Shown here one piece after another: positions 1 to 64,000 of a stretch of 64,000 nt of DNA. Position 1 is the stretch's first letter; each line of letters starts with the position of its first letter. A program made the translations under genes and the position numbers. The DNA is from Candidatus Binatia bacterium (lineage in GTDB: Bacteria; Desulfobacterota; Binatia; Bin18): assembly GCA_963666315.2 (NCBI GenBank), contig CAXXHG010000046.1, positions 1 through 64,000 on the forward strand. The letters are read 5' to 3'. Under the pieces are notes generated by a model that did no database searches, was not told the DNA's origin, and saw only the letters and a program-made list of their open reading frames with translations.

Positions 1-211
1 ACCTCACCGCTTGCTCGCTTGATGTCATAGAGCATCAGGGGCAATTCATCCCAGAAGAAAATAGTGATCTGCTCTTGGTTTTCACCGAGGTCTTCAATAG
101 TTTTGCTCAAGAGCTCTTTCCAATGCGGAGCTTCGATCATACTTTCGGAATCAGACTATCCCGACCCACGACCTCGGCCGAAGGAATGTAACCACCGCGG
201 TTCGCTTTCAT
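1..211 (-). pseudogene. AAA/P-loop ATPase remnant with internal deletion; runs off the window
   Basis: Manual translation: MKANRGGYIPSAEVVGRDSLIPKV* (211-137), then from ATG 140 in another frame MIEAPHWKELLSKTIEDL...IFFWDELPLML (Walker B-like). No Walker A between them. Confidence 0.55.
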
Positions 212-228
212 AGCTAAAAACCTCTTTG

Positions 229-289
229 TACGTCAAAATTCACGTATTCTTAATATACGTCATTTTCAACGTACGTCAAGATTAACGTA
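229..289. promoter_or_regulatory. Three TACGT-N8-ACGTA inverted-repeat operator-like sites
   Basis: 229-246 TACGTCAAAATTCACGTA; 256-273 TACGTCATTTTCAACGTA; 272-289 TACGTCAAGATTAACGTA, in an AT-rich divergent intergenic region. Confidence 0.7.
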
Positions 290-425
290 TATAACTCAGG
301 TAAACGAATTTCTTGTCTTGTCAAGACAAGTGGAGAAGCAATACCGCAGTCCAGGTGTTTAACGTTGCCAGAGCGTCGGTTTAGTGATAGGGCCAGCGGG
401 GGATATTGAGCGAGAGGACGTTGTG

Positions 426-1061
426 ATGAAGCACCAAATATTCAGGTCAATAAACCTACTTCTCTTATCTTTACTGCTCCTTATGTGCCCCATCTATTCT
501 GTCTTGCCAGTCTCGCCGGCCTCAGCCAACGATCCTTTGGAAAAGAAGTTGAAGGAATTGATTGTTGGTGCTCAAGAAAAAATAGAGCAGTCGGAACCCG
601 TTTTTCATGATGATTACTTCCAGCAATGGGCGAGGCTGGTCTTTGGCATACGATACATGACCTATATCGTGGACACGCGCGATCCAGAAAAGACGCTGGG
701 TATCGTCACCTTTACGTGTAAAGTGACTCAGAGCGATTTCTTTCCGACCAAGGAGGAAGCCGCGAAGGCTCCGATCAAGAATATGGTCCCGAAACTCATC
801 CCGTGTCGCGCGACCTACCAATGGAAAGCAGACAGCTGGGAGTACGCCGGCGGGGAAATCTATGCCCGCAGAGGTGAATGGAAGCCGATTGCAACCGACA
901 AACCGGATGCCTTCCCTCAGCTCTATTTTGACCTTATGCGAGGTCGGCCGAACAAAGAATACGGCCCACAAAATCAGAAAAATCAGAAAAATCAGCAAGA
1001 GCAAGCAACCACACAAGAGCAATCCTCGACTGAATCGATGGCTGAGGCAGCGGCGCCTTAA
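426..1061 (+). CDS. Hypothetical exported protein
   Basis: ORF with signal-peptide-like N-terminus (MKHQIFR..LLLLSLLLLM..ASA) and Q/N/K-rich tail; start taken at ATG 426. Confidence 0.6.
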   Translation: MKHQIFRSINLLLLSLLLLMCPIYSVLPVSPASANDPLEKKLKELIVGAQEKIEQSEPVFHDDYFQQWARLVFGIRYMTYIVDTRDPEKTLGIVTFTCKVTQSDFFPTKEEAAKAPIKNMVPKLIPCRATYQWKADSWEYAGGEIYARRGEWKPIATDKPDAFPQLYFDLMRGRPNKEYGPQNQKNQKNQQEQATTQEQSSTESMAEAAAP

Positions 1062-1103
1062 AAAAGGCGTGCCCTAGAAAGCTGCGCCCTAAAAGGGCGT
1101 GCC

Positions 1104-2366
1104 TTAATAAAACGCCAAGCTAGCAAAGCTGACTGAAGACTGTGTCTGCTGATCGAGGGACCGATCATATTTGAGCAGTTTTCCTTCTGCCGCTCCAATC
1201 GTCTCTAAGAACGTATACATCGGCGCAAACCCACACACCCGGCGGCGATCGTTGTCCTTTGCGATCTGCTGAAAAAATCCCGTCGCATCAACCTCCTCTA
1301 AGGCACGGATCAATACCCGGTCTTCCGCTTCTACCCAATCAAGGAATTGTGGAGTCAACTCACCTCGGTCACCAAACTTCTGGCCAACATGGGCAAAGTC
1401 CACTCCAGCCACCAGACAGACCTTTTGATCGCTATGGGCTATCGTCTCTTTCAATGCCTGTATAAACGACGCCACATGTGGATCTTCGATCGGTGGGTTT
1501 TTGCTCCGCAGCAGGTGGTGAAACGAAGATACCAGAACCGGAACAACGGAGAAGTCTCGTTTGCCGCCCAAGACGTGCTGGAGAAACACGGCTTGAAACT
1601 CGAGCGAATGCTCGGTCCGGTGGAGTACTTCATCCGCAAACAGGTCGCCGGTATAGCGGCTCTGTAAGCCGCGTATAAACTCACGATTCGTGTGGACTAA
1701 CCCGTAGGGCGTGTTGTAGTCCTTTTCGGTTGTGATAAAAAGATGGCTGAGGCCGTAATGTGAGGTTCCCAGTAGGACAAAGACGTCCGCATCACACTGC
1801 TCGGCCAGCTCCTTATACGCCCAGGCATAGCACGGCCCGCCGACCCGCAGATCGATATGTGGGGCGATTATCCCCTGCACTCGGGATTGTTCTGGTGCTT
1901 CCTGGGACACGACGCCCGGGCCCTCGTCACCACAGAAAAATCCGGCGAGCTGAGCCGCGCACTCCTCAGTTTGAGAAGAATAGCACGTATCGGCGTGCGC
2001 CATTTCTCGAACGGGGGAGCGCCGAAAGGCCTCAAGCACCTCGTGTTGTAATTCAGCAAATCGGGCACTGTCCAGATAGTAATGCGCATCAAGCTGGTCG
2101 ATGATGTCCTGGATTTGGTCACGCAGAATAACCTGACCAAATTGGCGCGAAAATGCTTCTTGGATATCAAGCAGGGAGTGCTGACCATCGAAATGGCTCG
2201 CAATAAAATATGTGGCATACGGTAGGAGTAATGGCTCTGTGGCGTAGTTGAGCGGATCCCGAATATAGATACGCGTGCTCTGCTCGACTTCGACCGGAAC
2301 CGCTTCAATAAGTCTGAGCTTAGGCACTGTTGACTGGGCGGCCAGGGTTTTCTGTTCATCCGCCAT
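1104..2366 (-). CDS. amrB: AmmeMemoRadiSam system protein B (MEMO1 family) with N-terminal PqqD-like extension
   Basis: Motifs IIAPHID, LGTSH, EHSLEFQ, DFAHVG, VCGFAP; start at ATG 2366 after AGGAG. Confidence 0.85.
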   Translation of the reverse strand: MADEQKTLAAQSTVPKLRLIEAVPVEVEQSTRIYIRDPLNYATEPLLLPYATYFIASHFDGQHSLLDIQEAFSRQFGQVILRDQIQDIIDQLDAHYYLDSARFAELQHEVLEAFRRSPVREMAHADTCYSSQTEECAAQLAGFFCGDEGPGVVSQEAPEQSRVQGIIAPHIDLRVGGPCYAWAYKELAEQCDADVFVLLGTSHYGLSHLFITTEKDYNTPYGLVHTNREFIRGLQSRYTGDLFADEVLHRTEHSLEFQAVFLQHVLGGKRDFSVVPVLVSSFHHLLRSKNPPIEDPHVASFIQALKETIAHSDQKVCLVAGVDFAHVGQKFGDRGELTPQFLDWVEAEDRVLIRALEEVDATGFFQQIAKDNDRRRVCGFAPMYTFLETIGAAEGKLLKYDRSLDQQTQSSVSFASLAFY

Positions 2367-2476
2367 ACCTGTTTCTCCTCGTCTTGTGTCAACTGCTGCG
2401 GATAGGCGCGCTCTTAGGGTGACGCCTGGTCGCACTCATGGTATAGCATGTCCAACCGTTCCGGGGGAATAATATT

Positions 2477-3439
2477 ATGGCTGATGCGTTGCTCTCTTGC
2501 GGTGTTCCACTTCGCTCCGCAGTTGTTGGTGTTGGGTATCTTGGACGCTTTCACGCCCGAAAATACGCCCGCCTAGAAAACGTAGTTTTGGTCGGCGTTG
2601 TGGATACTGATGCGGCGCGCGCAGCAGAGATTGCGGCTGAGTGTCAGACAACGGCCTTGACCGATTACCACGAGCTTTTTGGGAAGGTAGACTGCGTCAG
2701 CATCGCGGTCCCGACACACTGCCACCATGCTGTCGCACGGGACTTTCTGACTCACGATATCGATGTTTTAGTCGAAAAGCCACTGGCGGCAACTGGGGCA
2801 GAAGGACACGATCTGGTAGACACGGCGGCGCAGTATGGACGCATACTCCAGGTCGGACATCTGGAACGCTTTAATCCGGCCCTGCGCTCGCTGAGCGGCA
2901 TTCTCACCGCTCCACGCTTTATCGAATGCCAGCGTGTCGCCCCTTTTGTTGAACGGGGAACGGATGTGGACGTGATTCGAGATCTCATGATCCACGACCT
3001 AGATGTCATTCTGAGCCTTGTCCGCTCACCCGTGGTCTCGCGCGAAGCTTTTGGCGTCCCGGTGCTGACAACTGAGCCGGATATTGCCAACGTCCGCTTG
3101 CGGTTTGCCTCAGGTTGTATTGCCAATATCACCGCCAGTCGGGTTGCCCTCAAACAGGAACGCAAGATGCGCGTCTTCCAGCAGGATACCTATCTCGTGG
3201 TTGATTACGGCGCGCATACTATCCGCATCTGCCGCCGCGGACCCGCATCAGACCCGACCGGCATGCCCAACCTCTCCTTCGAGGAACGAGAAGTTGGTGG
3301 CGAAGATGCGCTGGAGGAGGAAATCCGAGCCTTTATTCGCGCCGTTCTGGAGCGCAGCACGCCGATTGTCAGCGGTCAGGATGGGCTCCAAGCGTTAGAA
3401 GAAGCCGAGCGCATTGTCGAGGTCTTGGAGATTCCCTAG
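2477..3439 (+). CDS. gnnA: Gfo/Idh/MocA oxidoreductase, probable UDP-GlcNAc 3-dehydrogenase (GnnA-like)
   Basis: GVGYLG Rossmann motif, VEKP, GHLERFNP, DLMIHDLD; abuts lpxB. Confidence 0.75.
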   Translation: MADALLSCGVPLRSAVVGVGYLGRFHARKYARLENVVLVGVVDTDAARAAEIAAECQTTALTDYHELFGKVDCVSIAVPTHCHHAVARDFLTHDIDVLVEKPLAATGAEGHDLVDTAAQYGRILQVGHLERFNPALRSLSGILTAPRFIECQRVAPFVERGTDVDVIRDLMIHDLDVILSLVRSPVVSREAFGVPVLTTEPDIANVRLRFASGCIANITASRVALKQERKMRVFQQDTYLVVDYGAHTIRICRRGPASDPTGMPNLSFEEREVGGEDALEEEIRAFIRAVLERSTPIVSGQDGLQALEEAERIVEVLEIP

Positions 3440-4563
3440 TGCGGATTCTGTTGGTTGCGGGAGAAGCGTCGGGGGACTTGCACGGGGCCGATCTGGTCTC
3501 GGCCCTCAAAGCGCACCAGCCTCAGATCGAAGTCTTCGGTGTAGGCGGACCGGCGCTGCGCGGCGTCGGTATGCAAATCTTGGTCGATACGGCAACCATC
3601 GCCGGCATGGGCTTGTTTGAAGCCGCAGATAAGGTCCGCGCTATCCTGCGCACCTATCGAAAGCTGACAGCCCTGCTCCGCACCGATCCTCCCGATCTCC
3701 TGGTGCTGATCGATTTTCCGGAATTTAATTTGCGTTTGGCAAAAATTGCCAAACGCGTTGGCGTGCGCGTTTTTTACTATATTAGTCCGCAGGTCTGGGC
3801 GTGGCGTAAGCGGCGGGTCTGCACCATAGCCAAGCGGGTAGATTTGCTGGCCGCAGTCTTTCCTTTTGAACCGGATTTCTATGCCGCGCATGGCTGCTCG
3901 GTTGAATTTGTCGGCCATCCACTTGTTGATCGGGTGCGGCCGACTCGGTCACGGAATGACACCTTGCAGCGCTATCAGCTCGATCCGAGCCGCAAGACCA
4001 TTGTGCTCTTACCGGGGAGCCGCACCCAGGAAGTGCGCTACCTGCTCCCTCCCCTCCTGCAAGCGACAACTACCCTGGGCGCTACGTATCAATTCGTCCT
4101 GGCTGTGGCCTCTACGCTTGATCAGCAAACGCTGCGGGCCGAAGTAGAAGCGCACTCCGCCAGCATGCAGGTCGTTCAGGGCGATACCTACAACCTACTG
4201 CACGCCGCTGACCTCGCCATCGTTGCCTCCGGCACGGCCACACTAGAGACCGCACTGCTGGAGCGGCCTATGGTCATCGTGTATCGTATGGCCCCATTAA
4301 CCTACGCCCTGGCCCGCCTGTTTGTCCGGGTGCCGTACATCGGCATGCCCAACCTTATTGCCGGGCGGTGTGTCGTTCCTGAGCTCATTCAAGGCCAGGT
4401 GACCGCCCCGAATATTGCGGCCGCAGCCCGGCAGTTGCTTACGGATTCCCACACATATAGCGTAGCCCAAGAGGGATTACGCGAGGTTCGGAAACGTCTC
4501 GGAGAACCCGGCGCAGCCAAGCGGGCGGCCGGTTTAATTGCCCAAATGTTGGAAGGAACGTAG
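3439..4563 (+). CDS. lpxB: Lipid-A-disaccharide synthase
   Basis: AGEASGD, IDFPEFN, SPQVWAWR, FPFE, LLPGSR, SGTATLE. Confidence 0.97.
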   Translation: MRILLVAGEASGDLHGADLVSALKAHQPQIEVFGVGGPALRGVGMQILVDTATIAGMGLFEAADKVRAILRTYRKLTALLRTDPPDLLVLIDFPEFNLRLAKIAKRVGVRVFYYISPQVWAWRKRRVCTIAKRVDLLAAVFPFEPDFYAAHGCSVEFVGHPLVDRVRPTRSRNDTLQRYQLDPSRKTIVLLPGSRTQEVRYLLPPLLQATTTLGATYQFVLAVASTLDQQTLRAEVEAHSASMQVVQGDTYNLLHAADLAIVASGTATLETALLERPMVIVYRMAPLTYALARLFVRVPYIGMPNLIAGRCVVPELIQGQVTAPNIAAAARQLLTDSHTYSVAQEGLREVRKRLGEPGAAKRAAGLIAQMLEGT

Positions 4564-4660
4564 AGAGCACCCCACTGCTGGAGAGCGGGAGAACAGGACC
4601 CCATCGCTCTCGCTCATTGCGCTCATCCAACGTAATAGACGCTCATAGACAACACTGCTT

Positions 4661-6400
4661 ATGGATATTTATCGCCGTCTGCTGCCTTTTTTACGACCGT
4701 ATTTGTTCCGCGCGTTTATACCTGCGGTCATTTGCATGGTCTTATTTAGCGCAACCACTGGGGCTCTGCCTTTTCTGGTAGAACACGTCTTTGACGATAT
4801 TTTTGCGAAAAAGGATCTTGATGCACTGCGTACCCTGCCCCTCATCATTATCCTTACCTTTTGCTTACGGGGCGTGTGTAATTTTGGCCACGTCTATCTC
4901 ATGGAGTATGTGGGCCAGCGGATTGTTGAAGATTTACGCAATACGCTGAATGCCCATCTCCAATCCTTGTCGCTTTCTTTTTTTCAGCGCCATCCCACCG
5001 GCACCCTGATCTCGCGTGTGTGCAGTGACACCTTGCTCGTGCGCCAAGCGCTTACCCAAGCCACGGCCTCAATGATGCGCGACGCAACCACACTCATAGT
5101 CCTTATTGTGGTTGCCTTCTTAAAAGACTGGGTGCTGGCGTCCCTGGCCTTTATTGCCTTTCCCGCCACCATACTGCCCCTCATGCGGATCTACCAAAAG
5201 GTTCGCCGCTTGAGCCGCAAAGGTCAAGGATCGCTCGGCTATTTGTCAGCCCTGCTCCAAGAGACCATTCAGGGCACTCGCGTGGTCAAAGCCTTTGGCA
5301 TGGAAGCGTATGAAAACGCCCGTTTCGCCGCCGAGAATCATCGTCTGTATCGCCATGCGATCCAGGCCGGACGTTTGAAAGCCTTTGTGCCCTCCATGGT
5401 CGAGCTTCTCGCGGCCTGTGGCATTGCCGCCGTTGTGTGGTACGGCGGTGCGAGCGTGATTGAGGGTGAGCGAACGCAGGGCGGATTTGTCGCCTTTCTG
5501 ACTGCCATGCTCCTCATTTATCAACCGTTCAAGCACCTGACTCGAACGAACACTGCGGTCCAAAACGGCCTGGCTGGAGCCGAACGTCTCTTTGAGATCC
5601 TGGATGCACGTAGCGATGTAGAAGAGCGCCCCCACGCCCGCTCCATTAGCAGTTTCAGTCAGGGCATAGAGTTCCACAACGTTTCATTTCGCTACCAGGA
5701 AAATTGGGTCTTGCGCAATGTCAATCTGAGTATAGGCCTAGGCCAGGTCGTCGCCCTGGTCGGACCCAGTGGGGGCGGAAAAAGCACCCTGGCAGACCTC
5801 ATCCCGCGTTTCTACGATGTCAGTGACGGGCGGATTACCTGTGACGGCATGGACGTCCGCGACCTCACCTTAGCTTCACTGCGCTCCCAGATCGCTATCG
5901 TCACCCAAGCGACATTCTTGTTTAACGACACAGTTCGGAACAATATTGCGTACGGCATGCCCGAACGACCCGAGGCAGAGGTCATTGCTGCAGCCAAAGC
6001 CGCGCACGCGCATGAATTTATCCTGGCCCAGCCGCAGGGCTATGACACCATGATCGGCGAGCTGGGCGCTCGCCTCTCCGGCGGAGAACGGCAGCGGCTG
6101 ACCATTGCCCGCGCACTCCTAAAAAACGCACCGGTCTTAATCCTCGACGAGGCAACATCCTCGCTTGATAATGAGTCAGAACGTCTGGTCCAGGCGGCTA
6201 TCGAACGTCTCATGATAGGCCGGACGGTACTCGTCATCGCCCATCGCTTGTCCACCATACACCGCGCAGACCGGATTGTTGTCCTGGACAATGGCACCAT
6301 CGTGGAAGAGGGACCGCACCAGGAACTCTGGGCACAGAACACGCATTACCGACGTTTATACGAGCTGCAGTTCCGCGACGTGCCACTTCCGGCTGCCTAG
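4661..6400 (+). CDS. msbA: Lipid A export ABC transporter
   Basis: TM domain plus GPSGGGKST, LSGGERQ, ILDEATS; lipid A operon context. Confidence 0.92.
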   Translation: MDIYRRLLPFLRPYLFRAFIPAVICMVLFSATTGALPFLVEHVFDDIFAKKDLDALRTLPLIIILTFCLRGVCNFGHVYLMEYVGQRIVEDLRNTLNAHLQSLSLSFFQRHPTGTLISRVCSDTLLVRQALTQATASMMRDATTLIVLIVVAFLKDWVLASLAFIAFPATILPLMRIYQKVRRLSRKGQGSLGYLSALLQETIQGTRVVKAFGMEAYENARFAAENHRLYRHAIQAGRLKAFVPSMVELLAACGIAAVVWYGGASVIEGERTQGGFVAFLTAMLLIYQPFKHLTRTNTAVQNGLAGAERLFEILDARSDVEERPHARSISSFSQGIEFHNVSFRYQENWVLRNVNLSIGLGQVVALVGPSGGGKSTLADLIPRFYDVSDGRITCDGMDVRDLTLASLRSQIAIVTQATFLFNDTVRNNIAYGMPERPEAEVIAAAKAAHAHEFILAQPQGYDTMIGELGARLSGGERQRLTIARALLKNAPVLILDEATSSLDNESERLVQAAIERLMIGRTVLVIAHRLSTIHRADRIVVLDNGTIVEEGPHQELWAQNTHYRRLYELQFRDVPLPAA

Positions 6401-6404
6401 CCCT

Positions 6405-7142
6405 ATGTCCGATTCTCTACGCATGCCCGCCGGGACGCCAGATCAAGCAGGTCAAGCCGACCCCTTTGGCAGGCAGCCGCAGTTTCCATTTGGTGAAGAA
6501 CTCAAGATCCGTGTGTGGGCCAGGCTGGCTTTTGCTGTGCTGTGGTTCCTCAAGGTCACTACCCGAAAACACTACATCTGGTCAGATGATCTGCTTCCCC
6601 GCTGGAAGCAGGGTGACCGGGTCATCATGGCTTTTTGGCATAGTCGAATTCTGCTGATGCGTTTTGCCTATCGAGGCCACAAGGCCGTCACGCTGAACAG
6701 CCCTCACCGCGACGGCGAGATTGTCACGCGTGTCCTCAAGCGATTCGGCATTACCGCCGTTCGCGGTTCTTCGTCCCGTGGTTGGGTCGGCGGACTCAAA
6801 GGGATGGTCGCGGCGTATCGACTCGGCTACGATCTGATTGTGGTTCCGGACGGACCACGCGGGCCATGCGACCAGGTCAAATCCGGCATACTCCAGATGG
6901 CGCGCATAACCGGTGCGCCAGTCTATCCGACCACCTATAGTGCCGCCTGGCATATGCGGATTAAAAGTTGGGATCGGCTTATGATTCCGTTCCCCTTCAG
7001 TCGTGTGGTGTATATGGTCGGACCACCGATTTTCGTCCCAGAGGATGCCACGCCGGAACAAATGGAACACAAGCGCCAAGAATTGGAAGAGCGTTTGCTC
7101 GCCATTACACGCCAAGCCGACGCGTATTTCGACCAGAGATGA
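6405..7142 (+). CDS. DUF374 lysophospholipid acyltransferase family (LpxJ-like late acyltransferase)
   Basis: AFWH, HRDGE, VRGSSSRG, PDGPRGP, SWDR..IPFPFSR. Confidence 0.85.
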   Translation: MSDSLRMPAGTPDQAGQADPFGRQPQFPFGEELKIRVWARLAFAVLWFLKVTTRKHYIWSDDLLPRWKQGDRVIMAFWHSRILLMRFAYRGHKAVTLNSPHRDGEIVTRVLKRFGITAVRGSSSRGWVGGLKGMVAAYRLGYDLIVVPDGPRGPCDQVKSGILQMARITGAPVYPTTYSAAWHMRIKSWDRLMIPFPFSRVVYMVGPPIFVPEDATPEQMEHKRQELEERLLAITRQADAYFDQR

Positions 7143-8443
7143 GTCTCTTTCTCTACAATCTGCTTCTTTCGATATTGGCCCTGATCGTGCTTCCGTTTGT
7201 GGTCCTAACCCTCTTGCTGCGCCCGCGTTACCGTCTGGGGCTGGCTCAACGGCTCGGATTTCTTCCGCCGTCAGTCTCCGAACTGGCCCAGCGCGCATCC
7301 CCCCTGTGGCTCCACGCGCCGTCTGTCGGTGAGCTACTTGCCACCCGGCCATTCCTGCAAACCCTCAAGCAGCGCTTCCTCGACCGGCCTCTGCTGATTT
7401 CCGTCCAGACTGCCACCGCGTATTCGGCAGCCCTCAAACACTGTCCGGAAGCGGATGGAGTCATATATTTCCCGCTCGACCACCCCCTGTTTGTCAGGCG
7501 TGTCCTCAAACAACTCAAGCCGGCGGTCTTCTTTTTTACGGAGACGGAGATGTGGCCGAACATGTTGTCGAGTCTCGTGCAGCGGAATGTTCCGACTATT
7601 CTGGTCAGCGGTCGTTTTTCTAGACGAGCCCAACGCCGGTATGGATTGCTCTCGCCGCTCTTTCGACCCATTTTTCACAGCACAACGGCATGCTGCATGC
7701 AAACGACGGAAGACGCCGAGCGCTTGGTTGCAGCGGGTGCCTCTCCACAGCGCGTCCATGTCACTGGGAATTTTAAGGTCGATGGAGTCAGTGCCGGCAA
7801 CCCGGCAGGAACGGCAATTCTGGAGCGAGCAGGCCTAGCCGATCGCCCCCTCCTGATCTGCGCAAGCACCCATCACCCGGAAGAGGACATCCTGTTGCGG
7901 ACCTATCGCAAACTCAGCACCACGGTGCCTCGCCTGCTCCTCTTGCTTGCCCCACGGCATCCGGAGCGTTTTGGCGCGGTCGAGAGCCTGCTAAAGAACG
8001 GCGGCTATCGCTACGTCATACGCAGCGCACTGTCCGATTTCTCCGAACCGACGACCGAAGTCTTACTCTTGGACACACTCGGAGAACTGGCGAGCTTCTA
8101 CGCTTCGGCCGCCCTCGTCTTTGTGGGCGGCAGCTTAATTCCAGGTCCTGGCGGACATAGCGTTATTGAACCGGCTCTCGCCGGCGTGCCGGTCTGTTTT
8201 GGTCCATACACACGGAACTTTACCTCTATAGTCGCGAGTCTCAAAAAAATGGGCGGCGGCATTGAAATTCGAGACGAACAGAGTTTATACGCAGCAGCCC
8301 TGCCCCTGCTGACCGATGCACACGCACGGATAGAGGCCGGTCAGCAAGCCCGCAAGACAATCCAACAGGAGCAGGGCGCAGTCGACCGGACCCTGATAGT
8401 CGTTCTCAAATACTGCCCACCTCCGCCACCGGTCGCGCACTGA
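7139..8443 (+). CDS. waaA: Kdo transferase
   Basis: WLHAPSVGE, ETEMWPN, ASTH, APRHPER, DTLGEL, GGHS.IEP. Confidence 0.95.
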   Translation: MSLFLYNLLLSILALIVLPFVVLTLLLRPRYRLGLAQRLGFLPPSVSELAQRASPLWLHAPSVGELLATRPFLQTLKQRFLDRPLLISVQTATAYSAALKHCPEADGVIYFPLDHPLFVRRVLKQLKPAVFFFTETEMWPNMLSSLVQRNVPTILVSGRFSRRAQRRYGLLSPLFRPIFHSTTACCMQTTEDAERLVAAGASPQRVHVTGNFKVDGVSAGNPAGTAILERAGLADRPLLICASTHHPEEDILLRTYRKLSTTVPRLLLLLAPRHPERFGAVESLLKNGGYRYVIRSALSDFSEPTTEVLLLDTLGELASFYASAALVFVGGSLIPGPGGHSVIEPALAGVPVCFGPYTRNFTSIVASLKKMGGGIEIRDEQSLYAAALPLLTDAHARIEAGQQARKTIQQEQGAVDRTLIVVLKYCPPPPPVAH

Positions 8444-8452
8444 GAAGAGGCT

Positions 8453-9571
8453 ATGGCACTGCTCCACTCTCTCGCCCACACAATCTGGAACCGTCAGGGT
8501 CTGGGCGGCAAGCTGGGTTGGGCAGCGCTCGTCCCTTTCGCGCTGGGATTCTCCGCCTTGGCCCGTGGTCGCAATATCCTCTACGACCACAGGCTCTTGC
8601 CCAGCGAACGGCTACCGTTTCACATCATTAGTGTCGGCAATCTCACCGTCGGGGGGACGGGTAAAACCCCTTTTGTGTTGTGGTTAGCACGCGCCCTGCA
8701 AGCCCGGCAGCACAGTGTGGGCATCGTGTGCCGTGGGTATAAAGGACGCAGCAGTGGGATCACGATAGTCGGCACCAACGGACACCCCCAGGCTACTCCA
8801 GTTGAGGTCGGCGACGAAGCCGTTATGTTAGCCCGCACATTTTTCGGCGTCGTGCTGGCCGGGCGTGACCGCGTTCAAGCGGCGCGGCAGGCACACCAGA
8901 ATTTCGGTCTGAATGTCTTGATTCTGGATGATGGTTTTCAGCACCGGCGGCTAGGACGCAGCCTCGACCTAGTGCTCATTCATGCTCGGCAGGGAATCGG
9001 CAATGGCTGGCTCCTACCCGCTGGCCCGCTGCGTGAGCCGCTGAGCGCGCTCCGCCGCACAGACATCGTCATCTTGACCAAAGGCCAGAATCTCCCCAAC
9101 CAAAATTCCCAAGATCACGAACTTCAGGACCTCCAGCACCCACCCTTTTCTTTCGACACGCATAATAAACCCTGCTTTCGTGCGGACCTGCGCCCTACCG
9201 TCCTGATTCAGTCAGAACACGGGCAGTGGCGGGAACTGCCACTCCTACGCTTAGCCGAGAAAAAGGTCCTGCTAGTGAGCGGAGTTGCAGATCCGTCGCT
9301 CTTCCACCGATTTGTGAGGGAAACCGAAGCCGAAATCATTGACGTGATAGAATTTCCTGACCATCACGTTTATACACAAAGGGACTGGCAAGCCATGACG
9401 GCAGCCGGCCGCAGGTGCGATCTTATTGTGACAACGGAAAAAGATCTGGTGAAGCTCGAGAAATTTCCATTTACCCCGGGCAAGCTCATGGCCTTACGGG
9501 TTGAGATGGTTGTCAAAGAGGCAGCCCAATTGCTCACGCATATCGAGCACCGGCTGGGTGATACGAAGTAA
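8453..9571 (+). CDS. lpxK: Tetraacyldisaccharide 4'-kinase
   Basis: [42 protein letters not shown]. Confidence 0.96.
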
Positions 9572-9599
9572 GAGACTTACGAAAGAATAGACTACTCAT

Positions 9600-10337
9600 A
9601 TGGCAGCCCCGTTTCTGATTCAGGCCGTTTCCGACCTGCTGGCCGACATCCCGGACGATGGCAAGACTTTGCTCGATCTCAGTTGTAAAGAAGGCGATAT
9701 ACTCCAGTCTTTACATGCCCGCCGTTTTAGTCTGAGAGGAACGAACTTCGAGGAGAGTGGTCCGCAGCAGGACGGCATTCCCATCGACTACGGAGTCGAT
9801 TTGCGCAAACGCCTGCAGTACGATGATGCCAGCTTCGACGTCGTTCTCCTGGTCGAGGTCATCGAACACTTGTCCGATCATCAAGCTGCGCTGGGCGAGT
9901 TGTCCCGCATCCTCAAACCAGGTGGCGTACTGATACTCACCACGCCGAATATCATGCGGCTGAATTCCCGCGTGCACTTTCTCCTGAGCGGGTATCACAA
10001 GACCAAGCGACGCTTCATTCCCTTTGACACCCCGCTCGACCAAGCCCATCGGTTTCATAATTACCCTATTGATCTGCCGATTTTGTATTATTTGTGTAAG
10101 CAGAACGGACTGGAATTCGAACACATGGGCCACAGCAAGGTGAAATTCTACTCTCGCTTTCTTCTTGCCGTGCTCGGCCTGCCGGTGCTGGCTTATACCT
10201 GGTACACCCTCTGGATACGAGAGAAAAATCCGCGCCAGCAGCAAGAAAATATGCGCCTCTTACGCTGGCTACGTCATCCACGGCTGTTAATGGAAGACAA
10301 TTTGGTTCTGCGGCTACGCAAAGTCGAGACCGGCTAA
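9600..10337 (+). CDS. Class I SAM-dependent methyltransferase
   Basis: LLDLSCKEG, FDVV..EVIEHL, RILKPGGVLILTTPN. Confidence 0.85.
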   Translation: MAAPFLIQAVSDLLADIPDDGKTLLDLSCKEGDILQSLHARRFSLRGTNFEESGPQQDGIPIDYGVDLRKRLQYDDASFDVVLLVEVIEHLSDHQAALGELSRILKPGGVLILTTPNIMRLNSRVHFLLSGYHKTKRRFIPFDTPLDQAHRFHNYPIDLPILYYLCKQNGLEFEHMGHSKVKFYSRFLLAVLGLPVLAYTWYTLWIREKNPRQQQENMRLLRWLRHPRLLMEDNLVLRLRKVETG

Positions 10338-11383
10338 TGGAACGCCTGCTCGTCGCCCAAACCGGCTTTCTCGGTGACGTAGTCCTGACGACGCCGCTCC
10401 TGGCCACATTGCGCCGAGAGCTCAGTCTTGAATCGCTGACCGTTCTGACTACCCCGCAAGCACGCCCATTGGTCGAAGACCACCCTGCGGTAGACCAGGT
10501 GTTGGTTGACGCAAAACACGGCCAAGAGCGTGGTTTCCTGGGTATGATGCGAACGGCTCACAGACTCCGTCAGCAGACGTTTAGCCTGGCAGTTGCGCCT
10601 CACAAGTCGTTTCGCACCGCCCTCTTACTAACCTTGGCCGGCATTCCGCGCCGGATAGGCTTCCGCCAGAGTCCCGGCTGGTTCTTCTATCATCAGACTG
10701 CCAAACGGGATGCAGACCGGCATGAAGTTGACCGGATATTGTGCATTATGCGCGCCTTTGGACGTGAACCGGAGGAATGCGAACGTAGGCCACATGTTGC
10801 CTACAACGTACAGGCACAAGCCAACGCGCACGACTTGCTGCGAGAGGCGCAGATCGCGGACACTGAGCCGGTGTTTGTCGTGTGTCCGGGCTCGGTGTGG
10901 TACACTAAGCGCTGGACGGTTGAGGGCTATGCTGGACTCGTACGGAGTTTGGAGAGCAACTACGGGCGGGTCCTGCTGGGTGGCGGGCCGGACGACGTTG
11001 CGGTCGTACAGGCGGTTCAGGAGCGAGCGGGCGGGCGAGTCGCAAATCTCGCCGGGCGAGCAGATCTCCAAACGTTTATGGCGCTCATTGATAAAGCCCA
11101 GATGGTGATCAGTAATGACAGCGCGCCCATGCACTTGGCCGTTGCGCGCCAGGTTCCCGTTGTTGCGATTTTCTGTGCGACGACGCCCAGCCTGGGCTAC
11201 GGACCGTATAGTGACAACGCTGTCGTTGTCGAAAAGAGTGATCTATTTTGTCGGCCGTGCGGACGGCACGGAGGTCCCTCATGTCCGAGAGGGACAGACG
11301 AGTGTATGCAGTTGGTCACCACACATGATGTCCTGGCAGGAGTCGATCAGCTCCTCAATCGTGCAGCATCAGGTGATTGCTAG
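10337..11383 (+). CDS. waaF: LPS heptosyltransferase II (GT9)
   Basis: FLGDVVLTTP, PGSVWYTKRW, SNDSAPMHLA, CRPC..HG...C. Confidence 0.85.
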   Translation: MERLLVAQTGFLGDVVLTTPLLATLRRELSLESLTVLTTPQARPLVEDHPAVDQVLVDAKHGQERGFLGMMRTAHRLRQQTFSLAVAPHKSFRTALLLTLAGIPRRIGFRQSPGWFFYHQTAKRDADRHEVDRILCIMRAFGREPEECERRPHVAYNVQAQANAHDLLREAQIADTEPVFVVCPGSVWYTKRWTVEGYAGLVRSLESNYGRVLLGGGPDDVAVVQAVQERAGGRVANLAGRADLQTFMALIDKAQMVISNDSAPMHLAVARQVPVVAIFCATTPSLGYGPYSDNAVVVEKSDLFCRPCGRHGGPSCPRGTDECMQLVTTHDVLAGVDQLLNRAASGDC

Positions 11384-11431
11384 GCGGCTGCCAGGCCGCT
11401 GCTTCAATAGGACACGAACAGTGGTGGTGGC

Positions 11432-11752
11432 ATGACCCTGCAAGAACGCTTTGCCGAACTCAATACGGATACTTCCCGGACTGCTGAGACTTGGGCCTCC
11501 CAAGGCAAGCGGGCCAAAGCCTGGTGCTTTGTCTTTCCGCCGTTCGGTAGTTTTTGGTCAACGTATATCGGCAAAGGCGAATGGCGGCACGGCGCGGAAG
11601 GCTTCACTTTAGCATTTTTTGCCGCCTATTCTGTATTTATGACCTACGCCAAACTGTGGGAAATCCAAGAAGGATTGACCTACCAGCGGCTAGAACCGCA
11701 CCGCGATTCCGACTCAACGACCCTTGATCATTCCCATTCGGATGCGGCCTGA
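11432..11752 (+). CDS. Stand-alone C-terminal domain resembling LPS GT2 (KdtX/WaaE/LgtF-like)
   Basis: FWSTYI..GEWRHGAEGF..AFFAAYSVFMTYAKLWE resembles the C-terminal tail of these glycosyltransferases; no catalytic N-domain. Confidence 0.55.
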   Translation: MTLQERFAELNTDTSRTAETWASQGKRAKAWCFVFPPFGSFWSTYIGKGEWRHGAEGFTLAFFAAYSVFMTYAKLWEIQEGLTYQRLEPHRDSDSTTLDHSHSDAA

Positions 11753-11789
11753 CGAATGGGCATACATACCGTGTAAATCTCCAATGTGA

Positions 11790-11860
11790 CCCTCACCCGC
11801 GTAACGACGCCCTCTCCCAATGGGAGAGGGAAACGGGAGCGTAGCGACTGTGGGTGAGGG
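11790..11860. repeat. REP-like nested palindrome
   Basis: CCCTCACCC...CCCTCTCCCAATGGGAGAGGG...GGGTGAGGG. Confidence 0.7.
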
Positions 11861-11881
11861 GGATTAGATATAGTCTCCTCT

Positions 11882-12622
11882 ATGCCCTTCTCCTTCCACC
11901 ATCTCGTACCCCCAAGCGGCTTCATTGAACAGAAAACGGATACCCATACCTGGTGGTTCAAAGACGGCCTACTAGCAGACATCCTCAAAGCGCTCGAACA
12001 CGTCGAAGACGGCAGTGCACAAAACCGGCGCGGCGGGAGAGGCACGATCCAGCGCGTCCGGCTGGGCGATCAAGGCAATGCCATAGTCCGCTCCTATAAA
12101 CGTGGCGGGTTCGTTCGTCACTTTGTGCGCGATCTCTACTGGGACCACCCGCCTCGCCCGTTTGCAGAATTGATCGGCACCGAAACTGTCCGCGAACGTG
12201 GCGTTCCGACTGTCGAGGTGCTCGGTGCCGGCGTAGAACGCGTAGCCTTTAGTCTTTACCGAGGAACACTGATCACGCGCGAAGCCGAAGGCTTTCTCAA
12301 TTGGTGGGACTGGCTGCAAACTCATCCACCAGCACAAGAACGACAGGTAGTCACACAAAAAGTCGTGCAGGCCATTACCCACATGCATGCTGCCGGCATC
12401 TACCACGCCGATCTCAATCTGACCAATATCCTTGTCCGTCTCGAATCCGGGCAGCTCGAGACTCTGATTATCGACTTCGACCGCGCCCGTATTTTCACGA
12501 CCGCCCTTTCCTCGTCTCGTCACAAACACACCTTCGACCGCCTCCTACGCTCGATCAAGAAACTTGATCCCAAGGCACAATTTCTTCCGTTCGCGGAACG
12601 CGACGTTTTTCTCAACTGCTGA
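11882..12622 (+). CDS. kdkA: Kdo kinase / LPS kinase family
   Basis: GRGT, RSYKRGG, R.FAEL, HADLNLTNILV, IDFD. Confidence 0.8.
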   Translation: MPFSFHHLVPPSGFIEQKTDTHTWWFKDGLLADILKALEHVEDGSAQNRRGGRGTIQRVRLGDQGNAIVRSYKRGGFVRHFVRDLYWDHPPRPFAELIGTETVRERGVPTVEVLGAGVERVAFSLYRGTLITREAEGFLNWWDWLQTHPPAQERQVVTQKVVQAITHMHAAGIYHADLNLTNILVRLESGQLETLIIDFDRARIFTTALSSSRHKHTFDRLLRSIKKLDPKAQFLPFAERDVFLNC

Positions 12623-12650
12623 GCATTCTGCAGCATTCCTTTGCCACCCA
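12572..12650 (+). repeat. 79-bp imperfect direct repeat, copy 1 (kdkA 3' end plus integrase HSFATH remnant)
   Basis: Aligns ungapped to 18327-18405, about 65/79 identical by hand. Confidence 0.85.
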
Positions 12651-12717
12651 TTCAGCCCGATCGATCGGCTCTAGCGGGCGTTGGAGCTGGGCGATGGCGC
12701 AGGGTGAGGCTGCAGGA

Positions 12718-12878
12718 GTTAGACGGCAAGAAGCTGCAGTCTCACATCGTTGATCCGAGACTTGAAGATTAGTGTCGAAAGATGCTACAGTTCTCCACAT
12801 TTGGGTGGTTTGAAGGGCTATTCTACGTTCGGAGTTAGCTTGCAAGAAGTCGCAGTGTTTGCCCATTTCATTCGGCAG
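12718..12878 (+). repeat. ~161-bp cassette-leader repeat, copy 1
   Basis: Starts GTTAGAC; aligns to 15868-16029 and 22776-22936; contains TTGAAG-N18-TACAGT. Confidence 0.85.
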
Positions 12879-12916
12879 ATCCCGTTCTTAATTTCCCCCC
12901 AGACTTTCACACGAGA

Positions 12917-13339
12917 TTGGAGAATGGAAGGGACATTTGGATAGATGCATATGTTAGAGAACGAGACAAACATTTCTTCGATCATTTCGCCCGACATGGG
13001 AGTGGGCAAGTCATACCGAAACCTAGACATGAAATCGAGGTAATACTTAAGGGATTTTCGAAAACCACATGCAAGAGAATTAGAAGAAAGAGAAAAAAGT
13101 CAATTCCGAGAGATGATATTTTTATTACCGTGGTTCATCCGTTGGACCGCTATTCTTGTGGCAGCGTTGATTTTCAGGCATTTGCTAATTCATTACCGCA
13201 AAATGATGCAGTGGTGATTTGCCATAGCGAATTCTATCCAGCTGACAATTTGGCGAAAGAGCGTATACAACTTTACACTAACGAAAATTCTCAACTAGAT
13301 AATAGAGAAATGGGTTACCTCAGTGGACTTTTTTCGTAG
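12917..13339 (+). CDS. Hypothetical AT-rich cassette gene (possibly 5'-truncated)
   Basis: Low-GC ORF ending 15 nt before the attC site; TTG start uncertain. Confidence 0.45.
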   Translation: MENGRDIWIDAYVRERDKHFFDHFARHGSGQVIPKPRHEIEVILKGFSKTTCKRIRRKRKKSIPRDDIFITVVHPLDRYSCGSVDFQAFANSLPQNDAVVICHSEFYPADNLAKERIQLYTNENSQLDNREMGYLSGLFS

Positions 13340-13354
13340 AATGCAATTGACGAC

Positions 13355-13429
13355 ACATAACATAAAGTTCAAGCTGTTCCTTTCAGTCACTCGGTCTGCC
13401 TTCGGTGGCCGCTTAACTAAACGTTTAAG
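13355..13429 (+). mobile_element. attC: Integron attC recombination site
   Basis: R'' ACATAAC, 5 nt, L'' GTTCAAGC ... L' GCTTAAC, 5 nt, R' GTTTAAG. L''/L' pair with one extra C (extrahelical base); 75 bp. R boxes deviate slightly from RYYYAAC/GTTRRRY. Confidence 0.85.
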
Positions 13430-13475
13430 CGTCCGCGGTGATGGCTCCGCCTCAATACAATCCAGGATTTTCTGA

Positions 13476-14282
13476 ATGACATTCGAGTCACTGATCTCCG
13501 AAGGCGCCGCCGCCGCTGCGGCTGTGCTGGCAGAGGCGGAGGAGTGGCAGAAGATCATGGCCCTGGATGCCGAGAAGGTGTTGGACGTGTACCTGGACAT
13601 CAAGTCCCCGCACGCCTACTTGGCGGTGCGGCCCTCGCTGGAGGTCGCCCGGGACTACAGGGTCCGAGTCAACTTCCTCCCGTACACGATGAGCTACGTC
13701 GCGGTCGGGCTCACGACGGGCGTGGAGCCCGACATGAAGCGTCGCCCCGCTACCCCGGCGGCCGATCGGAAGGCAAGGATGTACTACACCACGGCGCGGC
13801 AGTACGCCGTCCTGCAGGGGCTCCCGTTCCGGAGCCCGTACCGGCTCCTCGACTCTGCCTGGCCAAACAAGGCTTTCCTCTTCGCCAAGCGGCAGGGGCT
13901 GGAGGTACCCTTCCTGATGCACCTCTACGTGCAGGGCTGGGGCAGCGGCTGGCGGGACTACGAGATCGAGTCACTCGAGCGGCTGCGTGGTACGCTGGCC
14001 GAGGTAGGCGCCCGCACCGACGGTTTCGAGGAGTTCCTGGCCCCGAACGGCGCGGGGGAGGCTGAGATTAAGAGCTGTATGGCGAAGGCCGAGGCCGCTG
14101 GGTTCACGGGCGTGCCGCATTACGTCTTCAACGACGCCCCTTCGGGCCGGGAGCTCGGCCTCTTCGGCCGGGAGCACCTCGCGCTCATCCGGGAAAAGTT
14201 TGGGGCGGAGGGGCTGGCCCGAACGCGTGCAGTGCGCCCGAAGTTCTCGCACGCCTGGCACGGCGCCCCCGCGAAGCTCTAA
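13476..14282 (+). CDS. DsbA-like / HCCA isomerase family thioredoxin-fold protein
   Basis: YLDIKSPHAYLA, GFTGVPHY, LFGREHL; markedly higher GC than neighbours. Confidence 0.8.
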   Translation: MTFESLISEGAAAAAAVLAEAEEWQKIMALDAEKVLDVYLDIKSPHAYLAVRPSLEVARDYRVRVNFLPYTMSYVAVGLTTGVEPDMKRRPATPAADRKARMYYTTARQYAVLQGLPFRSPYRLLDSAWPNKAFLFAKRQGLEVPFLMHLYVQGWGSGWRDYEIESLERLRGTLAEVGARTDGFEEFLAPNGAGEAEIKSCMAKAEAAGFTGVPHYVFNDAPSGRELGLFGREHLALIREKFGAEGLARTRAVRPKFSHAWHGAPAKL

Positions 14283-14305
14283 GGGGAGCTCGTTTCGACG
14301 GATGA

Positions 14306-14332
14306 GCAATGTTCGTCCATTTCAGTCGGCCG
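14306..14332 (+). repeat. 3' fragment of the cassette-leader repeat
   Basis: GCAATGTTCGTCCATTTCAGTCGGCCG versus GCAGTGTTTGCCCATTTCATTCGGCAG of copy 1. Confidence 0.55.
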
Positions 14333-14358
14333 CCTCATTAGTAGTTTGCTAAAATAAA

Positions 14359-14919
14359 ATGATTAAAACAATAGAAGCAGCGTACGCATTTGTGCTCGAA
14401 GTGAAAATTTGCATGATTTTCGCTCAAAAAACGGTGCATTCTTCTCTGTGGGAGAATGTCGACCTCCCTGACAGACAACCGGGGGAGAAAGGACGGGGGC
14501 AGAAAGTCACAGCGGTTTGGGCGTGGAAAAACAAATTGCCTGCGCTCTACCCTGATGAAATCTTTTACGGCAAAATACGAGGTGGACACGCAGTATTAAT
14601 GGAGATGAATTATCTGCGTGAAGAGCATTTTCCACAAGCGTATCAGCCTGTGGAAAATTTAAGTCGACTGGCCCAGTTTACTTATGAGCAGGTGAGGTTG
14701 GAACCTGGAGAGACTGGGGCACTCAGAGATCTCGTAATCTCCGAGTATGGCGCAACAAAAAGTCAGTTCGATACGGCATTGAAGGATTTACAAATTTCAC
14801 TGAATGTGGTGCGTTCAAATGGCCTCCACGTTGAGAGGGATACGTGGGTGACGTTTGAAGAGCTCTATCCGGATATTTGGGACCAATATGTCACAGATGT
14901 AGGTTTCAATGGATATTAA
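14359..14919 (+). CDS. AlkZ-related winged-helix protein (putative)
   Basis: SLWE..., W.WKN.LP..., IFYGKI.GG, FD.ALKDLQ.SL.VVR pattern. Confidence 0.5.
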   Translation: MIKTIEAAYAFVLEVKICMIFAQKTVHSSLWENVDLPDRQPGEKGRGQKVTAVWAWKNKLPALYPDEIFYGKIRGGHAVLMEMNYLREEHFPQAYQPVENLSRLAQFTYEQVRLEPGETGALRDLVISEYGATKSQFDTALKDLQISLNVVRSNGLHVERDTWVTFEELYPDIWDQYVTDVGFNGY

Positions 14920-15364
14920 AGTTGATGATTTGACCGGCGCTGAGATAGCTGAATTCTTGCAGGAACATCTCCGGAGTATGGTGCAATATTCTCCGCCCGA
15001 AAGCAACCATGCGCTAGATATTGAGGACTTGCGTAAGCCTGAAATTACATTTTGGAGCGTATGGGCTAATTCCGAATTGCTGGGATGCGGGGCTCTTAGA
15101 GAATTAAACTCCGATCATGGTGAAATTAAATCTATGCGTACTGCTGCATTGCATCTACGTAAGGGAGTCGCAGCCAAATTGCTCAAGCATATATTAGAAG
15201 AGGCGAAACATCGCAAATATAAGCGGGTGAGTTTAGAAACAGGGTCAATGGATGCCTTTGTTCCGGCTCATAATTTATACGCTACTTTTGGCTTCAAAAA
15301 GTGCGGGCCATTCGCAGATTATGTTGAAGATCCATATAGCATATATATGACAAAAGAATTATGA
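14909..15364 (+). CDS. GNAT N-acetyltransferase (YedL-like)
   Basis: SPPES.HALD, GCGAL, GEIKSMRT, SLETG, PFADY. Confidence 0.9.
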   Translation: MDIKVDDLTGAEIAEFLQEHLRSMVQYSPPESNHALDIEDLRKPEITFWSVWANSELLGCGALRELNSDHGEIKSMRTAALHLRKGVAAKLLKHILEEAKHRKYKRVSLETGSMDAFVPAHNLYATFGFKKCGPFADYVEDPYSIYMTKEL

Positions 15365-15404
15365 AGGAGGCATTATGCCTACCAAAGAATCAAAGGAGGT
15401 TCTT

Positions 15405-15804
15405 ATGGGTTTTGAGGCACTCAATACATGGCTCGATGCCTACGGTAAGGCGTGGGAAAACTAAGACCCCGATGCCGCAGCAGCGCTCTTCACCGAGGAT
15501 GGGACCTACGCCTGGGGTCCGTTCACCGAACCGATCAAGGGCAAGCAGGCCATTCGACGGGCCTGGGAGACGGCCACCCAGGGGAACCACGGGGATCGCG
15601 TTTGGTTGCGAACCCCTCGCGGTGACTGAAGACGGTCGGCATATCGCACGCTGGTGGGCGTCGATGAAATCCGTGCCGGCGAGCCGGTCCGTCAGGATGG
15701 AAGGGATCTTTCTGAACACGTTGACCGAGAGTGGTCGATGCAGTGGATTCCGAGAGTGGTGGAACGAAGATCCACCCGCAACGGTAGCTTCGGAGTTCGA
15801 ATAA
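15405..15804 (+). pseudogene. SnoaL/NTF2-like protein, premature stop plus frameshift
   Basis: MGFEALNTWLDAYGKAWEN*DPDAAAALFTEDGTY...; C-terminus (ARWWASM..EGIF..FREWW) in another frame. Confidence 0.8.
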
Positions 15805-15867
15805 ATTCGGCCAGTCTAGTCCCAGCCCATATAGCCTGGCTCAGCCAAGGGCGTTAGACTCCGGTGG

Positions 15868-16029
15868 GTTGGGCTACACCAAGCTGCAGTGGAACACCTT
15901 TAATACTAGACCTGAAGGTTTGGGGCGAAAGATGCTACAGTCCGACACGATTTTGCGGTCTGCGGAGCTATTTTGCGTTCAGAGTCCGCGTGCGAGACCT
16001 TGCAGTGTTCTCCCATTTCATTCACTCAG
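15868..16029 (+). repeat. ~161-bp cassette-leader repeat, copy 2
   Basis: Starts GTTGGGC, 15 nt after GTTAGAC of an eroded attC-like site (15833-15859); shares AAGCTGCAG, GAAAGATGCTACAGT, CCCATTTCATTC. Confidence 0.8.
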
Positions 16030-16089
16030 AAAAAACAGAGAGTACCTGTCACTCCTGGAGGAGTTTATGCGCTGCAGACATACTGTTTT

Positions 16090-16271
16090 CGCACTGGTCC
16101 TTAATCGTTGGGCAGCATGACATTCCAGAGGTGATCAAGATAAGCGACACGCTGGCACAGAAGATTACGACCGCAAAGAGAACGGTACTCCCCAACGCCG
16201 GGCATCTCCCGTATCTGGAACAACCAGCGGAGTTCAACCATATTGTATTGGATCTTCTCAACGCACAGTGA
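16090..16271 (+). pseudogene. Alpha/beta hydrolase C-terminal fragment
   Basis: LIVGQHD...LPNAGHLPYLEQPAEFN; N-terminal catalytic part absent. Confidence 0.75.
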
Positions 16272-16283
16272 GGGCTCTCAAAC

Positions 16284-17603
16284 TTGCTATTACACGATAG
16301 AAGATACCCTAACCTGACGTTCCAGCGCTTCGCCGCCGGCTGGCTAGTGGGCCTGGTTGTGGCCACCAGCCTGCTGCATCCGGACCTAACTCAGGCCCAA
16401 CCCCGGGGCTTTATGGTCGACGCAGTCTTTGGCAGTGAACGGCTCCCCGGCCAGTTTAATCGCCCCAGCGGGGTAGCAGTGGATAGCCAGGACCGCATTA
16501 TCGTGGCGGATACAGCCAACCACCGCATACAAGTGTGTGATGCCCAAGGGATCTGTACCGCGTTTGGCAGATTCGAGAGTGCCCCTCCTTGCCAGTTTAA
16601 TTTCCCCAGCGGGGTGGCAGTCGATAGCCAAGACCGCATCATTGTGGCGGATACGTACAATTACCGCATCCAAGCGTGCGAGGCCCAAGGGACCTGTACG
16701 GCGTTTGGCAGTCTAGGCAATGACCCTGGCCAGTTTACGACCATCGGCGGGGTGGCGGTCGACAGCCAAGACCGCATCATTGTGGCGGACTATAATATTT
16801 TCAGCTTGCACGAATTTAGGGTGATGGAGGCCCGGATCCAAGTGTGTGACGCCCAAGGGGCCTGTACCGCGTTTGGCAGATTCGAGAGTGCCCCTCCTTG
16901 CCAGTTTAATTTCCCCAGCGGGGCGGCAGTCGATAGCCAAGACCGCATCATTGTGGCGGATACGTACAATTACCGCATCCAAGTGTGCGAGGCCCAGGGG
17001 ATCTGTAAGGCGTTCGGCAATTTTGGGAGTGATCCCGGCCAGTTTAGTTCCCCCAGCGGGGTAGCGGTGGATAGCCGAAACCGGATTATCGTGGCGGATA
17101 AGGGCAATGACCGCATCCAGGTGTGCGGCCCCCAATGGGCTTGTACCGTGTTTGGCAGTCCAAGCAGCGCCCCCGGCCAGTTTAGTTCCCCCAGCGGGGT
17201 GGCCGTGGATAGCCAAAACCGCATTATTGTGGTGGATCGTTCCAACCACCCCATCCAAGTGTGTGACGACCAGGGGATCTGTGAGGCGTTCGGCGTTTTA
17301 GGAAAGGCCCCCGGCCAGTTTGATCACCCTAGCGGGGGGGGGGCGGTGAATAGCCAGGACCGGATTATCGTGGCGGATACACGCAACCACCGCATCCAAA
17401 TCCTCATCGTCTCGGCAAGTCTCCTCGGAAGTCCCAGTTACTGCAGGGTCAATGGGCTGTGTGGCGTAGGGGAAGGGGATTGTGATGGCGGCCACGAATG
17501 CCAGGCCGGCCTTGTGTGCGTGAACGATGTGGGCGCGCAGTACGGCTTCCGCACCATCGTCGATGTGTGTGTAGCCCCATCAGGTGGAGCGCAAGCGGGT
17601 TGA
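16284..17603 (+). CDS. Secreted NHL-repeat beta-propeller protein with Cys-rich C-terminal domain
   Basis: Seven PGQF..PSGVAVDSQDRIIVAD..N.RIQVC-type repeats; signal peptide; CGVGEGDCD..ECQAGLVC tail. Confidence 0.9.
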   Translation: MLLHDRRYPNLTFQRFAAGWLVGLVVATSLLHPDLTQAQPRGFMVDAVFGSERLPGQFNRPSGVAVDSQDRIIVADTANHRIQVCDAQGICTAFGRFESAPPCQFNFPSGVAVDSQDRIIVADTYNYRIQACEAQGTCTAFGSLGNDPGQFTTIGGVAVDSQDRIIVADYNIFSLHEFRVMEARIQVCDAQGACTAFGRFESAPPCQFNFPSGAAVDSQDRIIVADTYNYRIQVCEAQGICKAFGNFGSDPGQFSSPSGVAVDSRNRIIVADKGNDRIQVCGPQWACTVFGSPSSAPGQFSSPSGVAVDSQNRIIVVDRSNHPIQVCDDQGICEAFGVLGKAPGQFDHPSGGGAVNSQDRIIVADTRNHRIQILIVSASLLGSPSYCRVNGLCGVGEGDCDGGHECQAGLVCVNDVGAQYGFRTIVDVCVAPSGGAQAG

Positions 17604-17707
17604 GATGCCGTGGCGACTGGCAATTTGCGTGCAGCCAACAACGCCGTTAGCCAAGTCGTGAAAGTATTCCAGCCGTCCCCACTGCCGGTACGGAGAAAGG
17701 CACAAAC

Positions 17708-18328
17708 ATGACCGCAGACCTTTTTGGAGCGATGGAAAAGCTTGAACGCATTCCAATGCAAGACGCGGAGGTTTACTACCGACGACAACTTCCGCTTGCG
17801 GAGTCGGATAACGTCGTCATGCGCCGCCTGATTGATGAAGTTCCTTGGAGAGCTGAAACGGTCATTGTGTGGGGAAAGACCTTCCCACAACCGCGTCTCA
17901 TAGCGTGGTATGGCGATCCCGGTAAGAATTATACATACTCTGGCATTCGTCTCGAGCCGCTGCCCTGGACACACGCCTTGCTCGATATCAAGCGCAGCGT
18001 TGAAGCTGTGGCTGGCAACGACTTCAATAGCGTTCTCCTGAACTACTACCGAGACCACAGGGACAGCATGGGGTTGCATAGCGACGACGAGCCGGAACTG
18101 GGCGAACGACCCATCATTGCCTCGTTCAGCTTGGGAGAAGAACGGACGATCATCTTCAAGCATAAGACCAAGAGAGAGATGAAGCCCGTTCGGCTGAGGC
18201 TAGCATCTGGCAGCCTGCTCTTGATGAAAGGTCAGACTCAGCACCATTGGAAGCACGGGATCAACAAGGAAACACGTCCGCACGGGCCCCGTATCAATTT
18301 GACGTTCAGGCGCATCCGTTCTGTCTAA
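17708..18328 (+). CDS. alkB: Alpha-ketoglutarate-dependent dioxygenase AlkB family
   Basis: QPRLIAWYGD, NYYRD..DSMG.HSDDE, HHWKHG, RINLTFR. Confidence 0.9.
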   Translation: MTADLFGAMEKLERIPMQDAEVYYRRQLPLAESDNVVMRRLIDEVPWRAETVIVWGKTFPQPRLIAWYGDPGKNYTYSGIRLEPLPWTHALLDIKRSVEAVAGNDFNSVLLNYYRDHRDSMGLHSDDEPELGERPIIASFSLGEERTIIFKHKTKREMKPVRLRLASGSLLLMKGQTQHHWKHGINKETRPHGPRINLTFRRIRSV

Positions 18329-18405
18329 GGGGCAATTTCTTCCGCTCGCGGCCCGCGACGTTTTTCTCAACTGCGCAGCATCTCCTGGCCTTCCTTTGCC
18401 ACCCA
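18327..18405 (+). repeat. 79-bp imperfect direct repeat, copy 2
   Basis: Matches 12572-12650. Confidence 0.85.
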
Positions 18406-18556
18406 CATCGTTGAGAATGGTGATGACATTCCTCCCGCTTAGGACCTCCTGGGTCACAACGATATCCAGACTATAATGATCGATACGCACGTATTGATCC
18501 GTGAGCGACATGGGACAACAAGCCCGGCAGATTGCTTAGAGAACCACTGTGTGTGA
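18389..18556 (+). pseudogene. intI: Integron integrase C-terminal remnant
   Basis: Translates PSFATHIVENGDDIPPA*DLLGHNDIQTIMIDTHVLIRERHGTTSPADCL versus the IntI pattern HSFATHLLE.GYDIRTVQELLGH.DV.TTMIYTHVLNRGG.GV.SP.D. Confidence 0.8.
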
Positions 18557-18754
18557 CATGCCGTAGATTTGGCAGGATGTCATTCCGGGGGCGAAGAGTA
18601 AGAGGGAACGTGTGGTCAATCCGAATGTTTTGTCACAATCGGGCCAATACGGGAGCAGCTAAACACCGCAAAAATTGCAAGATTTATCTATTTTCAATCA
18701 GCATATTATGATTTATACACCTTACGTGAAAAAACGGGAATAGAAACAATCGAG

Positions 18755-19576
18755 ATGAGCATCATAAAATCAATCATTAAGCCTATCCGTATAAAGGCGT
18801 ATAGATACCAAACTTATATTAAATTATCCCAATTACGCAATATTAAAAAGCCAGCAGCAGTCAAACTTACAAATGCCATTTATAATGCATTAAAGAATAA
18901 TCTTGACCCTGAAGAAAACAATTGGGTAGAGAGGATAGAGGAAAAAGAACAGTGTTGAATAATTCTTCAACAAAAAACCCAATAACCATTGTTGGAGCGG
19001 GAAAACCGAGTTCTGCCCGTACTGAAGAAGAAACGTATCAGGGCGTTACTAGAGATACGACAGTAGGTGCAATGTACCGAATAGCGGGTAAGCTGTATTT
19101 TCGGTCATTACTCTCATTTAAGCTCGTCGCAGAATTTAAGCCATTAAAGAGTATAGAACTTGGAACATGCTTAGGTATTTCAGGAGCATACCATGCCTCG
19201 GCTCAAATGCTTAATGAAAGCGGGAGCCTGACGACACTCGAAGGAGCACAATCTTTAGCCTCTTTAGCCGAAAAAACCTTCCACAACTTGGCTCAGATAA
19301 CACCCGTGTAGTCAGTGGACGATTTCAAGATAATTCAGACAAAGTACTGACTGAAAATAAACCTATAGATTATGTTTTCATTGACGGCCATCACGATGAG
19401 CAAGCGACCATCGCCTATTTTGAGAAATTCATGCCGTATCTCTCGAAAAACTCAATGTTAGTTTTTGATGATATTTCGTGGTCTGATGGAATGCGGCATG
19501 CGTGGTAAGACATTGAAAAACACGAAATCGTTAAAATTTCTGAACTTGGGAGTATTGGGGATCTGCGTTTTAGATG
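18755..19576 (+). pseudogene. Class I SAM methyltransferase (Methyltransf_24-like), multiple frameshifts; low GC
   Basis: IELGTCLGIS, TLEG, then IDYVFIDGHHDE and FDDISWS in other frames. Confidence 0.8.
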
Positions 19577-19750
19577 AAACTCTTGAGGAGAAGTACAGTT
19601 TTAGCGTTCCGTTGTTCTAATCTCTGCGCGAAGTCCTCACACTGGAGATCTCCAAGCGCCCGGCGACTCCCACTTCCTGGAGTCACAAAAAGTGTTGAAG
19701 CGGATTGCTGGAGCGCACGCAGCCACATCCTTATCAAGCTTCCGGCCCGC
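19570..19750 (-). mobile_element. Possible eroded IS3-family transposase fragment
   Basis: IRMWL...TLFVTPGS weakly resembles the IS3 integrase core WL....TLFIEPGSPW. Confidence 0.25.
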
Positions 19751-19783
19751 CCCATTCCCTTGCCACCTCCCAATTTATTATTC

Positions 19784-21115
19784 TCAATCAGTTTTACGTT
19801 CATTTTGTGAACGATACTCAAGAAGGAGAAACAAAATTAAGGTCACAGTGCCTATAAGAGAAACGTTGAGAAGAATATTGAGAAAGTGGCGCCAACCATC
19901 CACTTCGTCTGCCACTGCCCCGCCTAAAAAATCGAACACCATGGCGGCCAGATAGCCAATTGCATCAATAATACCCACGAGGACACCGCAGTGTTTGCCA
20001 CCAAAATCAACCGAGAATACACTCATCGGGATGTAATAGCAGGGGGCAATAGCTAAACCAAAAAACATAATGGCCGAAAGCGTCGTCCACAGGCGGAAAG
20101 AGTTCGGCATGCCCAATTGTGGGATGGCAAGCAAAACAGCGACACAACATACAGCCAGCCCCATTAAACCACCGAGAGCGAAAATGCGCTTTTTCTTGGT
20201 GAGCGCATCGAAAACAAACCCGCCGGCGAGTACGGAAATCAAACAACCGATCGGAAAAGCCGACGATGTGATCGCGGCAATCCCCGCAGTCAAGCCAAAC
20301 GTTTCTTTCAGATAGATGGGAATGAAGCTTTGAAACTCCATGAGCACCGTTAAGCACATGATGCTGGCACAGATCAGCCACACGCGCGGGCTTCGGATAA
20401 AACTGAGCAGGGCTTCAGCCAAGGTAGCGTCATCGAGAGGATGCGGTCGAGGACCGGGTCTGTGCCGAAGATCTCTGTCGCTTGCCGCAAGCGCCTCTAA
20501 GCCCACATCTTTTGGGGACTGCTTGAGGACGAAAAAGAGGCATAAAATTACGCCGGCTGTAATCACAACAGAGACCGCGATAACCTCCCGCCAAGAAATC
20601 ACGAGCAACAGGCTGCCAAGGACCAGCGCCGTAAACAAGGAACTAAATCTTGAACTAGAAGAGAGGATGCCCCATATGCGTCCGCGCCAGTTCGGCGCGT
20701 ACCATACCCTAATGAGGTTGGCCATCGAAGGCCAACCCGCCGACTTTGCGAATAGGGCGATGAAGTAGGCTACCGAGAAGTACAGCGCACCGGACAGCGT
20801 GCCGAAAATTCCGGTGGCCAACATACACAAGCCGAGAGAGAACAAAAAAACTCGACGTCCCCCGATCTTGTCAGCCAAGATGCCATTGATGAGTTTGCCA
20901 CTGAGAGTGCCGGCTGTACCCCAGCCGATGATAGCTCCCCAAGCCGTCTTATTGAGGCCTAGTGCCGGGTCGCTGAGCATGGCGGGACCCGAAATCACGA
21001 CGGTGGCCTGGCACATATAGAGTGCGGCGTAGCCCACATACATGCACCCGAGGATGATCATCTCCCACCGAAATCGTGGATCACCACGAAATCGGTTGCC
21101 CACGTCAGCAAACAT
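19784..21115 (-). CDS. MFS transporter (GlpT/UhpC OPA-like)
   Basis: About 12 hydrophobic segments, GKLINGILADKIGGRR, GWP...VWY..WRG. Confidence 0.88.
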   Translation of the reverse strand: MFADVGNRFRGDPRFRWEMIILGCMYVGYAALYMCQATVVISGPAMLSDPALGLNKTAWGAIIGWGTAGTLSGKLINGILADKIGGRRVFLFSLGLCMLATGIFGTLSGALYFSVAYFIALFAKSAGWPSMANLIRVWYAPNWRGRIWGILSSSSRFSSLFTALVLGSLLLVISWREVIAVSVVITAGVILCLFFVLKQSPKDVGLEALAASDRDLRHRPGPRPHPLDDATLAEALLSFIRSPRVWLICASIMCLTVLMEFQSFIPIYLKETFGLTAGIAAITSSAFPIGCLISVLAGGFVFDALTKKKRIFALGGLMGLAVCCVAVLLAIPQLGMPNSFRLWTTLSAIMFFGLAIAPCYYIPMSVFSVDFGGKHCGVLVGIIDAIGYLAAMVFDFLGGAVADEVDGWRHFLNILLNVSLIGTVTLILFLLLEYRSQNERKTD

Positions 21116-21222
21116 GCACCCTCACCCAGCCAATTGCTTGAACCGCGGAGCATGTCCCAGTCGTCGTTAGTGGGATATAAGGGATGCTACGCTTAAAAGC
21201 CAGAGGGCAAAGGGAACCGTGA

Positions 21223-21270
21223 CACCTCAGAATCAAAAGCGTCTTCAATTGTCACCCTGCCCTTGACTAT
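21223..21270. repeat. ~47-bp direct repeat copy 1, IS-end-like
   Basis: CACCTCAGAATCA....CGT.TTCA.TTGTCACC..CCC..GACTA, shared with 22695-22740. Confidence 0.65.
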
Positions 21271-21333
21271 GACGGAACGAGTTCCGTCCCGACGCGTGAC
21301 TGGAGCATCTGCAGCACTCCCGTCACACTCCCA

Positions 21334-22608
21334 TCATTTGCCCGCCTGCTGACGGGACGCTTTCGGCTTCAATCGCACCGGCAATCGTTTCAGCCCGCCG
21401 ACGAAGTTTGCGTGCACGCGCTCGACCGGACCGATAATCTCGATGCCGTCGTACCGATCCAACACCTCTTGCAGGGCGAAGGAGATCTCCATTTTTGCGA
21501 GCGGACCGCCGACACAAAAATGTGGCCCGCCGCTAAAACCCAGGTGCAGGTTCGGCTGGCGCGTCACGTCAAACTTGTGCGGATGATCGAAGGCCTCCTC
21601 ATCGCGATTCGCCGACGCTAACCAGGCGATGATGCGCTCCCCCTCTTTGATGGGCTTACCGCCGATCTCCGTATCAGCCGTGGCCACGCGCATGACCGAA
21701 ATAACCGGGCTCGTCCAACGCACCATTTCCTCGGCCGCCAGGCGGATCAGCTTGGGATTCTCACGCAGTTTAGTCATCTGGTCCGTATTCTGCAGCAGCG
21801 CCAATACACCCCCGGCGAACGCGTTTCGGGTGGTTTCGAATCCTGCGATCAGCAGCACCAGACCGTTATACGCGACTTCGGAATCCGTCAACCTTTTTCC
21901 ATCAATCTCCGCATTGGCCAACCGTGTGAGCGGATCGCTGAACGGGCAGCCACGCCGTTCGAGAGCCAGCTTGCTACAATAAGCGCGCATGCTGCGAAAG
22001 CCACTCAACGTCGTTTCGAGCATCGAGCTGCCCGCCTCTACGTATTCTGGATCACCGCTGCCGAGGGTCATCTTGCCCCATTTGAAAATGGTGTCCCAAT
22101 CTTCCTCTGGTATCTTGAGGATATCGCAGATGACCGCCATGGGAATCTTCGCGCCGATATCGCTGACAACATCGCATTCGCCGTTTTCGGGCAAGTGATC
22201 GAAGATGTCCCTGATGAGGCGCCCGCATCGTTCGGAGAATTCCTCTAGCGCCTTCGGTTTGAACGGGGGATCGACGAATTTGCGCATCTCGGTATGGCGC
22301 GGGGGATCGGTAACCAGGATGCTTTGACCGATCCCGAACGCCTCGGCCGCAACGATTTCGACATCACGATTGAAGATCGGCATATCCCCTTCCCGCTCGG
22401 AACTGAAGAGGGCCGTGTCGTTGAGAATCTTCTTGACATCCGCATGTTTGAATACTGACCAGAGGCCTAGCCCATCCGGACCCACCGTCCAGTGTACGGG
22501 ATCGTCGCTACGCAGTTGCGCGAACAAACCGTAAAACCGATCTTCGTCTGCAAAAAACGCGGGATCGGTGAGTTTTTGATCGACCGTTTGGGCGGTGTTC
22601 TCCGTCAT
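21334..22608 (-). CDS. Cytochrome P450
   Basis: DPPRH, AGFETT (I-helix), EEMVR (ExxR), FSGGPHFCVG heme motif. Confidence 0.95.
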   Translation of the reverse strand: MTENTAQTVDQKLTDPAFFADEDRFYGLFAQLRSDDPVHWTVGPDGLGLWSVFKHADVKKILNDTALFSSEREGDMPIFNRDVEIVAAEAFGIGQSILVTDPPRHTEMRKFVDPPFKPKALEEFSERCGRLIRDIFDHLPENGECDVVSDIGAKIPMAVICDILKIPEEDWDTIFKWGKMTLGSGDPEYVEAGSSMLETTLSGFRSMRAYCSKLALERRGCPFSDPLTRLANAEIDGKRLTDSEVAYNGLVLLIAGFETTRNAFAGGVLALLQNTDQMTKLRENPKLIRLAAEEMVRWTSPVISVMRVATADTEIGGKPIKEGERIIAWLASANRDEEAFDHPHKFDVTRQPNLHLGFSGGPHFCVGGPLAKMEISFALQEVLDRYDGIEIIGPVERVHANFVGGLKRLPVRLKPKASRQQAGK

Positions 22609-22694
22609 AGTTCGCCTCCTCCCGGCGGATAATTTCGCGGGTCGTTTCTATGCTAACGCACATCCCTCCCGGTATGGGGCAAAAGGGTCGGTAT

Positions 22695-22740
22695 CACCTC
22701 AGAATCATACACGTTTTCATTTGTCACCGCCCCCGACTAC
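22695..22740. repeat. ~47-bp direct repeat copy 2, IS-end-like
   Basis: Matches 21223-21270. Confidence 0.65.
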
Positions 22741-22775
22741 TCTTGAAATATGGCCCAGGTGTTCGGTTGCAGGAG

Positions 22776-22936
22776 GTTAGCCTGCAAGAAGCTGCAGCTA
22801 AACACTTTTGATACGAGACTTGAAGATTTGAGACGAAAGATGCTTACAGTTCGGCATGTTTGGTGACCTGAAGAGTGCTTTCGCGTTCAGAGTTCGCGGA
22901 CAGGAAGTCGCCGTATTTACCCATTTCATGAGGCAG
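22776..22936 (+). repeat. ~161-bp cassette-leader repeat, copy 3
   Basis: Starts GTTAGCC; roughly 75% identical to copy 1 by hand alignment. Confidence 0.85.
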
Positions 22937-23389
22937 TCTACTGCAGATTGTTTCTACTATAGCCGGTTTAGTTATTTAATAGCAGTACTATACCGCTTTA
23001 TACGCCCTGCGCCGGATGCCAAGACGGGGTTCGCAAGTTTGCTTACCCTCATTGCCTTTATGCTCGTGGCAGGCCCACTGTGGTCATCGATGACTGTCAA
23101 GTCAGAATTCTTTGGGCTCACGTTAACAAAAGAAGCTGAGTCTCAGATGAAAGGCTACGTCAAGATTCTGAATAGCTATGGCCGTTTGGCAGAAGCTCCA
23201 GACGTCGGTCTGCAGGAAGCCGCCCAACAACTCGAAGCAAGTCGTCAGCGGGTTCAAGAGGGCATTGAGAGTCAAGATACGACTATCGTTTTGGAAGGGA
23301 TGCGTAGCGGCACCCAGATTGTAGAGAGGATTGCTTCGAGTCTCTGGAAAAAGAAACCCGAGGAACGCAAGCAGACTCGGATTCAGTGA
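22856..23389 (+). CDS. Hypothetical membrane-anchored protein, probably 5'-truncated
   Basis: First ~27 codons lie inside the leader repeat; the rest has a TM segment and a coiled region. Confidence 0.4.
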   Translation: MFGDLKSAFAFRVRGQEVAVFTHFMRQSTADCFYYSRFSYLIAVLYRFIRPAPDAKTGFASLLTLIAFMLVAGPLWSSMTVKSEFFGLTLTKEAESQMKGYVKILNSYGRLAEAPDVGLQEAAQQLEASRQRVQEGIESQDTTIVLEGMRSGTQIVERIASSLWKKKPEERKQTRIQ

Positions 23390-23628
23390 GCAGAGGCAGA
23401 ACCTCACACATTGGCATGGTCTCATCCTCGGTTGCACCGGCATGCTCACTCCATGACTCCCATGACTCCGTTGACACCTTTCGAGACTCCTGTTGCATTC
23501 AGGTGCTGTTGAAATGGAGCAGTAGGTTCGGAAAAATGAGAGGAGGTTCACAATGGGACTATTCGTCTTGCCCCTTCCCTTCCCCAGCCCACACAGCGTA
23601 TATCCAGTTTTGAGGGTTCCGGAGAGAG

Positions 23629-24465
23629 TTGATGAAAATTGGCATTTCGCTTCCGGTGAGAGAGCTGCAAAACGACTTAGGCGCTATTAAGGCATTTGCT
23701 CAGATGGCGGACGAACTGGGCCTCACCCATCTGAGAGTCCCGGATCAGGTCTTGCGGCCCGAGAGCGGTCACGTTCACGAGCCGCTGACGCTGCTGGCCT
23801 ACGTCGCTGCTGTCACACAAAACATACAGCTGGTGCCGTCCGTCATCGTCTTGCCCTCGCGGCAAACCGTGCTTGTCGCCAAACAGGCCGCTGAGCTGGA
23901 TGTCTTGTCGGGAGGACGCCTGCGTTTGGGGATAGGGATAGGCGCCAATGCGGATGAGTACCGGGCGCTGGGTGAGGACTTCCACACCCGGGGCGCCCGC
24001 TGCGAAGAACAGATGGTACTGCTCAAGCAGCTCTGGACACAGCCGACGGTAGAATTTGACGGCCGCTGGGACAAGGTGTCAGGCGCCGGCTTGAATCCGC
24101 TCCCCGTCCAAAGGCCGATCCCGCTATGGATAGGCGCGCGGAGCAATCCGGTTGCGCGCATTCGTGGCCGGATTGGACGACTGGCCGACGGCTGGTTCGT
24201 GTTGTGCACGCCGGAAGAGTTTCCTGCCGTGCAGGCTGACATTCATCACGCGGCACAGGCGGCCGGGCGCAAGCCGCACGACATCGGCACCGAAGCCGGC
24301 GTCGCGGTCGTGGGTCCCAGGCAAGCGGAATGGCGCGAGCGGGTTTCCGGCTGGCGGCGGGTGGGATTGAGCCATCTGTGTTTGCGCACGCTCGGAGGCG
24401 GCCTGGACGCCCAGGGGCATCTGGACACGATGCGTAAAGCTTATTCAGAGTTGCCCACGGGCTGA
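23629..24465 (+). CDS. LLM-class, probably F420-dependent oxidoreductase (TIGR03619-like)
   Basis: HEPLTLLAYVAA, RQTVLVAKQAAELDVLSGGRLRLGIG, PLPVQRPIPLWIG. Confidence 0.88.
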   Translation: MMKIGISLPVRELQNDLGAIKAFAQMADELGLTHLRVPDQVLRPESGHVHEPLTLLAYVAAVTQNIQLVPSVIVLPSRQTVLVAKQAAELDVLSGGRLRLGIGIGANADEYRALGEDFHTRGARCEEQMVLLKQLWTQPTVEFDGRWDKVSGAGLNPLPVQRPIPLWIGARSNPVARIRGRIGRLADGWFVLCTPEEFPAVQADIHHAAQAAGRKPHDIGTEAGVAVVGPRQAEWRERVSGWRRVGLSHLCLRTLGGGLDAQGHLDTMRKAYSELPTG

Positions 24466-24522
24466 TGGGTTCTTTCAGATGTCTTCAGATATTTTGGGCG
24501 CAGTAGGGCGAACGACACCTGC

Positions 24523-26364
24523 TTATTCGGGCAGGCCGAATGCAATCACCGCATCGCCTAGAGGAAAATTAAACAGCTTGTGGCCACCCGACGCCACAAC
24601 CACGAATTGCTTCCCGTCCACCGCATAGGTTACAGGTGGGGCATTGACCCCGGCCCCGGTATTGAAATGCCACAGCTTTGCACCGTCCTGTGCACTGCGA
24701 GCCACAAAGCTGCCGTTGGATTCGCCGTAAAAGAGTAAACCACCCGCAGTGGCCACCGAGCCGCTCATCAGCGGCAAATCCGTTTTGACCTGCCATTTTA
24801 TTTTTCCATCACCAGGATCGATCGCACTCAGCGTCCCCCACCGCTCCACATCTTTCTCAAACGAAAGCACCACGCCGGCCGGCTCGCCAGCCTCACCCGG
24901 CTTGAGATGGTAACGGGTAGGGTTGTGCGTTGCCGATACGTACAGCCAGCCGGTGTGGGGACTGTACGACGTGGGGGGCCAATTGGCTCCGCCGGCCGCG
25001 CCAGGCGCAATCAGGACACCCGCGGGAGTAGGTCGATGGAACATCAAGTCGTTCTGCGGCACGAACGCTACAGAGCGCCGCAAGGCCTTTCCGGTCGCAC
25101 GGTCGAACAGATACAGCCAGCCCGATTTGGAGGCTTCGGCCACGGCGCGTATCGTTGTTCCGTTGGACGGGAAGTCGAATAATACAGGTGGGTTGGCAAC
25201 ATCATAGCCCCAAATGTCGTGCGGCACGATCTGGTGATACCACTGCAGCTTGCCTGTGCGCACGTCCAGGGCAATAAGCGACGAGGTATACAGGTTATCG
25301 CCGGGGCGTTTGTAGTCGGCATAGCCGGGCGAGGCATTGCCGGTCCCGAAATAAATCAGGCCCAACTCCGGATCGATGGTGGGTGAGGAGTAGATCGAGC
25401 CGCCGCCCGCCTTCCACGCGTCACGGTAGGTGTCCGCATTGGCGCGCTCGGCAGTAAGATCGCGCCCAAGGGCATCACCGAACGAGGTGCGCCCAGCGAA
25501 TTCTCCTTCCCAACCTTCTGCAGCGGTTGAATACCAGCGCCAGATCAACTGGCCGTTTGCAGCATCATAGGCCGATAGGAAGGCGCGCAGGCCGCGCCGA
25601 GGACCGGCACGACCGAGCACAGACGGGTCGTCCGTTTCCGCCTCACTTAATACCTGGCTATAGCCGGTACCGCTCACCCCAACGAACACCTTGCCAGCAT
25701 AGACAACGGGCGCCATATTGCCGGCAAAGCGCGTGAGCGCCTTTAGTTTGGTAACGCCTTCCGGCTTTGACGCGTCTGTGGCTTTGAGCTCCTTCAACTC
25801 CAATAGATCAGCAAGATTTCCAGTAGTAGGATCGACAACGGGCATATCCCACACTACGACTCCTGTCGCCGCATCAAGGGCCACGAGGTGCGCGTCGGCG
25901 GTGATCATATACAGCCGTCCATAGCCGATGGCCAAACCCCGATTGTGAGAGCCGCAGCACAGCGTATCGACCGCCATCTCATGAGTGTAGCGCCAACGCA
26001 GGGTTCCGGTTGCCGCATCCAGCGCAACCACATGGTTGTACGGCGTGGTCAGATACATAACTCCGTCAGCGACAATCGGGCTGGTGGGGAAGGTGCCCAG
26101 CAAACCAGTCTGGAATATCCACTTCGGTACCAGCCGCCGGACGTTGTTGGTATTGATTTGATCCAGGCCACTATAGCGCTGGTTGGCATACCCGTGCCCG
26201 TAGGTGAGCCAATTGTCGTGGTCTTCGTGTGCTTTAAGCAAACGTTCGTCTTCGACTGCCATGACAGGGCTGAGTCCAATAAAGATTATGGTGGCGACAA
26301 GGGGCACGATTCTCGTGAGATGAACAAGTACGCTAGAAATTTTCAGATTGTCCTGGTTAGGCAT
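24523..26364 (-). CDS. PQQ-binding beta-propeller dehydrogenase (alcohol dehydrogenase-like)
   Basis: NWLTYG..YANQRYS.LDQIN, LCCG..NRG, GTGN, GGANWPP, Trp-docking repeats; start uncertain (26364-26439). Confidence 0.9.
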   Translation of the reverse strand: MPNQDNLKISSVLVHLTRIVPLVATIIFIGLSPVMAVEDERLLKAHEDHDNWLTYGHGYANQRYSGLDQINTNNVRRLVPKWIFQTGLLGTFPTSPIVADGVMYLTTPYNHVVALDAATGTLRWRYTHEMAVDTLCCGSHNRGLAIGYGRLYMITADAHLVALDAATGVVVWDMPVVDPTTGNLADLLELKELKATDASKPEGVTKLKALTRFAGNMAPVVYAGKVFVGVSGTGYSQVLSEAETDDPSVLGRAGPRRGLRAFLSAYDAANGQLIWRWYSTAAEGWEGEFAGRTSFGDALGRDLTAERANADTYRDAWKAGGGSIYSSPTIDPELGLIYFGTGNASPGYADYKRPGDNLYTSSLIALDVRTGKLQWYHQIVPHDIWGYDVANPPVLFDFPSNGTTIRAVAEASKSGWLYLFDRATGKALRRSVAFVPQNDLMFHRPTPAGVLIAPGAAGGANWPPTSYSPHTGWLYVSATHNPTRYHLKPGEAGEPAGVVLSFEKDVERWGTLSAIDPGDGKIKWQVKTDLPLMSGSVATAGGLLFYGESNGSFVARSAQDGAKLWHFNTGAGVNAPPVTYAVDGKQFVVVASGGHKLFNFPLGDAVIAFGLPE

Positions 26365-26522
26365 AGAAAACCTTAATGCAATAATATGAGAAAAGTTTCT
26401 TTTACGTACAGTAAAATCTGCAGCGAAACTATGTACCATGGGTGTAGTTCTTCACTCCTGGTCGGTGGCCTTTTCTCGATTGGTATGATTTGTTTGATCC
26501 GACACTATAAAGGGGAACGACA

Positions 26523-26960
26523 ATGCAAACGGGTCGATGTTATTGTGGAACGGTGAAATATCAAATTGAGGGCGATATTGGCTACTTCGTGCATTGCCAT
26601 TGTCGCAATTGCCGCCGGGTTTCGGGCGCGGCGTTTTATACCGCAGGATTCCTGCCAGAAGCGAACTTTTCGATTACCGCTGGCCAAGATGAGGTACGTG
26701 AATATCACTCTCCCGAAATGGGCGGGTTAGCTCGGTGTTTTTGCGGCAAATGTGAAGGACGGGTGTTCATTCGTCTGCCCTTCGCAGGTCTCATCAACAT
26801 CGCTATGACCATGCTTGACGAGGAGCCCACCGAAGATACAGGCGTCCATATCAACGTCGATTCCAAAGCTCCGTGGGATACCGTACCTCAGACGTTGCCT
26901 CAACATGCAGAGTTTCCACAAGGTTTTTTTGAAAAACTTCAGGCCCTCGTCCATGAGTAA
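26523..26960 (+). CDS. GFA/CENP-V family protein
   Basis: GRCYCG, CHCRNCRR, FCGKC. Confidence 0.92.
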   Translation: MQTGRCYCGTVKYQIEGDIGYFVHCHCRNCRRVSGAAFYTAGFLPEANFSITAGQDEVREYHSPEMGGLARCFCGKCEGRVFIRLPFAGLINIAMTMLDEEPTEDTGVHINVDSKAPWDTVPQTLPQHAEFPQGFFEKLQALVHE

Positions 26961-26990
26961 GCATGGGGATAAGCATTATAGGGGCAGAAC

Positions 26991-27788
26991 GTGCTGCAGC
27001 AAGCTATAGATTTTCGAGAAGAGAGTGATGCCATCTTCGCCCTACTTGATGGATTGGACGATCAGGTCTGGGCAACAAAAACTCAGTTCAAAGAGTGGAC
27101 CATCAACGATATCATCGCCCATCTTCACATGGGGAATTATGCGGCAGACCTGTCGTTGCAAGATGCCAATGCCTTCCTTGACCTGGTGCAAGAGTTCGCC
27201 TCAGGCCGCAAGCAACACGGGCATCTCGCCCACACTCATGTCTGGCTTGATGGTTTGCGAAACCGTGCGTTGTTGAATCACTGGCGTTCGTACTATCTAG
27301 AGATGACCGGCCGCTTTGCAGCCGCGGATCCGAAACAACGCGTGCAATGGTTTGGTCCGGATATGAGCGTGCGCTCCTGCATCACTGCGCGGCTGATGGA
27401 AACCTGGGCGCATAGTCAGGCCATCTACGATGTGCTGGGCCAAGAGCGAACCGATACAGATCGAATTAAGAATGTTGTCGTCATAGGCCTGAATACTTTC
27501 GGCTGGACCTTTAAGAACCGCAAATTAGCTGTGCCAACGGGCATCCCGTATCTCCGGCTCAGCGCACCGTCGGGAGAGATTTGGGAGTGGAATCCACCCA
27601 GCGAAGAAAACTGCATCGAAGGTAGCTCGGTCGAGTTCTGCCAGGTCGTGACCCAAGTGCGCAATATTGCCGACACTACACTGCGAGTAGTTGGAGAAAC
27701 CGCTACCGCTTGGATGTCGATTGCGCAGTGTTTTGCCGGACCGCCGCAAGATCCGCCGGAACCGGGAACCCGATTCAGGCAAGTCTAA
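26991..27788 (+). CDS. TIGR03084-family metal-binding protein (DinB/MDMPI superfamily)
   Basis: WTINDIIAHL, WFGPDMS, TARLMETWAH, AQCFAGPP. Confidence 0.88.
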   Translation: MLQQAIDFREESDAIFALLDGLDDQVWATKTQFKEWTINDIIAHLHMGNYAADLSLQDANAFLDLVQEFASGRKQHGHLAHTHVWLDGLRNRALLNHWRSYYLEMTGRFAAADPKQRVQWFGPDMSVRSCITARLMETWAHSQAIYDVLGQERTDTDRIKNVVVIGLNTFGWTFKNRKLAVPTGIPYLRLSAPSGEIWEWNPPSEENCIEGSSVEFCQVVTQVRNIADTTLRVVGETATAWMSIAQCFAGPPQDPPEPGTRFRQV

Positions 27789-27804
27789 TACAGTCTCCAA
27801 CGGT

Positions 27805-28460
27805 TCAGAACTTCTCCTTGAACGGACGGACTTCGAGTTCCGTCGTCCAGGCACTGCGATCTTGATGGGCCAGATGCCATTATGTCTCGGCGATGGCTTC
27901 AAGCTTGAGCATGTCTTCCGCCATGAACTGCGGCATGTCTCGTCCAGGGACGTCGATAACCCCATCGACGTTGACCCAGGCCACGTGGATGCCCTGGGGA
28001 CCAAGGTCGCGGGCTAGCGATTGCACCAACCTACGCAGCGCGAATTTGGCAGGGCCGAACGCACGGACCGAGCCCCCGCCTTCACGCCCGCCGTGGCACT
28101 GAGAAACGCGCCGTACGCGTTGACCCGCCACATGTTCTCGAACTGCTCAGGCGAGACCTCGCTGATCGTGCCGAACCTGCCGCTGCCGGCGTTGTAGGGC
28201 AGGATCTCAGGCGGGCCGAGCTGCTTGCGAATCAATGTGAACATGGCCTCGACCTGCGCCCGGTCTCCAAGATCGGCGGGTGCCTCAAACACCTGACGGC
28301 CCTTGGCTCGGATTTCCCCGGCCAGCGATTGGAGATAGTCCGCGCGCCGCGCGTTGATTGCCACCGTCTAGTCTTGAGCGAAGCGGTGTGCCAAAGCTGC
28401 ACCCAATCCGGGTCCAACTCCCAACACCGCCACAACTGGGGTCGATTTTGACTCTGCCAT
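27805..28460 (-). pseudogene. Short-chain dehydrogenase, in-frame stop plus deletion/frameshifts
   Basis: VLGVGPGLG..RFAQD*TVA, YNAG, AKFALR.LVQSLARDLGPQGIHVA..VDGVID, FEVRPFKEKF split over frames. Confidence 0.85.
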
Positions 28461-28507
28461 GATGATCTCCTTTGCACTCCTTCTATAAAGTGTTTTTGGG
28501 AGCGGCA

Positions 28508-28580
28508 GCTAGGGAACGCCAAGAATTGGAAGTGTAATTTTGAAGCGTAATTAAAATCCCATAGCCAAAGATGTTGACAG
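28508..28580 (+). repeat. Possible highly eroded 5' half of the cassette-leader repeat
   Basis: CAAGAA..G.AG....TTTTGA..CG....AAAGATG.T.ACAG collinear with copy 3. Confidence 0.35.
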
Positions 28581-28605
28581 CAGTAGTCGGACAGACCCAC
28601 TCTTT

Positions 28606-28700
28606 GTCGGTGGGTTACGCTCTGCTAACCCACCCTCTTGTCCACACAGGATGTCGGATTACGCTCCGCTAATCCGCCCTACGGGCCTTCGCCCTACAGG
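28606..28700. repeat. Pair of GTAG-type REP palindromes
   Basis: GGTGGGTTACGCTCTGCTAACCCACC and GTCGGATTACGCTCCGCTAATCCGCCCTAC. Confidence 0.75.
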
Positions 28701-28849
28701 GCTGAGTGAAATGTGATCCTCGTTTAGATGGGTCTCTGCATCTGCGGCAACACGGCAGGTGGTTACCGCCCAGTCCCGGCCATGAACGCCACGCCGCTTG
28801 GCGTGTTTCCACACCATTTGACAAGATCTCGGGCGCGAGACTACAACAC

Positions 28850-29668
28850 TTACTCCTTATTACCCTCAATCCGCTTTTGTAGCTTCTCTAAATAGGGTTT
28901 GACATCCGGGGCAAACGCTTCGTGCTCGGACAGCTTCGTATAGTGGGCCAGCGCCGTGGGGAATTCGGCTTGAATCTCGTCGTGAAAAATAAGCGCCAGC
29001 CCATGCTCAGCAAGGAGCTTGCCCTGGGCCTTTTCGTTCGAAAATAGGGCGATCTCGGCTACGAAACAAATGTCGGCCAGAGTGATGTTATCGCCGACGA
29101 GGTATTCACGGTTTGGAGCGAGACCCCGGTCAATGCCGGACAAATAGATGCCGAACGCATCTTTCGCCCGGGAATGGACATCTGCCGTCATTGAGCCCCC
29201 CATCAGGGCAAGCAAATAGATTTGCGAATCGCGGGCAAACACCAGACTAGCGTCAAGAAAGCTGTCAATCCGAGTGGCGGAATACGCATCTGTTCCATAA
29301 ACCGGATACTTTGCCTGCCCAAGCCGGCCTACAGCACGCATAATGCTATTCGATTCAAAGATGCCCGTCTTGCCATCCGGGCTAAACGCGGCGGGAACCG
29401 TCCCAAACGGATGCGCATCTAGAAAGGTTTCAGTCTTATAGAGACGACCGGTGAAACCGGCCCGGCCCTGACGTTCGGTATCTTGAGGAGAGTTTTTTTC
29501 TTCGTCGGTGAGTGGGCGGGCCTCAAAATCCCATAGCCAGTTCTGCAAATCGGAGGGAGCGTTGCCGCGTACATCAATCCGGATATCACACAGCCGGGCG
29601 GCGATAGTAGCCTTCCAAATGCGCGGATTGGGCAGATACGAAAAAATACGAAGATCAAAATCAGGCAT
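28850..29668 (-). CDS. Glutathione S-transferase family protein
   Basis: PFGTVPA, IFESNSIMR, YLVGDNITLADI; start at ATG 29668. Confidence 0.85.
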   Translation of the reverse strand: MPDFDLRIFSYLPNPRIWKATIAARLCDIRIDVRGNAPSDLQNWLWDFEARPLTDEEKNSPQDTERQGRAGFTGRLYKTETFLDAHPFGTVPAAFSPDGKTGIFESNSIMRAVGRLGQAKYPVYGTDAYSATRIDSFLDASLVFARDSQIYLLALMGGSMTADVHSRAKDAFGIYLSGIDRGLAPNREYLVGDNITLADICFVAEIALFSNEKAQGKLLAEHGLALIFHDEIQAEFPTALAHYTKLSEHEAFAPDVKPYLEKLQKRIEGNKE

Positions 29669-29737
29669 GACGACTATCCTTCCAGGATAAAATACGACAC
29701 TATTTATTGCACGAGAGAATAGCAGAACAGGGAAACG

Positions 29738-30163
29738 GTGGACATACCGATAGCGAGCGACGAACGGCAGCCCCAATACGGCACAGGCGATGCATCTTTC
29801 CAAGCCGCAGGTGCCGTAGCAGGGCTTCAGAAGTTAGTGAACGATTTTTACGACCTCATGGAGCAACTCCCCGAGGTCAAAGAGATACGGGACATGCATC
29901 CTGCAGATCTGAGCCAGTCACGGGACAAGCTCTCACGGTTTCTGTGCGGCTGGCTAGGCGGCCCAAAGCTGTATCGAGAGAAATATGGGTCTATCAAAAT
30001 CCCTCGCGTGCACGCCCATCTCAATATCGGCAGCAGACAACGTGACGCTTGGCTTTCATGTATGCAAAAAGCGCTTGAAAAACAGCCCTATGCCAAGAGT
30101 TTCAAAAAATATCTGATTGAACAGCTGTATGTTCCGGCAGAACGCAGCCGGACGCAAGATTAG
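29738..30163 (+). CDS. Group II truncated hemoglobin
   Basis: GL..LV.DFYD.M, MHP.DL, FLCGWLGGP.LY, RVHAH, RDAWL.CM. Confidence 0.9.
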   Translation: MDIPIASDERQPQYGTGDASFQAAGAVAGLQKLVNDFYDLMEQLPEVKEIRDMHPADLSQSRDKLSRFLCGWLGGPKLYREKYGSIKIPRVHAHLNIGSRQRDAWLSCMQKALEKQPYAKSFKKYLIEQLYVPAERSRTQD

Positions 30164-30235
30164 GGCCGAGATGAGAGCAATATGCACTTGAGTGTGTCGG
30201 ACAGTTCTGAAACGCCGTAAGGCAGAAACCGTTTC

Positions 30236-30541
30236 CTATTCCCAGGGTCGACCGAGTCGCTCGACTGCCGCGTGTGGAGAATAGGGAGACGAGTAAAATC
30301 CCACCTCGTAATTTGACCCAGCGGGTAAGTCGTCGCGCCGGATCTCTACCAGCACCATATCCGCAGCAGTAAACTCTGACGGAGGCTGTCGGTCGTCAAG
30401 CGCCGGCATGAGATCGGTATAAAACCGATGCAGCCCGATATCCAAAGACCACTGGAGCGTCTCCAACGGACGGTCGTAGGCTGGTCTTCCCCCCAAGGCC
30501 AAGAGGCGGTTCTCCTGCCGTACAAACCACACTTTTGCCAT
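30236..30541 (-). CDS. Hypothetical protein
   Basis: ORF with GGAGA RBS directly downstream of the peptidase, same strand. Confidence 0.55.
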   Translation of the reverse strand: MAKVWFVRQENRLLALGGRPAYDRPLETLQWSLDIGLHRFYTDLMPALDDRQPPSEFTAADMVLVEIRRDDLPAGSNYEVGFYSSPYSPHAAVERLGRPWE

Positions 30542-30555
30542 TGCTTGCTTCTCCT

Positions 30556-31728
30556 CTATTTTAGAACTGGAACCACAGCCGTTTGCACTGGATCGCCGGT
30601 CACAATAGCCTCTCGCTCCGTCACATAGACGTCGACCTCACTCCGCACGCCGAAGTCTCCAGCCAAATAGATCCCTGGTTCGATCGAGAAACACGTATAC
30701 GGTAGCACCCGGCGCGTATCCTGAGTCTCTACACCATCCATATTCGCGCCGTTCCCGTGGACCTCTTCGCCGATCGAATGGCCGGTGCGGTGAAAAAACT
30801 GCTCCCCATAGCCGGCATCAGTAATGACTTTTCGTGACGCCGCGTCCACCTCATGTCCAAAGAACACGTGTCCACTCTCGACTCGGTCTTTTACAAATGC
30901 CACCGCCGCGTCACGGGCATCACGGACCAGATTGAAAATCTGCTGATACTGCTCTGGGACCTCGCTGCCCATGAAGCCCGTCCAGGTGATGTCGGCATAC
31001 ACGCCGCCCGGCTCTTTCGCCCACAGGTCAATGAGTACGAAATCGCCGGACTGAATCACAGCCGACTGTTCCGCCGTAGGGGTATAATGCGGGTCGGCGC
31101 TATGTCTGTTAGCCGCCACCACAGGCGGATGATAGGTCGTCAAACCATGGCTGGCAAAGCGCTCCAGGATGAACTGCTGAACCTGGTATTCCGACACGGG
31201 AGCACGTTCGCGCAGATAGGTAAAAGCGACATCAACCGTCTCACGTACCACCTTGGCTGCCCGCATATGGCTTTGCCATTGGTCTGCCGTCCACACGGCT
31301 TCAAAGCGTTGGACCAAGTCTGCGGCAGAAACCACTTCAACTCCAAGCTGGCGGATTGTTTCAATAGTGCCGGCGTCAACGCGAGAGATATACGGAATGG
31401 CATTCCCAGGCGAATACTGCATGGCAATCCGGCGCGTGCCGCGCAGCACCTCAGCCAGCCGCTGCGCGTGCTGCTGCCAGGTAAAAAACGGGAATTTGTG
31501 CCCCGGAAGCTCGTCTAAGCGATGCGGCTCAATCGTCGAGACGATACCAACCGGCTCACCGACTGCTGGGATGAAATAATACCAGCGCCGCGTGGAGAGT
31601 TCTTTCGGATCAAGTCCGAGAATACGGTATGCTAAAGGATCGCTGCCCCGAAAATCATAAAACAGCCAGCCATCTAGCTTTTCGGCTTGCAACGCGCTTT
31701 GGATTTCGCGCAAACGCTGTTCGTCCAT
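30556..31728 (-). CDS. M24 Xaa-Pro aminopeptidase
   Basis: IDLWAK, YADIT, HRTGHSIG, FSIEPGIY, GVRSE; start at ATG 31728. Confidence 0.92.
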   Translation of the reverse strand: MDEQRLREIQSALQAEKLDGWLFYDFRGSDPLAYRILGLDPKELSTRRWYYFIPAVGEPVGIVSTIEPHRLDELPGHKFPFFTWQQHAQRLAEVLRGTRRIAMQYSPGNAIPYISRVDAGTIETIRQLGVEVVSAADLVQRFEAVWTADQWQSHMRAAKVVRETVDVAFTYLRERAPVSEYQVQQFILERFASHGLTTYHPPVVAANRHSADPHYTPTAEQSAVIQSGDFVLIDLWAKEPGGVYADITWTGFMGSEVPEQYQQIFNLVRDARDAAVAFVKDRVESGHVFFGHEVDAASRKVITDAGYGEQFFHRTGHSIGEEVHGNGANMDGVETQDTRRVLPYTCFSIEPGIYLAGDFGVRSEVDVYVTEREAIVTGDPVQTAVVPVLK

Positions 31729-31806
31729 AGAGCTCTCTCTTGACCGCCCTCGCTTGAGTTGCGACCCTCGTGGTGAGATGATAATACTACCTTTTGGAGG
31801 TTGAGA

Positions 31807-32118
31807 ATGAAAGAAGGAATTCATCCGGCACAGTACCGGCAAGTCGTTTTTAAGGACACATCGGCCGACTACGCTATTTTAACCCGTGCCTGCGTCGAAA
31901 CCAAAGACTCAATTGAATGGGAAGATGGCGAGACCTATCCTTTGTATAAATTAGACATTTCGAGCGCATCGCACCCATTCTACACAGGCAAACAGCGTAT
32001 TGTTGATGCGGCGGGTCGGGTCGAACGATTCCGGCGTCGATACGGACTCAAAAACCCAGAAGAGACCGAAGAGGCACAAGAAGGAAAAGAAGGACAAGAA
32101 GAAAAAAAAGAGGCATAA
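31807..32118 (+). CDS. rpmE2: 50S ribosomal protein L31 type B
   Basis: MKEGIHP..YRQVVFKD, DISSASHPFYTGKQ, GRVERF; lacks the Zn-binding Cys pairs. Confidence 0.95.
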   Translation: MKEGIHPAQYRQVVFKDTSADYAILTRACVETKDSIEWEDGETYPLYKLDISSASHPFYTGKQRIVDAAGRVERFRRRYGLKNPEETEEAQEGKEGQEEKKEA

Positions 32119-32163
32119 TGATGCATACCCTCTGTCCCTGAGCGGAGAGACAGACAGTCCTGT

Positions 32164-32188
32164 GTAGGGGCGGTGTTACACCGCCCCT
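32164..32188. repeat. GTAG REP palindrome
   Basis: GTAGGGGCGGTGTTACACCGCCCCT. Confidence 0.7.
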
Positions 32189-32226
32189 CATTGTATCCGC
32201 CTCGTTCCATGACTTTTTCATTATTT

Positions 32227-33312
32227 ATGAGCGAAACAGCTGCACTCCTTGGAAAATTAGCCGAGGTCGAGAAGCGCTACGAGGAAGTTGAGGCCACATT
32301 AGGCAAACCAGAGGTGGCCAGTAACCCCAAAGAGTATGCCAAACTGGCCAAAGAGCACGCGTCCCTGGAAGAAGTTGTGGCCTGTTTTCGGGAATGGCGC
32401 AAAGTCGGCACTGAGATCGAGGGCAGTAAGGCCCTGCTCGACGATGCCGACCCGGAGGTGCATGAACTCGCCCAAGAAGAGATCGATGACTTGAGCGTGC
32501 GCTCGACCGAACTTGAGGCCAAACTGCATGTCTTACTGCTGCCCAAAGACCCCCTCGACGAAAAGAACGTCATCCTCGAAATTCGGGCAGGCACGGGGGG
32601 AGATGAGGCCGGTTTATTTGCCGCCGACCTGTTTCGGATGTATACCCACTACGCAGAACGTCAGAATTGGCGCATGGAAGTGCTCAGTTCGAGCCCGACC
32701 GGCGTTGGTGGGTTTAAAGAAATCATCAGCACCGTCAGTGGCAAAAACGCCTATAGTCGCCTCAAGTTTGAAGGCGGCGTGCATCGCGTTCAGCGCGTTC
32801 CAGAGACCGAATCGTCGGGCCGTATCCACACCTCGGCGGTGACTGTTGCCGTCCTGCCCGAAGCTGACGAGGTTGATGTCTCAATCGACGAGAAAGAGCT
32901 ACGGATCGACGTCTTTCGCTCCTCTGGTCCGGGTGGACAGAGTGTTAATACTACAGACTCGGCCGTACGCATCACCCATCTCCCCACGAACTTAGTTGTC
33001 TCGTGCCAGGACGAGAAATCCCAGCACAAGAATAAAGCTAAGGCCCTGAAAATTCTGCGCGCCCGGCTCTTAGAGCGCGCGCAAGAAGAACAGCACGCGA
33101 AAATCTCAGCCTCACGCCGCAGCATGGTAGGATCGGGCGACCGCTCGGAGCGGATCCGGACGTATAATTTTCCACAATCGAGGATGACGGACCATCGTAT
33201 TAATATGACCGTACACACGCTTGAGCGTATTCTCGATGGTGAACTCGACGCAATTGTTGACGCACTCATGACCTCGCATCAAGCGGAAATGTTGAAATCC
33301 TCAGCAAGCTAA
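32227..33312 (+). CDS. prfA: Peptide chain release factor 1
   Basis: GTGGDEA, VPET (PxT), [17 protein letters not shown]. Confidence 0.97.
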
Positions 33313-33319
33313 TGTCGCT

Positions 33320-34225
33320 ATGAAGGCGGTTTCTCATTCTTCGCCCTCTTCGCCTGAATCCGACACCATAGCCTCCCTCTTGACCGCAGCACAGGCGGAT
33401 CTTGCCTCACGTCATGTCAGCACGCCTCGCTTAGACGCAGAAGTCCTCCTCAGCCATATACTGCAGACGGATCGTACGTCTTTGTACACGCGTCTCCAAA
33501 GACCTCTTTCCGCCGCTCACAAGAGACAGTTCACGGAACTCATTGCGCGGCGGAAACAGCGCGAACCGCTTGCCTATATCACCGGCAGCCGAGAATTTTG
33601 GTCCTTGGAATTCCGCGTTGATACGCACGTTTTAATTCCACGCCCGGAAACTGAAATTGTCGTACACACAGCCCTGCGCCTCCTCCACAACGCGGTAATA
33701 GCAACGCCGGCTATTCTGGACCTGGGAACAGGCAGCGGCTGTATTGGTATTGCCCTCGCCACGGAACTTCCTCAGGCAGCTCTGTGGGCGCTGGATATCG
33801 AAGATGAGGCGCTAGCGCTGGCACGCCAGAATGCCCGCCACCATGCTGTTGACGAACGTATGACCTTCTGTCAGGGAGATCTATTCGCCCCTATCTCGCA
33901 CCTGACTGAGCGCTTTCACCTCATTGTCACCAATCCCCCCTATATTGACCGCGAGACCCTCGGCACGCTCCAGCCTGAAGTCGGCCACTGGGAGCCCCAG
34001 CGTGCTTTAGACGGCGGGCAAGACGGTCTCGATTTTTATCGGCGCCTGCTGTACGATAGTCCGAACTATCTTCGACCCGGAGGATGGCTCGTCATGGAGA
34101 TCGGGCACGGCCAAAGGGGCGCCGTCCTCCACCTAGCACAGGCCCAATGCCGCCTTTCCATCCAGAGCTGTGTTCAAGACTACGCCGGACATGATCGGGT
34201 TGTGGTATTCCAACCAGCAGCCTAA
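33320..34225 (+). CDS. prmC: Release factor glutamine methyltransferase
   Basis: LIPRPETE, DLGTGSG, NPPY, DGG.DGL. Confidence 0.96.
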   Translation: MKAVSHSSPSSPESDTIASLLTAAQADLASRHVSTPRLDAEVLLSHILQTDRTSLYTRLQRPLSAAHKRQFTELIARRKQREPLAYITGSREFWSLEFRVDTHVLIPRPETEIVVHTALRLLHNAVIATPAILDLGTGSGCIGIALATELPQAALWALDIEDEALALARQNARHHAVDERMTFCQGDLFAPISHLTERFHLIVTNPPYIDRETLGTLQPEVGHWEPQRALDGGQDGLDFYRRLLYDSPNYLRPGGWLVMEIGHGQRGAVLHLAQAQCRLSIQSCVQDYAGHDRVVVFQPAA

Positions 34226-34262
34226 AAAAGATGTACACAAAAGCGGACACGGATGCATATAA

Positions 34263-35531
34263 ATGGATAAAATTGTTCTCCAAGGCGGTATTCCCCTTCA
34301 CGGCGCGGTAACCGTAAGCGGGGCAAAAAATGCGGCCTTGCCGTTACTCTTCGCCTCTCTTTTAACACAAGACGAATGCACCCTACGGCGCATACCGCGA
34401 CTCGTTGATATTCAGACGGCGCTGCGCTTGCTGAAGGAGCTCGGGGTGCAAACCGACTGGCTCGGCACCAACGAGGTCGCACTGCATGCCCGAGGGGTGC
34501 GGCAAATCGAAGCACCCTACGATTTGGTCAAAACCATGCGCGCCTCGTTCTTAGTGCTCGGGCCGCTCTTGGCCCGCTTTGGCCGCGCCCGGGTCTCAAC
34601 ACCCGGAGGCTGTGCCATCGGCACCCGTCCGGTCAATATTCACCTCAGCGGCCTGCAACAACTCGGCGCATCTATTCATATTCGACAAGGCTATGTCGAG
34701 GCCGAAGCCAGTCGGCTCAAGGGAGCGGACATCACCTTCGACTTTCCCTCTGTTGGCGCAACGGAGAATCTGATGATGGCGGCCACGTTGGCCGCCGGGA
34801 CAACCGTGCTCAACAATGTGGCCCGCGAGCCGGAAATCGAAGATCTGGCAGACATGCTCGTCGCTATGGGTGCTCGCATTCACGGTGCCGGCAGTCGAAC
34901 CATCGTGATTGATGGTGTGGAAGGACTGCACGGCGTGACCCACACCGTTATCCCGGATCGCGTTGAGGCTGGCACCTTTCTGATTGCTGGAGCCATCACC
35001 TCGGGCAACGTGCTAGTCCGTGGCGCGCGCGCTGACCACCTCCAGAGCTTTTTGCAAGCACTGCAACAGGCGGGAGTACAAGTCCACGAAGAAACGGCAG
35101 GCATCCGCGTACTCGGCAATGGTCGACCAACCGGAGTCCAGATTACGACCCAACCCTATCCCGGTTTTCCGACTGATCTCCAGGCGCAGATGATGGCGCT
35201 CTTAGCCTTGGGCCAGCAGCAAAGTGTGCTGACTGAAACGATCTTCGAGAATCGGTTTATGCACGCCCAAGAACTCGTACGTTTGGGCGCAGATATTTAT
35301 GTTCAGGGGCATACGGCCAGCGTCAAGGGTGTCGCCTTTCTGAGTGGAGCGCCGGTCATGGCAACCGATCTGCGCGCCAGCGTTTCACTGATTTTGGCCG
35401 GGCTCGCTGCGCGCGGAGAAACCGAGATTGGCCGCATTTATCATCTTGATCGTGGTTACGAGCAGATAGAGGCCAAGCTTTCACAACTGGGGGCGAGAAT
35501 CCAACGCCAGAAAAGTACGTCACAGCAATGA
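34263..35531 (+). CDS. murA: UDP-N-acetylglucosamine 1-carboxyvinyltransferase
   Basis: [35 protein letters not shown]. Confidence 0.98.
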
Positions 35532-36868
35532 CTACTGCGCGCAGATCAACACCCGCTCTTGTTCCTCTTCTAACCACAACGGACCCTGCCTGCCAGCGTC
35601 ATCTCAAGAAGCTCCTCGCTCGCGGAGAGAGTGCGAGCGCGGAAGTCGAAGGGACAGTCCGCTCGATTCTGCATGACGTGCAGAAACGGGGCGACCACGC
35701 ACTCCTTACTTTTACCAAAAAGTTTGATCGGGTAGCGCTCACCGCGTCGCAGCTGGGTGTGCCCCAAGCGGCGATGCAGGCGGCACTCAAAACCCTGCCC
35801 GTACCGATCAGAAAGGCGCTGCGGACAGCAGCCCAACGTATTCGACGTTTTCACCACAAGCAGCGCCTGTCCTCCTGGATGTATCGAGATGACCTGGGGG
35901 TCACCCTGGGCCAAAAAATCACGCCGCTCGAACGCGTCGGCGTATACGTTCCTGGAGGGACAGCGTCGTATCCATCCTCAGTTCTGATGAACGTCATTCC
36001 AGCCAAGGTCGCTGGGGTAAAAGAGATTATTATTGTCTCTCCACCGTCACCCCAGGGAGCCAACCCCACCCTCCTAGCTGCGGCTCATATTGCCGGCGCG
36101 GATGCGTTCTTCAAGGTAGGCGGGGCACAAGCAGTGGCCGCCCTGGCGTATGGCACCAGAACCATTCCGCGCGTAGACAAAATTGTCGGTCCCGGCAATA
36201 TATATGTAGCGACGGCCAAGCGACTCGTCTTCGGACAGGTGGATATCGACATGATCGCCGGGCCCAGCGAGGTCTTGGTGATTGCCGACCAGAGCGCAAC
36301 GCCGACCTATGTCGCGGCCGATATGCTCTCGCAGGCCGAGCATGATCCGCTGGCCGCAGCCGTATGCCTGACGACGTCCCAGCGCGTTGGCAAAGCCGTT
36401 GTCCGGGCGCTCACTGGGCAGCTCGCCACGCTAACACGACACAACATCGCAGCGACATCCCTGCGTCGCTTCGGGGCGGTGATTGTCGCCCGGAGTCGGT
36501 CGGAGGTGGTCGATCTGGCCAACGCCATTGCTCCGGAACACCTCGAGCTGGCAGTCGAAAATCCGCGCAGCTGGCTCAAAGATATTCGGAACGCAGGCGC
36601 AATCTTTCTGGGTCATCTCTCAACTGAACCGTTTGGAGATTATATCGCCGGCCCAAACCACGTCTTACCCACAGGCGGAACGGCCCGATTTTCTTCCCCA
36701 CTCGGGGTGTATGATTTTCTGAAACGGACGAGTGTGATAGAGGCCTCGTCGCGGGCGCTTGCGACCCTGGGTCCCGAAGTTATTCGGCTGGCCGAGCTTG
36801 AGGGACTTGAGGCCCACGCCCGCGCCGTACAGTATCGTTTGAACGGAGGTAGGCATGGCCGTACGTAA
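35528..36868 (+). CDS. hisD: Histidinol dehydrogenase
   Basis: [40 protein letters not shown]. Confidence 0.97.
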
Positions 36869-37445
36869 GGCAGAGGTGCACCGCAAAACCAACGAAACAG
36901 ATATCCAACTCAGCCTCCAGATCGAAGGCGAGGGTAAGTATACAGTGTCAACCGGCGTCCCCTTTCTGGACCACATGCTGGAGCTATTTACTCGACACGG
37001 ATTCTTTAACCTTACGCTGCACGCAAAAGGTGACACTGCAGTTGACGACCATCATACGGTCGAAGACGTCGGCTTGGCACTCGGACTCGCCTTTCGAGAG
37101 GCGCTCGGTGACAAACATGGCATTCGGCGCTTCGGGGACGCCACGGTCCCACTGGATGAAGCGCTGGTGTCATGCGTGGTCGATCTCAGCGGGCGGCCCT
37201 TTCTGGTCTATAATCTCGACATTCGCCAAGAAAAGGTCGGCACTCTTGCGACTGAGCTCATCCACGATTTTTTTCTGGCGTTTACCAATCAGATAGGCAT
37301 GAATCTGCACTTCAATATGACCCAAGGCCGAAATCCACATCACATCATTGAAGCCGGCTTCAAAGCCTTTGCCCGTGCGCTGAGCAGCGCGGTGCAGCAC
37401 GATCCCCGGGTGAAAGGAGTGCTTTCTACAAAAGGAAGTTTGTAG
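36855..37445 (+). CDS. hisB: Imidazoleglycerol-phosphate dehydratase
   Basis: FLDHML, DDHHTVED, LDEAL, NPHHIIEA, STKGSL. Confidence 0.97.
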   Translation: MAVRKAEVHRKTNETDIQLSLQIEGEGKYTVSTGVPFLDHMLELFTRHGFFNLTLHAKGDTAVDDHHTVEDVGLALGLAFREALGDKHGIRRFGDATVPLDEALVSCVVDLSGRPFLVYNLDIRQEKVGTLATELIHDFFLAFTNQIGMNLHFNMTQGRNPHHIIEAGFKAFARALSSAVQHDPRVKGVLSTKGSL

Positions 37446-37541
37446 ACCGTCTTTCTGCGTCGAGCACTAAACCGCCACGAATGGGGCTGGCTGAAGAGAT
37501 GTGCCTCAGTCTTTCTGTATTTTTGTGCTATCCACATTGGC

Positions 37542-37826
37542 ATGAAAAAGAAAAAAGCACCCCGGGCCTCTCCGGTAAAAAAAAGACGTAAGACCGAGCT
37601 CGCCTCTCCCGCTCGGGCCCAGCCAGCCTCTCAGACGAAGAACCATCAACTACTCAAATCTCTCATCCTGAAGTCTCTGGATGCGTTTGAAGAGTCATTC
37701 CGGCGTAAATATCCTGATGCATCTCCGGAAGAGATCCTCAACCAGATGACTCGCTCCCTCTCAGAACGCACACGTCGTGAACACCAGCAGCCAAGGAGAT
37801 CGTTTCGTTTTGGCCGACATCATTGA
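37542..37826 (+). CDS. Small basic hypothetical protein, putative antitoxin/partner
   Basis: RRKYPDASPEEI motif; overlaps the downstream nucleotidyltransferase start. Confidence 0.55.
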   Translation: MKKKKAPRASPVKKRRKTELASPARAQPASQTKNHQLLKSLILKSLDAFEESFRRKYPDASPEEILNQMTRSLSERTRREHQQPRRSFRFGRHH

Positions 37827-38352
37827 TCACACCTTCCGGTTGCTCCAGAGGCTTTTTCGTCACATCCCCATTCCTTACGCCATCGTCGGGGGATTTGCAG
37901 GAAACGTCTGGGGCGTCGCACGCGCAACGCTCGACATTGATGTTCTCGTCGGCGGGCGTCCATCTCAATTTGACAGGCTTATCTCCTTGGCAGACCGCAA
38001 CGATCTCCAGCCCCGACCAGAATTTCTCGAATTCAATCCACTCCTGCGGGGCTTCATGGTCCGCTGCCGGATAGAGAATCTGCATGTCGATTTCCTACGC
38101 CCTCGTGATGTCCATGATCGCAATGTATTACGACGCCGACGTCAGGCCACTTTTGCCGGACATCGACTCTGGTTTCCAACGGCCGAAGACTTGATCTTAA
38201 TGAAACTGAAGGTTGGACGAGATCGAGACTTCGACGATGCGACGCGCATCGTCGAACAGCAGTCTCCCAACCTCAACCGACGCTACCTCCGCCACTGGGC
38301 CGAACGGCTCGGTATTCAAGACGAACTGCGCTACGCCCTTCACGCCCTCTGA
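37810..38352 (+). CDS. Nucleotidyltransferase (DUF6036/AbiEii-like)
   Basis: YAIVGGFA, RATLDID, AEDLILMKL, RDRDFDDA, YLRHWAERLG. Confidence 0.8.
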   Translation: MADIIDHTFRLLQRLFRHIPIPYAIVGGFAGNVWGVARATLDIDVLVGGRPSQFDRLISLADRNDLQPRPEFLEFNPLLRGFMVRCRIENLHVDFLRPRDVHDRNVLRRRRQATFAGHRLWFPTAEDLILMKLKVGRDRDFDDATRIVEQQSPNLNRRYLRHWAERLGIQDELRYALHAL

Positions 38353-38379
38353 CAACTTGGAGCTGTTTTCAACAAAAAA

Positions 38380-38408
38380 GAAAAGGCGCACCGTCGTGCG
38401 CCCCTTTC
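38380..38408. terminator. Probable bidirectional intrinsic terminator
   Basis: AAAAGGCGCAC-CGTC-GTGCGCCCCTTT between convergent genes. Confidence 0.6.
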
Positions 38409-38436
38409 TGTCCTTCTCACTCGTCACAGCATCCGC

Positions 38437-39513
38437 TTACGCGTCGGCAAAGTTCGGGAGGACTTCTTCTATCAGCATGCGCTGAGAGTTTTCCCAGGCT
38501 TCATTATTTTCTGATTGATCGAAGGTCAACGCCAGCAGACACCCGAATCCACCCGTCTCGTCATGCATATCGCCCAGCTTCTGAGTGACGGTTTTGGGCG
38601 AGCCTACGAGCCAGACATAATCGGCCAGGTATTCCAGGGTCACATCAGAATCCGGCACTTCGGGCTGGTGCTTGAACAGACTCAGCATGTCGTACGACCG
38701 AAACAACGGCAGCAAATATTCTCCCCAGACGCGTCCCAGCATGCCCTTCAGGGCTTTTTCACGCGCCTCCTTATCCGTCTCTGCAATATAGACCTCGCGC
38801 GAAATGCGCCAGTCGCTGCGTGACGGGGTTAAGCCTGCTTTCTCCGCTCCTTCGACTACCGCCTGCCAATGCGTTTTGAGATAACTATTACTCAGCGCTA
38901 TGCTGAGCGGCAAAAACCCGTGTTCGCCGGCAAATTTCAGGGTCTCGGAGCCTGGGGTCAGTCCGGCAATGCCAATGGGCGGGTACGGTTTTTGATACGG
39001 TTTCAAATGGAATTTGAGTGAGTCCAGCATAGTGTCTATGCGGTTGAACGACCAGAACTCACCTCTATATTCGAAAGGCTCTTCGCTCTTCCACAGCTTG
39101 AGCATGATGTCGAGCGCTTCGAAGGTCATCCGACGGTTTTCTCCTGCGGCGCCGTCCACATTGAAGAGCTTCCAGTCACTCGGCAAACCGCCAGTGCCGA
39201 TCCCAAGCATGAAACGACCCTGAGCCATATGATCCAGAAAAGCCACCCGATGAGCCAGCTCAACAGGGTGGTGATACGGCAGAAGATGCGCACCAGGGCA
39301 CAGCTTCATCTTCTTTGTGCGTAGTAGCGCCTGGGCAATGAGCAGATCCGGAGCTGGATTCGGCTCCCAGGGCGCCGTAAAATGTTCCCCGATCCAGGCC
39401 TCGTGAAAGCCCACCTTGTCAGCGAATTCTAAGTGGTTGAGGTCCCACTGGTGACCCTCGAATAAACCCCTCTCAGGCGGATGAGAGGGCATCATAAAGA
39501 CTCCAGCTTTCAT
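38437..39513 (-). CDS. LLM-class flavin-dependent monooxygenase
   Basis: FMMPSHPP, EAWIGEH, LPYHHP, LDHMAQGRF, VGSP. Confidence 0.9.
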   Translation of the reverse strand: MKAGVFMMPSHPPERGLFEGHQWDLNHLEFADKVGFHEAWIGEHFTAPWEPNPAPDLLIAQALLRTKKMKLCPGAHLLPYHHPVELAHRVAFLDHMAQGRFMLGIGTGGLPSDWKLFNVDGAAGENRRMTFEALDIMLKLWKSEEPFEYRGEFWSFNRIDTMLDSLKFHLKPYQKPYPPIGIAGLTPGSETLKFAGEHGFLPLSIALSNSYLKTHWQAVVEGAEKAGLTPSRSDWRISREVYIAETDKEAREKALKGMLGRVWGEYLLPLFRSYDMLSLFKHQPEVPDSDVTLEYLADYVWLVGSPKTVTQKLGDMHDETGGFGCLLALTFDQSENNEAWENSQRMLIEEVLPNFADA

Positions 39514-39743
39514 CTTTTTCTCCTTACTTCATTCCTTCGTAGCAAACTGTTTGAACACGTATCGGTTTTACTCTTCTGCCTCAAGTCCGCAGCCTCCCTT
39601 TCTTATTTGAAGTCCAGCCTGACACAGGCATCAGGTCTTTAAGGCGGCAGCAGCTCCTGCCGCAGCTCGCCTTCCCTTGATTCTCGTCAGTTGGACCGGA
39701 ATAATAGCCGTCCAGTGATGATAGCGTAGGATGATAGCTCCTA

Positions 39744-40409
39744 ATGATTGCCATTATTGATTACGGTATGGGGAATCTGCGCAGCGTTCAAAAAGGCTTT
39801 GAAAAAATGGGCCACGCGGCGGACGTCACCCGTGATGCGCAAAAGATCGAAGCCGCCGCCGGTGTGGTACTCCCTGGCGTGGGTGCATTTGGGGCCTGCA
39901 TGAACGGGCTCGCCGAATGTGGGCTGGTTGAAACTGTTCACCGGGTCGTTGAGCGCGGCACTCCGTTTCTCGGCATTTGTGTAGGGATGCAGATTTTGTT
40001 TTCCGAAAGTATTGAGTTCGGCCGGGTCCAAGGCCTCGATATTCTCAAGGGAACGGTGAGGCGTTTCGATCTTGCCACTCTACACGGCAATAAGATTCCG
40101 CACATGGGCTGGAATCAGCTTCATCTGGAACATCGGGAACAGCGCCCGCCGCATCTTGACGGTATCGAAGAGGGCGAGTGCGTATACTTCGTCCATTCCT
40201 ACTACCCCATTCCGGATGACGCCAAGATCATTGCGACCACGACAGAGTACGGCACGACCTTTGCCTCCAGCGTATGGTCGGGCAACGTATTCGCCACACA
40301 ATTCCACCCGGAAAAGAGCCAAACTGTCGGTCTGCGCATTCTTGCCAATTTCGGCAACCTGGTCAAAGACCACATGTTGGGCACCACCTCCCTACCCCCT
40401 AACCCCTAA
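39744..40409 (+). CDS. hisH: IGP synthase glutaminase subunit
   Basis: DYGMGNL, PGVGAF, GICVGMQ, PHMGWN, QFHPEKS. Confidence 0.97.
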   Translation: MIAIIDYGMGNLRSVQKGFEKMGHAADVTRDAQKIEAAAGVVLPGVGAFGACMNGLAECGLVETVHRVVERGTPFLGICVGMQILFSESIEFGRVQGLDILKGTVRRFDLATLHGNKIPHMGWNQLHLEHREQRPPHLDGIEEGECVYFVHSYYPIPDDAKIIATTTEYGTTFASSVWSGNVFATQFHPEKSQTVGLRILANFGNLVKDHMLGTTSLPPNP

Positions 40410-40421
40410 TCCTGCGCTTTT

Positions 40422-41153
40422 ATGCTTATTATTCCTGCAATTGATCTTAAAGCTGGCCAGTGTGTCCGTCTGTATCAAGGCGATATGGACCAGGCTACTG
40501 TCTATTCAGAAGACCCGGTCGCCACCGCTTTGCGTTGGCAACAGGAAGGCGCACAGCGTCTGCACATCGTCGACCTTGACGGTGCCGTCTCCGGCGCAGG
40601 CGTCAACACCGCGGCTATTGGTCAGATCTGTCGAGCGCTAACCATTCCAGTCCAGGTCGGCGGAGGCATACGCAGCCTCTCAAGCCTGGAGCATATTTTG
40701 TCTCTGGGCGTAAGCCGGGCGATTCTCGGTACGGTGGCCCAACGTCAACCAGAGGTCGTTGCCGAGGCCTGCAAACGATTTCCAGGCCAAATCACAGTCG
40801 GCATAGACGCACGCAACGGCAAAGTTGCTGTCCAGGGTTGGACCGAATCGACCGATTTGGATGCCATTCAACTGGCAAAACGCTGTCAGGACTACGGTGT
40901 GGGTGAGATTGTGTATACCGACATTTCCCGGGACGGCACCGAACGGGGGGTCAATCGCGAGGAGACCGGCGCGCTCGCCCAGGCCATTAGCGTGCCGGTG
41001 ATCGCATCTGGCGGGGTCGCCAGCGCTGCCGACATTGAGCTCCTGCTCCCGCTCGAGGCGCACGGCGTTATGGGCGTGATTATCGGACGCGCGCTGTATA
41101 CCGGTGCGGTGCAATTGGACGCGGCTATTCGAATAGGCACCAGTCTAGCCTAG
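40422..41153 (+). CDS. hisA: ProFAR isomerase
   Basis: PAIDL, HIVDLDGA, VGGGIR, YTDISRDG, ASGG. Confidence 0.96.
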   Translation: MLIIPAIDLKAGQCVRLYQGDMDQATVYSEDPVATALRWQQEGAQRLHIVDLDGAVSGAGVNTAAIGQICRALTIPVQVGGGIRSLSSLEHILSLGVSRAILGTVAQRQPEVVAEACKRFPGQITVGIDARNGKVAVQGWTESTDLDAIQLAKRCQDYGVGEIVYTDISRDGTERGVNREETGALAQAISVPVIASGGVASAADIELLLPLEAHGVMGVIIGRALYTGAVQLDAAIRIGTSLA

Positions 41154-41250
41154 CTCTCTCGTCCTTTACTCAACTCGCTAAAACAACAGTATTTTCTCCT
41201 AACGTCGAAGATTATCTCGAAATATCCGATAATTCACCAGAGGATAAAGC

Positions 41251-42733
41251 CACTAAGCTCAACGGCCTCCTCGTGCCGGGCGGGGATGTGGAATCTTTTC
41301 TCATCAGGCCGGACAGTCAGCGGGTGGTGTATGTCGCGGATCAGGACGAGGATCAGGTGTTTGAGGTGTACAGCGTGCCGCTGGGCGGCGGGACCGTCAC
41401 CAAGCTCAACGACCTGCTGGTGGCAAGCGGGGATGTGTTCGCTTTTCGCATCGGCCCAGGCAGTCAGCAGGTGGTATACGTGGCGGACCAGGACACAACT
41501 GGGGTGGATGAGCTGTACAGTGTGCCGCTAGGTGGCGGGACCGTGACCAAGCTCAATGGCCCGCTCGTAACCGGCGGGGATGTCATCGCCAATTTTTTCA
41601 TCAGCCCGAACAGTGGGCCGGTACTGTACCGGGCAGACCAGGACACGAATAATGTGCTTGAGCTGTACACGGACATCTTACAGGCCGAACTCAAAGCCCT
41701 GTTTGAGAGTCCGCTCGCAAATGCCGTCGCAGCCGGCATCGCCCTCATCCGGGGCTGGGCGTTTGACACGGTGGCCGGCGAGGTCATCGCCTCGGTGCAA
41801 CTCTTTATTGACGGAGTCCTGGACGCGGATGCGACGTGTTGTTCCGAGCGCAATGACGTGCGTGCGGCTTTTCCCGCCTTTCCGGCTCCGAACACGCTCA
41901 ATAGCGGCTGGGGGCTGACGAAGAACTGGGGCAATGAGGCCAGCGGGCCGCACACGGTGCGGGTAGAGATTACGAGCACCTCGGGCCAGGTGTTTCGTGA
42001 GAGCCGCACGGTCACGGTGGTGAAACCGGGCGACTTCGGGTTCTTGGATCAGTTTACGCTCAGTGGGGCTACGGCTGGAATTGTGGGCCAGCAGCTGCAA
42101 CTGGCCAGCGTGCAGATTCGAGATTCGGCCAGTCATGCTACGGCCACAGTGGATATGGCCTATATCTGGCAGCCCCCGTCACAACAGTTTGAGTTACAGA
42201 CCAGTACGGTGCTGGCCCAAACTGCTGCGCAGCGAACGTGGGCGTTCCAGACCTGGTGGCAGGCGCTGCAAACTCTGTTTACCCCGGCCAGTGTGTCCGC
42301 GCAGGGCCTGGGCCTGCGGATCGCGTGGGAGGGGCCAGTGGCCGGACCGGTCGGCGGGGTGGATCTGGTGCGCGGCTGGGGCTATGAGCAGGCACCGGCC
42401 GAGGAGCTCGCCACGATCCGGTTCTTTATCGACAGTGTGCAAAATGCCGTGGTGGTATGTTGTTCGCCGCGCCCAGATGTGGCTGCGGCCTTTCCGGCGG
42501 ATGTGAACGCCCTGCTCAGTGGCTGGGGGCTAACGTTGAACTGGGGCAATCTGAGCAGCGGGCCGCATACGGTACGGATAGAGATTACGAGTACGTCGGG
42601 CGAGGTGTTGAGTGAGAGCCGGATGGTGACGGTGACCGAAGCGGGGACGGCCAACACCGCACAGGTGACGCTACGCCTGCGCCGGGACGTCGGCGCCCAG
42701 GCGTTGCGCCTCGTCAGGACAACCACGTCGTGA
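41251..42733 (+). pseudogene. Truncated repetitive surface/secreted protein (propeller repeats plus two CC-containing Ig-like domains)
   Basis: Begins mid-repeat (TKLNGLLV); VYVADQD...ELYSVPLGGGTVTKLN x3; IRGW...CCS.R.DV..AFP...SGWGLT.NWGN..SGPHTVR.EI x2; second copy shortened. Confidence 0.65.
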
Positions 42734-42945
42734 TGACAGCGTCGTCATCACGACGACCGCACAGTCGGGTTATGTCGTGCGTATCGTCAGTTTTTGCTGC
42801 GATCGTGACGACCGATCCGAACACGAGGGAAATACGGTAGCTCGTCGGCTTCGGCAGTGGACTCCGGATGCGGTCGATGCCTCGCTCTCTCGTTCTCGCT
42901 ATCGAATGGTTGGGTCTATTCTTCGGGCTGCGGAGTGGCAGATTC

Positions 42946-43362
42946 CTACTCGACCTGTTCTTGCATACGTTGAAACGTCTGCAGCAAGTCGGTCGAGGTC
43001 AGGATGCCACACAGCCGCCCGTTCTCATCAACGACGGGCAGACAGTTGATACGGCGGCTCAGCATCTGACCCGTGGCCTCAGACAGCAAGGTTTCCGGTC
43101 GTATCGTCACAACCTCATGCCACATCACATCCGCGACGGTTGCTGACCTAAGGTCAGCCCCGCTGCTCATAAAACGAAGCATATCTCGGTCAGAAATCAC
43201 ACCAGCCAGGCGTGCATCAGTTTCAGTCACAACGAGATGCCGAAAACGGTGCCGCGCTAAAAGGGCCAAGGCTTCAGTAAACGGCGCCGGCGGCGTGAGC
43301 GTCACAACCTCGTGCGTCATCACATCTTGCGCCTGTCGAGGCAGATTGATCTGTGCTGACAT
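42946..43362 (-). CDS. CBS-domain pair protein
   Basis: DVMTHEVVT, RHLVV, GVISDRD, CLPVVD, GILTSTD. Confidence 0.9.
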   Translation of the reverse strand: MSAQINLPRQAQDVMTHEVVTLTPPAPFTEALALLARHRFRHLVVTETDARLAGVISDRDMLRFMSSGADLRSATVADVMWHEVVTIRPETLLSEATGQMLSRRINCLPVVDENGRLCGILTSTDLLQTFQRMQEQVE

Positions 43363-43537
43363 GGGATCTTTCCAACTTTATCAGAAAACCCGCTGAGCCA
43401 CTGAGCGGTTGAGCTAAAGCGATCCTAGCATAAGACCATTGAGTGCGACACTACAGGTACGGATCGTACCATATCGCTCTTGGCTCCTTGTCGCCTCCTA
43501 CTCGCTTCGCTTACAATATGGATAAGGGGCGATATCC

Positions 43538-44491
43538 ATGGCACAAGGGTTACACCCGCTTCGTCGTATACGACAAGCGCTAATTCGGCAGTTTGCGAGT
43601 CTCCTGACCAAGCCGCTCAAGAACTATGCCTTTCGTTTTCCCAACGACCTGGATGCGCTCAAGGGCCAAATCCAGAAAGGTGATATTCTTCTGGTTGAGG
43701 GGTCACAACGAATTAGTGAAGTTATTAAATACCTCACCCAGAGTTCCTGGTCACACTCGGCTCTCTATATTGGTGATGAGCTGATTCGGCGTAAACATCC
43801 TTTGGCAGGCCAAGCGCAAGCCGACCATGGCGAAGACGCAAAATTCCTTTTGGTTGAAGCGCTGGTTGCAGAAGGTGTGGTGCTGTCTCCCCTGTCCAAA
43901 TACGCTGAGTATAATATCCGTTTATGTCGACCTCACAATTTACAGCCAGAACACTTGCAGGTCATTCTGGACGATGTGATCAGTCAGCTCGGCTATACCT
44001 ATGATCTCCAGAACGTCCTTGATCTGGCACGCTATTTCCTCCCGGTGAGCCTCGTTCCGCGTCGCTTCCGCCGCAGCGTGCTCCACTTTGGAAATGGACT
44101 CCCGACTCAAGTCATTTGCTCCAGCATGTTCGCTACGGCGTTTGGCAAAGTCGGCTTTCCCATCTTGCCGCACGTAGAGTCGGACCCTGCCTCTCAAGAG
44201 CCGCCGCCGCCCTTACTGCGGCGGCTGTTCTCCAAACTTGGAGGTGTCACCTCACACCCCATCTTTCGCCGACGCCATCCAACCTTGATTACGCCTCGTG
44301 ATTTTGACCTCTCGCCATACTTCGACACCATAAAATTCAATATTATTGCCTCGCGACGTTTCGATTATCGCAATATCGTGTGGGCCGAAGATGTTGGAGT
44401 AGTAAGCGCCGCATCTGCTGAAACAGATGCGGTCGCAGATCGCCAAGCACCCGCCCTTCCCTCGCCTGGAGACCCCCAACCCACTTCTTAG
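43538..44491 (+). CDS. Permuted papain-like amidase (YiiX/YebB NlpC/P60-like)
   Basis: [35 protein letters not shown]. Confidence 0.85.
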
Positions 44492-44538
44492 CGGCCGCCT
44501 CTCTTGACACCGTATCCCAAACCCCAGACACTTCAGCC

Positions 44539-45312
44539 ATGCTGTGTAAGCGCATTATTCCGTGCCTAGACGTAAAAGACGGCCGCGTGGTTAAAGGCGT
44601 CAATTTTATGGATTTGCGCGATGCCGGAGATCCCGTCGCAGTAGCTCAACGGTATGACGAAGAAGGTGCAGATGAGCTCACTTTTTTGGATATCACAGCC
44701 TCACACGAACGCCGGCAAATCATTCTGGATGTAGTCCGGAAAACAGCTGAAACCGTTTTCATGCCCCTCACTGTTGGCGGGGGCGTGCGCGAAAATCAGG
44801 ATATTCGTAACCTGCTCAACGCAGGTGCCGACAAAGTATCTATCAACACCGCTGCGGTGACTCGGCCCGAGTTTGTCAAACAGGCCGCGCAGCGGTTTGG
44901 CAGTCAGTGCATCGTGGTTGCCATTGATGCCAAGCGCAAGCTGGATTCCACACCGCTGAGCTGGGAGGTCTATATTCACGGCGGACGTACGCCAACGGAC
45001 ATCGACGCCGTAGAATGGGCCCAGCGCGTGGAGAGCTATGGGGCGGGTGAAATCCTGCTTACGAGCATGGACCGGGACGGCACCAAGGAGGGGTATGATA
45101 TTGCATTGACTCGTGCGATTTCTGAAGCAGTCACGATTCCAGTCATTGCTTCCGGCGGCGTGGGGAATCTCCAGCATATGTATGAAGGGCTTACTGCCGG
45201 GAAAGCCGATGCTGCGCTGGCAGCATCTATTTTTCACTATGCTGAATATACCATACGAGAGTGTAAGGCATTCTTAGCCGAGCGTGGGGTACGGGTTCGG
45301 CGTCAAAATTGA
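44539..45312 (+). CDS. hisF: IGP synthase cyclase subunit
   Basis: [33 protein letters not shown]. Confidence 0.98.
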
Positions 45313-45333
45313 ACGAGTTTTCAGGAGGGATAT

Positions 45334-46206
45334 ATGGCCAAGATCATGATAGAGGCGGCGATCAATGGGAATGCGGATAAGGCGCTCAACCCCCATATCG
45401 CCTATAGCCCCGAGGATATTGCCAACGACGCGATTGCCACCTGCCGGGCGGGCGCGGCCGCTGTTCATTTTCATGTCCGTAATCCTGAGACCGGCGAATG
45501 GGTCCAGGATGTATCGTATTACAGCGAGGTGTTTAAGCGGACGCGGGCACAGTGCAATCCCATCTTGTGGCCCACGTTTCCTTTTGGCGACGATCCGGTC
45601 AAACGATTTGCACATTTCCTGGAATTGGCAAAAGACCCTGCAACCAAACCTGATCTGGGCTGGGCAGACCCCGGCTCAGTGAATCTGGTTTCTTATGATG
45701 CACGCACGAAAACCCTCTCCGGAGGAAACTTCGTCTATCAAAATTCTCACGATGCCAATCGGTATTTTCTCGAACAGTCACGAGAGTGCGGGGTGAGACC
45801 GACCCTCCAGATTTTTGACCCGAGCTTCCTGCGCGCTGTTTTGGTTTTTCTTGACCAAGGGCTCCTGACCGAACCCCTGTTGCTCAAGTTTTATTTCGGT
45901 GGACCAGAACTGCCTTTCGGGCTCCCGCCTTCACTCAAAAGCCTGGAAGCGTATTTGGACATGCTGACAGGCGTGCGCTGCAACTGGTTTGCCGCCACCC
46001 TGGGCGGAGACAATCTGCCCCTTATTCCGCAGATTATCAGCTTGGGCGGCCATGTCCGATTGGGACTTGAAGATTATCAGTACGCGCACGGCGGACAGTT
46101 GACCAATCCCCAACTCGTCGAACGTGCCGTTGCCACGATTACAGGTATGGGACATGAGGTCGCCACTCCAGACGAAGCACGTGAGACCATCCAAGTCGCA
46201 GTATAG
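45334..46206 (+). CDS. Beta-keto acid cleavage enzyme (BKACE/DUF849)
   Basis: EAAING, GAAAVHFHVR, GGHVRLGLED, N.QLVERA, ATPDEAR. Confidence 0.9.
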   Translation: MAKIMIEAAINGNADKALNPHIAYSPEDIANDAIATCRAGAAAVHFHVRNPETGEWVQDVSYYSEVFKRTRAQCNPILWPTFPFGDDPVKRFAHFLELAKDPATKPDLGWADPGSVNLVSYDARTKTLSGGNFVYQNSHDANRYFLEQSRECGVRPTLQIFDPSFLRAVLVFLDQGLLTEPLLLKFYFGGPELPFGLPPSLKSLEAYLDMLTGVRCNWFAATLGGDNLPLIPQIISLGGHVRLGLEDYQYAHGGQLTNPQLVERAVATITGMGHEVATPDEARETIQVAV

Positions 46207-46208
46207 GC

Positions 46209-46766
46209 ATGCCGAAAGACCAAGCCACCCTCATCGCGCAGATTCACGCGAGCCCATTGATGGCGGTGCTGGTCGTGACAGGCGGTGGCACGCAAGCGCT
46301 GGCTGACTTGTTGGCTGTCCCTGGGGCATCACGCACCGTGCTGGAAGCCTTGGTTCCATACAGTGCAGCCGCACTCACAGAGTTCCTGGGGACGCTACCA
46401 AACCAAGTAGTCTCGATAGAAACCGCGGCGGCCCTGGCCCGGGCCGCTTATCAACGCGCGTCGACATTACACCATGAGCAGGAGACCCCGCTCGTCGGAG
46501 TCGCTTGCACCGCCGCTCTCGTGACAGACCGGCCCAAAAAAGGCGAGCACCGCGCGCACCTAGGGGTCAGTTCCTCAGATGAAACACGCGTTTACTCGCT
46601 GACCCTGACAAAGGGCGGCCGTGATCGGCGGGCGGAAGAACGCGTCGTGAGTGATCTTGTGTTGGACGTTCTCGCGCTAGCATGCGGAATTCCGGTTGCC
46701 CTGAACGCCTCGCTGCTGACAGAGGAGCGTGTCACTATACAGGCTATGCCGTCGCCCGCAGGATAG
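46209..46766 (+). CDS. CinA-like domain protein
   Basis: VTGGG, VPGASRTVLEA.VPY, RPKKGEHRAH, R.AEE. Confidence 0.7.
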   Translation: MPKDQATLIAQIHASPLMAVLVVTGGGTQALADLLAVPGASRTVLEALVPYSAAALTEFLGTLPNQVVSIETAAALARAAYQRASTLHHEQETPLVGVACTAALVTDRPKKGEHRAHLGVSSSDETRVYSLTLTKGGRDRRAEERVVSDLVLDVLALACGIPVALNASLLTEERVTIQAMPSPAG

Positions 46767-46969
46767 CCTCCTCCCGTCCAGAGTGCAGCCAGAGTGTGGC
46801 CCAAGTATGAATTGCCTGCTAAGTTTCAGCCGTTGCCCCACTATCTCGGTAGAATAATGAGAAGAGGCCCCAAGCAAGAAGCCCCGGCCCTCTTGCTTGG
46901 GCAATCCGCAGCCCATACAAAATAGGGAAGTTTTTAATATTATCTTTCTTCTGGAATGCGAAGGAATGT

Positions 46970-47548
46970 ATGAAAATTGGCATTGTTTCTGACATCCATG
47001 CTGATGCTGGAGCGCTGAGACGTATTCTGGACGACATGCCGTCAACGGACCTGTTGTTATGTCCGGGCGATGCGATCAGTGAGTATCGATTCTGCCCTGA
47101 CACGATCTCTATTCTGCAAGACGAAAAATTCCTGTGCATTCAGGGCAATCATGAGGTCGTCCTGTTTGGTGGCCGGAATCCAGCTTATTTAAAGAAATGT
47201 CAGGAGACTTTTCCCGCAGCCTCCCTCGCCTTTCTTGCCCAGGCGCCGCTCACGCGTGAACTCGAATGTGGCAAGCTCAAGATCCTCATGATCCATGCCA
47301 GCCCGTGGGAGCCGTATGACGAGTATATCTATCCGGGCAGTAAGCTTTTAAACGAATTTTCCGCCCTGCCCTACGACATGGTCTGCTTTGGTCATACTCA
47401 CGTCCCTCTCGTCCACACAGCCGGAGACGTTGTAGTCATCAACCCAGGCTCGTGTTCACAACCACGTGACCAGGACCGGCGTGGTGCCTATGCTCTTTTT
47501 GACACCCAGACGAAAGAAGCCACGATCCACCGCGTAGCCCTTCATTGA
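46970..47548 (+). CDS. Metallophosphoesterase (YfcE/MJ0936-like)
   Basis: SDIHA, GD, GNHE, HASP, GHTH, NPGS. Confidence 0.92.
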   Translation: MKIGIVSDIHADAGALRRILDDMPSTDLLLCPGDAISEYRFCPDTISILQDEKFLCIQGNHEVVLFGGRNPAYLKKCQETFPAASLAFLAQAPLTRELECGKLKILMIHASPWEPYDEYIYPGSKLLNEFSALPYDMVCFGHTHVPLVHTAGDVVVINPGSCSQPRDQDRRGAYALFDTQTKEATIHRVALH

Positions 47549-47673
47549 TTTTGGTCTCCGTCCACGTAATCATGTGGATTGTCCACGCTTGCTCCTGATC
47601 ATGTGCACCTCTACACACGAACAGGACGCACTTCTTCTGTCGTCGCAGTCAGGAAGGAAAGAGGAAGTATTCC

Positions 47674-48969
47674 ATGCAAAAACAGCAGCCTGGCCGTCCC
47701 GAGTCTCTCCAGTCGGAAGAGCAGCCTATACAGCCTACCAGCCGTCGCCGGTTTCTAAGAAATGCGGCGCTTGGAGCTGTAGGCAGCGGTGCGGCCCTTG
47801 CCGCTGGCTGTGAGTATCAAACCCAGCTCTTTCTTTTGAGTCGGACGGAAACAGAGGCGGAAGAGCCGAGTCCGGACTGGCAGACGGCCCGTATTCGCAG
47901 CTACCGGCCACTAGGAAACACCGGCCTGGAAATATCTGATATTTCGTTTGGCTGTTCAGGCCTTGATAATCCAGATGTTGTCAAACGCGCCCTGGACCGA
48001 GGGATCAACTATTTCGACACCTCACCAGATTACTCGCGGGCCGGTTCGGAAAAAGCGTTGGGCCAGGGGATTAGAGGCTATCAACGCGATAGGCTGTGTA
48101 TCGTCTCGAAGTTTTGTACAACGGGGGGACATCTGAGCAATACCACCCCGGTCAAAGACGTCATGGCTGCAGTTGAAGCGAGTCTGCAACGCATCGGTAC
48201 CGACTATCTTGACCTGGCCCACATCCATGCCTGCAATTCCATAGATCGCCTCATGAATCCGAATATTCACGAAGCGTTTGATCGTCTCAAGGAGCAGGGC
48301 AAGCTCCGCTTTTTGGGCGTTTCGTCTCATACGCCTCGGCTGGAAGAGGTCATGCGGCATGCCGTCGATAGCGGACGCTTTGACGTCATTATGGTCGCCT
48401 ATAATTTTCGCAATTGGCCCGAGCTGAGCACTATTTTCCACGACGCCAAAGAGAAGGGCGTCGGTGTGGTTGCCATGAAAACGCTCAAAGGCGCCAGACA
48501 TACGGCGCTATCAGACTTCACGCCAACACAGCGTGTATCCTTTTCCCAGGCAGCCTTTAAGTGGGTGCTGTCCAATTCCGATGTCAGCGGCCTTGTCGTG
48601 ACCATCGGTTCGTTCAACCAAATCGACGAATATCTGTACGCCTCTGACCAGCAGTTCCAGCAAGCCGATCTGGACCTGCTCGACAAATATGATCGTCTTG
48701 TTGCCAACGACTACTGTCCGCCCGGCTGCGGCGAGTGCTTGGCGTCGTGTCCGTCCAACGTTCCGGTCGATGATATCCTGCGCTACGCGATGTATTATGA
48801 GAACTACGGTCAGCAGCGGGTTGGCATGGAAGAGTACGCCAAAATTGCGAGTCAGCACAACGTCTCGCAGTGCGTTGACTGTCGCGCCCCGTGCGAGCAG
48901 GCCTGTCCGCACGAGCTACCGATCAAGGCAAAGTTGCTCCGAGTGGATCAACTGCTTCGACTTGCGTAA
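47674..48969 (+). CDS. Aldo/keto reductase with C-terminal 4Fe-4S domain and twin-arginine leader
   Basis: SRRRFLR, GINYFDTSPDY, SK, CPPGCGECLASCP, CVDCRAPCEQACP. Confidence 0.88.
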   Translation: MQKQQPGRPESLQSEEQPIQPTSRRRFLRNAALGAVGSGAALAAGCEYQTQLFLLSRTETEAEEPSPDWQTARIRSYRPLGNTGLEISDISFGCSGLDNPDVVKRALDRGINYFDTSPDYSRAGSEKALGQGIRGYQRDRLCIVSKFCTTGGHLSNTTPVKDVMAAVEASLQRIGTDYLDLAHIHACNSIDRLMNPNIHEAFDRLKEQGKLRFLGVSSHTPRLEEVMRHAVDSGRFDVIMVAYNFRNWPELSTIFHDAKEKGVGVVAMKTLKGARHTALSDFTPTQRVSFSQAAFKWVLSNSDVSGLVVTIGSFNQIDEYLYASDQQFQQADLDLLDKYDRLVANDYCPPGCGECLASCPSNVPVDDILRYAMYYENYGQQRVGMEEYAKIASQHNVSQCVDCRAPCEQACPHELPIKAKLLRVDQLLRLA

Positions 48970-49026
48970 ACGAAAGAGGAAAGCCAGCCTTCCGCTTGTC
49001 CTCACCCGACAACCGCGCTCACCGCT

Positions 49027-50004
49027 TCACGAAGCAGCCAGCGCACTATTTGTCGTGCGTTTGCCGTCCTTGGTCATATGACAGGTGCAGTCACGGCCAT
49101 ATAGACCGTAGCGATGTAAGATGGATTTTATCTTTTCTGGGATGCGATCAAGTAGTGTGCCTTTTAAGCTAATACTAAACGTATTGACGCTAATAGATGC
49201 GCTCAGAGATTCGACTTCGTGCCACCAGCCGCGCGGTATATACAACATCTGCCCGGAGTTGAGGTGAGAGGTTTGCATACGAACCTCGGCAAAACGAGGA
49301 AATTTCTGCGGATCGTATCGTCGTGAGTCGATTTGGCTCAACTTTGACCCATAGTCGAACTTCGTGCTGGGATACATGCAGGCTGACTACTCGGGCGAAA
49401 CGAGCCGAACAAATTTTTGACCGCAAACCTGGGCTAATAGACCATCCGCGTAGTCGAAGTGGAAACCAGTAAAGGTTCCTTTCGGTCCGATCCAGCCCAG
49501 CATAATGTTTTTCCATTTAGGCTGAGTGAGGACCTCAAGATAGGCTTCGACCAGCTGCGCCAGGCGGTATTCTTTCGAGTAGGTCTCAGCCTCAGCATCA
49601 TAAAATATGGGATAATCCTGCAGGTGTTGTTCCGCAACGATTTGTATCGCTAAATGCCGACTGCGCAGAATTTCATACTGGGTCTCATAGTAATCGTGGG
49701 CATCAGTTCCCAGTGACTCAGACAAGACCTTGCGGATGTCCAAGATCGCGGGCGACCGTTCTTCAATCAGCAGGGTGGCAGAAGCGGTATAGACGGGCGT
49801 CATGAAAAAGGTCCCGATGCCCACACACAGCACCACAACGGCAAAAAAGACGGCGATCTGCCATTTTCGTTTCGTCAGCACCTGCCAGTAGCGTTGGAGG
49901 TTCAGGCTATTGTCGCCCGGCCGGAACTGATCGAATCCCGCCGGCCCTCCATCCGTTAGGACAAGAGTCGATGGGGCCGCATAGGGAGTGATGTCTCTCA
50001 CCAT
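49027..50004 (-). pseudogene. Chimera of Wzc/GumC N-terminus and JmjC (cupin-8) C-terminal half, with in-frame TAG at 49387-49389
   Basis: YWQVL.KRKW..TM..TPVYTASATLLIE..YETQYEILRSR, then WIGPKGTFTGFHFD...PE*...LYIPRGWWHEVESL. Confidence 0.75.
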
Positions 50005-50013
50005 CTTTCTCCT

Positions 50014-51200
50014 CTATGGAACCACAGAAGCGCCGATACTGAGCACGCGCGTCGCAAAGTCATACAGCCCGTAGAAAATGAGTTTTCCGGTGGAAGAGGG
50101 GACCTCAATCACATCACCCGCTTGGACCGGCATATCGGACGCCTCACCACGCAGAATTCTTTCGAGGTCAGGCGACAGCACCTGGGTTTGCCCCTCACGG
50201 TCCGTACGAATCACTTTCACGATCCAGTTATCAGCGACAAATCGGGGCCCTCCGGCAGCAGCAATCGCACCAATAATCGTCAGCCCTGGGGTGATGGGAT
50301 AGGTGCCAGGCTGCTTGAGCCAGCCTTCCACCAGTACGCCACCAGCATCAGGCGCGATAATGACGTCTTGCGGGCGAACGGGGAGGGCAAGATAGATTTG
50401 ATCGCCGCCTTTGATCAGGTTCTGAACATCGATGATAATGGGCTCCCCGCGTTCCGCCAAAGAGGATGCTCGGAGAGAAGAGGACGTCAGAGGGACGGAG
50501 AACGGGACCGAATTCGCGTGTTGCCCTGCATCCCCCGCCGGCAGAAAATGAATCTGGGCCGCAGCTTTCTCGGTTCGTCCACCTGCCAGGGACAGCACAT
50601 CGAGAATCGTATCTGTCCGGCTGGTGGGGCTATAGAGTCCAGGCTTTTCGACCGCACCGACCACGGCAACTTGTCGGCTGCGATACTCACGCACAGAGAG
50701 GTTCACCTGGGATTATCCATATAGTCCCGTTCGAGCCGACTTCGAATCGCTTCCTTAAGGGTCTTTTCGGTCAGTCCACCGGCCTGCATGATGCCGATGA
50801 ACGGCAAGGAGATCGTGCCTTCTCGGGAGACACGCACAATATGGCCGGTATCAGATTGGCGTTCGAGCTCTACCATGCCCGGTACAGAAATCTCCAATAC
50901 GTCTCCGGGTCCAAGCGGATAATCTGCCGTCATGCTGTCCCCAGCTCGCTGAGCCCATAACTGCGCCAGTCGAGCTTCATCACGCTGAGCATGGCTGCGT
51001 GGGCTGTCCGTGCCCACGGGCGTGGGAGTAGTCGCCGGACTTTGTCTGAGAGACGCAGAGTGAGACCCGGTTGACTGAACGCTGGTCGTGCAGCCAGCTA
51101 CACACAGGATCACACCCACACCGAGAACAGCATGACCAAAAGGCGTCGGGCAGAGGTTCCGAATATGCAAAAAGAGGTTGGAAATTTTATCCATACACAA
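50014..51200 (-). pseudogene. wza: Polysaccharide export lipoprotein (Wza/SLBB), frameshifted near 50705
   Basis: Lipobox VAGC, DYPLGPGDVLEISV, GTISLPFIG in one frame; VVGAVEKPG and SLBB repeats in the next. Confidence 0.85.
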
Positions 51201-51442
51201 TCAGCCCAGCGGCAGTTTTTCCCCTCTTTTATTTTCGGCTGACCGCGAACCGTCTTTAATTACGTAAAAGGAGGCTCTATAAGCTCTATAAACTCGGCCA
51301 TCCAGTATCTCATCTTCGGTATATATTTTGCGTACTTAAAGTTGGGACTGCTCTCAGACGGCACGGGTCTGCCCAAAGACAGCCGACAAGACCTCAGGCG
51401 ATGACGAAGTTGAGAGTGCAGGGTCTCTAAGGATGTGTAAGG

Positions 51443-52670
51443 ATGTACACTGAGGAGTTAGGATTTCAGAAAGAGCCTTTTAGCCCTACGGCTGATGTGG
51501 AATTCTTTTATGCTGCCCCGACCTACCGAGCAGCATACGAGCGCCTCGTCTTTGGAATTCAGAATCGTAAGGGCCTGCTCGCCTTGCTTGGTGAAGCGGG
51601 GACCGGGAAAACCACACTGCTGCGCTGGCTCATGCACAACATCGAGCCTAACGTACAGTTCGTCTACTTCTTCAATACGAATCTGACCTTTGAAGAAATG
51701 CTCATCTTTGTGTGTGACGACCGTGGCCTGCCTGCCGAAGGTGTCGATCGGGTAACAAAAATTAAGAACCTGTATAACTTCTTACAGACACAGTTTGAAA
51801 ACGGCGGGACCGGAGTCTTCTTAATTGACGAGGCCCAAAATTTAAGTGATGAATTCCTCGAACATCTGCGTCTCTTATCAAATGCGGAAACCGCAGGACA
51901 AAAACTCCTGCAGATCGTTCTGGTCGGGCAGCCAGAACTTGAACGCAAGTTATCCCACCACCATCTCCGCCAGTTGAAACAACGCATTACGACCTATTGC
52001 CGTCTCAAACCCCTTGACGCGCAAGAAGTTGGTCCGTTTATCAGCCACCGGCTCCAGGTTGCCGGGTACACAGGTGAACCACTTTTCCCTGACGAGGTCA
52101 CTCAGCGTATCGCACACTACTCGCACGGCATCCCCCGGCTTATTAATACCCTGTGCGAAAACACGCTGATTGCTTTGCCTGCGACAGGGCAGACGGTCGC
52201 TTCGGTGCAGCTCATTGATGAGATGGCCGACGAGCTGCAACTGTCCTCTGACCAGGCTACGCCTCACCAGGCTCCCCCCAGATTCACAGACCAGACCAAC
52301 ACCGGACGCCCGGCATCGTCCCAGCCGCCGCTCCTCCGCCCGGCACCGACGACAAAGACAGGGACAGACGAGCAGGCGTGGGCAACCGCAGTGCCACCCA
52401 AACCACTCCTCCATCCAGACGACCAAGCCTTATCTCCTACGCACAGTTTCCCGTATTTTCCTGGTGCGAGAATTCAATCCGCATATCACCGATCTGGATC
52501 GGACCGTCGTGGGCGAAACATTGGGGTTCCCACCCCTTGCCCAGGACACCCTGGTGCGGCGACAGCCTGATGGCTCCTACCTCTTTATTCTCAAATCCTT
52601 CTTCTCACTTGCAGATGCTCAGCACGCATGGAAACTCCTCCGCAGTCAGACAACCATGTCAGCCCTGTAA
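51443..52670 (+). CDS. ExeA/GspA-like AAA ATPase, C-terminus probably frameshifted
   Basis: GEAGTGKTT, IDEAQNL, LVGQPEL, GIPRLIN; protein-like tail continues in another frame to 52670. Confidence 0.8.
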
Positions 52671-52915
52671 TCCAGACCCGCAAAAGAGACACTCCGGTGC
52701 GTAACCCTCTTGTCCCGTAGGGATGAAAGGGAACTGGCGCGAACCGCTTGATTCTTGGGGATCGGGTTGTCACTCCACCGCCCTTCAAGCTAGGCTGTTC
52801 CGAACTACACGGAGGAGGACAGCCCATAGATCAGGTGCTGCGGTCAATGCATGGGCTTGCCAAGGAAGTGATGCCCAAGGTAGAAGCCTGACAAGGTGGG
52901 AAAAGCGGGGGGAGT

Positions 52916-53395
52916 ATGCAAAAACTCAGTCATGTCGATGCCCAGGGCCGCGCCCAAATGGTCGATGTCGGGGACAAATCTGTCACCGCACGGGAGGCAA
53001 TTGCAACAGGTACGGTACAGATGCGTCCAGAGACGCTGGACCTCATTGTCACCGGCCAAATGCCCAAGGGAGACGTTTTGGCAGTCGCTCGTATAGCCGG
53101 CATTATGGCTGCAAAGAAAACGCCAGAACTCATCCCGCTGTGCCATCCCCTCCTCATTTCATCGGTCACGGTGGAATTTACTTCACATAAGGAGACAGGG
53201 CGCATTGATATTGAAGCCCGCGTCGAGGTGAGCGGAAAAACCGGGGTCGAAATGGAAGCGCTGACCGCTGTCTCGGTGGCGGCCCTGACGATTTACGATA
53301 TGTGCAAAGCCGTGGAAAAAGACATAATCATCTCAGCAATCAGCCTCCAGCATAAAAGCGGAGGAAAAAGCGGAACCTATAGCAGAACGCCATGA
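52916..53395 (+). CDS. moaC: Cyclic pyranopterin monophosphate synthase
   Basis: [36 protein letters not shown]. Confidence 0.97.
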
Positions 53396-53893
53396 CCAGT
53401 CTGAGAATTTACAAGAGAACTATAAAATTGGAGAGATAAACGACAGACTGACAATTTCACTTCATGCACACATGCGGCCCCCATTCAGATGATCATGAGG
53501 AATTCTCTCTCATTATTCTTTCCGCCTTTAGGAGAAAATTTTTTCCAATTTGTCTTGGCTACTGCCGGAAGTCGATAAAACCAGTATTATCCGTCACTTA
53601 GGCCAAACAAAGGGCCATCCAGTAAACGCATTCCTCCCGGAGGGGCCTATTCAAAATAGCTGAGACTGCAGGTAGGGGATTGAATTATATGAGAAAAAAT
53701 GAAAATCTCTTACTTCCTATGACGTATTTAACTATTCCCTGTATGAACCCTTCTTTTGCCGAATAGCGTGCGCTAGACATCAAGACCACCTGTCTGGCCC
53801 CTGTATGCGTCACTGAGAAAAGAGGCAGATCAGCCGATATACACAGGTTTTTGAGCTTCTCGTCGTTAAGGGAAATTGAGAGGAAAACGTATA

Positions 53894-54534
53894 ATGAAAA
53901 GCCATGCTGTCCAGAGAACCAAAAAGGAGACACCGAAATCGAAAGCAGTGAAATCAGCCAAGAAACCGGCAAAAAAATTGGCCCGGACTGCTGCTCGTAA
54001 AACGGTGACAAAAAAGTGACCTCCCCCAAGAAGACGGCAATAAAAGAGAATCCGCCGCCGAAGGTCATGGCGACGAAAGTCGCGACAACTGAAATTGCCC
54101 CCCAAGAACTGGATGCCTCGAAAACGGCCACACCCCAAGACCCAATACTGCAACCAGAGCCTGCTACTCCGCCTCTTGAACTGTCACAAGGTTCTGAGGA
54201 ATTGCCTGCAAAGGATGCACCCCCGGTCACAGCTCCGCCTGTTTTTGTAGAACGTGATCTCACCGGACCAGATGGCAGCAAACGGCCGGGCTGGGAAATG
54301 TGGATCGGCGATCATTGTTTTGGTCGGGCAGATAGTAAAGACCTGTTACTTGCCAGCTTCGAGCGACTGCAGAGCCCGCCAAGCAGTTTTCACTGGCGCG
54401 AAGTCCGTAATCGTATGCCCATGCGCGGTCGACCCAGGAACGCGCCGGGACAAAAAGCCCCGAGACAGGCGCTGGCCTCCAAACAAGAGAAGCTCCCTGG
54501 GGAATTAGAGGAAGAGGTTCCAGAAATTTCTTAG
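53894..54534 (+). CDS. Histone-H1-like Lys/Ala-rich hypothetical protein, split by a -1 frame change at A_AAA_AAG (54010-54016)
   Basis: MKSHAVQRTKKETPKSKAVKSAKKPAKKLARTAARKTVTKK* continues in the -1 frame as VTSPKKTAIKENPPPK...GWEMWIGDHCFGRADS. Confidence 0.55.
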
Positions 54535-54569
54535 GCTGAAGACGATAGTCTGTTAAAAAAATGACATAA

Positions 54570-54597
54570 AAAAGGGTACCCAAATGGGTACCCTTTT
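54570..54597. terminator. Bidirectional intrinsic terminator
   Basis: AAAAGGGTACCCA-AA-TGGGTACCCTTTT perfect hairpin between convergent genes. Confidence 0.8.
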
Positions 54598-54656
54598 CTC
54601 GTCAATTGCTCCCCAACGGGCTTCGCTACGGGTCAGGAGATCTCTAGGAGGACCTC

Positions 54657-54977
54657 CTAGCCCTCAGACAATTGCTTCAGATCTTCGGCCCAATTCTCGT
54701 AAGGGCGGAGGGGGATAACCTCAACGTCCTTGACGATATGCGCGTAGCCGAGCTGCCAGATGGGCAGACTGTGAATCGCAGCATCAAGCGCGTCGCCGGA
54801 TTCCACGTCCATCACCAGTATTACCTCAGGCTTTCCTGCGACTTTCCATATCCCTTTAATGACTCCAGCTTCCTTCGCAGCTAAGGCAGCTTCAGACTCC
54901 TTGCGCCACACAGTATAAAAATCTTTGTTCGACATATCGGCGGGTTTCTCGATGTGCGCCTTGAACAGAACCAGCAC
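54657..54977 (-). CDS. Muconolactone delta-isomerase family protein
   Basis: W.KE..AA....EAG.I..IWKVAG, DVES.D.LD....SLP, V.V.PL. Confidence 0.7.
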   Translation of the reverse strand: MLVLFKAHIEKPADMSNKDFYTVWRKESEAALAAKEAGVIKGIWKVAGKPEVILVMDVESGDALDAAIHSLPIWQLGYAHIVKDVEVIPLRPYENWAEDLKQLSEG

Positions 54978-55119
54978 GGTGTTCTCCTTTCTTCTGTAAT
55001 GTACAATTCTTTAGATTTGACCTATAGCCGACCCTTCACCAATCCGTCAAATCCTCTCCATAAGCAGGAGTCTTCTCCGCATGCGCTGGACAAGATGACA
55101 TTGCAAGCGTAAAGAAAGT

Positions 55120-56919
55120 ATGCATCTGTCTGAAATGGTGGAATCACAGCACACAACGATATCTAGTGCATTCTGGGGAGAGCCTCCACAAGCGAGTGTA
55201 TCTCGCTCAACCCCGAGCGAGAAAGTCCTTGCGCGGCTACGTTGGCTAGCCTTGGGCATATGGGGCGGCTTGCTAGAGCTCAATCCACACACTATGCTCC
55301 TGCCATTTGCGCATTACTGTCTCGGCGCAGGATTTGTCTACTGCACCTTCGGACAATATTTTGCGTACCGTCAGTATAAAGGCTATCTTCTTACCTTTCC
55401 CATAGGCCTCACCGATATTGCCTTTGTGGCGATCCTGTGTGCGTTCAACGGCGGTCTGTCTAGCCCAGCGTATGTCTATTTCTACGGACTCACATTAATC
55501 GCAACGCTCCGTTTTGGCTGGCAAGCAGGGTTTGGGATGGCCCTCCTGTCAAGTCTGACGGCTGGGCTGCTGTTTGCGCTGGCGCAGCCAGCAATATTCC
55601 CTCTCGCTTATCTGAGTGCAGATCTGGGCCTCCGATGTGTCCTCTTGTTCGGTATCGCCGGGCTCACCGGCCTCTTTTTTGGGCGAGAACAATCCCAGAC
55701 CAGCCAGCCCACGCCGGTTGTCCAAAAACAACCATTGGAACAACCACCAGCCGATCCTCTTCAGACTCTCAGTGAAGCACCTCTCACGCTTGAGCTCAAC
55801 AGTCTGTTACAACGCATTGTGGATGAAACGTTACAACGTATCCCCTGTCATGGAGTCGGTTTTGTCCTACTTCAGCCCGATACCCAAACGTACGAACACG
55901 TAGTCTCTGCCGGAAGCTTTCCCCTCCTGCCGGCATCCACATGGAAACAGGCGTTGGCCGCAGGAGGTGTCCTGCATAGTGCTCTTCACCACACCCCTGT
56001 GGTCCTCAATACACCACAAGATCTTCAGTCTCGCCTACAATCTCTTTCGGATACTATACTTGCGCAAAGGCATCTCCTTATTCTTCGGCTTGGTGACACA
56101 CCTGCGCTGGGTTGCTTTGTCTTGATTGATAGAAACCATCCGGATGGATTTCGTCCGGAGGATATCCGACTCCTTACCGAGATTGCGCAACTCACGGCTC
56201 CAGCGGTAAAGAATGCCTACGCTTTTACCGAAGCCAGCAGGTCATCGAAAGAACTGCGCGGCCTCCTGCATGCCGTGCTCGATGCGCAAGAGGAAGAACG
56301 CCAGCGTGTTGTCAGTGAATGGCACGACCAGTTGGGAAAAAGGCTGTTTCGCATGCTGCAAGATTTTCGGGGTTGTCAGGAATTTGTCCTTCAGCACGCC
56401 CCCGAAGGACGCGAACGCTTTGCCAAGCTGGCCTCTGAGATCGATTCGATTGCGGCCTTGGTCCGCCAGTTCGCCGATGACCTCCTGCCTCCTGTGCTTG
56501 AAGATTTCGGTTTTGTCGCCGCTGTGCGCGAATATGCGATCGAGCTGCAAGAGCACGAACCTTTTGAGGTCGTTATGCAGGCCGACAACGACGACCCGCC
56601 ATTGTCTACCCAGACGAGTCGTAAGCTCTTTCGGATTACGCAAGAAGCCCTCCTAAACGTCAAGAAACACGCGAAGGCCCAGCATGTCCGGATTGCGCTC
56701 ACCTTTGAGCAATCCGGGGTATCCCTCATGATTAAAGATGATGGTCAAGGATTTAATCGCGCAGCCTACACCCCTGGCCACTACGGTCTTCTGTATATGC
56801 GTGAACAGGCTGCTGCGTGTGGCGGACGGTTTTCTGTCCAGAGTGAGCAAGGGCAGGGAACCGAGGTCCGGGTAGAGCTACCGCTAGAAAAAGACACACT
56901 TCCAGCACCGTTGACGTAA
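55120..56919 (+). CDS. Membrane sensor histidine kinase (TM-GAF-HisKA_3-HATPase), orphan
   Basis: QEEERQRV.SEWHD, QEALLNV.KHA, DDGQGF, GHYGL..MRE, GQGTEV. Confidence 0.9.
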   Translation: MHLSEMVESQHTTISSAFWGEPPQASVSRSTPSEKVLARLRWLALGIWGGLLELNPHTMLLPFAHYCLGAGFVYCTFGQYFAYRQYKGYLLTFPIGLTDIAFVAILCAFNGGLSSPAYVYFYGLTLIATLRFGWQAGFGMALLSSLTAGLLFALAQPAIFPLAYLSADLGLRCVLLFGIAGLTGLFFGREQSQTSQPTPVVQKQPLEQPPADPLQTLSEAPLTLELNSLLQRIVDETLQRIPCHGVGFVLLQPDTQTYEHVVSAGSFPLLPASTWKQALAAGGVLHSALHHTPVVLNTPQDLQSRLQSLSDTILAQRHLLILRLGDTPALGCFVLIDRNHPDGFRPEDIRLLTEIAQLTAPAVKNAYAFTEASRSSKELRGLLHAVLDAQEEERQRVVSEWHDQLGKRLFRMLQDFRGCQEFVLQHAPEGRERFAKLASEIDSIAALVRQFADDLLPPVLEDFGFVAAVREYAIELQEHEPFEVVMQADNDDPPLSTQTSRKLFRITQEALLNVKKHAKAQHVRIALTFEQSGVSLMIKDDGQGFNRAAYTPGHYGLLYMREQAAACGGRFSVQSEQGQGTEVRVELPLEKDTLPAPLT

Positions 56920-56969
56920 GTGTCTGGCTGAAACCGACGTGCTGAAGTAGGCGTGCGCAGGTTCGTTGC

Positions 56970-57256
56970 CGTTTTTGGCTGGCCCGATAGATAAAAGCAA
57001 GAATTTCTGCCACAGTTTAGTATACGTGCGTGGGTACCTCCTGATCAAGATCGAGCCGTGAGAGGACCTGGATCATATCCTTATCCTCGTGAATTGGAAT
57101 CTTATGTTCACGCGCGGGCTGTACGATGCGTTTGGCCACATCTCCACGGCCTTTGGCCGTCACCAGAGGCGCACGATCTTCCCGCGGCGCGTATCGGCGA
57201 GCGACCGCCTGATATGATGCACCTTTAGAGCTCGAGGGAGTCTGCTTTGCTGCCAT
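56970..57256 (-). pseudogene. FlhB C-terminal-like (EscU/YscU/HrcU family) protein with premature TAA
   Basis: APLVTAKGRGDVA.RI...AREHKIPIHED...LDLDQEVPTHVY*TVAEILAFIYR; 3' end approximate. Confidence 0.8.
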
Positions 57257-57257
57257 A

Positions 57258-58330
57258 TTAGACCTTCACATCCAGGAGACTCACGCTATGTGGCACTCCA
57301 CAAGCTGCTGTTAATGCCTCAAATGGCTGCCTTTTGCCTGGCGAGAGCAGGGCATAGGGCTTTGCTGAGAGCTGCAAGTGGGTATAATCCAGCGCGTGTA
57401 AGATTTCCTCAAAAACTGGGAATTCTTCACGGAGAAAGGCCTCTGCACCCGTCTCCTCAACCTAGAAAGTCGCCTTGAGGGACTGTTCAGTCAGCTGGGC
57501 ATCGACCCGTGTCAGGCCTAAGCCCCCAAGGTCGAGCAGAAATAGCAGGTGGTAGTGTGACTGTTCTCCACGGTCTTCCTGCTCCACGGTCTCTCGTACG
57601 CTTTCCCGATCATGTCCAATCGAGACATACGCCGCCGTCAGGACATGCCCGTCCAGAATCGGCAACTGGAGTTGTATAGGTTCGCCACGTGCTTGCGCCA
57701 AAAGATTCGTCGCTTGTTGCCGCTCGATCTGGCTCAAATGTGCGGTCAGAGGAGAGAGGTCCTCCGACCTTTTCGATACTGCCAGCAGATCATCAAGAAC
57801 CTGGAGGAGCAACCCTTTCACATCGGCTTCCGCAACTGTTTTCAGCGCTTGCGGAGAGAGCCGGTTCAGGCCGAGCAGCTTTGCCTCATATTGCAAGCCA
57901 GTAGCGCGAACCAATGCTGCAATATGTTCTGCATTCAGTCGCGTTCCCTCTGGCACGAGCGCGGTAAGCAAAGCCCGGAGCTGAGTCACACTTGCTGGGA
58001 CTTCGTATCCCGGCGCATCCGTGATGCGTACCAGCGCTTCCAAAAGGGCGGCGAGTGAACTATCAGCGTCGGTCTGGTGCGGTAAGGACATCCGGAGTAA
58101 GTTGAGTGTTTGCCCCTCATCGCCCTGCACATGGTTCAGCATGCGTAAGACTACCTGCGGCTGGAGTTGTTCGACACGAACGAACAGTGAGTCGCCGACG
58201 TTGAGCCCGCCCGAAGCGGTTGTCGCTAATAGCGTGCCACGGACATTCACCAAGTAACGACCGCTCGCCAAGCGATCAGCAACCGACACGTGGAGTTCTT
58301 CGCCAACTGCGAGATGGGGTTGGGACTGCC
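57258..58330 (-). pseudogene. FliK-like flagellar hook-length control protein with in-frame TAG at 57462-57464
   Basis: GLQYEAKL, DVKGLLL, IERQQ..N, LFLLDL.GLG..RVDA, then F*VEE...SLLDVKV; 5' end approximate. Confidence 0.7.
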
Positions 58331-58512
58331 CGGGTCTTTGAACTCCCGCATGCTTACTGCCTACAGCCCTACGGGCACGCGAGGGATCTAACCTTCCACC
58401 TTCGACCTTCACATTCCTTAGTATACCGGATATGCAAGATGTATGGGGAGTCGTCGCGATCACCTCGTACTTCCCCGGCTGCAGTCGTGTAGACAATAAA
58501 GGAGTCTCTGAC

Positions 58513-59643
58513 ATGAAATTTCATCTTTTCATTTATGCTACCTTGGGCCGCCGACATGAACTTGAAGCCGGGATGGCAGGAAAACGACCCGAGCTCTATC
58601 AGCGCATGCTCGACGAGGTGGCTGAATATGTCCAGTTTGCGGATGAGGTAGGCTATGCCGGCTTTGGCCATCCCGAACACCATCTGCAAATTGAAGGATT
58701 TGAAGCCAGCAATGAACCCGGTCTGCTGTCCATGTGGATCGGCCAGCATAGCAAAAAGCTACGAGTGAATATGGTCGGCTGGGTGGCACCGACACATAAT
58801 CCGGTCCGTACGGCAGAGTATATTGCCACGCTGGATCACATGCTCAAAGGACGCCTGGCAGTGGGCATAGTCCGGGGCTATCAGACACGCTGGGTACATA
58901 ATTTTCGTATTCGGCCTGACCTGAATGCCGTTGGTGAATGGAACCGCAATTCGGCAGAGGACGACGCGAACCGCGAATACTTCCGCGAGTTCGTTGAAAT
59001 CGTGCTCAAAGCCTGGAAAGAAGACACCTTTAGTTACAAAGGGAAATACTGGACTATTCCGCCGGATGATTTTGTCAATCCGCACCAGCAGCCGGTGTAC
59101 ACCGAGTATGGGGCAGGTGTGGATGACACTATGCGCATTCGTGAAATCGGCATTGCGCCGAAGCCGTATCAAGACCCGCATCCGCCCCTCTATGGCGGGT
59201 TTACGCACAGTATGCGTACGGCACTCTTCTGGGCACGCCATGGCGGCAAACCCATCGTGCTGTCCTCAGACCTCGACTTTTGCCAGCGACTGTGGGCCGG
59301 CTATCACGACGAAGCCTTGAAACATGGCCACGATGTTCAGCCGGGAGACGAAGCCGCCTGGGGCGGCGCAATGATCTGCCATCCCAATAAGACGACGGCC
59401 CAAGAGTGGCTGACTGATCCGATGTGGATGTGGGATAAGTGGTTCAGCCCGTTTGGACAAGGCCACCCAGAGCTGCTGGTCGGCGATCCGGATTCCATTT
59501 CTCGGCGAATCGAAGAAGCCAGCAAAAAGTTTCCCATCAAAGAATGTTTTCTCCTCATCCCGCAAGGCATTCATGAACGTGAGCAGATCATGAGTTCGCT
59601 CGATCTGTTTGCCAACAAGGTCATGCCGCGCTTTGCAGACTGA
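58513..59643 (+). CDS. LLM-class flavin-dependent oxidoreductase
   Basis: GFGHPEHH, HNPVRTAE.IATLDHM.KGR, PKPYQDPHPP, VGDPD, FANKVMPRF. Confidence 0.9.
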   Translation: MKFHLFIYATLGRRHELEAGMAGKRPELYQRMLDEVAEYVQFADEVGYAGFGHPEHHLQIEGFEASNEPGLLSMWIGQHSKKLRVNMVGWVAPTHNPVRTAEYIATLDHMLKGRLAVGIVRGYQTRWVHNFRIRPDLNAVGEWNRNSAEDDANREYFREFVEIVLKAWKEDTFSYKGKYWTIPPDDFVNPHQQPVYTEYGAGVDDTMRIREIGIAPKPYQDPHPPLYGGFTHSMRTALFWARHGGKPIVLSSDLDFCQRLWAGYHDEALKHGHDVQPGDEAAWGGAMICHPNKTTAQEWLTDPMWMWDKWFSPFGQGHPELLVGDPDSISRRIEEASKKFPIKECFLLIPQGIHEREQIMSSLDLFANKVMPRFAD

Positions 59644-59660
59644 CCACGTGGCCAGATGAT

Positions 59661-61790
59661 GTGGACAGGCCGTTGAGAACCCATGCCCCATCAACCAGGC
59701 GTTCCCCCTCAGGGAAGGGGTCAGCTACGGCTGGGATACGCGTCGGCATCGACATAGGCGGGACATTCACCGATGTCCTTGCCTATGATGAAGAAGGCCT
59801 GGTCTTCCGCAAGAAGCTCCCTTCTGCCCCAGATTCGTCTGCCAGTTTTCAAGCCGCGTTTGCCGCCCTGTGGAGCCAGCATCTTCACCCTGCCCAACTC
59901 TGCTACAGCACAACGGTGGCCACAAACGCACTGCTCGAACAGCAGCTACCGCCTATCGGGCTGCTCGTCACAGAAGGTTTTCGCCATATCTTGGAGCTTA
60001 CCCAGCCGCAAACCGATGAAGAAAACACACCGATGTCGCAGAGAGAGACCCTTCGCCCACTCGTTCCCCTAGAGCGCATCCGAGAAGTGCGTGAGCGCAT
60101 GGATGCAAAGGGCAGAGTGCAACGTCCGCTCGATGAGGACGCCGTGCGCACTGTTGCGGCGTGGTGCCGCGTGCAAGGCCTGACAACCATAGCTGTCTCA
60201 CTGCTGCACAGCTATCGCAACCCTGCGCATGAGAGACGCCTGAGGCATATTTTTGGAGGAGAAGATCCGCACCTGCGCGTCGTCCTGTCCTCCGATGTCT
60301 TCCCCGAATTTCACGAATACGAACGCACGGTGGCCACGTGTCTCAACGCGAGCTTACTCTCGCTCATGGGAAATCACCTCGATCAGGTGACGCAACAGCT
60401 TGAGCAGCACGGGGTTGCTCTTCCTCTTCTTGTCATGCAGTCGAGCGGTGGACTGCGCAGCACGAAAGTCATACGCCAACGCCCGCTGGCAACCCTCTTC
60501 TCCGGACCCAGCGCTGCAGCAGTTGGCATGGCTCGACTCGGAGTCCACGCCGGCGTTCCTGACCTGATTACGCTCGACATGGGAGGCACCTCAGCTGATA
60601 TTGCGCTCATCCAGGACGGCTGCCCTCTCCTGACGACCCGCGGTCAGGTCGGTGGCTATCCAATTCGGACGCTGACGATTGATATCATCTCTATTGGCGC
60701 CGGCGGGGGGTCGATTGCCACAGTTGGGGCGGACCAACGCTGGCATATTGGGCCACGCAGTGCGGGCTCCAGGCCGGGTCCGGTCTGTTATGGGCGAGGC
60801 GGAACAGAGGTGACCGTAACGGATGCCAACCTCTTGCTCGGTCGGCTGCCGCCTACCCTGCTGAACGGAGAGATATCGCTGTATGCGCAACAGGCTGAGG
60901 AGGCGCTGGCCAGTTTTGGACAGTCACGGAGCAAAGGGTCCGCTGAAACAGCCGCTGATCTTATTCAATTGGTCAATCACAATATGTGTGGAGTCATTCG
61001 GCGCGGATGCACCCAGCGCGGTCTCGATCCGCGGGATTCGGTCTTGATGGCCGTCGGGGGAGCCGGCCCACTCCACGCGGTCGATCTTGCTGACCTTTTA
61101 GGCATTGCCACTATTATCGTTCCCCGAGATCCGGGATTTGCTGCAGCTGCGGGTTTATTTGTGGCTGATATCAGAGAAGATCTTGCTCAGGCCTGTCCCC
61201 AAAAAGAATCCGCGCTCGATCCGGCGCAACTGACACACATTATGACTGAACTTGAACAGCAGGCACAGATCGTCTTCGCTGAAGAGAACATTCCTGCAAC
61301 CTCCCGACAGCTCATCCGTTCCGTGGACTGCCATTACCTCGATATGTCGGCCCAACTGACCATGGACCTGCCTGAGGGAACTCTCACCTCAGAGATCTTG
61401 CAGCAGGCGATTGCACAGTTTCATAACAAACACGAACAGCTGTACGGTTTTGCGTTTCGCCAGCGTCGGGAGGTCGTGTTAACGACCCTCCGTATGGGCG
61501 TGATAGGTATTCGGCCTAAGTTTGCTCTTCCCGCTCATATCCCCCCTGGGCCAGACGTTATCCTGCCTAAAGCGGAGCGGGCGGTTTTCTTTTTTGCTCC
61601 GAACCATTTTGTCGATTGTCCAGTCTACGACCGGACAGTGTTCGGAGCGGGCGCCCGCCTCAATGGCCCGGCCATTATCGAGCAGTATGACACCACAACG
61701 CTCATTCCGCCGCATTTTCAGGCACACGTCGATATGTTTGGCAATCTCATTTTGAAGCGAGCGGTCCCAGGCTATAATACCGCGGCATGA
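59661..61790 (+). CDS. Hydantoinase/oxoprolinase family, A (ATP-binding) subunit
   Basis: GIDIGGTFTD, TTVATNA, EYER, SGP, DMGGTS, GAGGGS, PGPVCYGRGG, GGAGPLH. Confidence 0.92.
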   Translation: MDRPLRTHAPSTRRSPSGKGSATAGIRVGIDIGGTFTDVLAYDEEGLVFRKKLPSAPDSSASFQAAFAALWSQHLHPAQLCYSTTVATNALLEQQLPPIGLLVTEGFRHILELTQPQTDEENTPMSQRETLRPLVPLERIREVRERMDAKGRVQRPLDEDAVRTVAAWCRVQGLTTIAVSLLHSYRNPAHERRLRHIFGGEDPHLRVVLSSDVFPEFHEYERTVATCLNASLLSLMGNHLDQVTQQLEQHGVALPLLVMQSSGGLRSTKVIRQRPLATLFSGPSAAAVGMARLGVHAGVPDLITLDMGGTSADIALIQDGCPLLTTRGQVGGYPIRTLTIDIISIGAGGGSIATVGADQRWHIGPRSAGSRPGPVCYGRGGTEVTVTDANLLLGRLPPTLLNGEISLYAQQAEEALASFGQSRSKGSAETAADLIQLVNHNMCGVIRRGCTQRGLDPRDSVLMAVGGAGPLHAVDLADLLGIATIIVPRDPGFAAAAGLFVADIREDLAQACPQKESALDPAQLTHIMTELEQQAQIVFAEENIPATSRQLIRSVDCHYLDMSAQLTMDLPEGTLTSEILQQAIAQFHNKHEQLYGFAFRQRREVVLTTLRMGVIGIRPKFALPAHIPPGPDVILPKAERAVFFFAPNHFVDCPVYDRTVFGAGARLNGPAIIEQYDTTTLIPPHFQAHVDMFGNLILKRAVPGYNTAA

Positions 61791-63145
61791 TTACTGAACA
61801 GCCTCCTCGTTGGGCTTTCTTGTCCTCCCCCCGGTGGCAGCTGGGCTGGCAGATTAGCCTTAATCTCGTTCTTCTTCTATCAGCGTTCGCGCTCTGGAAA
61901 TGGGTCACCTGGCGCGCAGTGTATTTCATGGCCCTGGTTCCGATCGCCATTGTCCCCTTCTCTTATGCTCGGCTTCGCCTCCACTCTCAATGCGTTCAAC
62001 TTTTTGGTTCCCATGCAGCACTTCTTGCTCTATTTGCCATTTTCGGCATGTTCTGTGACGCGACCATGATCGCCCAGATCCTCACTGCGCGTTCCGGTAG
62101 CCCCTTGCCCTTTCTCCATAGCCCAGGGATCGCCTGGATCGGCACAATCTGGTTTAGCACCTACGGCCTGCTCTTATTGGGGTATGCCGCGGTAGGAATC
62201 CTGTGCGTTGGTCAACGCGGGGTACAGTGGCTTTTTCAGCGGTATCGGCAGCGCCAACCGGATGCTCTGTCTTCTCTTGAACGGCGACAGTTTCTGCAAC
62301 AGCTTGGTCTCGTAGGCGCTGGAGCACCGTTTTTCTTTTCGCTTTCCAGTGTGAAACTGACGTATGATTTCCGAGTCGAAGAGCGAGAGATCAGTCTGTC
62401 CTCTTGGCCGCAGGCGTATGACGGTCTGCGTATTGCTCACTTGTCAGACATTCATGTTGGCGGAGGCATGGATCGCCCCAAGCTCCTGGACGTAGCGGCA
62501 CTGACGAATGCCGCTAAGCCTGACATCGTTCTCCATACAGGGGATTTTCTTACTCACCGGACCGGGGATTTTGATGCACCCCTGTATGAAGCCCTGGCGC
62601 AGATTCGTGCGCCCTACGGCCAGTGGGCATGTTTAGGCAATCACGATTTTGATACGCCCAGACGCTTAGTACATCGTTTACGTCAGGCTGGAGTGATCAC
62701 GCTGCGCAATCGCATTATTACTCTGCCTCTAGATGGATATCCGATTGAGTTGGCCGGCATCGACTTTCTTTTTCAGCGCCTTGACCAGGCAGCTTTATAC
62801 CAGCGCATCGTCACGTCCTGGGGACCGCGAGAGTCCGCGCCGCGCCTCCCTCGCATATTGCTCAACCACGATCCACGTGCCTTCACCGCCCTGCCGGCCG
62901 GCTGTGCGGATCTCGTGTTGTCCGGCCACACGCATGGCGGTCATGTCGGTATTCAGCTTGGGAAAGGCCGCGCACTTAGCATTGTCGGGCTGCTTGGTAT
63001 TCCCGATCAAGGCATTTTTCACCGAAAGGATATGCAGATGTTTGTCACCCGCTGTGTGGGTTTCTACGGCTACCCCATGCGGCTGGGTATTCCACCCGAG
63101 ATTGCTATTTTGACGCTGCGGTCACGAGGTTCTGTCTCCTTGTAG
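61787..63145 (+). CDS. Membrane-anchored metallophosphoesterase (YkuE/YaeI-like)
   Basis: About four TM helices, LERRQFL, SDIHVG, TGDF, GNHD, LNHDP, SGHTHGG. Confidence 0.9.
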   Translation: MITEQPPRWAFLSSPRWQLGWQISLNLVLLLSAFALWKWVTWRAVYFMALVPIAIVPFSYARLRLHSQCVQLFGSHAALLALFAIFGMFCDATMIAQILTARSGSPLPFLHSPGIAWIGTIWFSTYGLLLLGYAAVGILCVGQRGVQWLFQRYRQRQPDALSSLERRQFLQQLGLVGAGAPFFFSLSSVKLTYDFRVEEREISLSSWPQAYDGLRIAHLSDIHVGGGMDRPKLLDVAALTNAAKPDIVLHTGDFLTHRTGDFDAPLYEALAQIRAPYGQWACLGNHDFDTPRRLVHRLRQAGVITLRNRIITLPLDGYPIELAGIDFLFQRLDQAALYQRIVTSWGPRESAPRLPRILLNHDPRAFTALPAGCADLVLSGHTHGGHVGIQLGKGRALSIVGLLGIPDQGIFHRKDMQMFVTRCVGFYGYPMRLGIPPEIAILTLRSRGSVSL

Positions 63146-63192
63146 GTCAATTTTCTATCAACACATATTGATTCGCCACGCCGGGCTTGTAG

Positions 63193-63448
63193 CTTGGGTC
63201 CACGAAAGAACTCGACGTGACAGAGTTTCAGACCAATTGTTTAGCCATCCTAGATGAGGTCAATAGGACCGGCCAGACCGTCATCATCCGCAAAAGAGGC
63301 AAAGCCGTTGCGCAGTTGGTTCCGCTAGCCTCCCAAATAGACCAGTATCCGCAGCAGTCGCTTATCGGCACTGCTACCATTACAAGGTGACATTATTTCG
63401 CCTGTTCTCGACCCCGACGAATGGGAAACTGATGAACCTCAGAAGTGA
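63193..63448 (+). pseudogene. Phd/YefM antitoxin, frameshifted, no adjacent toxin
   Basis: VTEFQTNCLAILDEVNRTGQTVIIRKRGKAVAQLVP; DIISPVLDPDEWE tail out of frame. Confidence 0.75.
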
Positions 63449-63818
63449 ATGCGCACATTCAGATTAATCTCATCGTACGGAAGAGTGGGGGCTTGAGCTG
63501 CACCACGACGCTTCCCTTTTAGCTCGACCAAGCCCAAACGAGAGAGAAAAGCAAGATCTTGGCTGACATTTTGATATCGCGTTCTACCTGCCCAGCCAGC
63601 TCCCGCACAGACCGAGGCGTATGCTCAGCAATAGCCCACAAAAGGTCGAGTCGTTTCGGGGACAACGCTTTACGGAACGCCTCTAAGGTGGAGAAGTATA
63701 ACTCCTCTTCCCGTTCGGGCAGTTTTTCTCCTGCATCAATCCGTCTTGCTATTGCTTTCGCCTCTTTCAGCGAATCCTCGGGGCGTTGCACGCCAATCTT
63801 AATACGTCGAACTTTCAT
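63439..63818 (-). pseudogene. HVO_A0114-like HTH antitoxin, frameshifted
   Basis: LYFSTLEAFRKALSPKRLDLL...SVRELA..VERDIK; NVSQDL..L.RLGLVEL...PYDEI continues in a shifted frame. Confidence 0.75.
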
Positions 63819-64000
63819 CGCTTACCTTCCAGAATACGTTGAACATCGTTGGCGAAATCGTCGAGTAATTCTTCAAGTCCTCGAAAGACGTATTGCGCTT
63901 CTTGTCCGCGAATATGTCGATGATGTCCTTTCCCTGGATGAATATCGTACCCAATAATTTTCGATCCGTTTTCGGGATCGACCTAGTAAAAAGAATACTT
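63815..64000 (-). pseudogene. DUF6516/TumE-like toxin 3' part with in-frame TAG (partial at window edge)
   Basis: KYSFY*VDPENGSKIIGYDIHPGKGHHRHIRGQEAQYVFRGLEELLDDF; ATGA overlap with the HTH gene. Confidence 0.7.

Follow-up and report, generated by a model that had tools for sequence, protein, structure and literature searches.

In the class 1 literature, the attI site of integrons contains several integrase-binding GTT boxes in direct and inverted orientation. The attC sites of integrons span 57–141 nt. Xer-type recombinases act on 11-6-11 core sites, and modules are bounded by such sites. Repeats of the Correia, ERIC and BOX kind are non-coding and intergenic, measure 100–200 bp, include sub-modules that stand alone and can carry promoters. 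These three are named as modular intergenic repeats or miniature elements by Nijveen, Matus-Garcia and van Passel (2012, PMC3575422), whose survey describes putative mobile promoters as homologous upstream regions before unrelated genes. The working criterion of that survey is at least 80% similarity over at least 50 nt, and its authors call promoter activity unproven for their own set. Integron cassettes, by the account in PMC4889954, rarely contain promoters. An atypical but known integron layout, in which transcription of the integrase gene runs toward attI and the cassettes, is described in PMC3607928.

Three copies of a non-coding element of ~180 bases precede unrelated genes within the 64-kb stretch of DNA analysed here (the window), which comes from an uncultured Binatia-type bacterium; all three lie in one variable gene island. 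We tentatively propose that the element is a junction module, derived from a cluster of recombinase sites that stayed behind at the 5′ edge of captured gene segments. An nhmmer profile built from the three copies and searched against both strands of the window recovered every full copy claimed in the initial annotation, each at E ~1e-58, and no other full copy. The matches span 12702–12886 (E 9.5e-59; 3.8e-53 with a four-sequence model), 15850–16037 (E 3.5e-58) and 22758–22944 (E 3.9e-58), and a repeat-family listing of the window groups the three as one family (D4). Homology extends ~15–20 nt to the left of the starts given previously, so that the model places copy 1 at 12699–12880, copy 2 at 15846–16030 and copy 3 at 22754–22938. 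All three are intergenic and on the + strand within the accessory island, as claimed, with pairwise identities of 64–77% over 173–175 aligned columns.

A decayed 3′ fragment on the + strand (14286–14338), corresponding to A′ of the layout described below and previously placed at 14306–14332, lies between a DsbA-like gene and an AlkZ-related gene. Model positions 138–184 align to 14286–14332 with 5.4 bits, a weak match (E 0.17 when the whole window is searched, 0.0021 when the search space is 904 nt), and 33 nt of the fragment are an indel relative to the related locus L002. The eroded 5′ half that had been suggested at 28508–28580 gave no match in a restricted search, even at E ≤ 100.

Each copy has an A-B-A′ layout. 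Part A (~60 bp) contains three 12-nt GTT boxes, two direct and one inverted (consensus GTTAGNCTGCAG), part B (~57 bp) contains promoter-like hexamers, and A′ repeats A directly, in diverged form. In copy 1, motif search placed the first box, M1 (GTGAGGCTGCAG), at 12704–12715 on the + strand, with homologues at 15853–15864 and 22761–22772; M1 and M3 of this copy form an inverted repeat (I1) that is 92% complementary. The inner pair, M2 on the + strand and M3 on the − strand with a spacer of 5–6 nt, forms a 28-bp palindrome at 12718–12745 (homologues at 15868–15895 and 22776–22803). We read its 11-6-11 arrangement as a putative double-strand core-site layout for a tyrosine recombinase. Palindrome symmetry is kept in four of four sequences, with 79.5% of 44 cells paired versus 20–43% in slid controls. 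A′ of copy 1 (12832–12878, + strand) repeats the M2–M3 region directly and terminates with the invariant CCCATTTCAT. It differs from the M2 pattern by 3 mismatches in 21 (0.00 matches expected), and self-alignment of A with A′ exceeds the best shuffled score both in copy 1 (36 versus 29) and in the L003 copy (32 versus 30), with an identical register in all four sequences aligned. The ends of the element are direct rather than inverted repeats, and terminal inverted repeats are absent from all three copies. The GTT-box motif has 31 matches versus 14.2 ± 3.8 expected, nine of which fall at homologous places inside the three copies; at other segment edges there are no further GTT boxes, and the remaining matches are at chance level.

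The smaller motifs reported in the initial annotation are retained in part. A second GTTAG in copy 1 does lie 116 nt downstream, at 12834. Of the GTTRRRY starts, GTTAGAC (12718) and GTTGGGC (15868) follow the pattern, whereas GTTAGCC (22776) departs from it in the strict sense, having C where a purine is required; the L003 orthologue of copy 3 has ATTAGCC at this position. The sub-motif AAGAWG-N3-CAG occurs six times in the window versus 1.08 expected; in its exact form it is found three times in copy 1 and once each in copies 2 and 3. An upstream sequence resembling an attC right arm is found at copy 2 only (GCCAAG-GGC-GTTAGAC, 15844–15859), and the 12 nt upstream of copies 1 and 3 contain no AAC.

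The copies sit in a mosaic island directly downstream of an LPS-core operon. The island is made of small units whose presence varies among the relatives L001–L003, and the genes behind the copies are indeed unrelated, lying in compositionally different segments (GC of neighbouring genes from 0.40 to 0.67). Copy 1 starts ~80 nt past the stop of the conserved gene upstream, a Kdo/WaaP-type kinase by Pfam (11882–12622). Copy 2 is followed by the C-terminal fragment of an alpha/beta-hydrolase (weak Pfam match, E 0.0079) and then by an NHL-repeat gene (Pfam). In front of intact genes, the element terminates 27–41 nt before the gene start.

The C-terminus of an integron-type tyrosine recombinase is preserved as a relic at 18392–18553 on the + strand, co-oriented with the cargo and interrupted by one in-frame TAG (TIGR02249, E 7.2e-12). 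Forty-eight residues, at 18392–18535, match positions 267–314 of the 315 in that profile. The XerD profile matches less well (E 6.1e-07), and Pfam Phage_integrase gives E 0.0007. Furthermore, the 3′ end of the kinase gene plus 28 nt (12572–12651, + strand; family D8) is repeated at 18327–18406 with 82% identity, and SFATH of the integrase relic is encoded by the last 15 of those 28 nt (12637–12651). A box pattern like that of a worn attC follows the cargo ORF of copy 1 (13355–13429, + strand); it consists of two inverted AAC-N5-GTT pairs, and its inner boxes are complementary apart from one additional base. This pattern has one match in the window versus a mean of 0.4 in 20 shuffles, and the stretch has no attC-type fold (z −0.59 and −0.42). 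A possible worn attC on the + strand at 15812–15859 terminates with box M1 of copy 2 (GTTAGAC); its 48 nt fold at −8.1 kcal/mol (z −0.81), closed by an outer 6-bp stem.

Comparison with relatives places rearrangement junctions at the left edge of the element in three of three comparisons, although these junction arguments draw on only five sequences and very few events. L001 and L003 cease to be homologous to the window at 12688–12712, within or just before M1. L003 holds an orthologue of copy 3 (L003:9146–9326, E 1e-34); its homology to the window there starts at the box cluster, and L003 has ~1.5 kb of additional DNA that runs precisely up to the left edge of its copy. In L002, a PIN-domain unit is inserted. 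L001 has only the 31-nt palindrome from the 5′ end of the element (L001:3792–3823, E 2.3e-06 with a 5′ sub-model), with unrelated DNA on both sides, and this stand-alone occurrence indicates that the palindrome is a separable unit.

Oriented intergenic repeats, box anatomy, junctions at segment edges, a mosaic context, an integrase relic and the precedent of a co-oriented integron layout (PMC3607928) support the reading of the element as a junction module. The copies would be paralogues of one ~180-bp non-coding module at the 5′, operon-proximal edge of small acquired gene segments; these segments would sit in a recombination hot spot that adjoins the LPS-core operon on its downstream side. 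The recombinase that assembled the island may once have bound and recombined DNA at the box cluster, and the worn integron-type integrase at 18392–18553 is the candidate enzyme. The module would have been copied or left behind at each segment insertion, and A′ may be a second half-site produced by such an event. Binding of a recombinase to the boxes, crossovers at them and the spread of the module by this route are inferred. Several observations point the other way. The boxes lack the AAC-spacer-GTT simple site of attI and attC, their GTT and AAC pointing outward; compensatory changes in the box symmetry do not exceed those in shuffles; and only ~4 of the roughly 10 gene junctions in the island have the module. 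An intact recombinase is found neither in the window (Pfam, 61 ORFs) nor, by tblastn of 56 related loci, next to the kinase gene.

The copies today appear to be drifting without detectable constraint. The longest invariant run is 10 nt (P = 0.25 by column permutation), and the three longest runs jointly give P = 0.02 for the three window copies and 0.59 with L003 added. Copy 3 and its L003 orthologue agree at 138 of 181 positions (76%), versus 249 of 303 (82%) in the adjoining pseudogenised cargo. The element is not better conserved than that cargo, and therefore a present-day function is not indicated, a point that also counts against the junction module. The divergence pattern fits neutral drift.

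These conservation values bear on the suggestion that the element is a portable promoter or regulated leader, a 'putative mobile promoter' carried to whatever gene follows, which would comprise an extended −10 (TGnTACAGT), a weak −35, a ~125-nt 5′ UTR and, upstream, a palindrome serving as operator or activator site. Judged from sequence, this is possible but unlikely. The element is co-oriented with the downstream gene in all copies and ends 39 nt before the next start in copy 1 (TTG 12917), 41 nt before it in L003 (ATG with AAGGA) and 27 nt before it at the 14.3-kb fragment (ATG 14359). The block [T/C]TGAAG-N18/19-TACAGT is present as described, with the extended TG one base ahead of TACAGT in copies 1 and 2, and the palindrome centre lies ~45 nt upstream of the −35-like hexamer; three of six pairs agree at 42 of 50 positions each in their best 50-nt window, within the working criterion of PMC3575422. 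As read in copy 1 (12762–12791, + strand), the hexamers TTGAAG (12762–12767) and TACAGT (12786–12791) are 18 nt apart, with homologous blocks in copies 2 and 3. Scored against the sigma-70 hexamers, however, the copies reach 8/12, 7/12 and, with a 19-nt spacer, 8/12, so that a scan with a threshold of 9/12 calls none of the three, and the region holds 8 promoter-like sites versus 8.6 ± 2.7 by chance. Nor are the hexamers better conserved than the rest of the element: conservation of the block is within expectation, and some of its parts are altered in L003. TACAGT belongs to one of the three internal AAGAWG-N3-CAG copies, and so may owe its existence to the repeat rather than to RNA polymerase. 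Moreover, the cargo of copy 2 is a gene fragment, that of copy 3 lacks its native start through a 41-nt deletion, and + strand cargo could be transcribed by read-through from the upstream operon. A relic of a non-autonomous mobile element or transposon end, with the spaced direct repeats as transposase-binding sites, is distinctly improbable. Repeated insertion beside the 3′ end of a conserved gene would leave successive ends in one orientation, each accompanied by cargo of its own, a layout that may be likened to Tn7-type ends and modular intergenic repeats. The multiple direct repeats of 12–25 nt within ~180 bp, the single orientation, the way each copy borders a different cargo on the gene-proximal side, the nearness of the first copy to the stop of the kinase gene and the decay of copies through deletion all fit such a history. 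Yet the window contains no transposase (Pfam), the element has neither an inverted partner end nor terminal inverted repeats, and there is no minus-strand copy in the window or the 56 loci. The element had no match among 72,556 plasmid and 50,697 phage records, and its core pattern was unmatched in 185,579 species genomes.

It is highly doubtful that the 3′ third, A′, was once or still is translated in the + frame (..GGLKSYFAFRV.LQEVAVF.HFIRQ). Over the last 46 columns, substitutions at codon positions 1, 2 and 3 number 27, 6 and 41, and amino-acid conservation gives p = 0.037 by column permutation; two minus frames score similarly (p = 0.045 and 0.063), so no frame survives six-frame correction. 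A 35-position peptide profile found one genuine match in 1.84 billion representatives, a 93-aa protein (P0127) with the motif at residues 61–90 (E 6.1e-11; 20/29 identities to copy 1), but this protein lacks any relatives and may be an ORF call running through a copy. In copies 2 and 3 the frame continues into the ORF downstream; against this, a conserved start codon and a Pfam match are absent, upstream indels change the frame, the L003 motif has a stop and a 1-nt deletion, and relatives of the copy 3 cargo (5/5 proteins) begin downstream of the element. A structured RNA, such as an sRNA or riboswitch-like leader, is most unlikely. The + strand has a consensus fold of 51 pairs (−26.35 kcal/mol) and the 5′ hairpin is retained in all copies, but folding energies are ordinary (z −0.84, +0.46 and +0.43), compensatory pairs number 2/51 on the + strand and 6/43 on the − strand, and 371 of 500 shuffles reach the double changes observed in the hairpin. 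Rfam gave no family at gathering score across the window and one chance-level match in the element region (E 3.7), and the initial suggestion of structure consequently fails on stability, covariation and Rfam. That the elements are the lineage's attC sites, the folded single-strand sites of a classical integron array, is barely credible. GTT and AAC boxes are present in them, their place between cargo genes is that of attC sites in a sedentary integron, and the integrase relic is nearby. Their ends, however, are direct and not inverted repeats, and at ~180 nt they exceed the attC range. The 101–102-nt unit between the AAC-type and GTT-type boxes folds as DNA at only −6.6 to −10.1 kcal/mol (z −0.74 to +1.17), no better than shuffles, with unpaired ends in 8/8 folds, and three pattern scans found no good-armed attC-like pair ending at an element GTT site. 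The initial integron reading is partly supported: the island has an integron character, with its integrase relic and worn-attC-like boxes, but the element itself does not behave as an attC.

Compared with the putative mobile promoters of PMC3575422, the copies are clustered in one 10-kb island, have an A-B-A′ anatomy and are 64–77% identical versus the ~92% typical of the survey; like them, the element is similar non-coding sequence upstream of non-homologous genes in one genome, with no attached known mobile element or Rfam family. Unlike Correia, ERIC and BOX repeats, it lacks terminal inverted repeats, has a very low copy number in the DNA examined, keeps a strict single orientation and is confined to one island; it shares with them a non-coding, intergenic nature, a 100–200-bp scale and a sub-module that occurs alone. 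As a long 5′ leader within a presumed cassette it corresponds to no described cassette feature, and it differs from attC in not being an imperfect palindrome and not folding. The island nonetheless resembles gene cassettes in its small single-gene units of mixed composition with a repeat between them (PMC4889954), in the GTT at the left edge of the unit and in the worn attC-like patterns at 13355–13429 and 15812–15859. The element has no evident sequence likeness to dif, and modules here are not bounded on both sides; as in Xer-type systems, a 28-bp site with two inverted 11-bp arms and a 6-bp centre lies beside exchangeable gene modules. Unlike attI, it has no AAC-(5–7 nt)-GTT simple site, its fourth box is ~85 nt away, it is present three times rather than once per integron, and the integrase is only a relic. 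Like attI, it has GTT-type boxes in direct, direct and inverted order with another direct one downstream, and copy 1 occupies the place expected of an attI, just after the short integrase relic at 12637–12651 and reading toward the cargo, as in the co-oriented integrase and attI layout described in PMC3607928.

A search of the whole window with a profile of the three copies (nhmmer) recovered full-length elements at 12702-12886, 15850-16037 and 22758-22944, all on the + strand (E ~1e-58 each), and no further full copy on either strand of the 64 kb. Repeat finding within the window grouped the same sequences as one family (D4), and all three full copies described in the initial annotation were thus recovered. 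A four-sequence profile places the boundaries at 12699-12880 (copy 1), 15846-16030 (copy 2) and 22754-22938 (copy 3), all +; the copies originally described stand, but homology extends 15-20 nt to the left of the starts given for them. Pairwise identity among element copies is 64-77%. A 3′ fragment proposed near 14.3 kb corresponds to a weak match to model positions 138-184 (E 0.17 window-wide, 0.0021 in a 904-nt search), 33 nt of which are an insertion/deletion difference from the related locus L002, and an eroded copy proposed near 28.5 kb was not detected.

The 56 fetched loci total 957,807 nt. In L003 there is a single full copy (9146-9326, E 1e-34), orthologous to copy 3 and lying before the same gene; in L001 there is no more than a 31-nt palindrome (3792-3823), which corresponds to the 5′ end of the element. 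The records of L001-L003 encode relatives of the kinase upstream of copy 1 at 86%, 79% and 78% protein identity, and further relatives at ~60% identity occur in many Candidatus Binatia records. Scanning 185,579 species genomes for exact IUPAC matches to the conserved core gave none, and the source genome itself is therefore absent from that collection; plasmid and phage collections left the element unmatched. Weak minus-strand core matches in five loci (L048, L009, L006, L007 and L012; E 0.0049-4.3), which share one syntenic position, and another in an NHL gene of the window were set aside as chance likeness. As wider DNA, Rfam and peptide-profile searches found very little, the element family, though real, is rare and seems restricted to the lineage; its known distribution is a lower bound, with copy number covering the 64-kb window and the 56 loci.

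Every copy of the element has the layout A-B-A′. Part A (~60 bp) contains three 12-nt boxes with the consensus GTTAGNCTGCAG, of which M1 and M2 are direct and M3 is inverted; M2 and M3, with a spacer of 5-6 nt between them, make up a 28-bp palindrome of 11-6-11 geometry. The GTT-box motif has 31 matches in the window versus 14.2 expected, nine of them being the homologous boxes of the three copies. Palindrome symmetry is retained in 4/4 sequences, with 77% and 80% of cells paired in two alternative hairpins versus 20-48% in slid controls; compensatory change in these hairpins was not above that in shuffles. Part B (~57 bp) contains the promoter-like TTGAAG-N18-TACAGT, and A′ repeats A directly, in diverged form, and terminates in the invariant CCCATTTCAT, so that the ends of the element are direct repeats. 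Self-alignment of A and A′ is significant in copy 1 (36 versus a shuffled maximum of 29) and borderline in L003 (32 versus 30), and its register is identical in all four sequences. The sub-motif AAGAWG-N3-CAG belongs to this repeat system; its reported recurrence of about three times per copy holds for copy 1, whereas copies 2 and 3 have one each. Tandem Repeats Finder found no tandem array in copy 1. A possible internal periodicity of three units (~52-64 nt), visible by eye, is unconfirmed.

Upstream of the island lies an LPS-core operon (lpxB, msbA-like, waaA, lpxK, heptosyltransferase and Kdo/WaaP kinase genes), and the stretch from 12.7 to ~23.6 kb is a mosaic of small units that are variably present among L001-L003. 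The GC content of neighbouring island genes spans 0.40 to 0.67, and many units are broken: the cargo of copy 2 is a hydrolase fragment (weak Pfam match, E 0.0079), a methyltransferase fragment lies within the window, and PIN and glyoxalase fragments lie in L002. Compared with L003:9327-9380, window 22936-22960 has a 41-nt deletion that took away both the ribosome-binding site and the start codon native to the copy 3 cargo, a small membrane protein; relatives of this protein start downstream of the element in 5/5 cases. A further deletion of ~360 nt at window 23561/23564, seen against L003:9975-10336 and L002:9746-10110, corresponds to a small gene present in both relatives. The island is losing genes through deletion. 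The cargo proteins have no common family, and neither PADLOC nor NCBIfam gave a link between the cargo genes. Where the downstream gene is intact, 27-41 nt separate the end of the element from the next start codon.

Other observations concern the island and its surroundings. The AlkZ-related and GNAT genes overlap in the window but are separated in L002 by an insert of 834 nt (L002:3129-3963) that carries a PIN-domain (VapC-like) fragment; the insert is a toxin-antitoxin-type unit, and such units are often seen in chromosomal cassette arrays. A 52-nt repeat containing GTGACA...TGTCAC (family D12; 21205-21256 and 22677-22728, 79% identical) stands directly upstream of MFS transporter and cytochrome P450 genes, both on the minus strand, and is a second case in the island of an upstream region common to different genes. 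At 28600-28700, two short hairpins (stem-CGCTNNGC-stem) are followed by CCCTAC-like tails; they look like REP-type repeats and delimit the variable region on its right. Farther along, the histidine operon (35528-45312; hisD, hisB, hisH, hisA and hisF by Pfam) is split twice by unrelated genes, at 37777-39513 by DUF6036 and luciferase-like genes and at 41273-44491 by genes for a 486-aa repeat protein, a CBS protein and a C92 amidase. Insertions of genes among core genes seem frequent in the source genome.

The C-terminal ~50 residues of a tyrosine recombinase survive as a relic at 18392-18553 (+), which best fits the integron-integrase model (TIGR02249, E 7.2e-12, versus 6.1e-07 for XerD); this 48-residue C-terminal relic scores 45.3 bits against a TIGR02249 cut-off of 265, and the region of the IntI-specific segment is missing. 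The window (61 ORFs scanned) and the related loci yielded no intact integrase. The final 50 nt of the kinase gene, together with the first five codons of the relic (SFATH), occur twice, at 12572-12651 and 18327-18406, with 82% identity (family D8). An integrase formerly stood directly behind the kinase gene, reading toward the cargo, an atypical layout that one study describes for Treponema integrons (PMC3607928). The duplicated join points to the arrival, by recombination from a relative, of a second 'kinase end / integrase relic / cargo' segment. The likeness of the element to DNA following the relic is at chance level (scores 20-24 versus shuffled maxima of 26-29). In L001 and L003 the 70 nt after the kinase stop (12623-12692) show roughly the same degree of conservation as the kinase gene, and contain a perfect 12-nt palindrome, CCGATCGATCGG, at 12657-12668.

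The strongest pattern of the element is positional. Its left edge coincides with a rearrangement junction in 3/3 comparisons, and in L001 the palindrome occurs alone with foreign DNA on both sides. Because of this junction-coincident edge, the lone palindrome, the spacing to downstream start codons, the box cluster and the integrase relic, we tentatively prefer, at somewhat below an even chance, to see the element as a junction module: a former cluster of recombinase sites, which would have stayed behind at, or been copied to, the 5′ edge of segments that were captured. The module would now be drifting. Copy 3 and its L003 orthologue are 76% identical over the element and 82% identical over the adjacent pseudogenised cargo, and at the sequence level no sign of present selection on the element is apparent.

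A portable promoter or leader, as the initial annotation proposed, would fit the positions of the modules, but the quality of the sequence gives it no support and it is unlikely. The sigma-70 standard was a pair of hexamers, 16-18 nt apart, that match at 9 or more of 12 positions, the extended -10 TG (present in copies 1 and 2) being unscored; the core reaches only 8/12 in copy 1 and 7/12 in copy 2, and copy 3 has 8/12 and a spacer of 19 nt. A promoter scan called no site inside any copy, promoter-like sites in the region are no more numerous than in shuffles, and the block described as best conserved is not conserved beyond chance. A putative mobile promoter is defined, in a passage of PMC3575422, by at least 80% identity over at least 50 nt at -150..-50 of non-paralogous genes. 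The best 50-nt windows reach 42/50 in the pairs copy 1/copy 3, copy 2/copy 3 and copy 3/L003 and 39/50, 40/50 and 36/50 in the other three, and copy 1 spans -218 to -39 relative to the TTG at 12917; the family qualifies in 3/6 pairs, under a definition that is silent on function. A relic transposon end or non-autonomous element is distinctly unlikely. Terminal inverted repeats are absent in 3/3 copies, for which reason a miniature inverted-repeat transposable element was rejected, and no empty site that could reveal a target duplication was found among L001-L003.

Descent from coding sequence has a slim probability. Across the last 46 columns, substitutions are distributed 27/6/41 over codon positions 1/2/3, and amino-acid conservation of the 3′ third gives p = 0.037 in the + frame and 0.045 and 0.063 in two minus frames; the + frame has no conserved start codon and is interrupted by a stop in L003. 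Its peptide profile found one genuine match among 1.84 billion protein representatives, P0127 (93 aa; 20/29 identities to copy 1), for which no relatives were found; P0126, P0128 and P0129, long proteins hit in 7-15 short stretches, were set aside as unrelated. A structured RNA, also raised initially, is very improbable: folding energies are ordinary (MFE z -0.84, +0.46, +0.43), compensatory pairs number 2/51 on the + strand and 6/43 on the - strand, and Rfam gave no match at or above the gathering threshold in the whole window, with one chance-level match (E 3.7) in 12600-13000. Classical attC sites are the least probable reading of all. An integron cassette opens at G|TTRRRY, where an attC or attI upstream of it is closed; this start holds strictly in copies 1 and 2, and copy 3 (GTTAGCC) and its L003 orthologue (ATTAGCC) depart from it. 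The attC-like right arm said to precede each copy is found at copy 2 only, and the DNA preceding copy 3 and its counterpart in L003 shows no folding beyond that of shuffles (z -0.74 to +1.88). The element itself was rejected as an attC, which would be an imperfect inverted repeat (R''/L'' with L'/R') with a stable single-strand hairpin: its ends are direct rather than inverted, terminal inverted repeats are lacking in 3/3 copies and no qualifying hairpin forms, the single-stranded unit folding at -6.6 to -10.1 kcal/mol with z of -0.74 to +1.17 in 8/8 folds. An attC-like box pattern behind the copy 1 cargo (13355-13429) is one match versus 0.4 expected by chance for the two-simple-site pattern, weaker patterns occur at 15812-15859 and at 17617-17684 (GTTAGCC at 17646), and none of the three folds better than shuffles. 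The stretch at 17617-17684, 68 nt absent from L002 and L003, has a small hairpin and GCCAAC-N6-GTTAGCC 55 nt before the start of a 2OG-Fe(II) oxygenase gene, and may be a worn attC. Two box-and-arm attC scans found nothing above shuffles inside the island, and an energy-filtered scan gave weak or coding-region matches only; a CALIN is defined, in a passage of PMC4889954, as a cluster with a minimum of two attC sites and no integrase. The remaining probability goes to none of these explanations.

A more ambitious reading, quite improbable as a whole, would make the module the working 'head' of a non-classical Binatia gene-capture system with an integron-related integrase, GTT-box sites and a regulated promoter. 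The integrase would recombine double-stranded GTT-box sites, namely two direct boxes, the 11-6-11 palindrome and a further box downstream; the same ~180-bp leader would be added to the 5′ edge of each captured segment, standing in for a folded attC at the 3′ edge, and the leader would additionally supply the regulated promoter. The result would be a cassette system with a standard part at the front of the gene. The copies are too few to decide the nature of the element. What was originally observed is largely right, and its interpretation holds in part, for place and context, with function unproven: the element is a real repeat, seemingly lineage-restricted, whose internal anatomy is unusual and whose setting is a decayed capture site.

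The evidence favours the modest reading, a drifting junction scar, which alone would be a useful marker of a decayed, previously unreported integron-like capture site by the LPS-core operon of Binatia, a widespread but uncultured lineage. If the element were a true recombination site or portable regulated promoter, it would show how captured genes can be given a standard front end. No literature linking Binatia or Binatota with integrons was found outside subscription journals. Because integron cassettes are described, in a passage of PMC4889954, as rarely carrying promoters, a shared leader, if true, would bear on the expression of silent cassettes and on how cassettes are made. A long common 5′ leader is a feature of the element and is not described for integron cassettes. 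In attI, several GTT boxes follow one another as direct, direct and inverted, and the boxes of the element are arranged likewise; unlike attI, it lacks the AAC-spacer-GTT simple site and is present three times. Xer-type sites have an 11-6-11 geometry, and the element resembles them in that geometry only.
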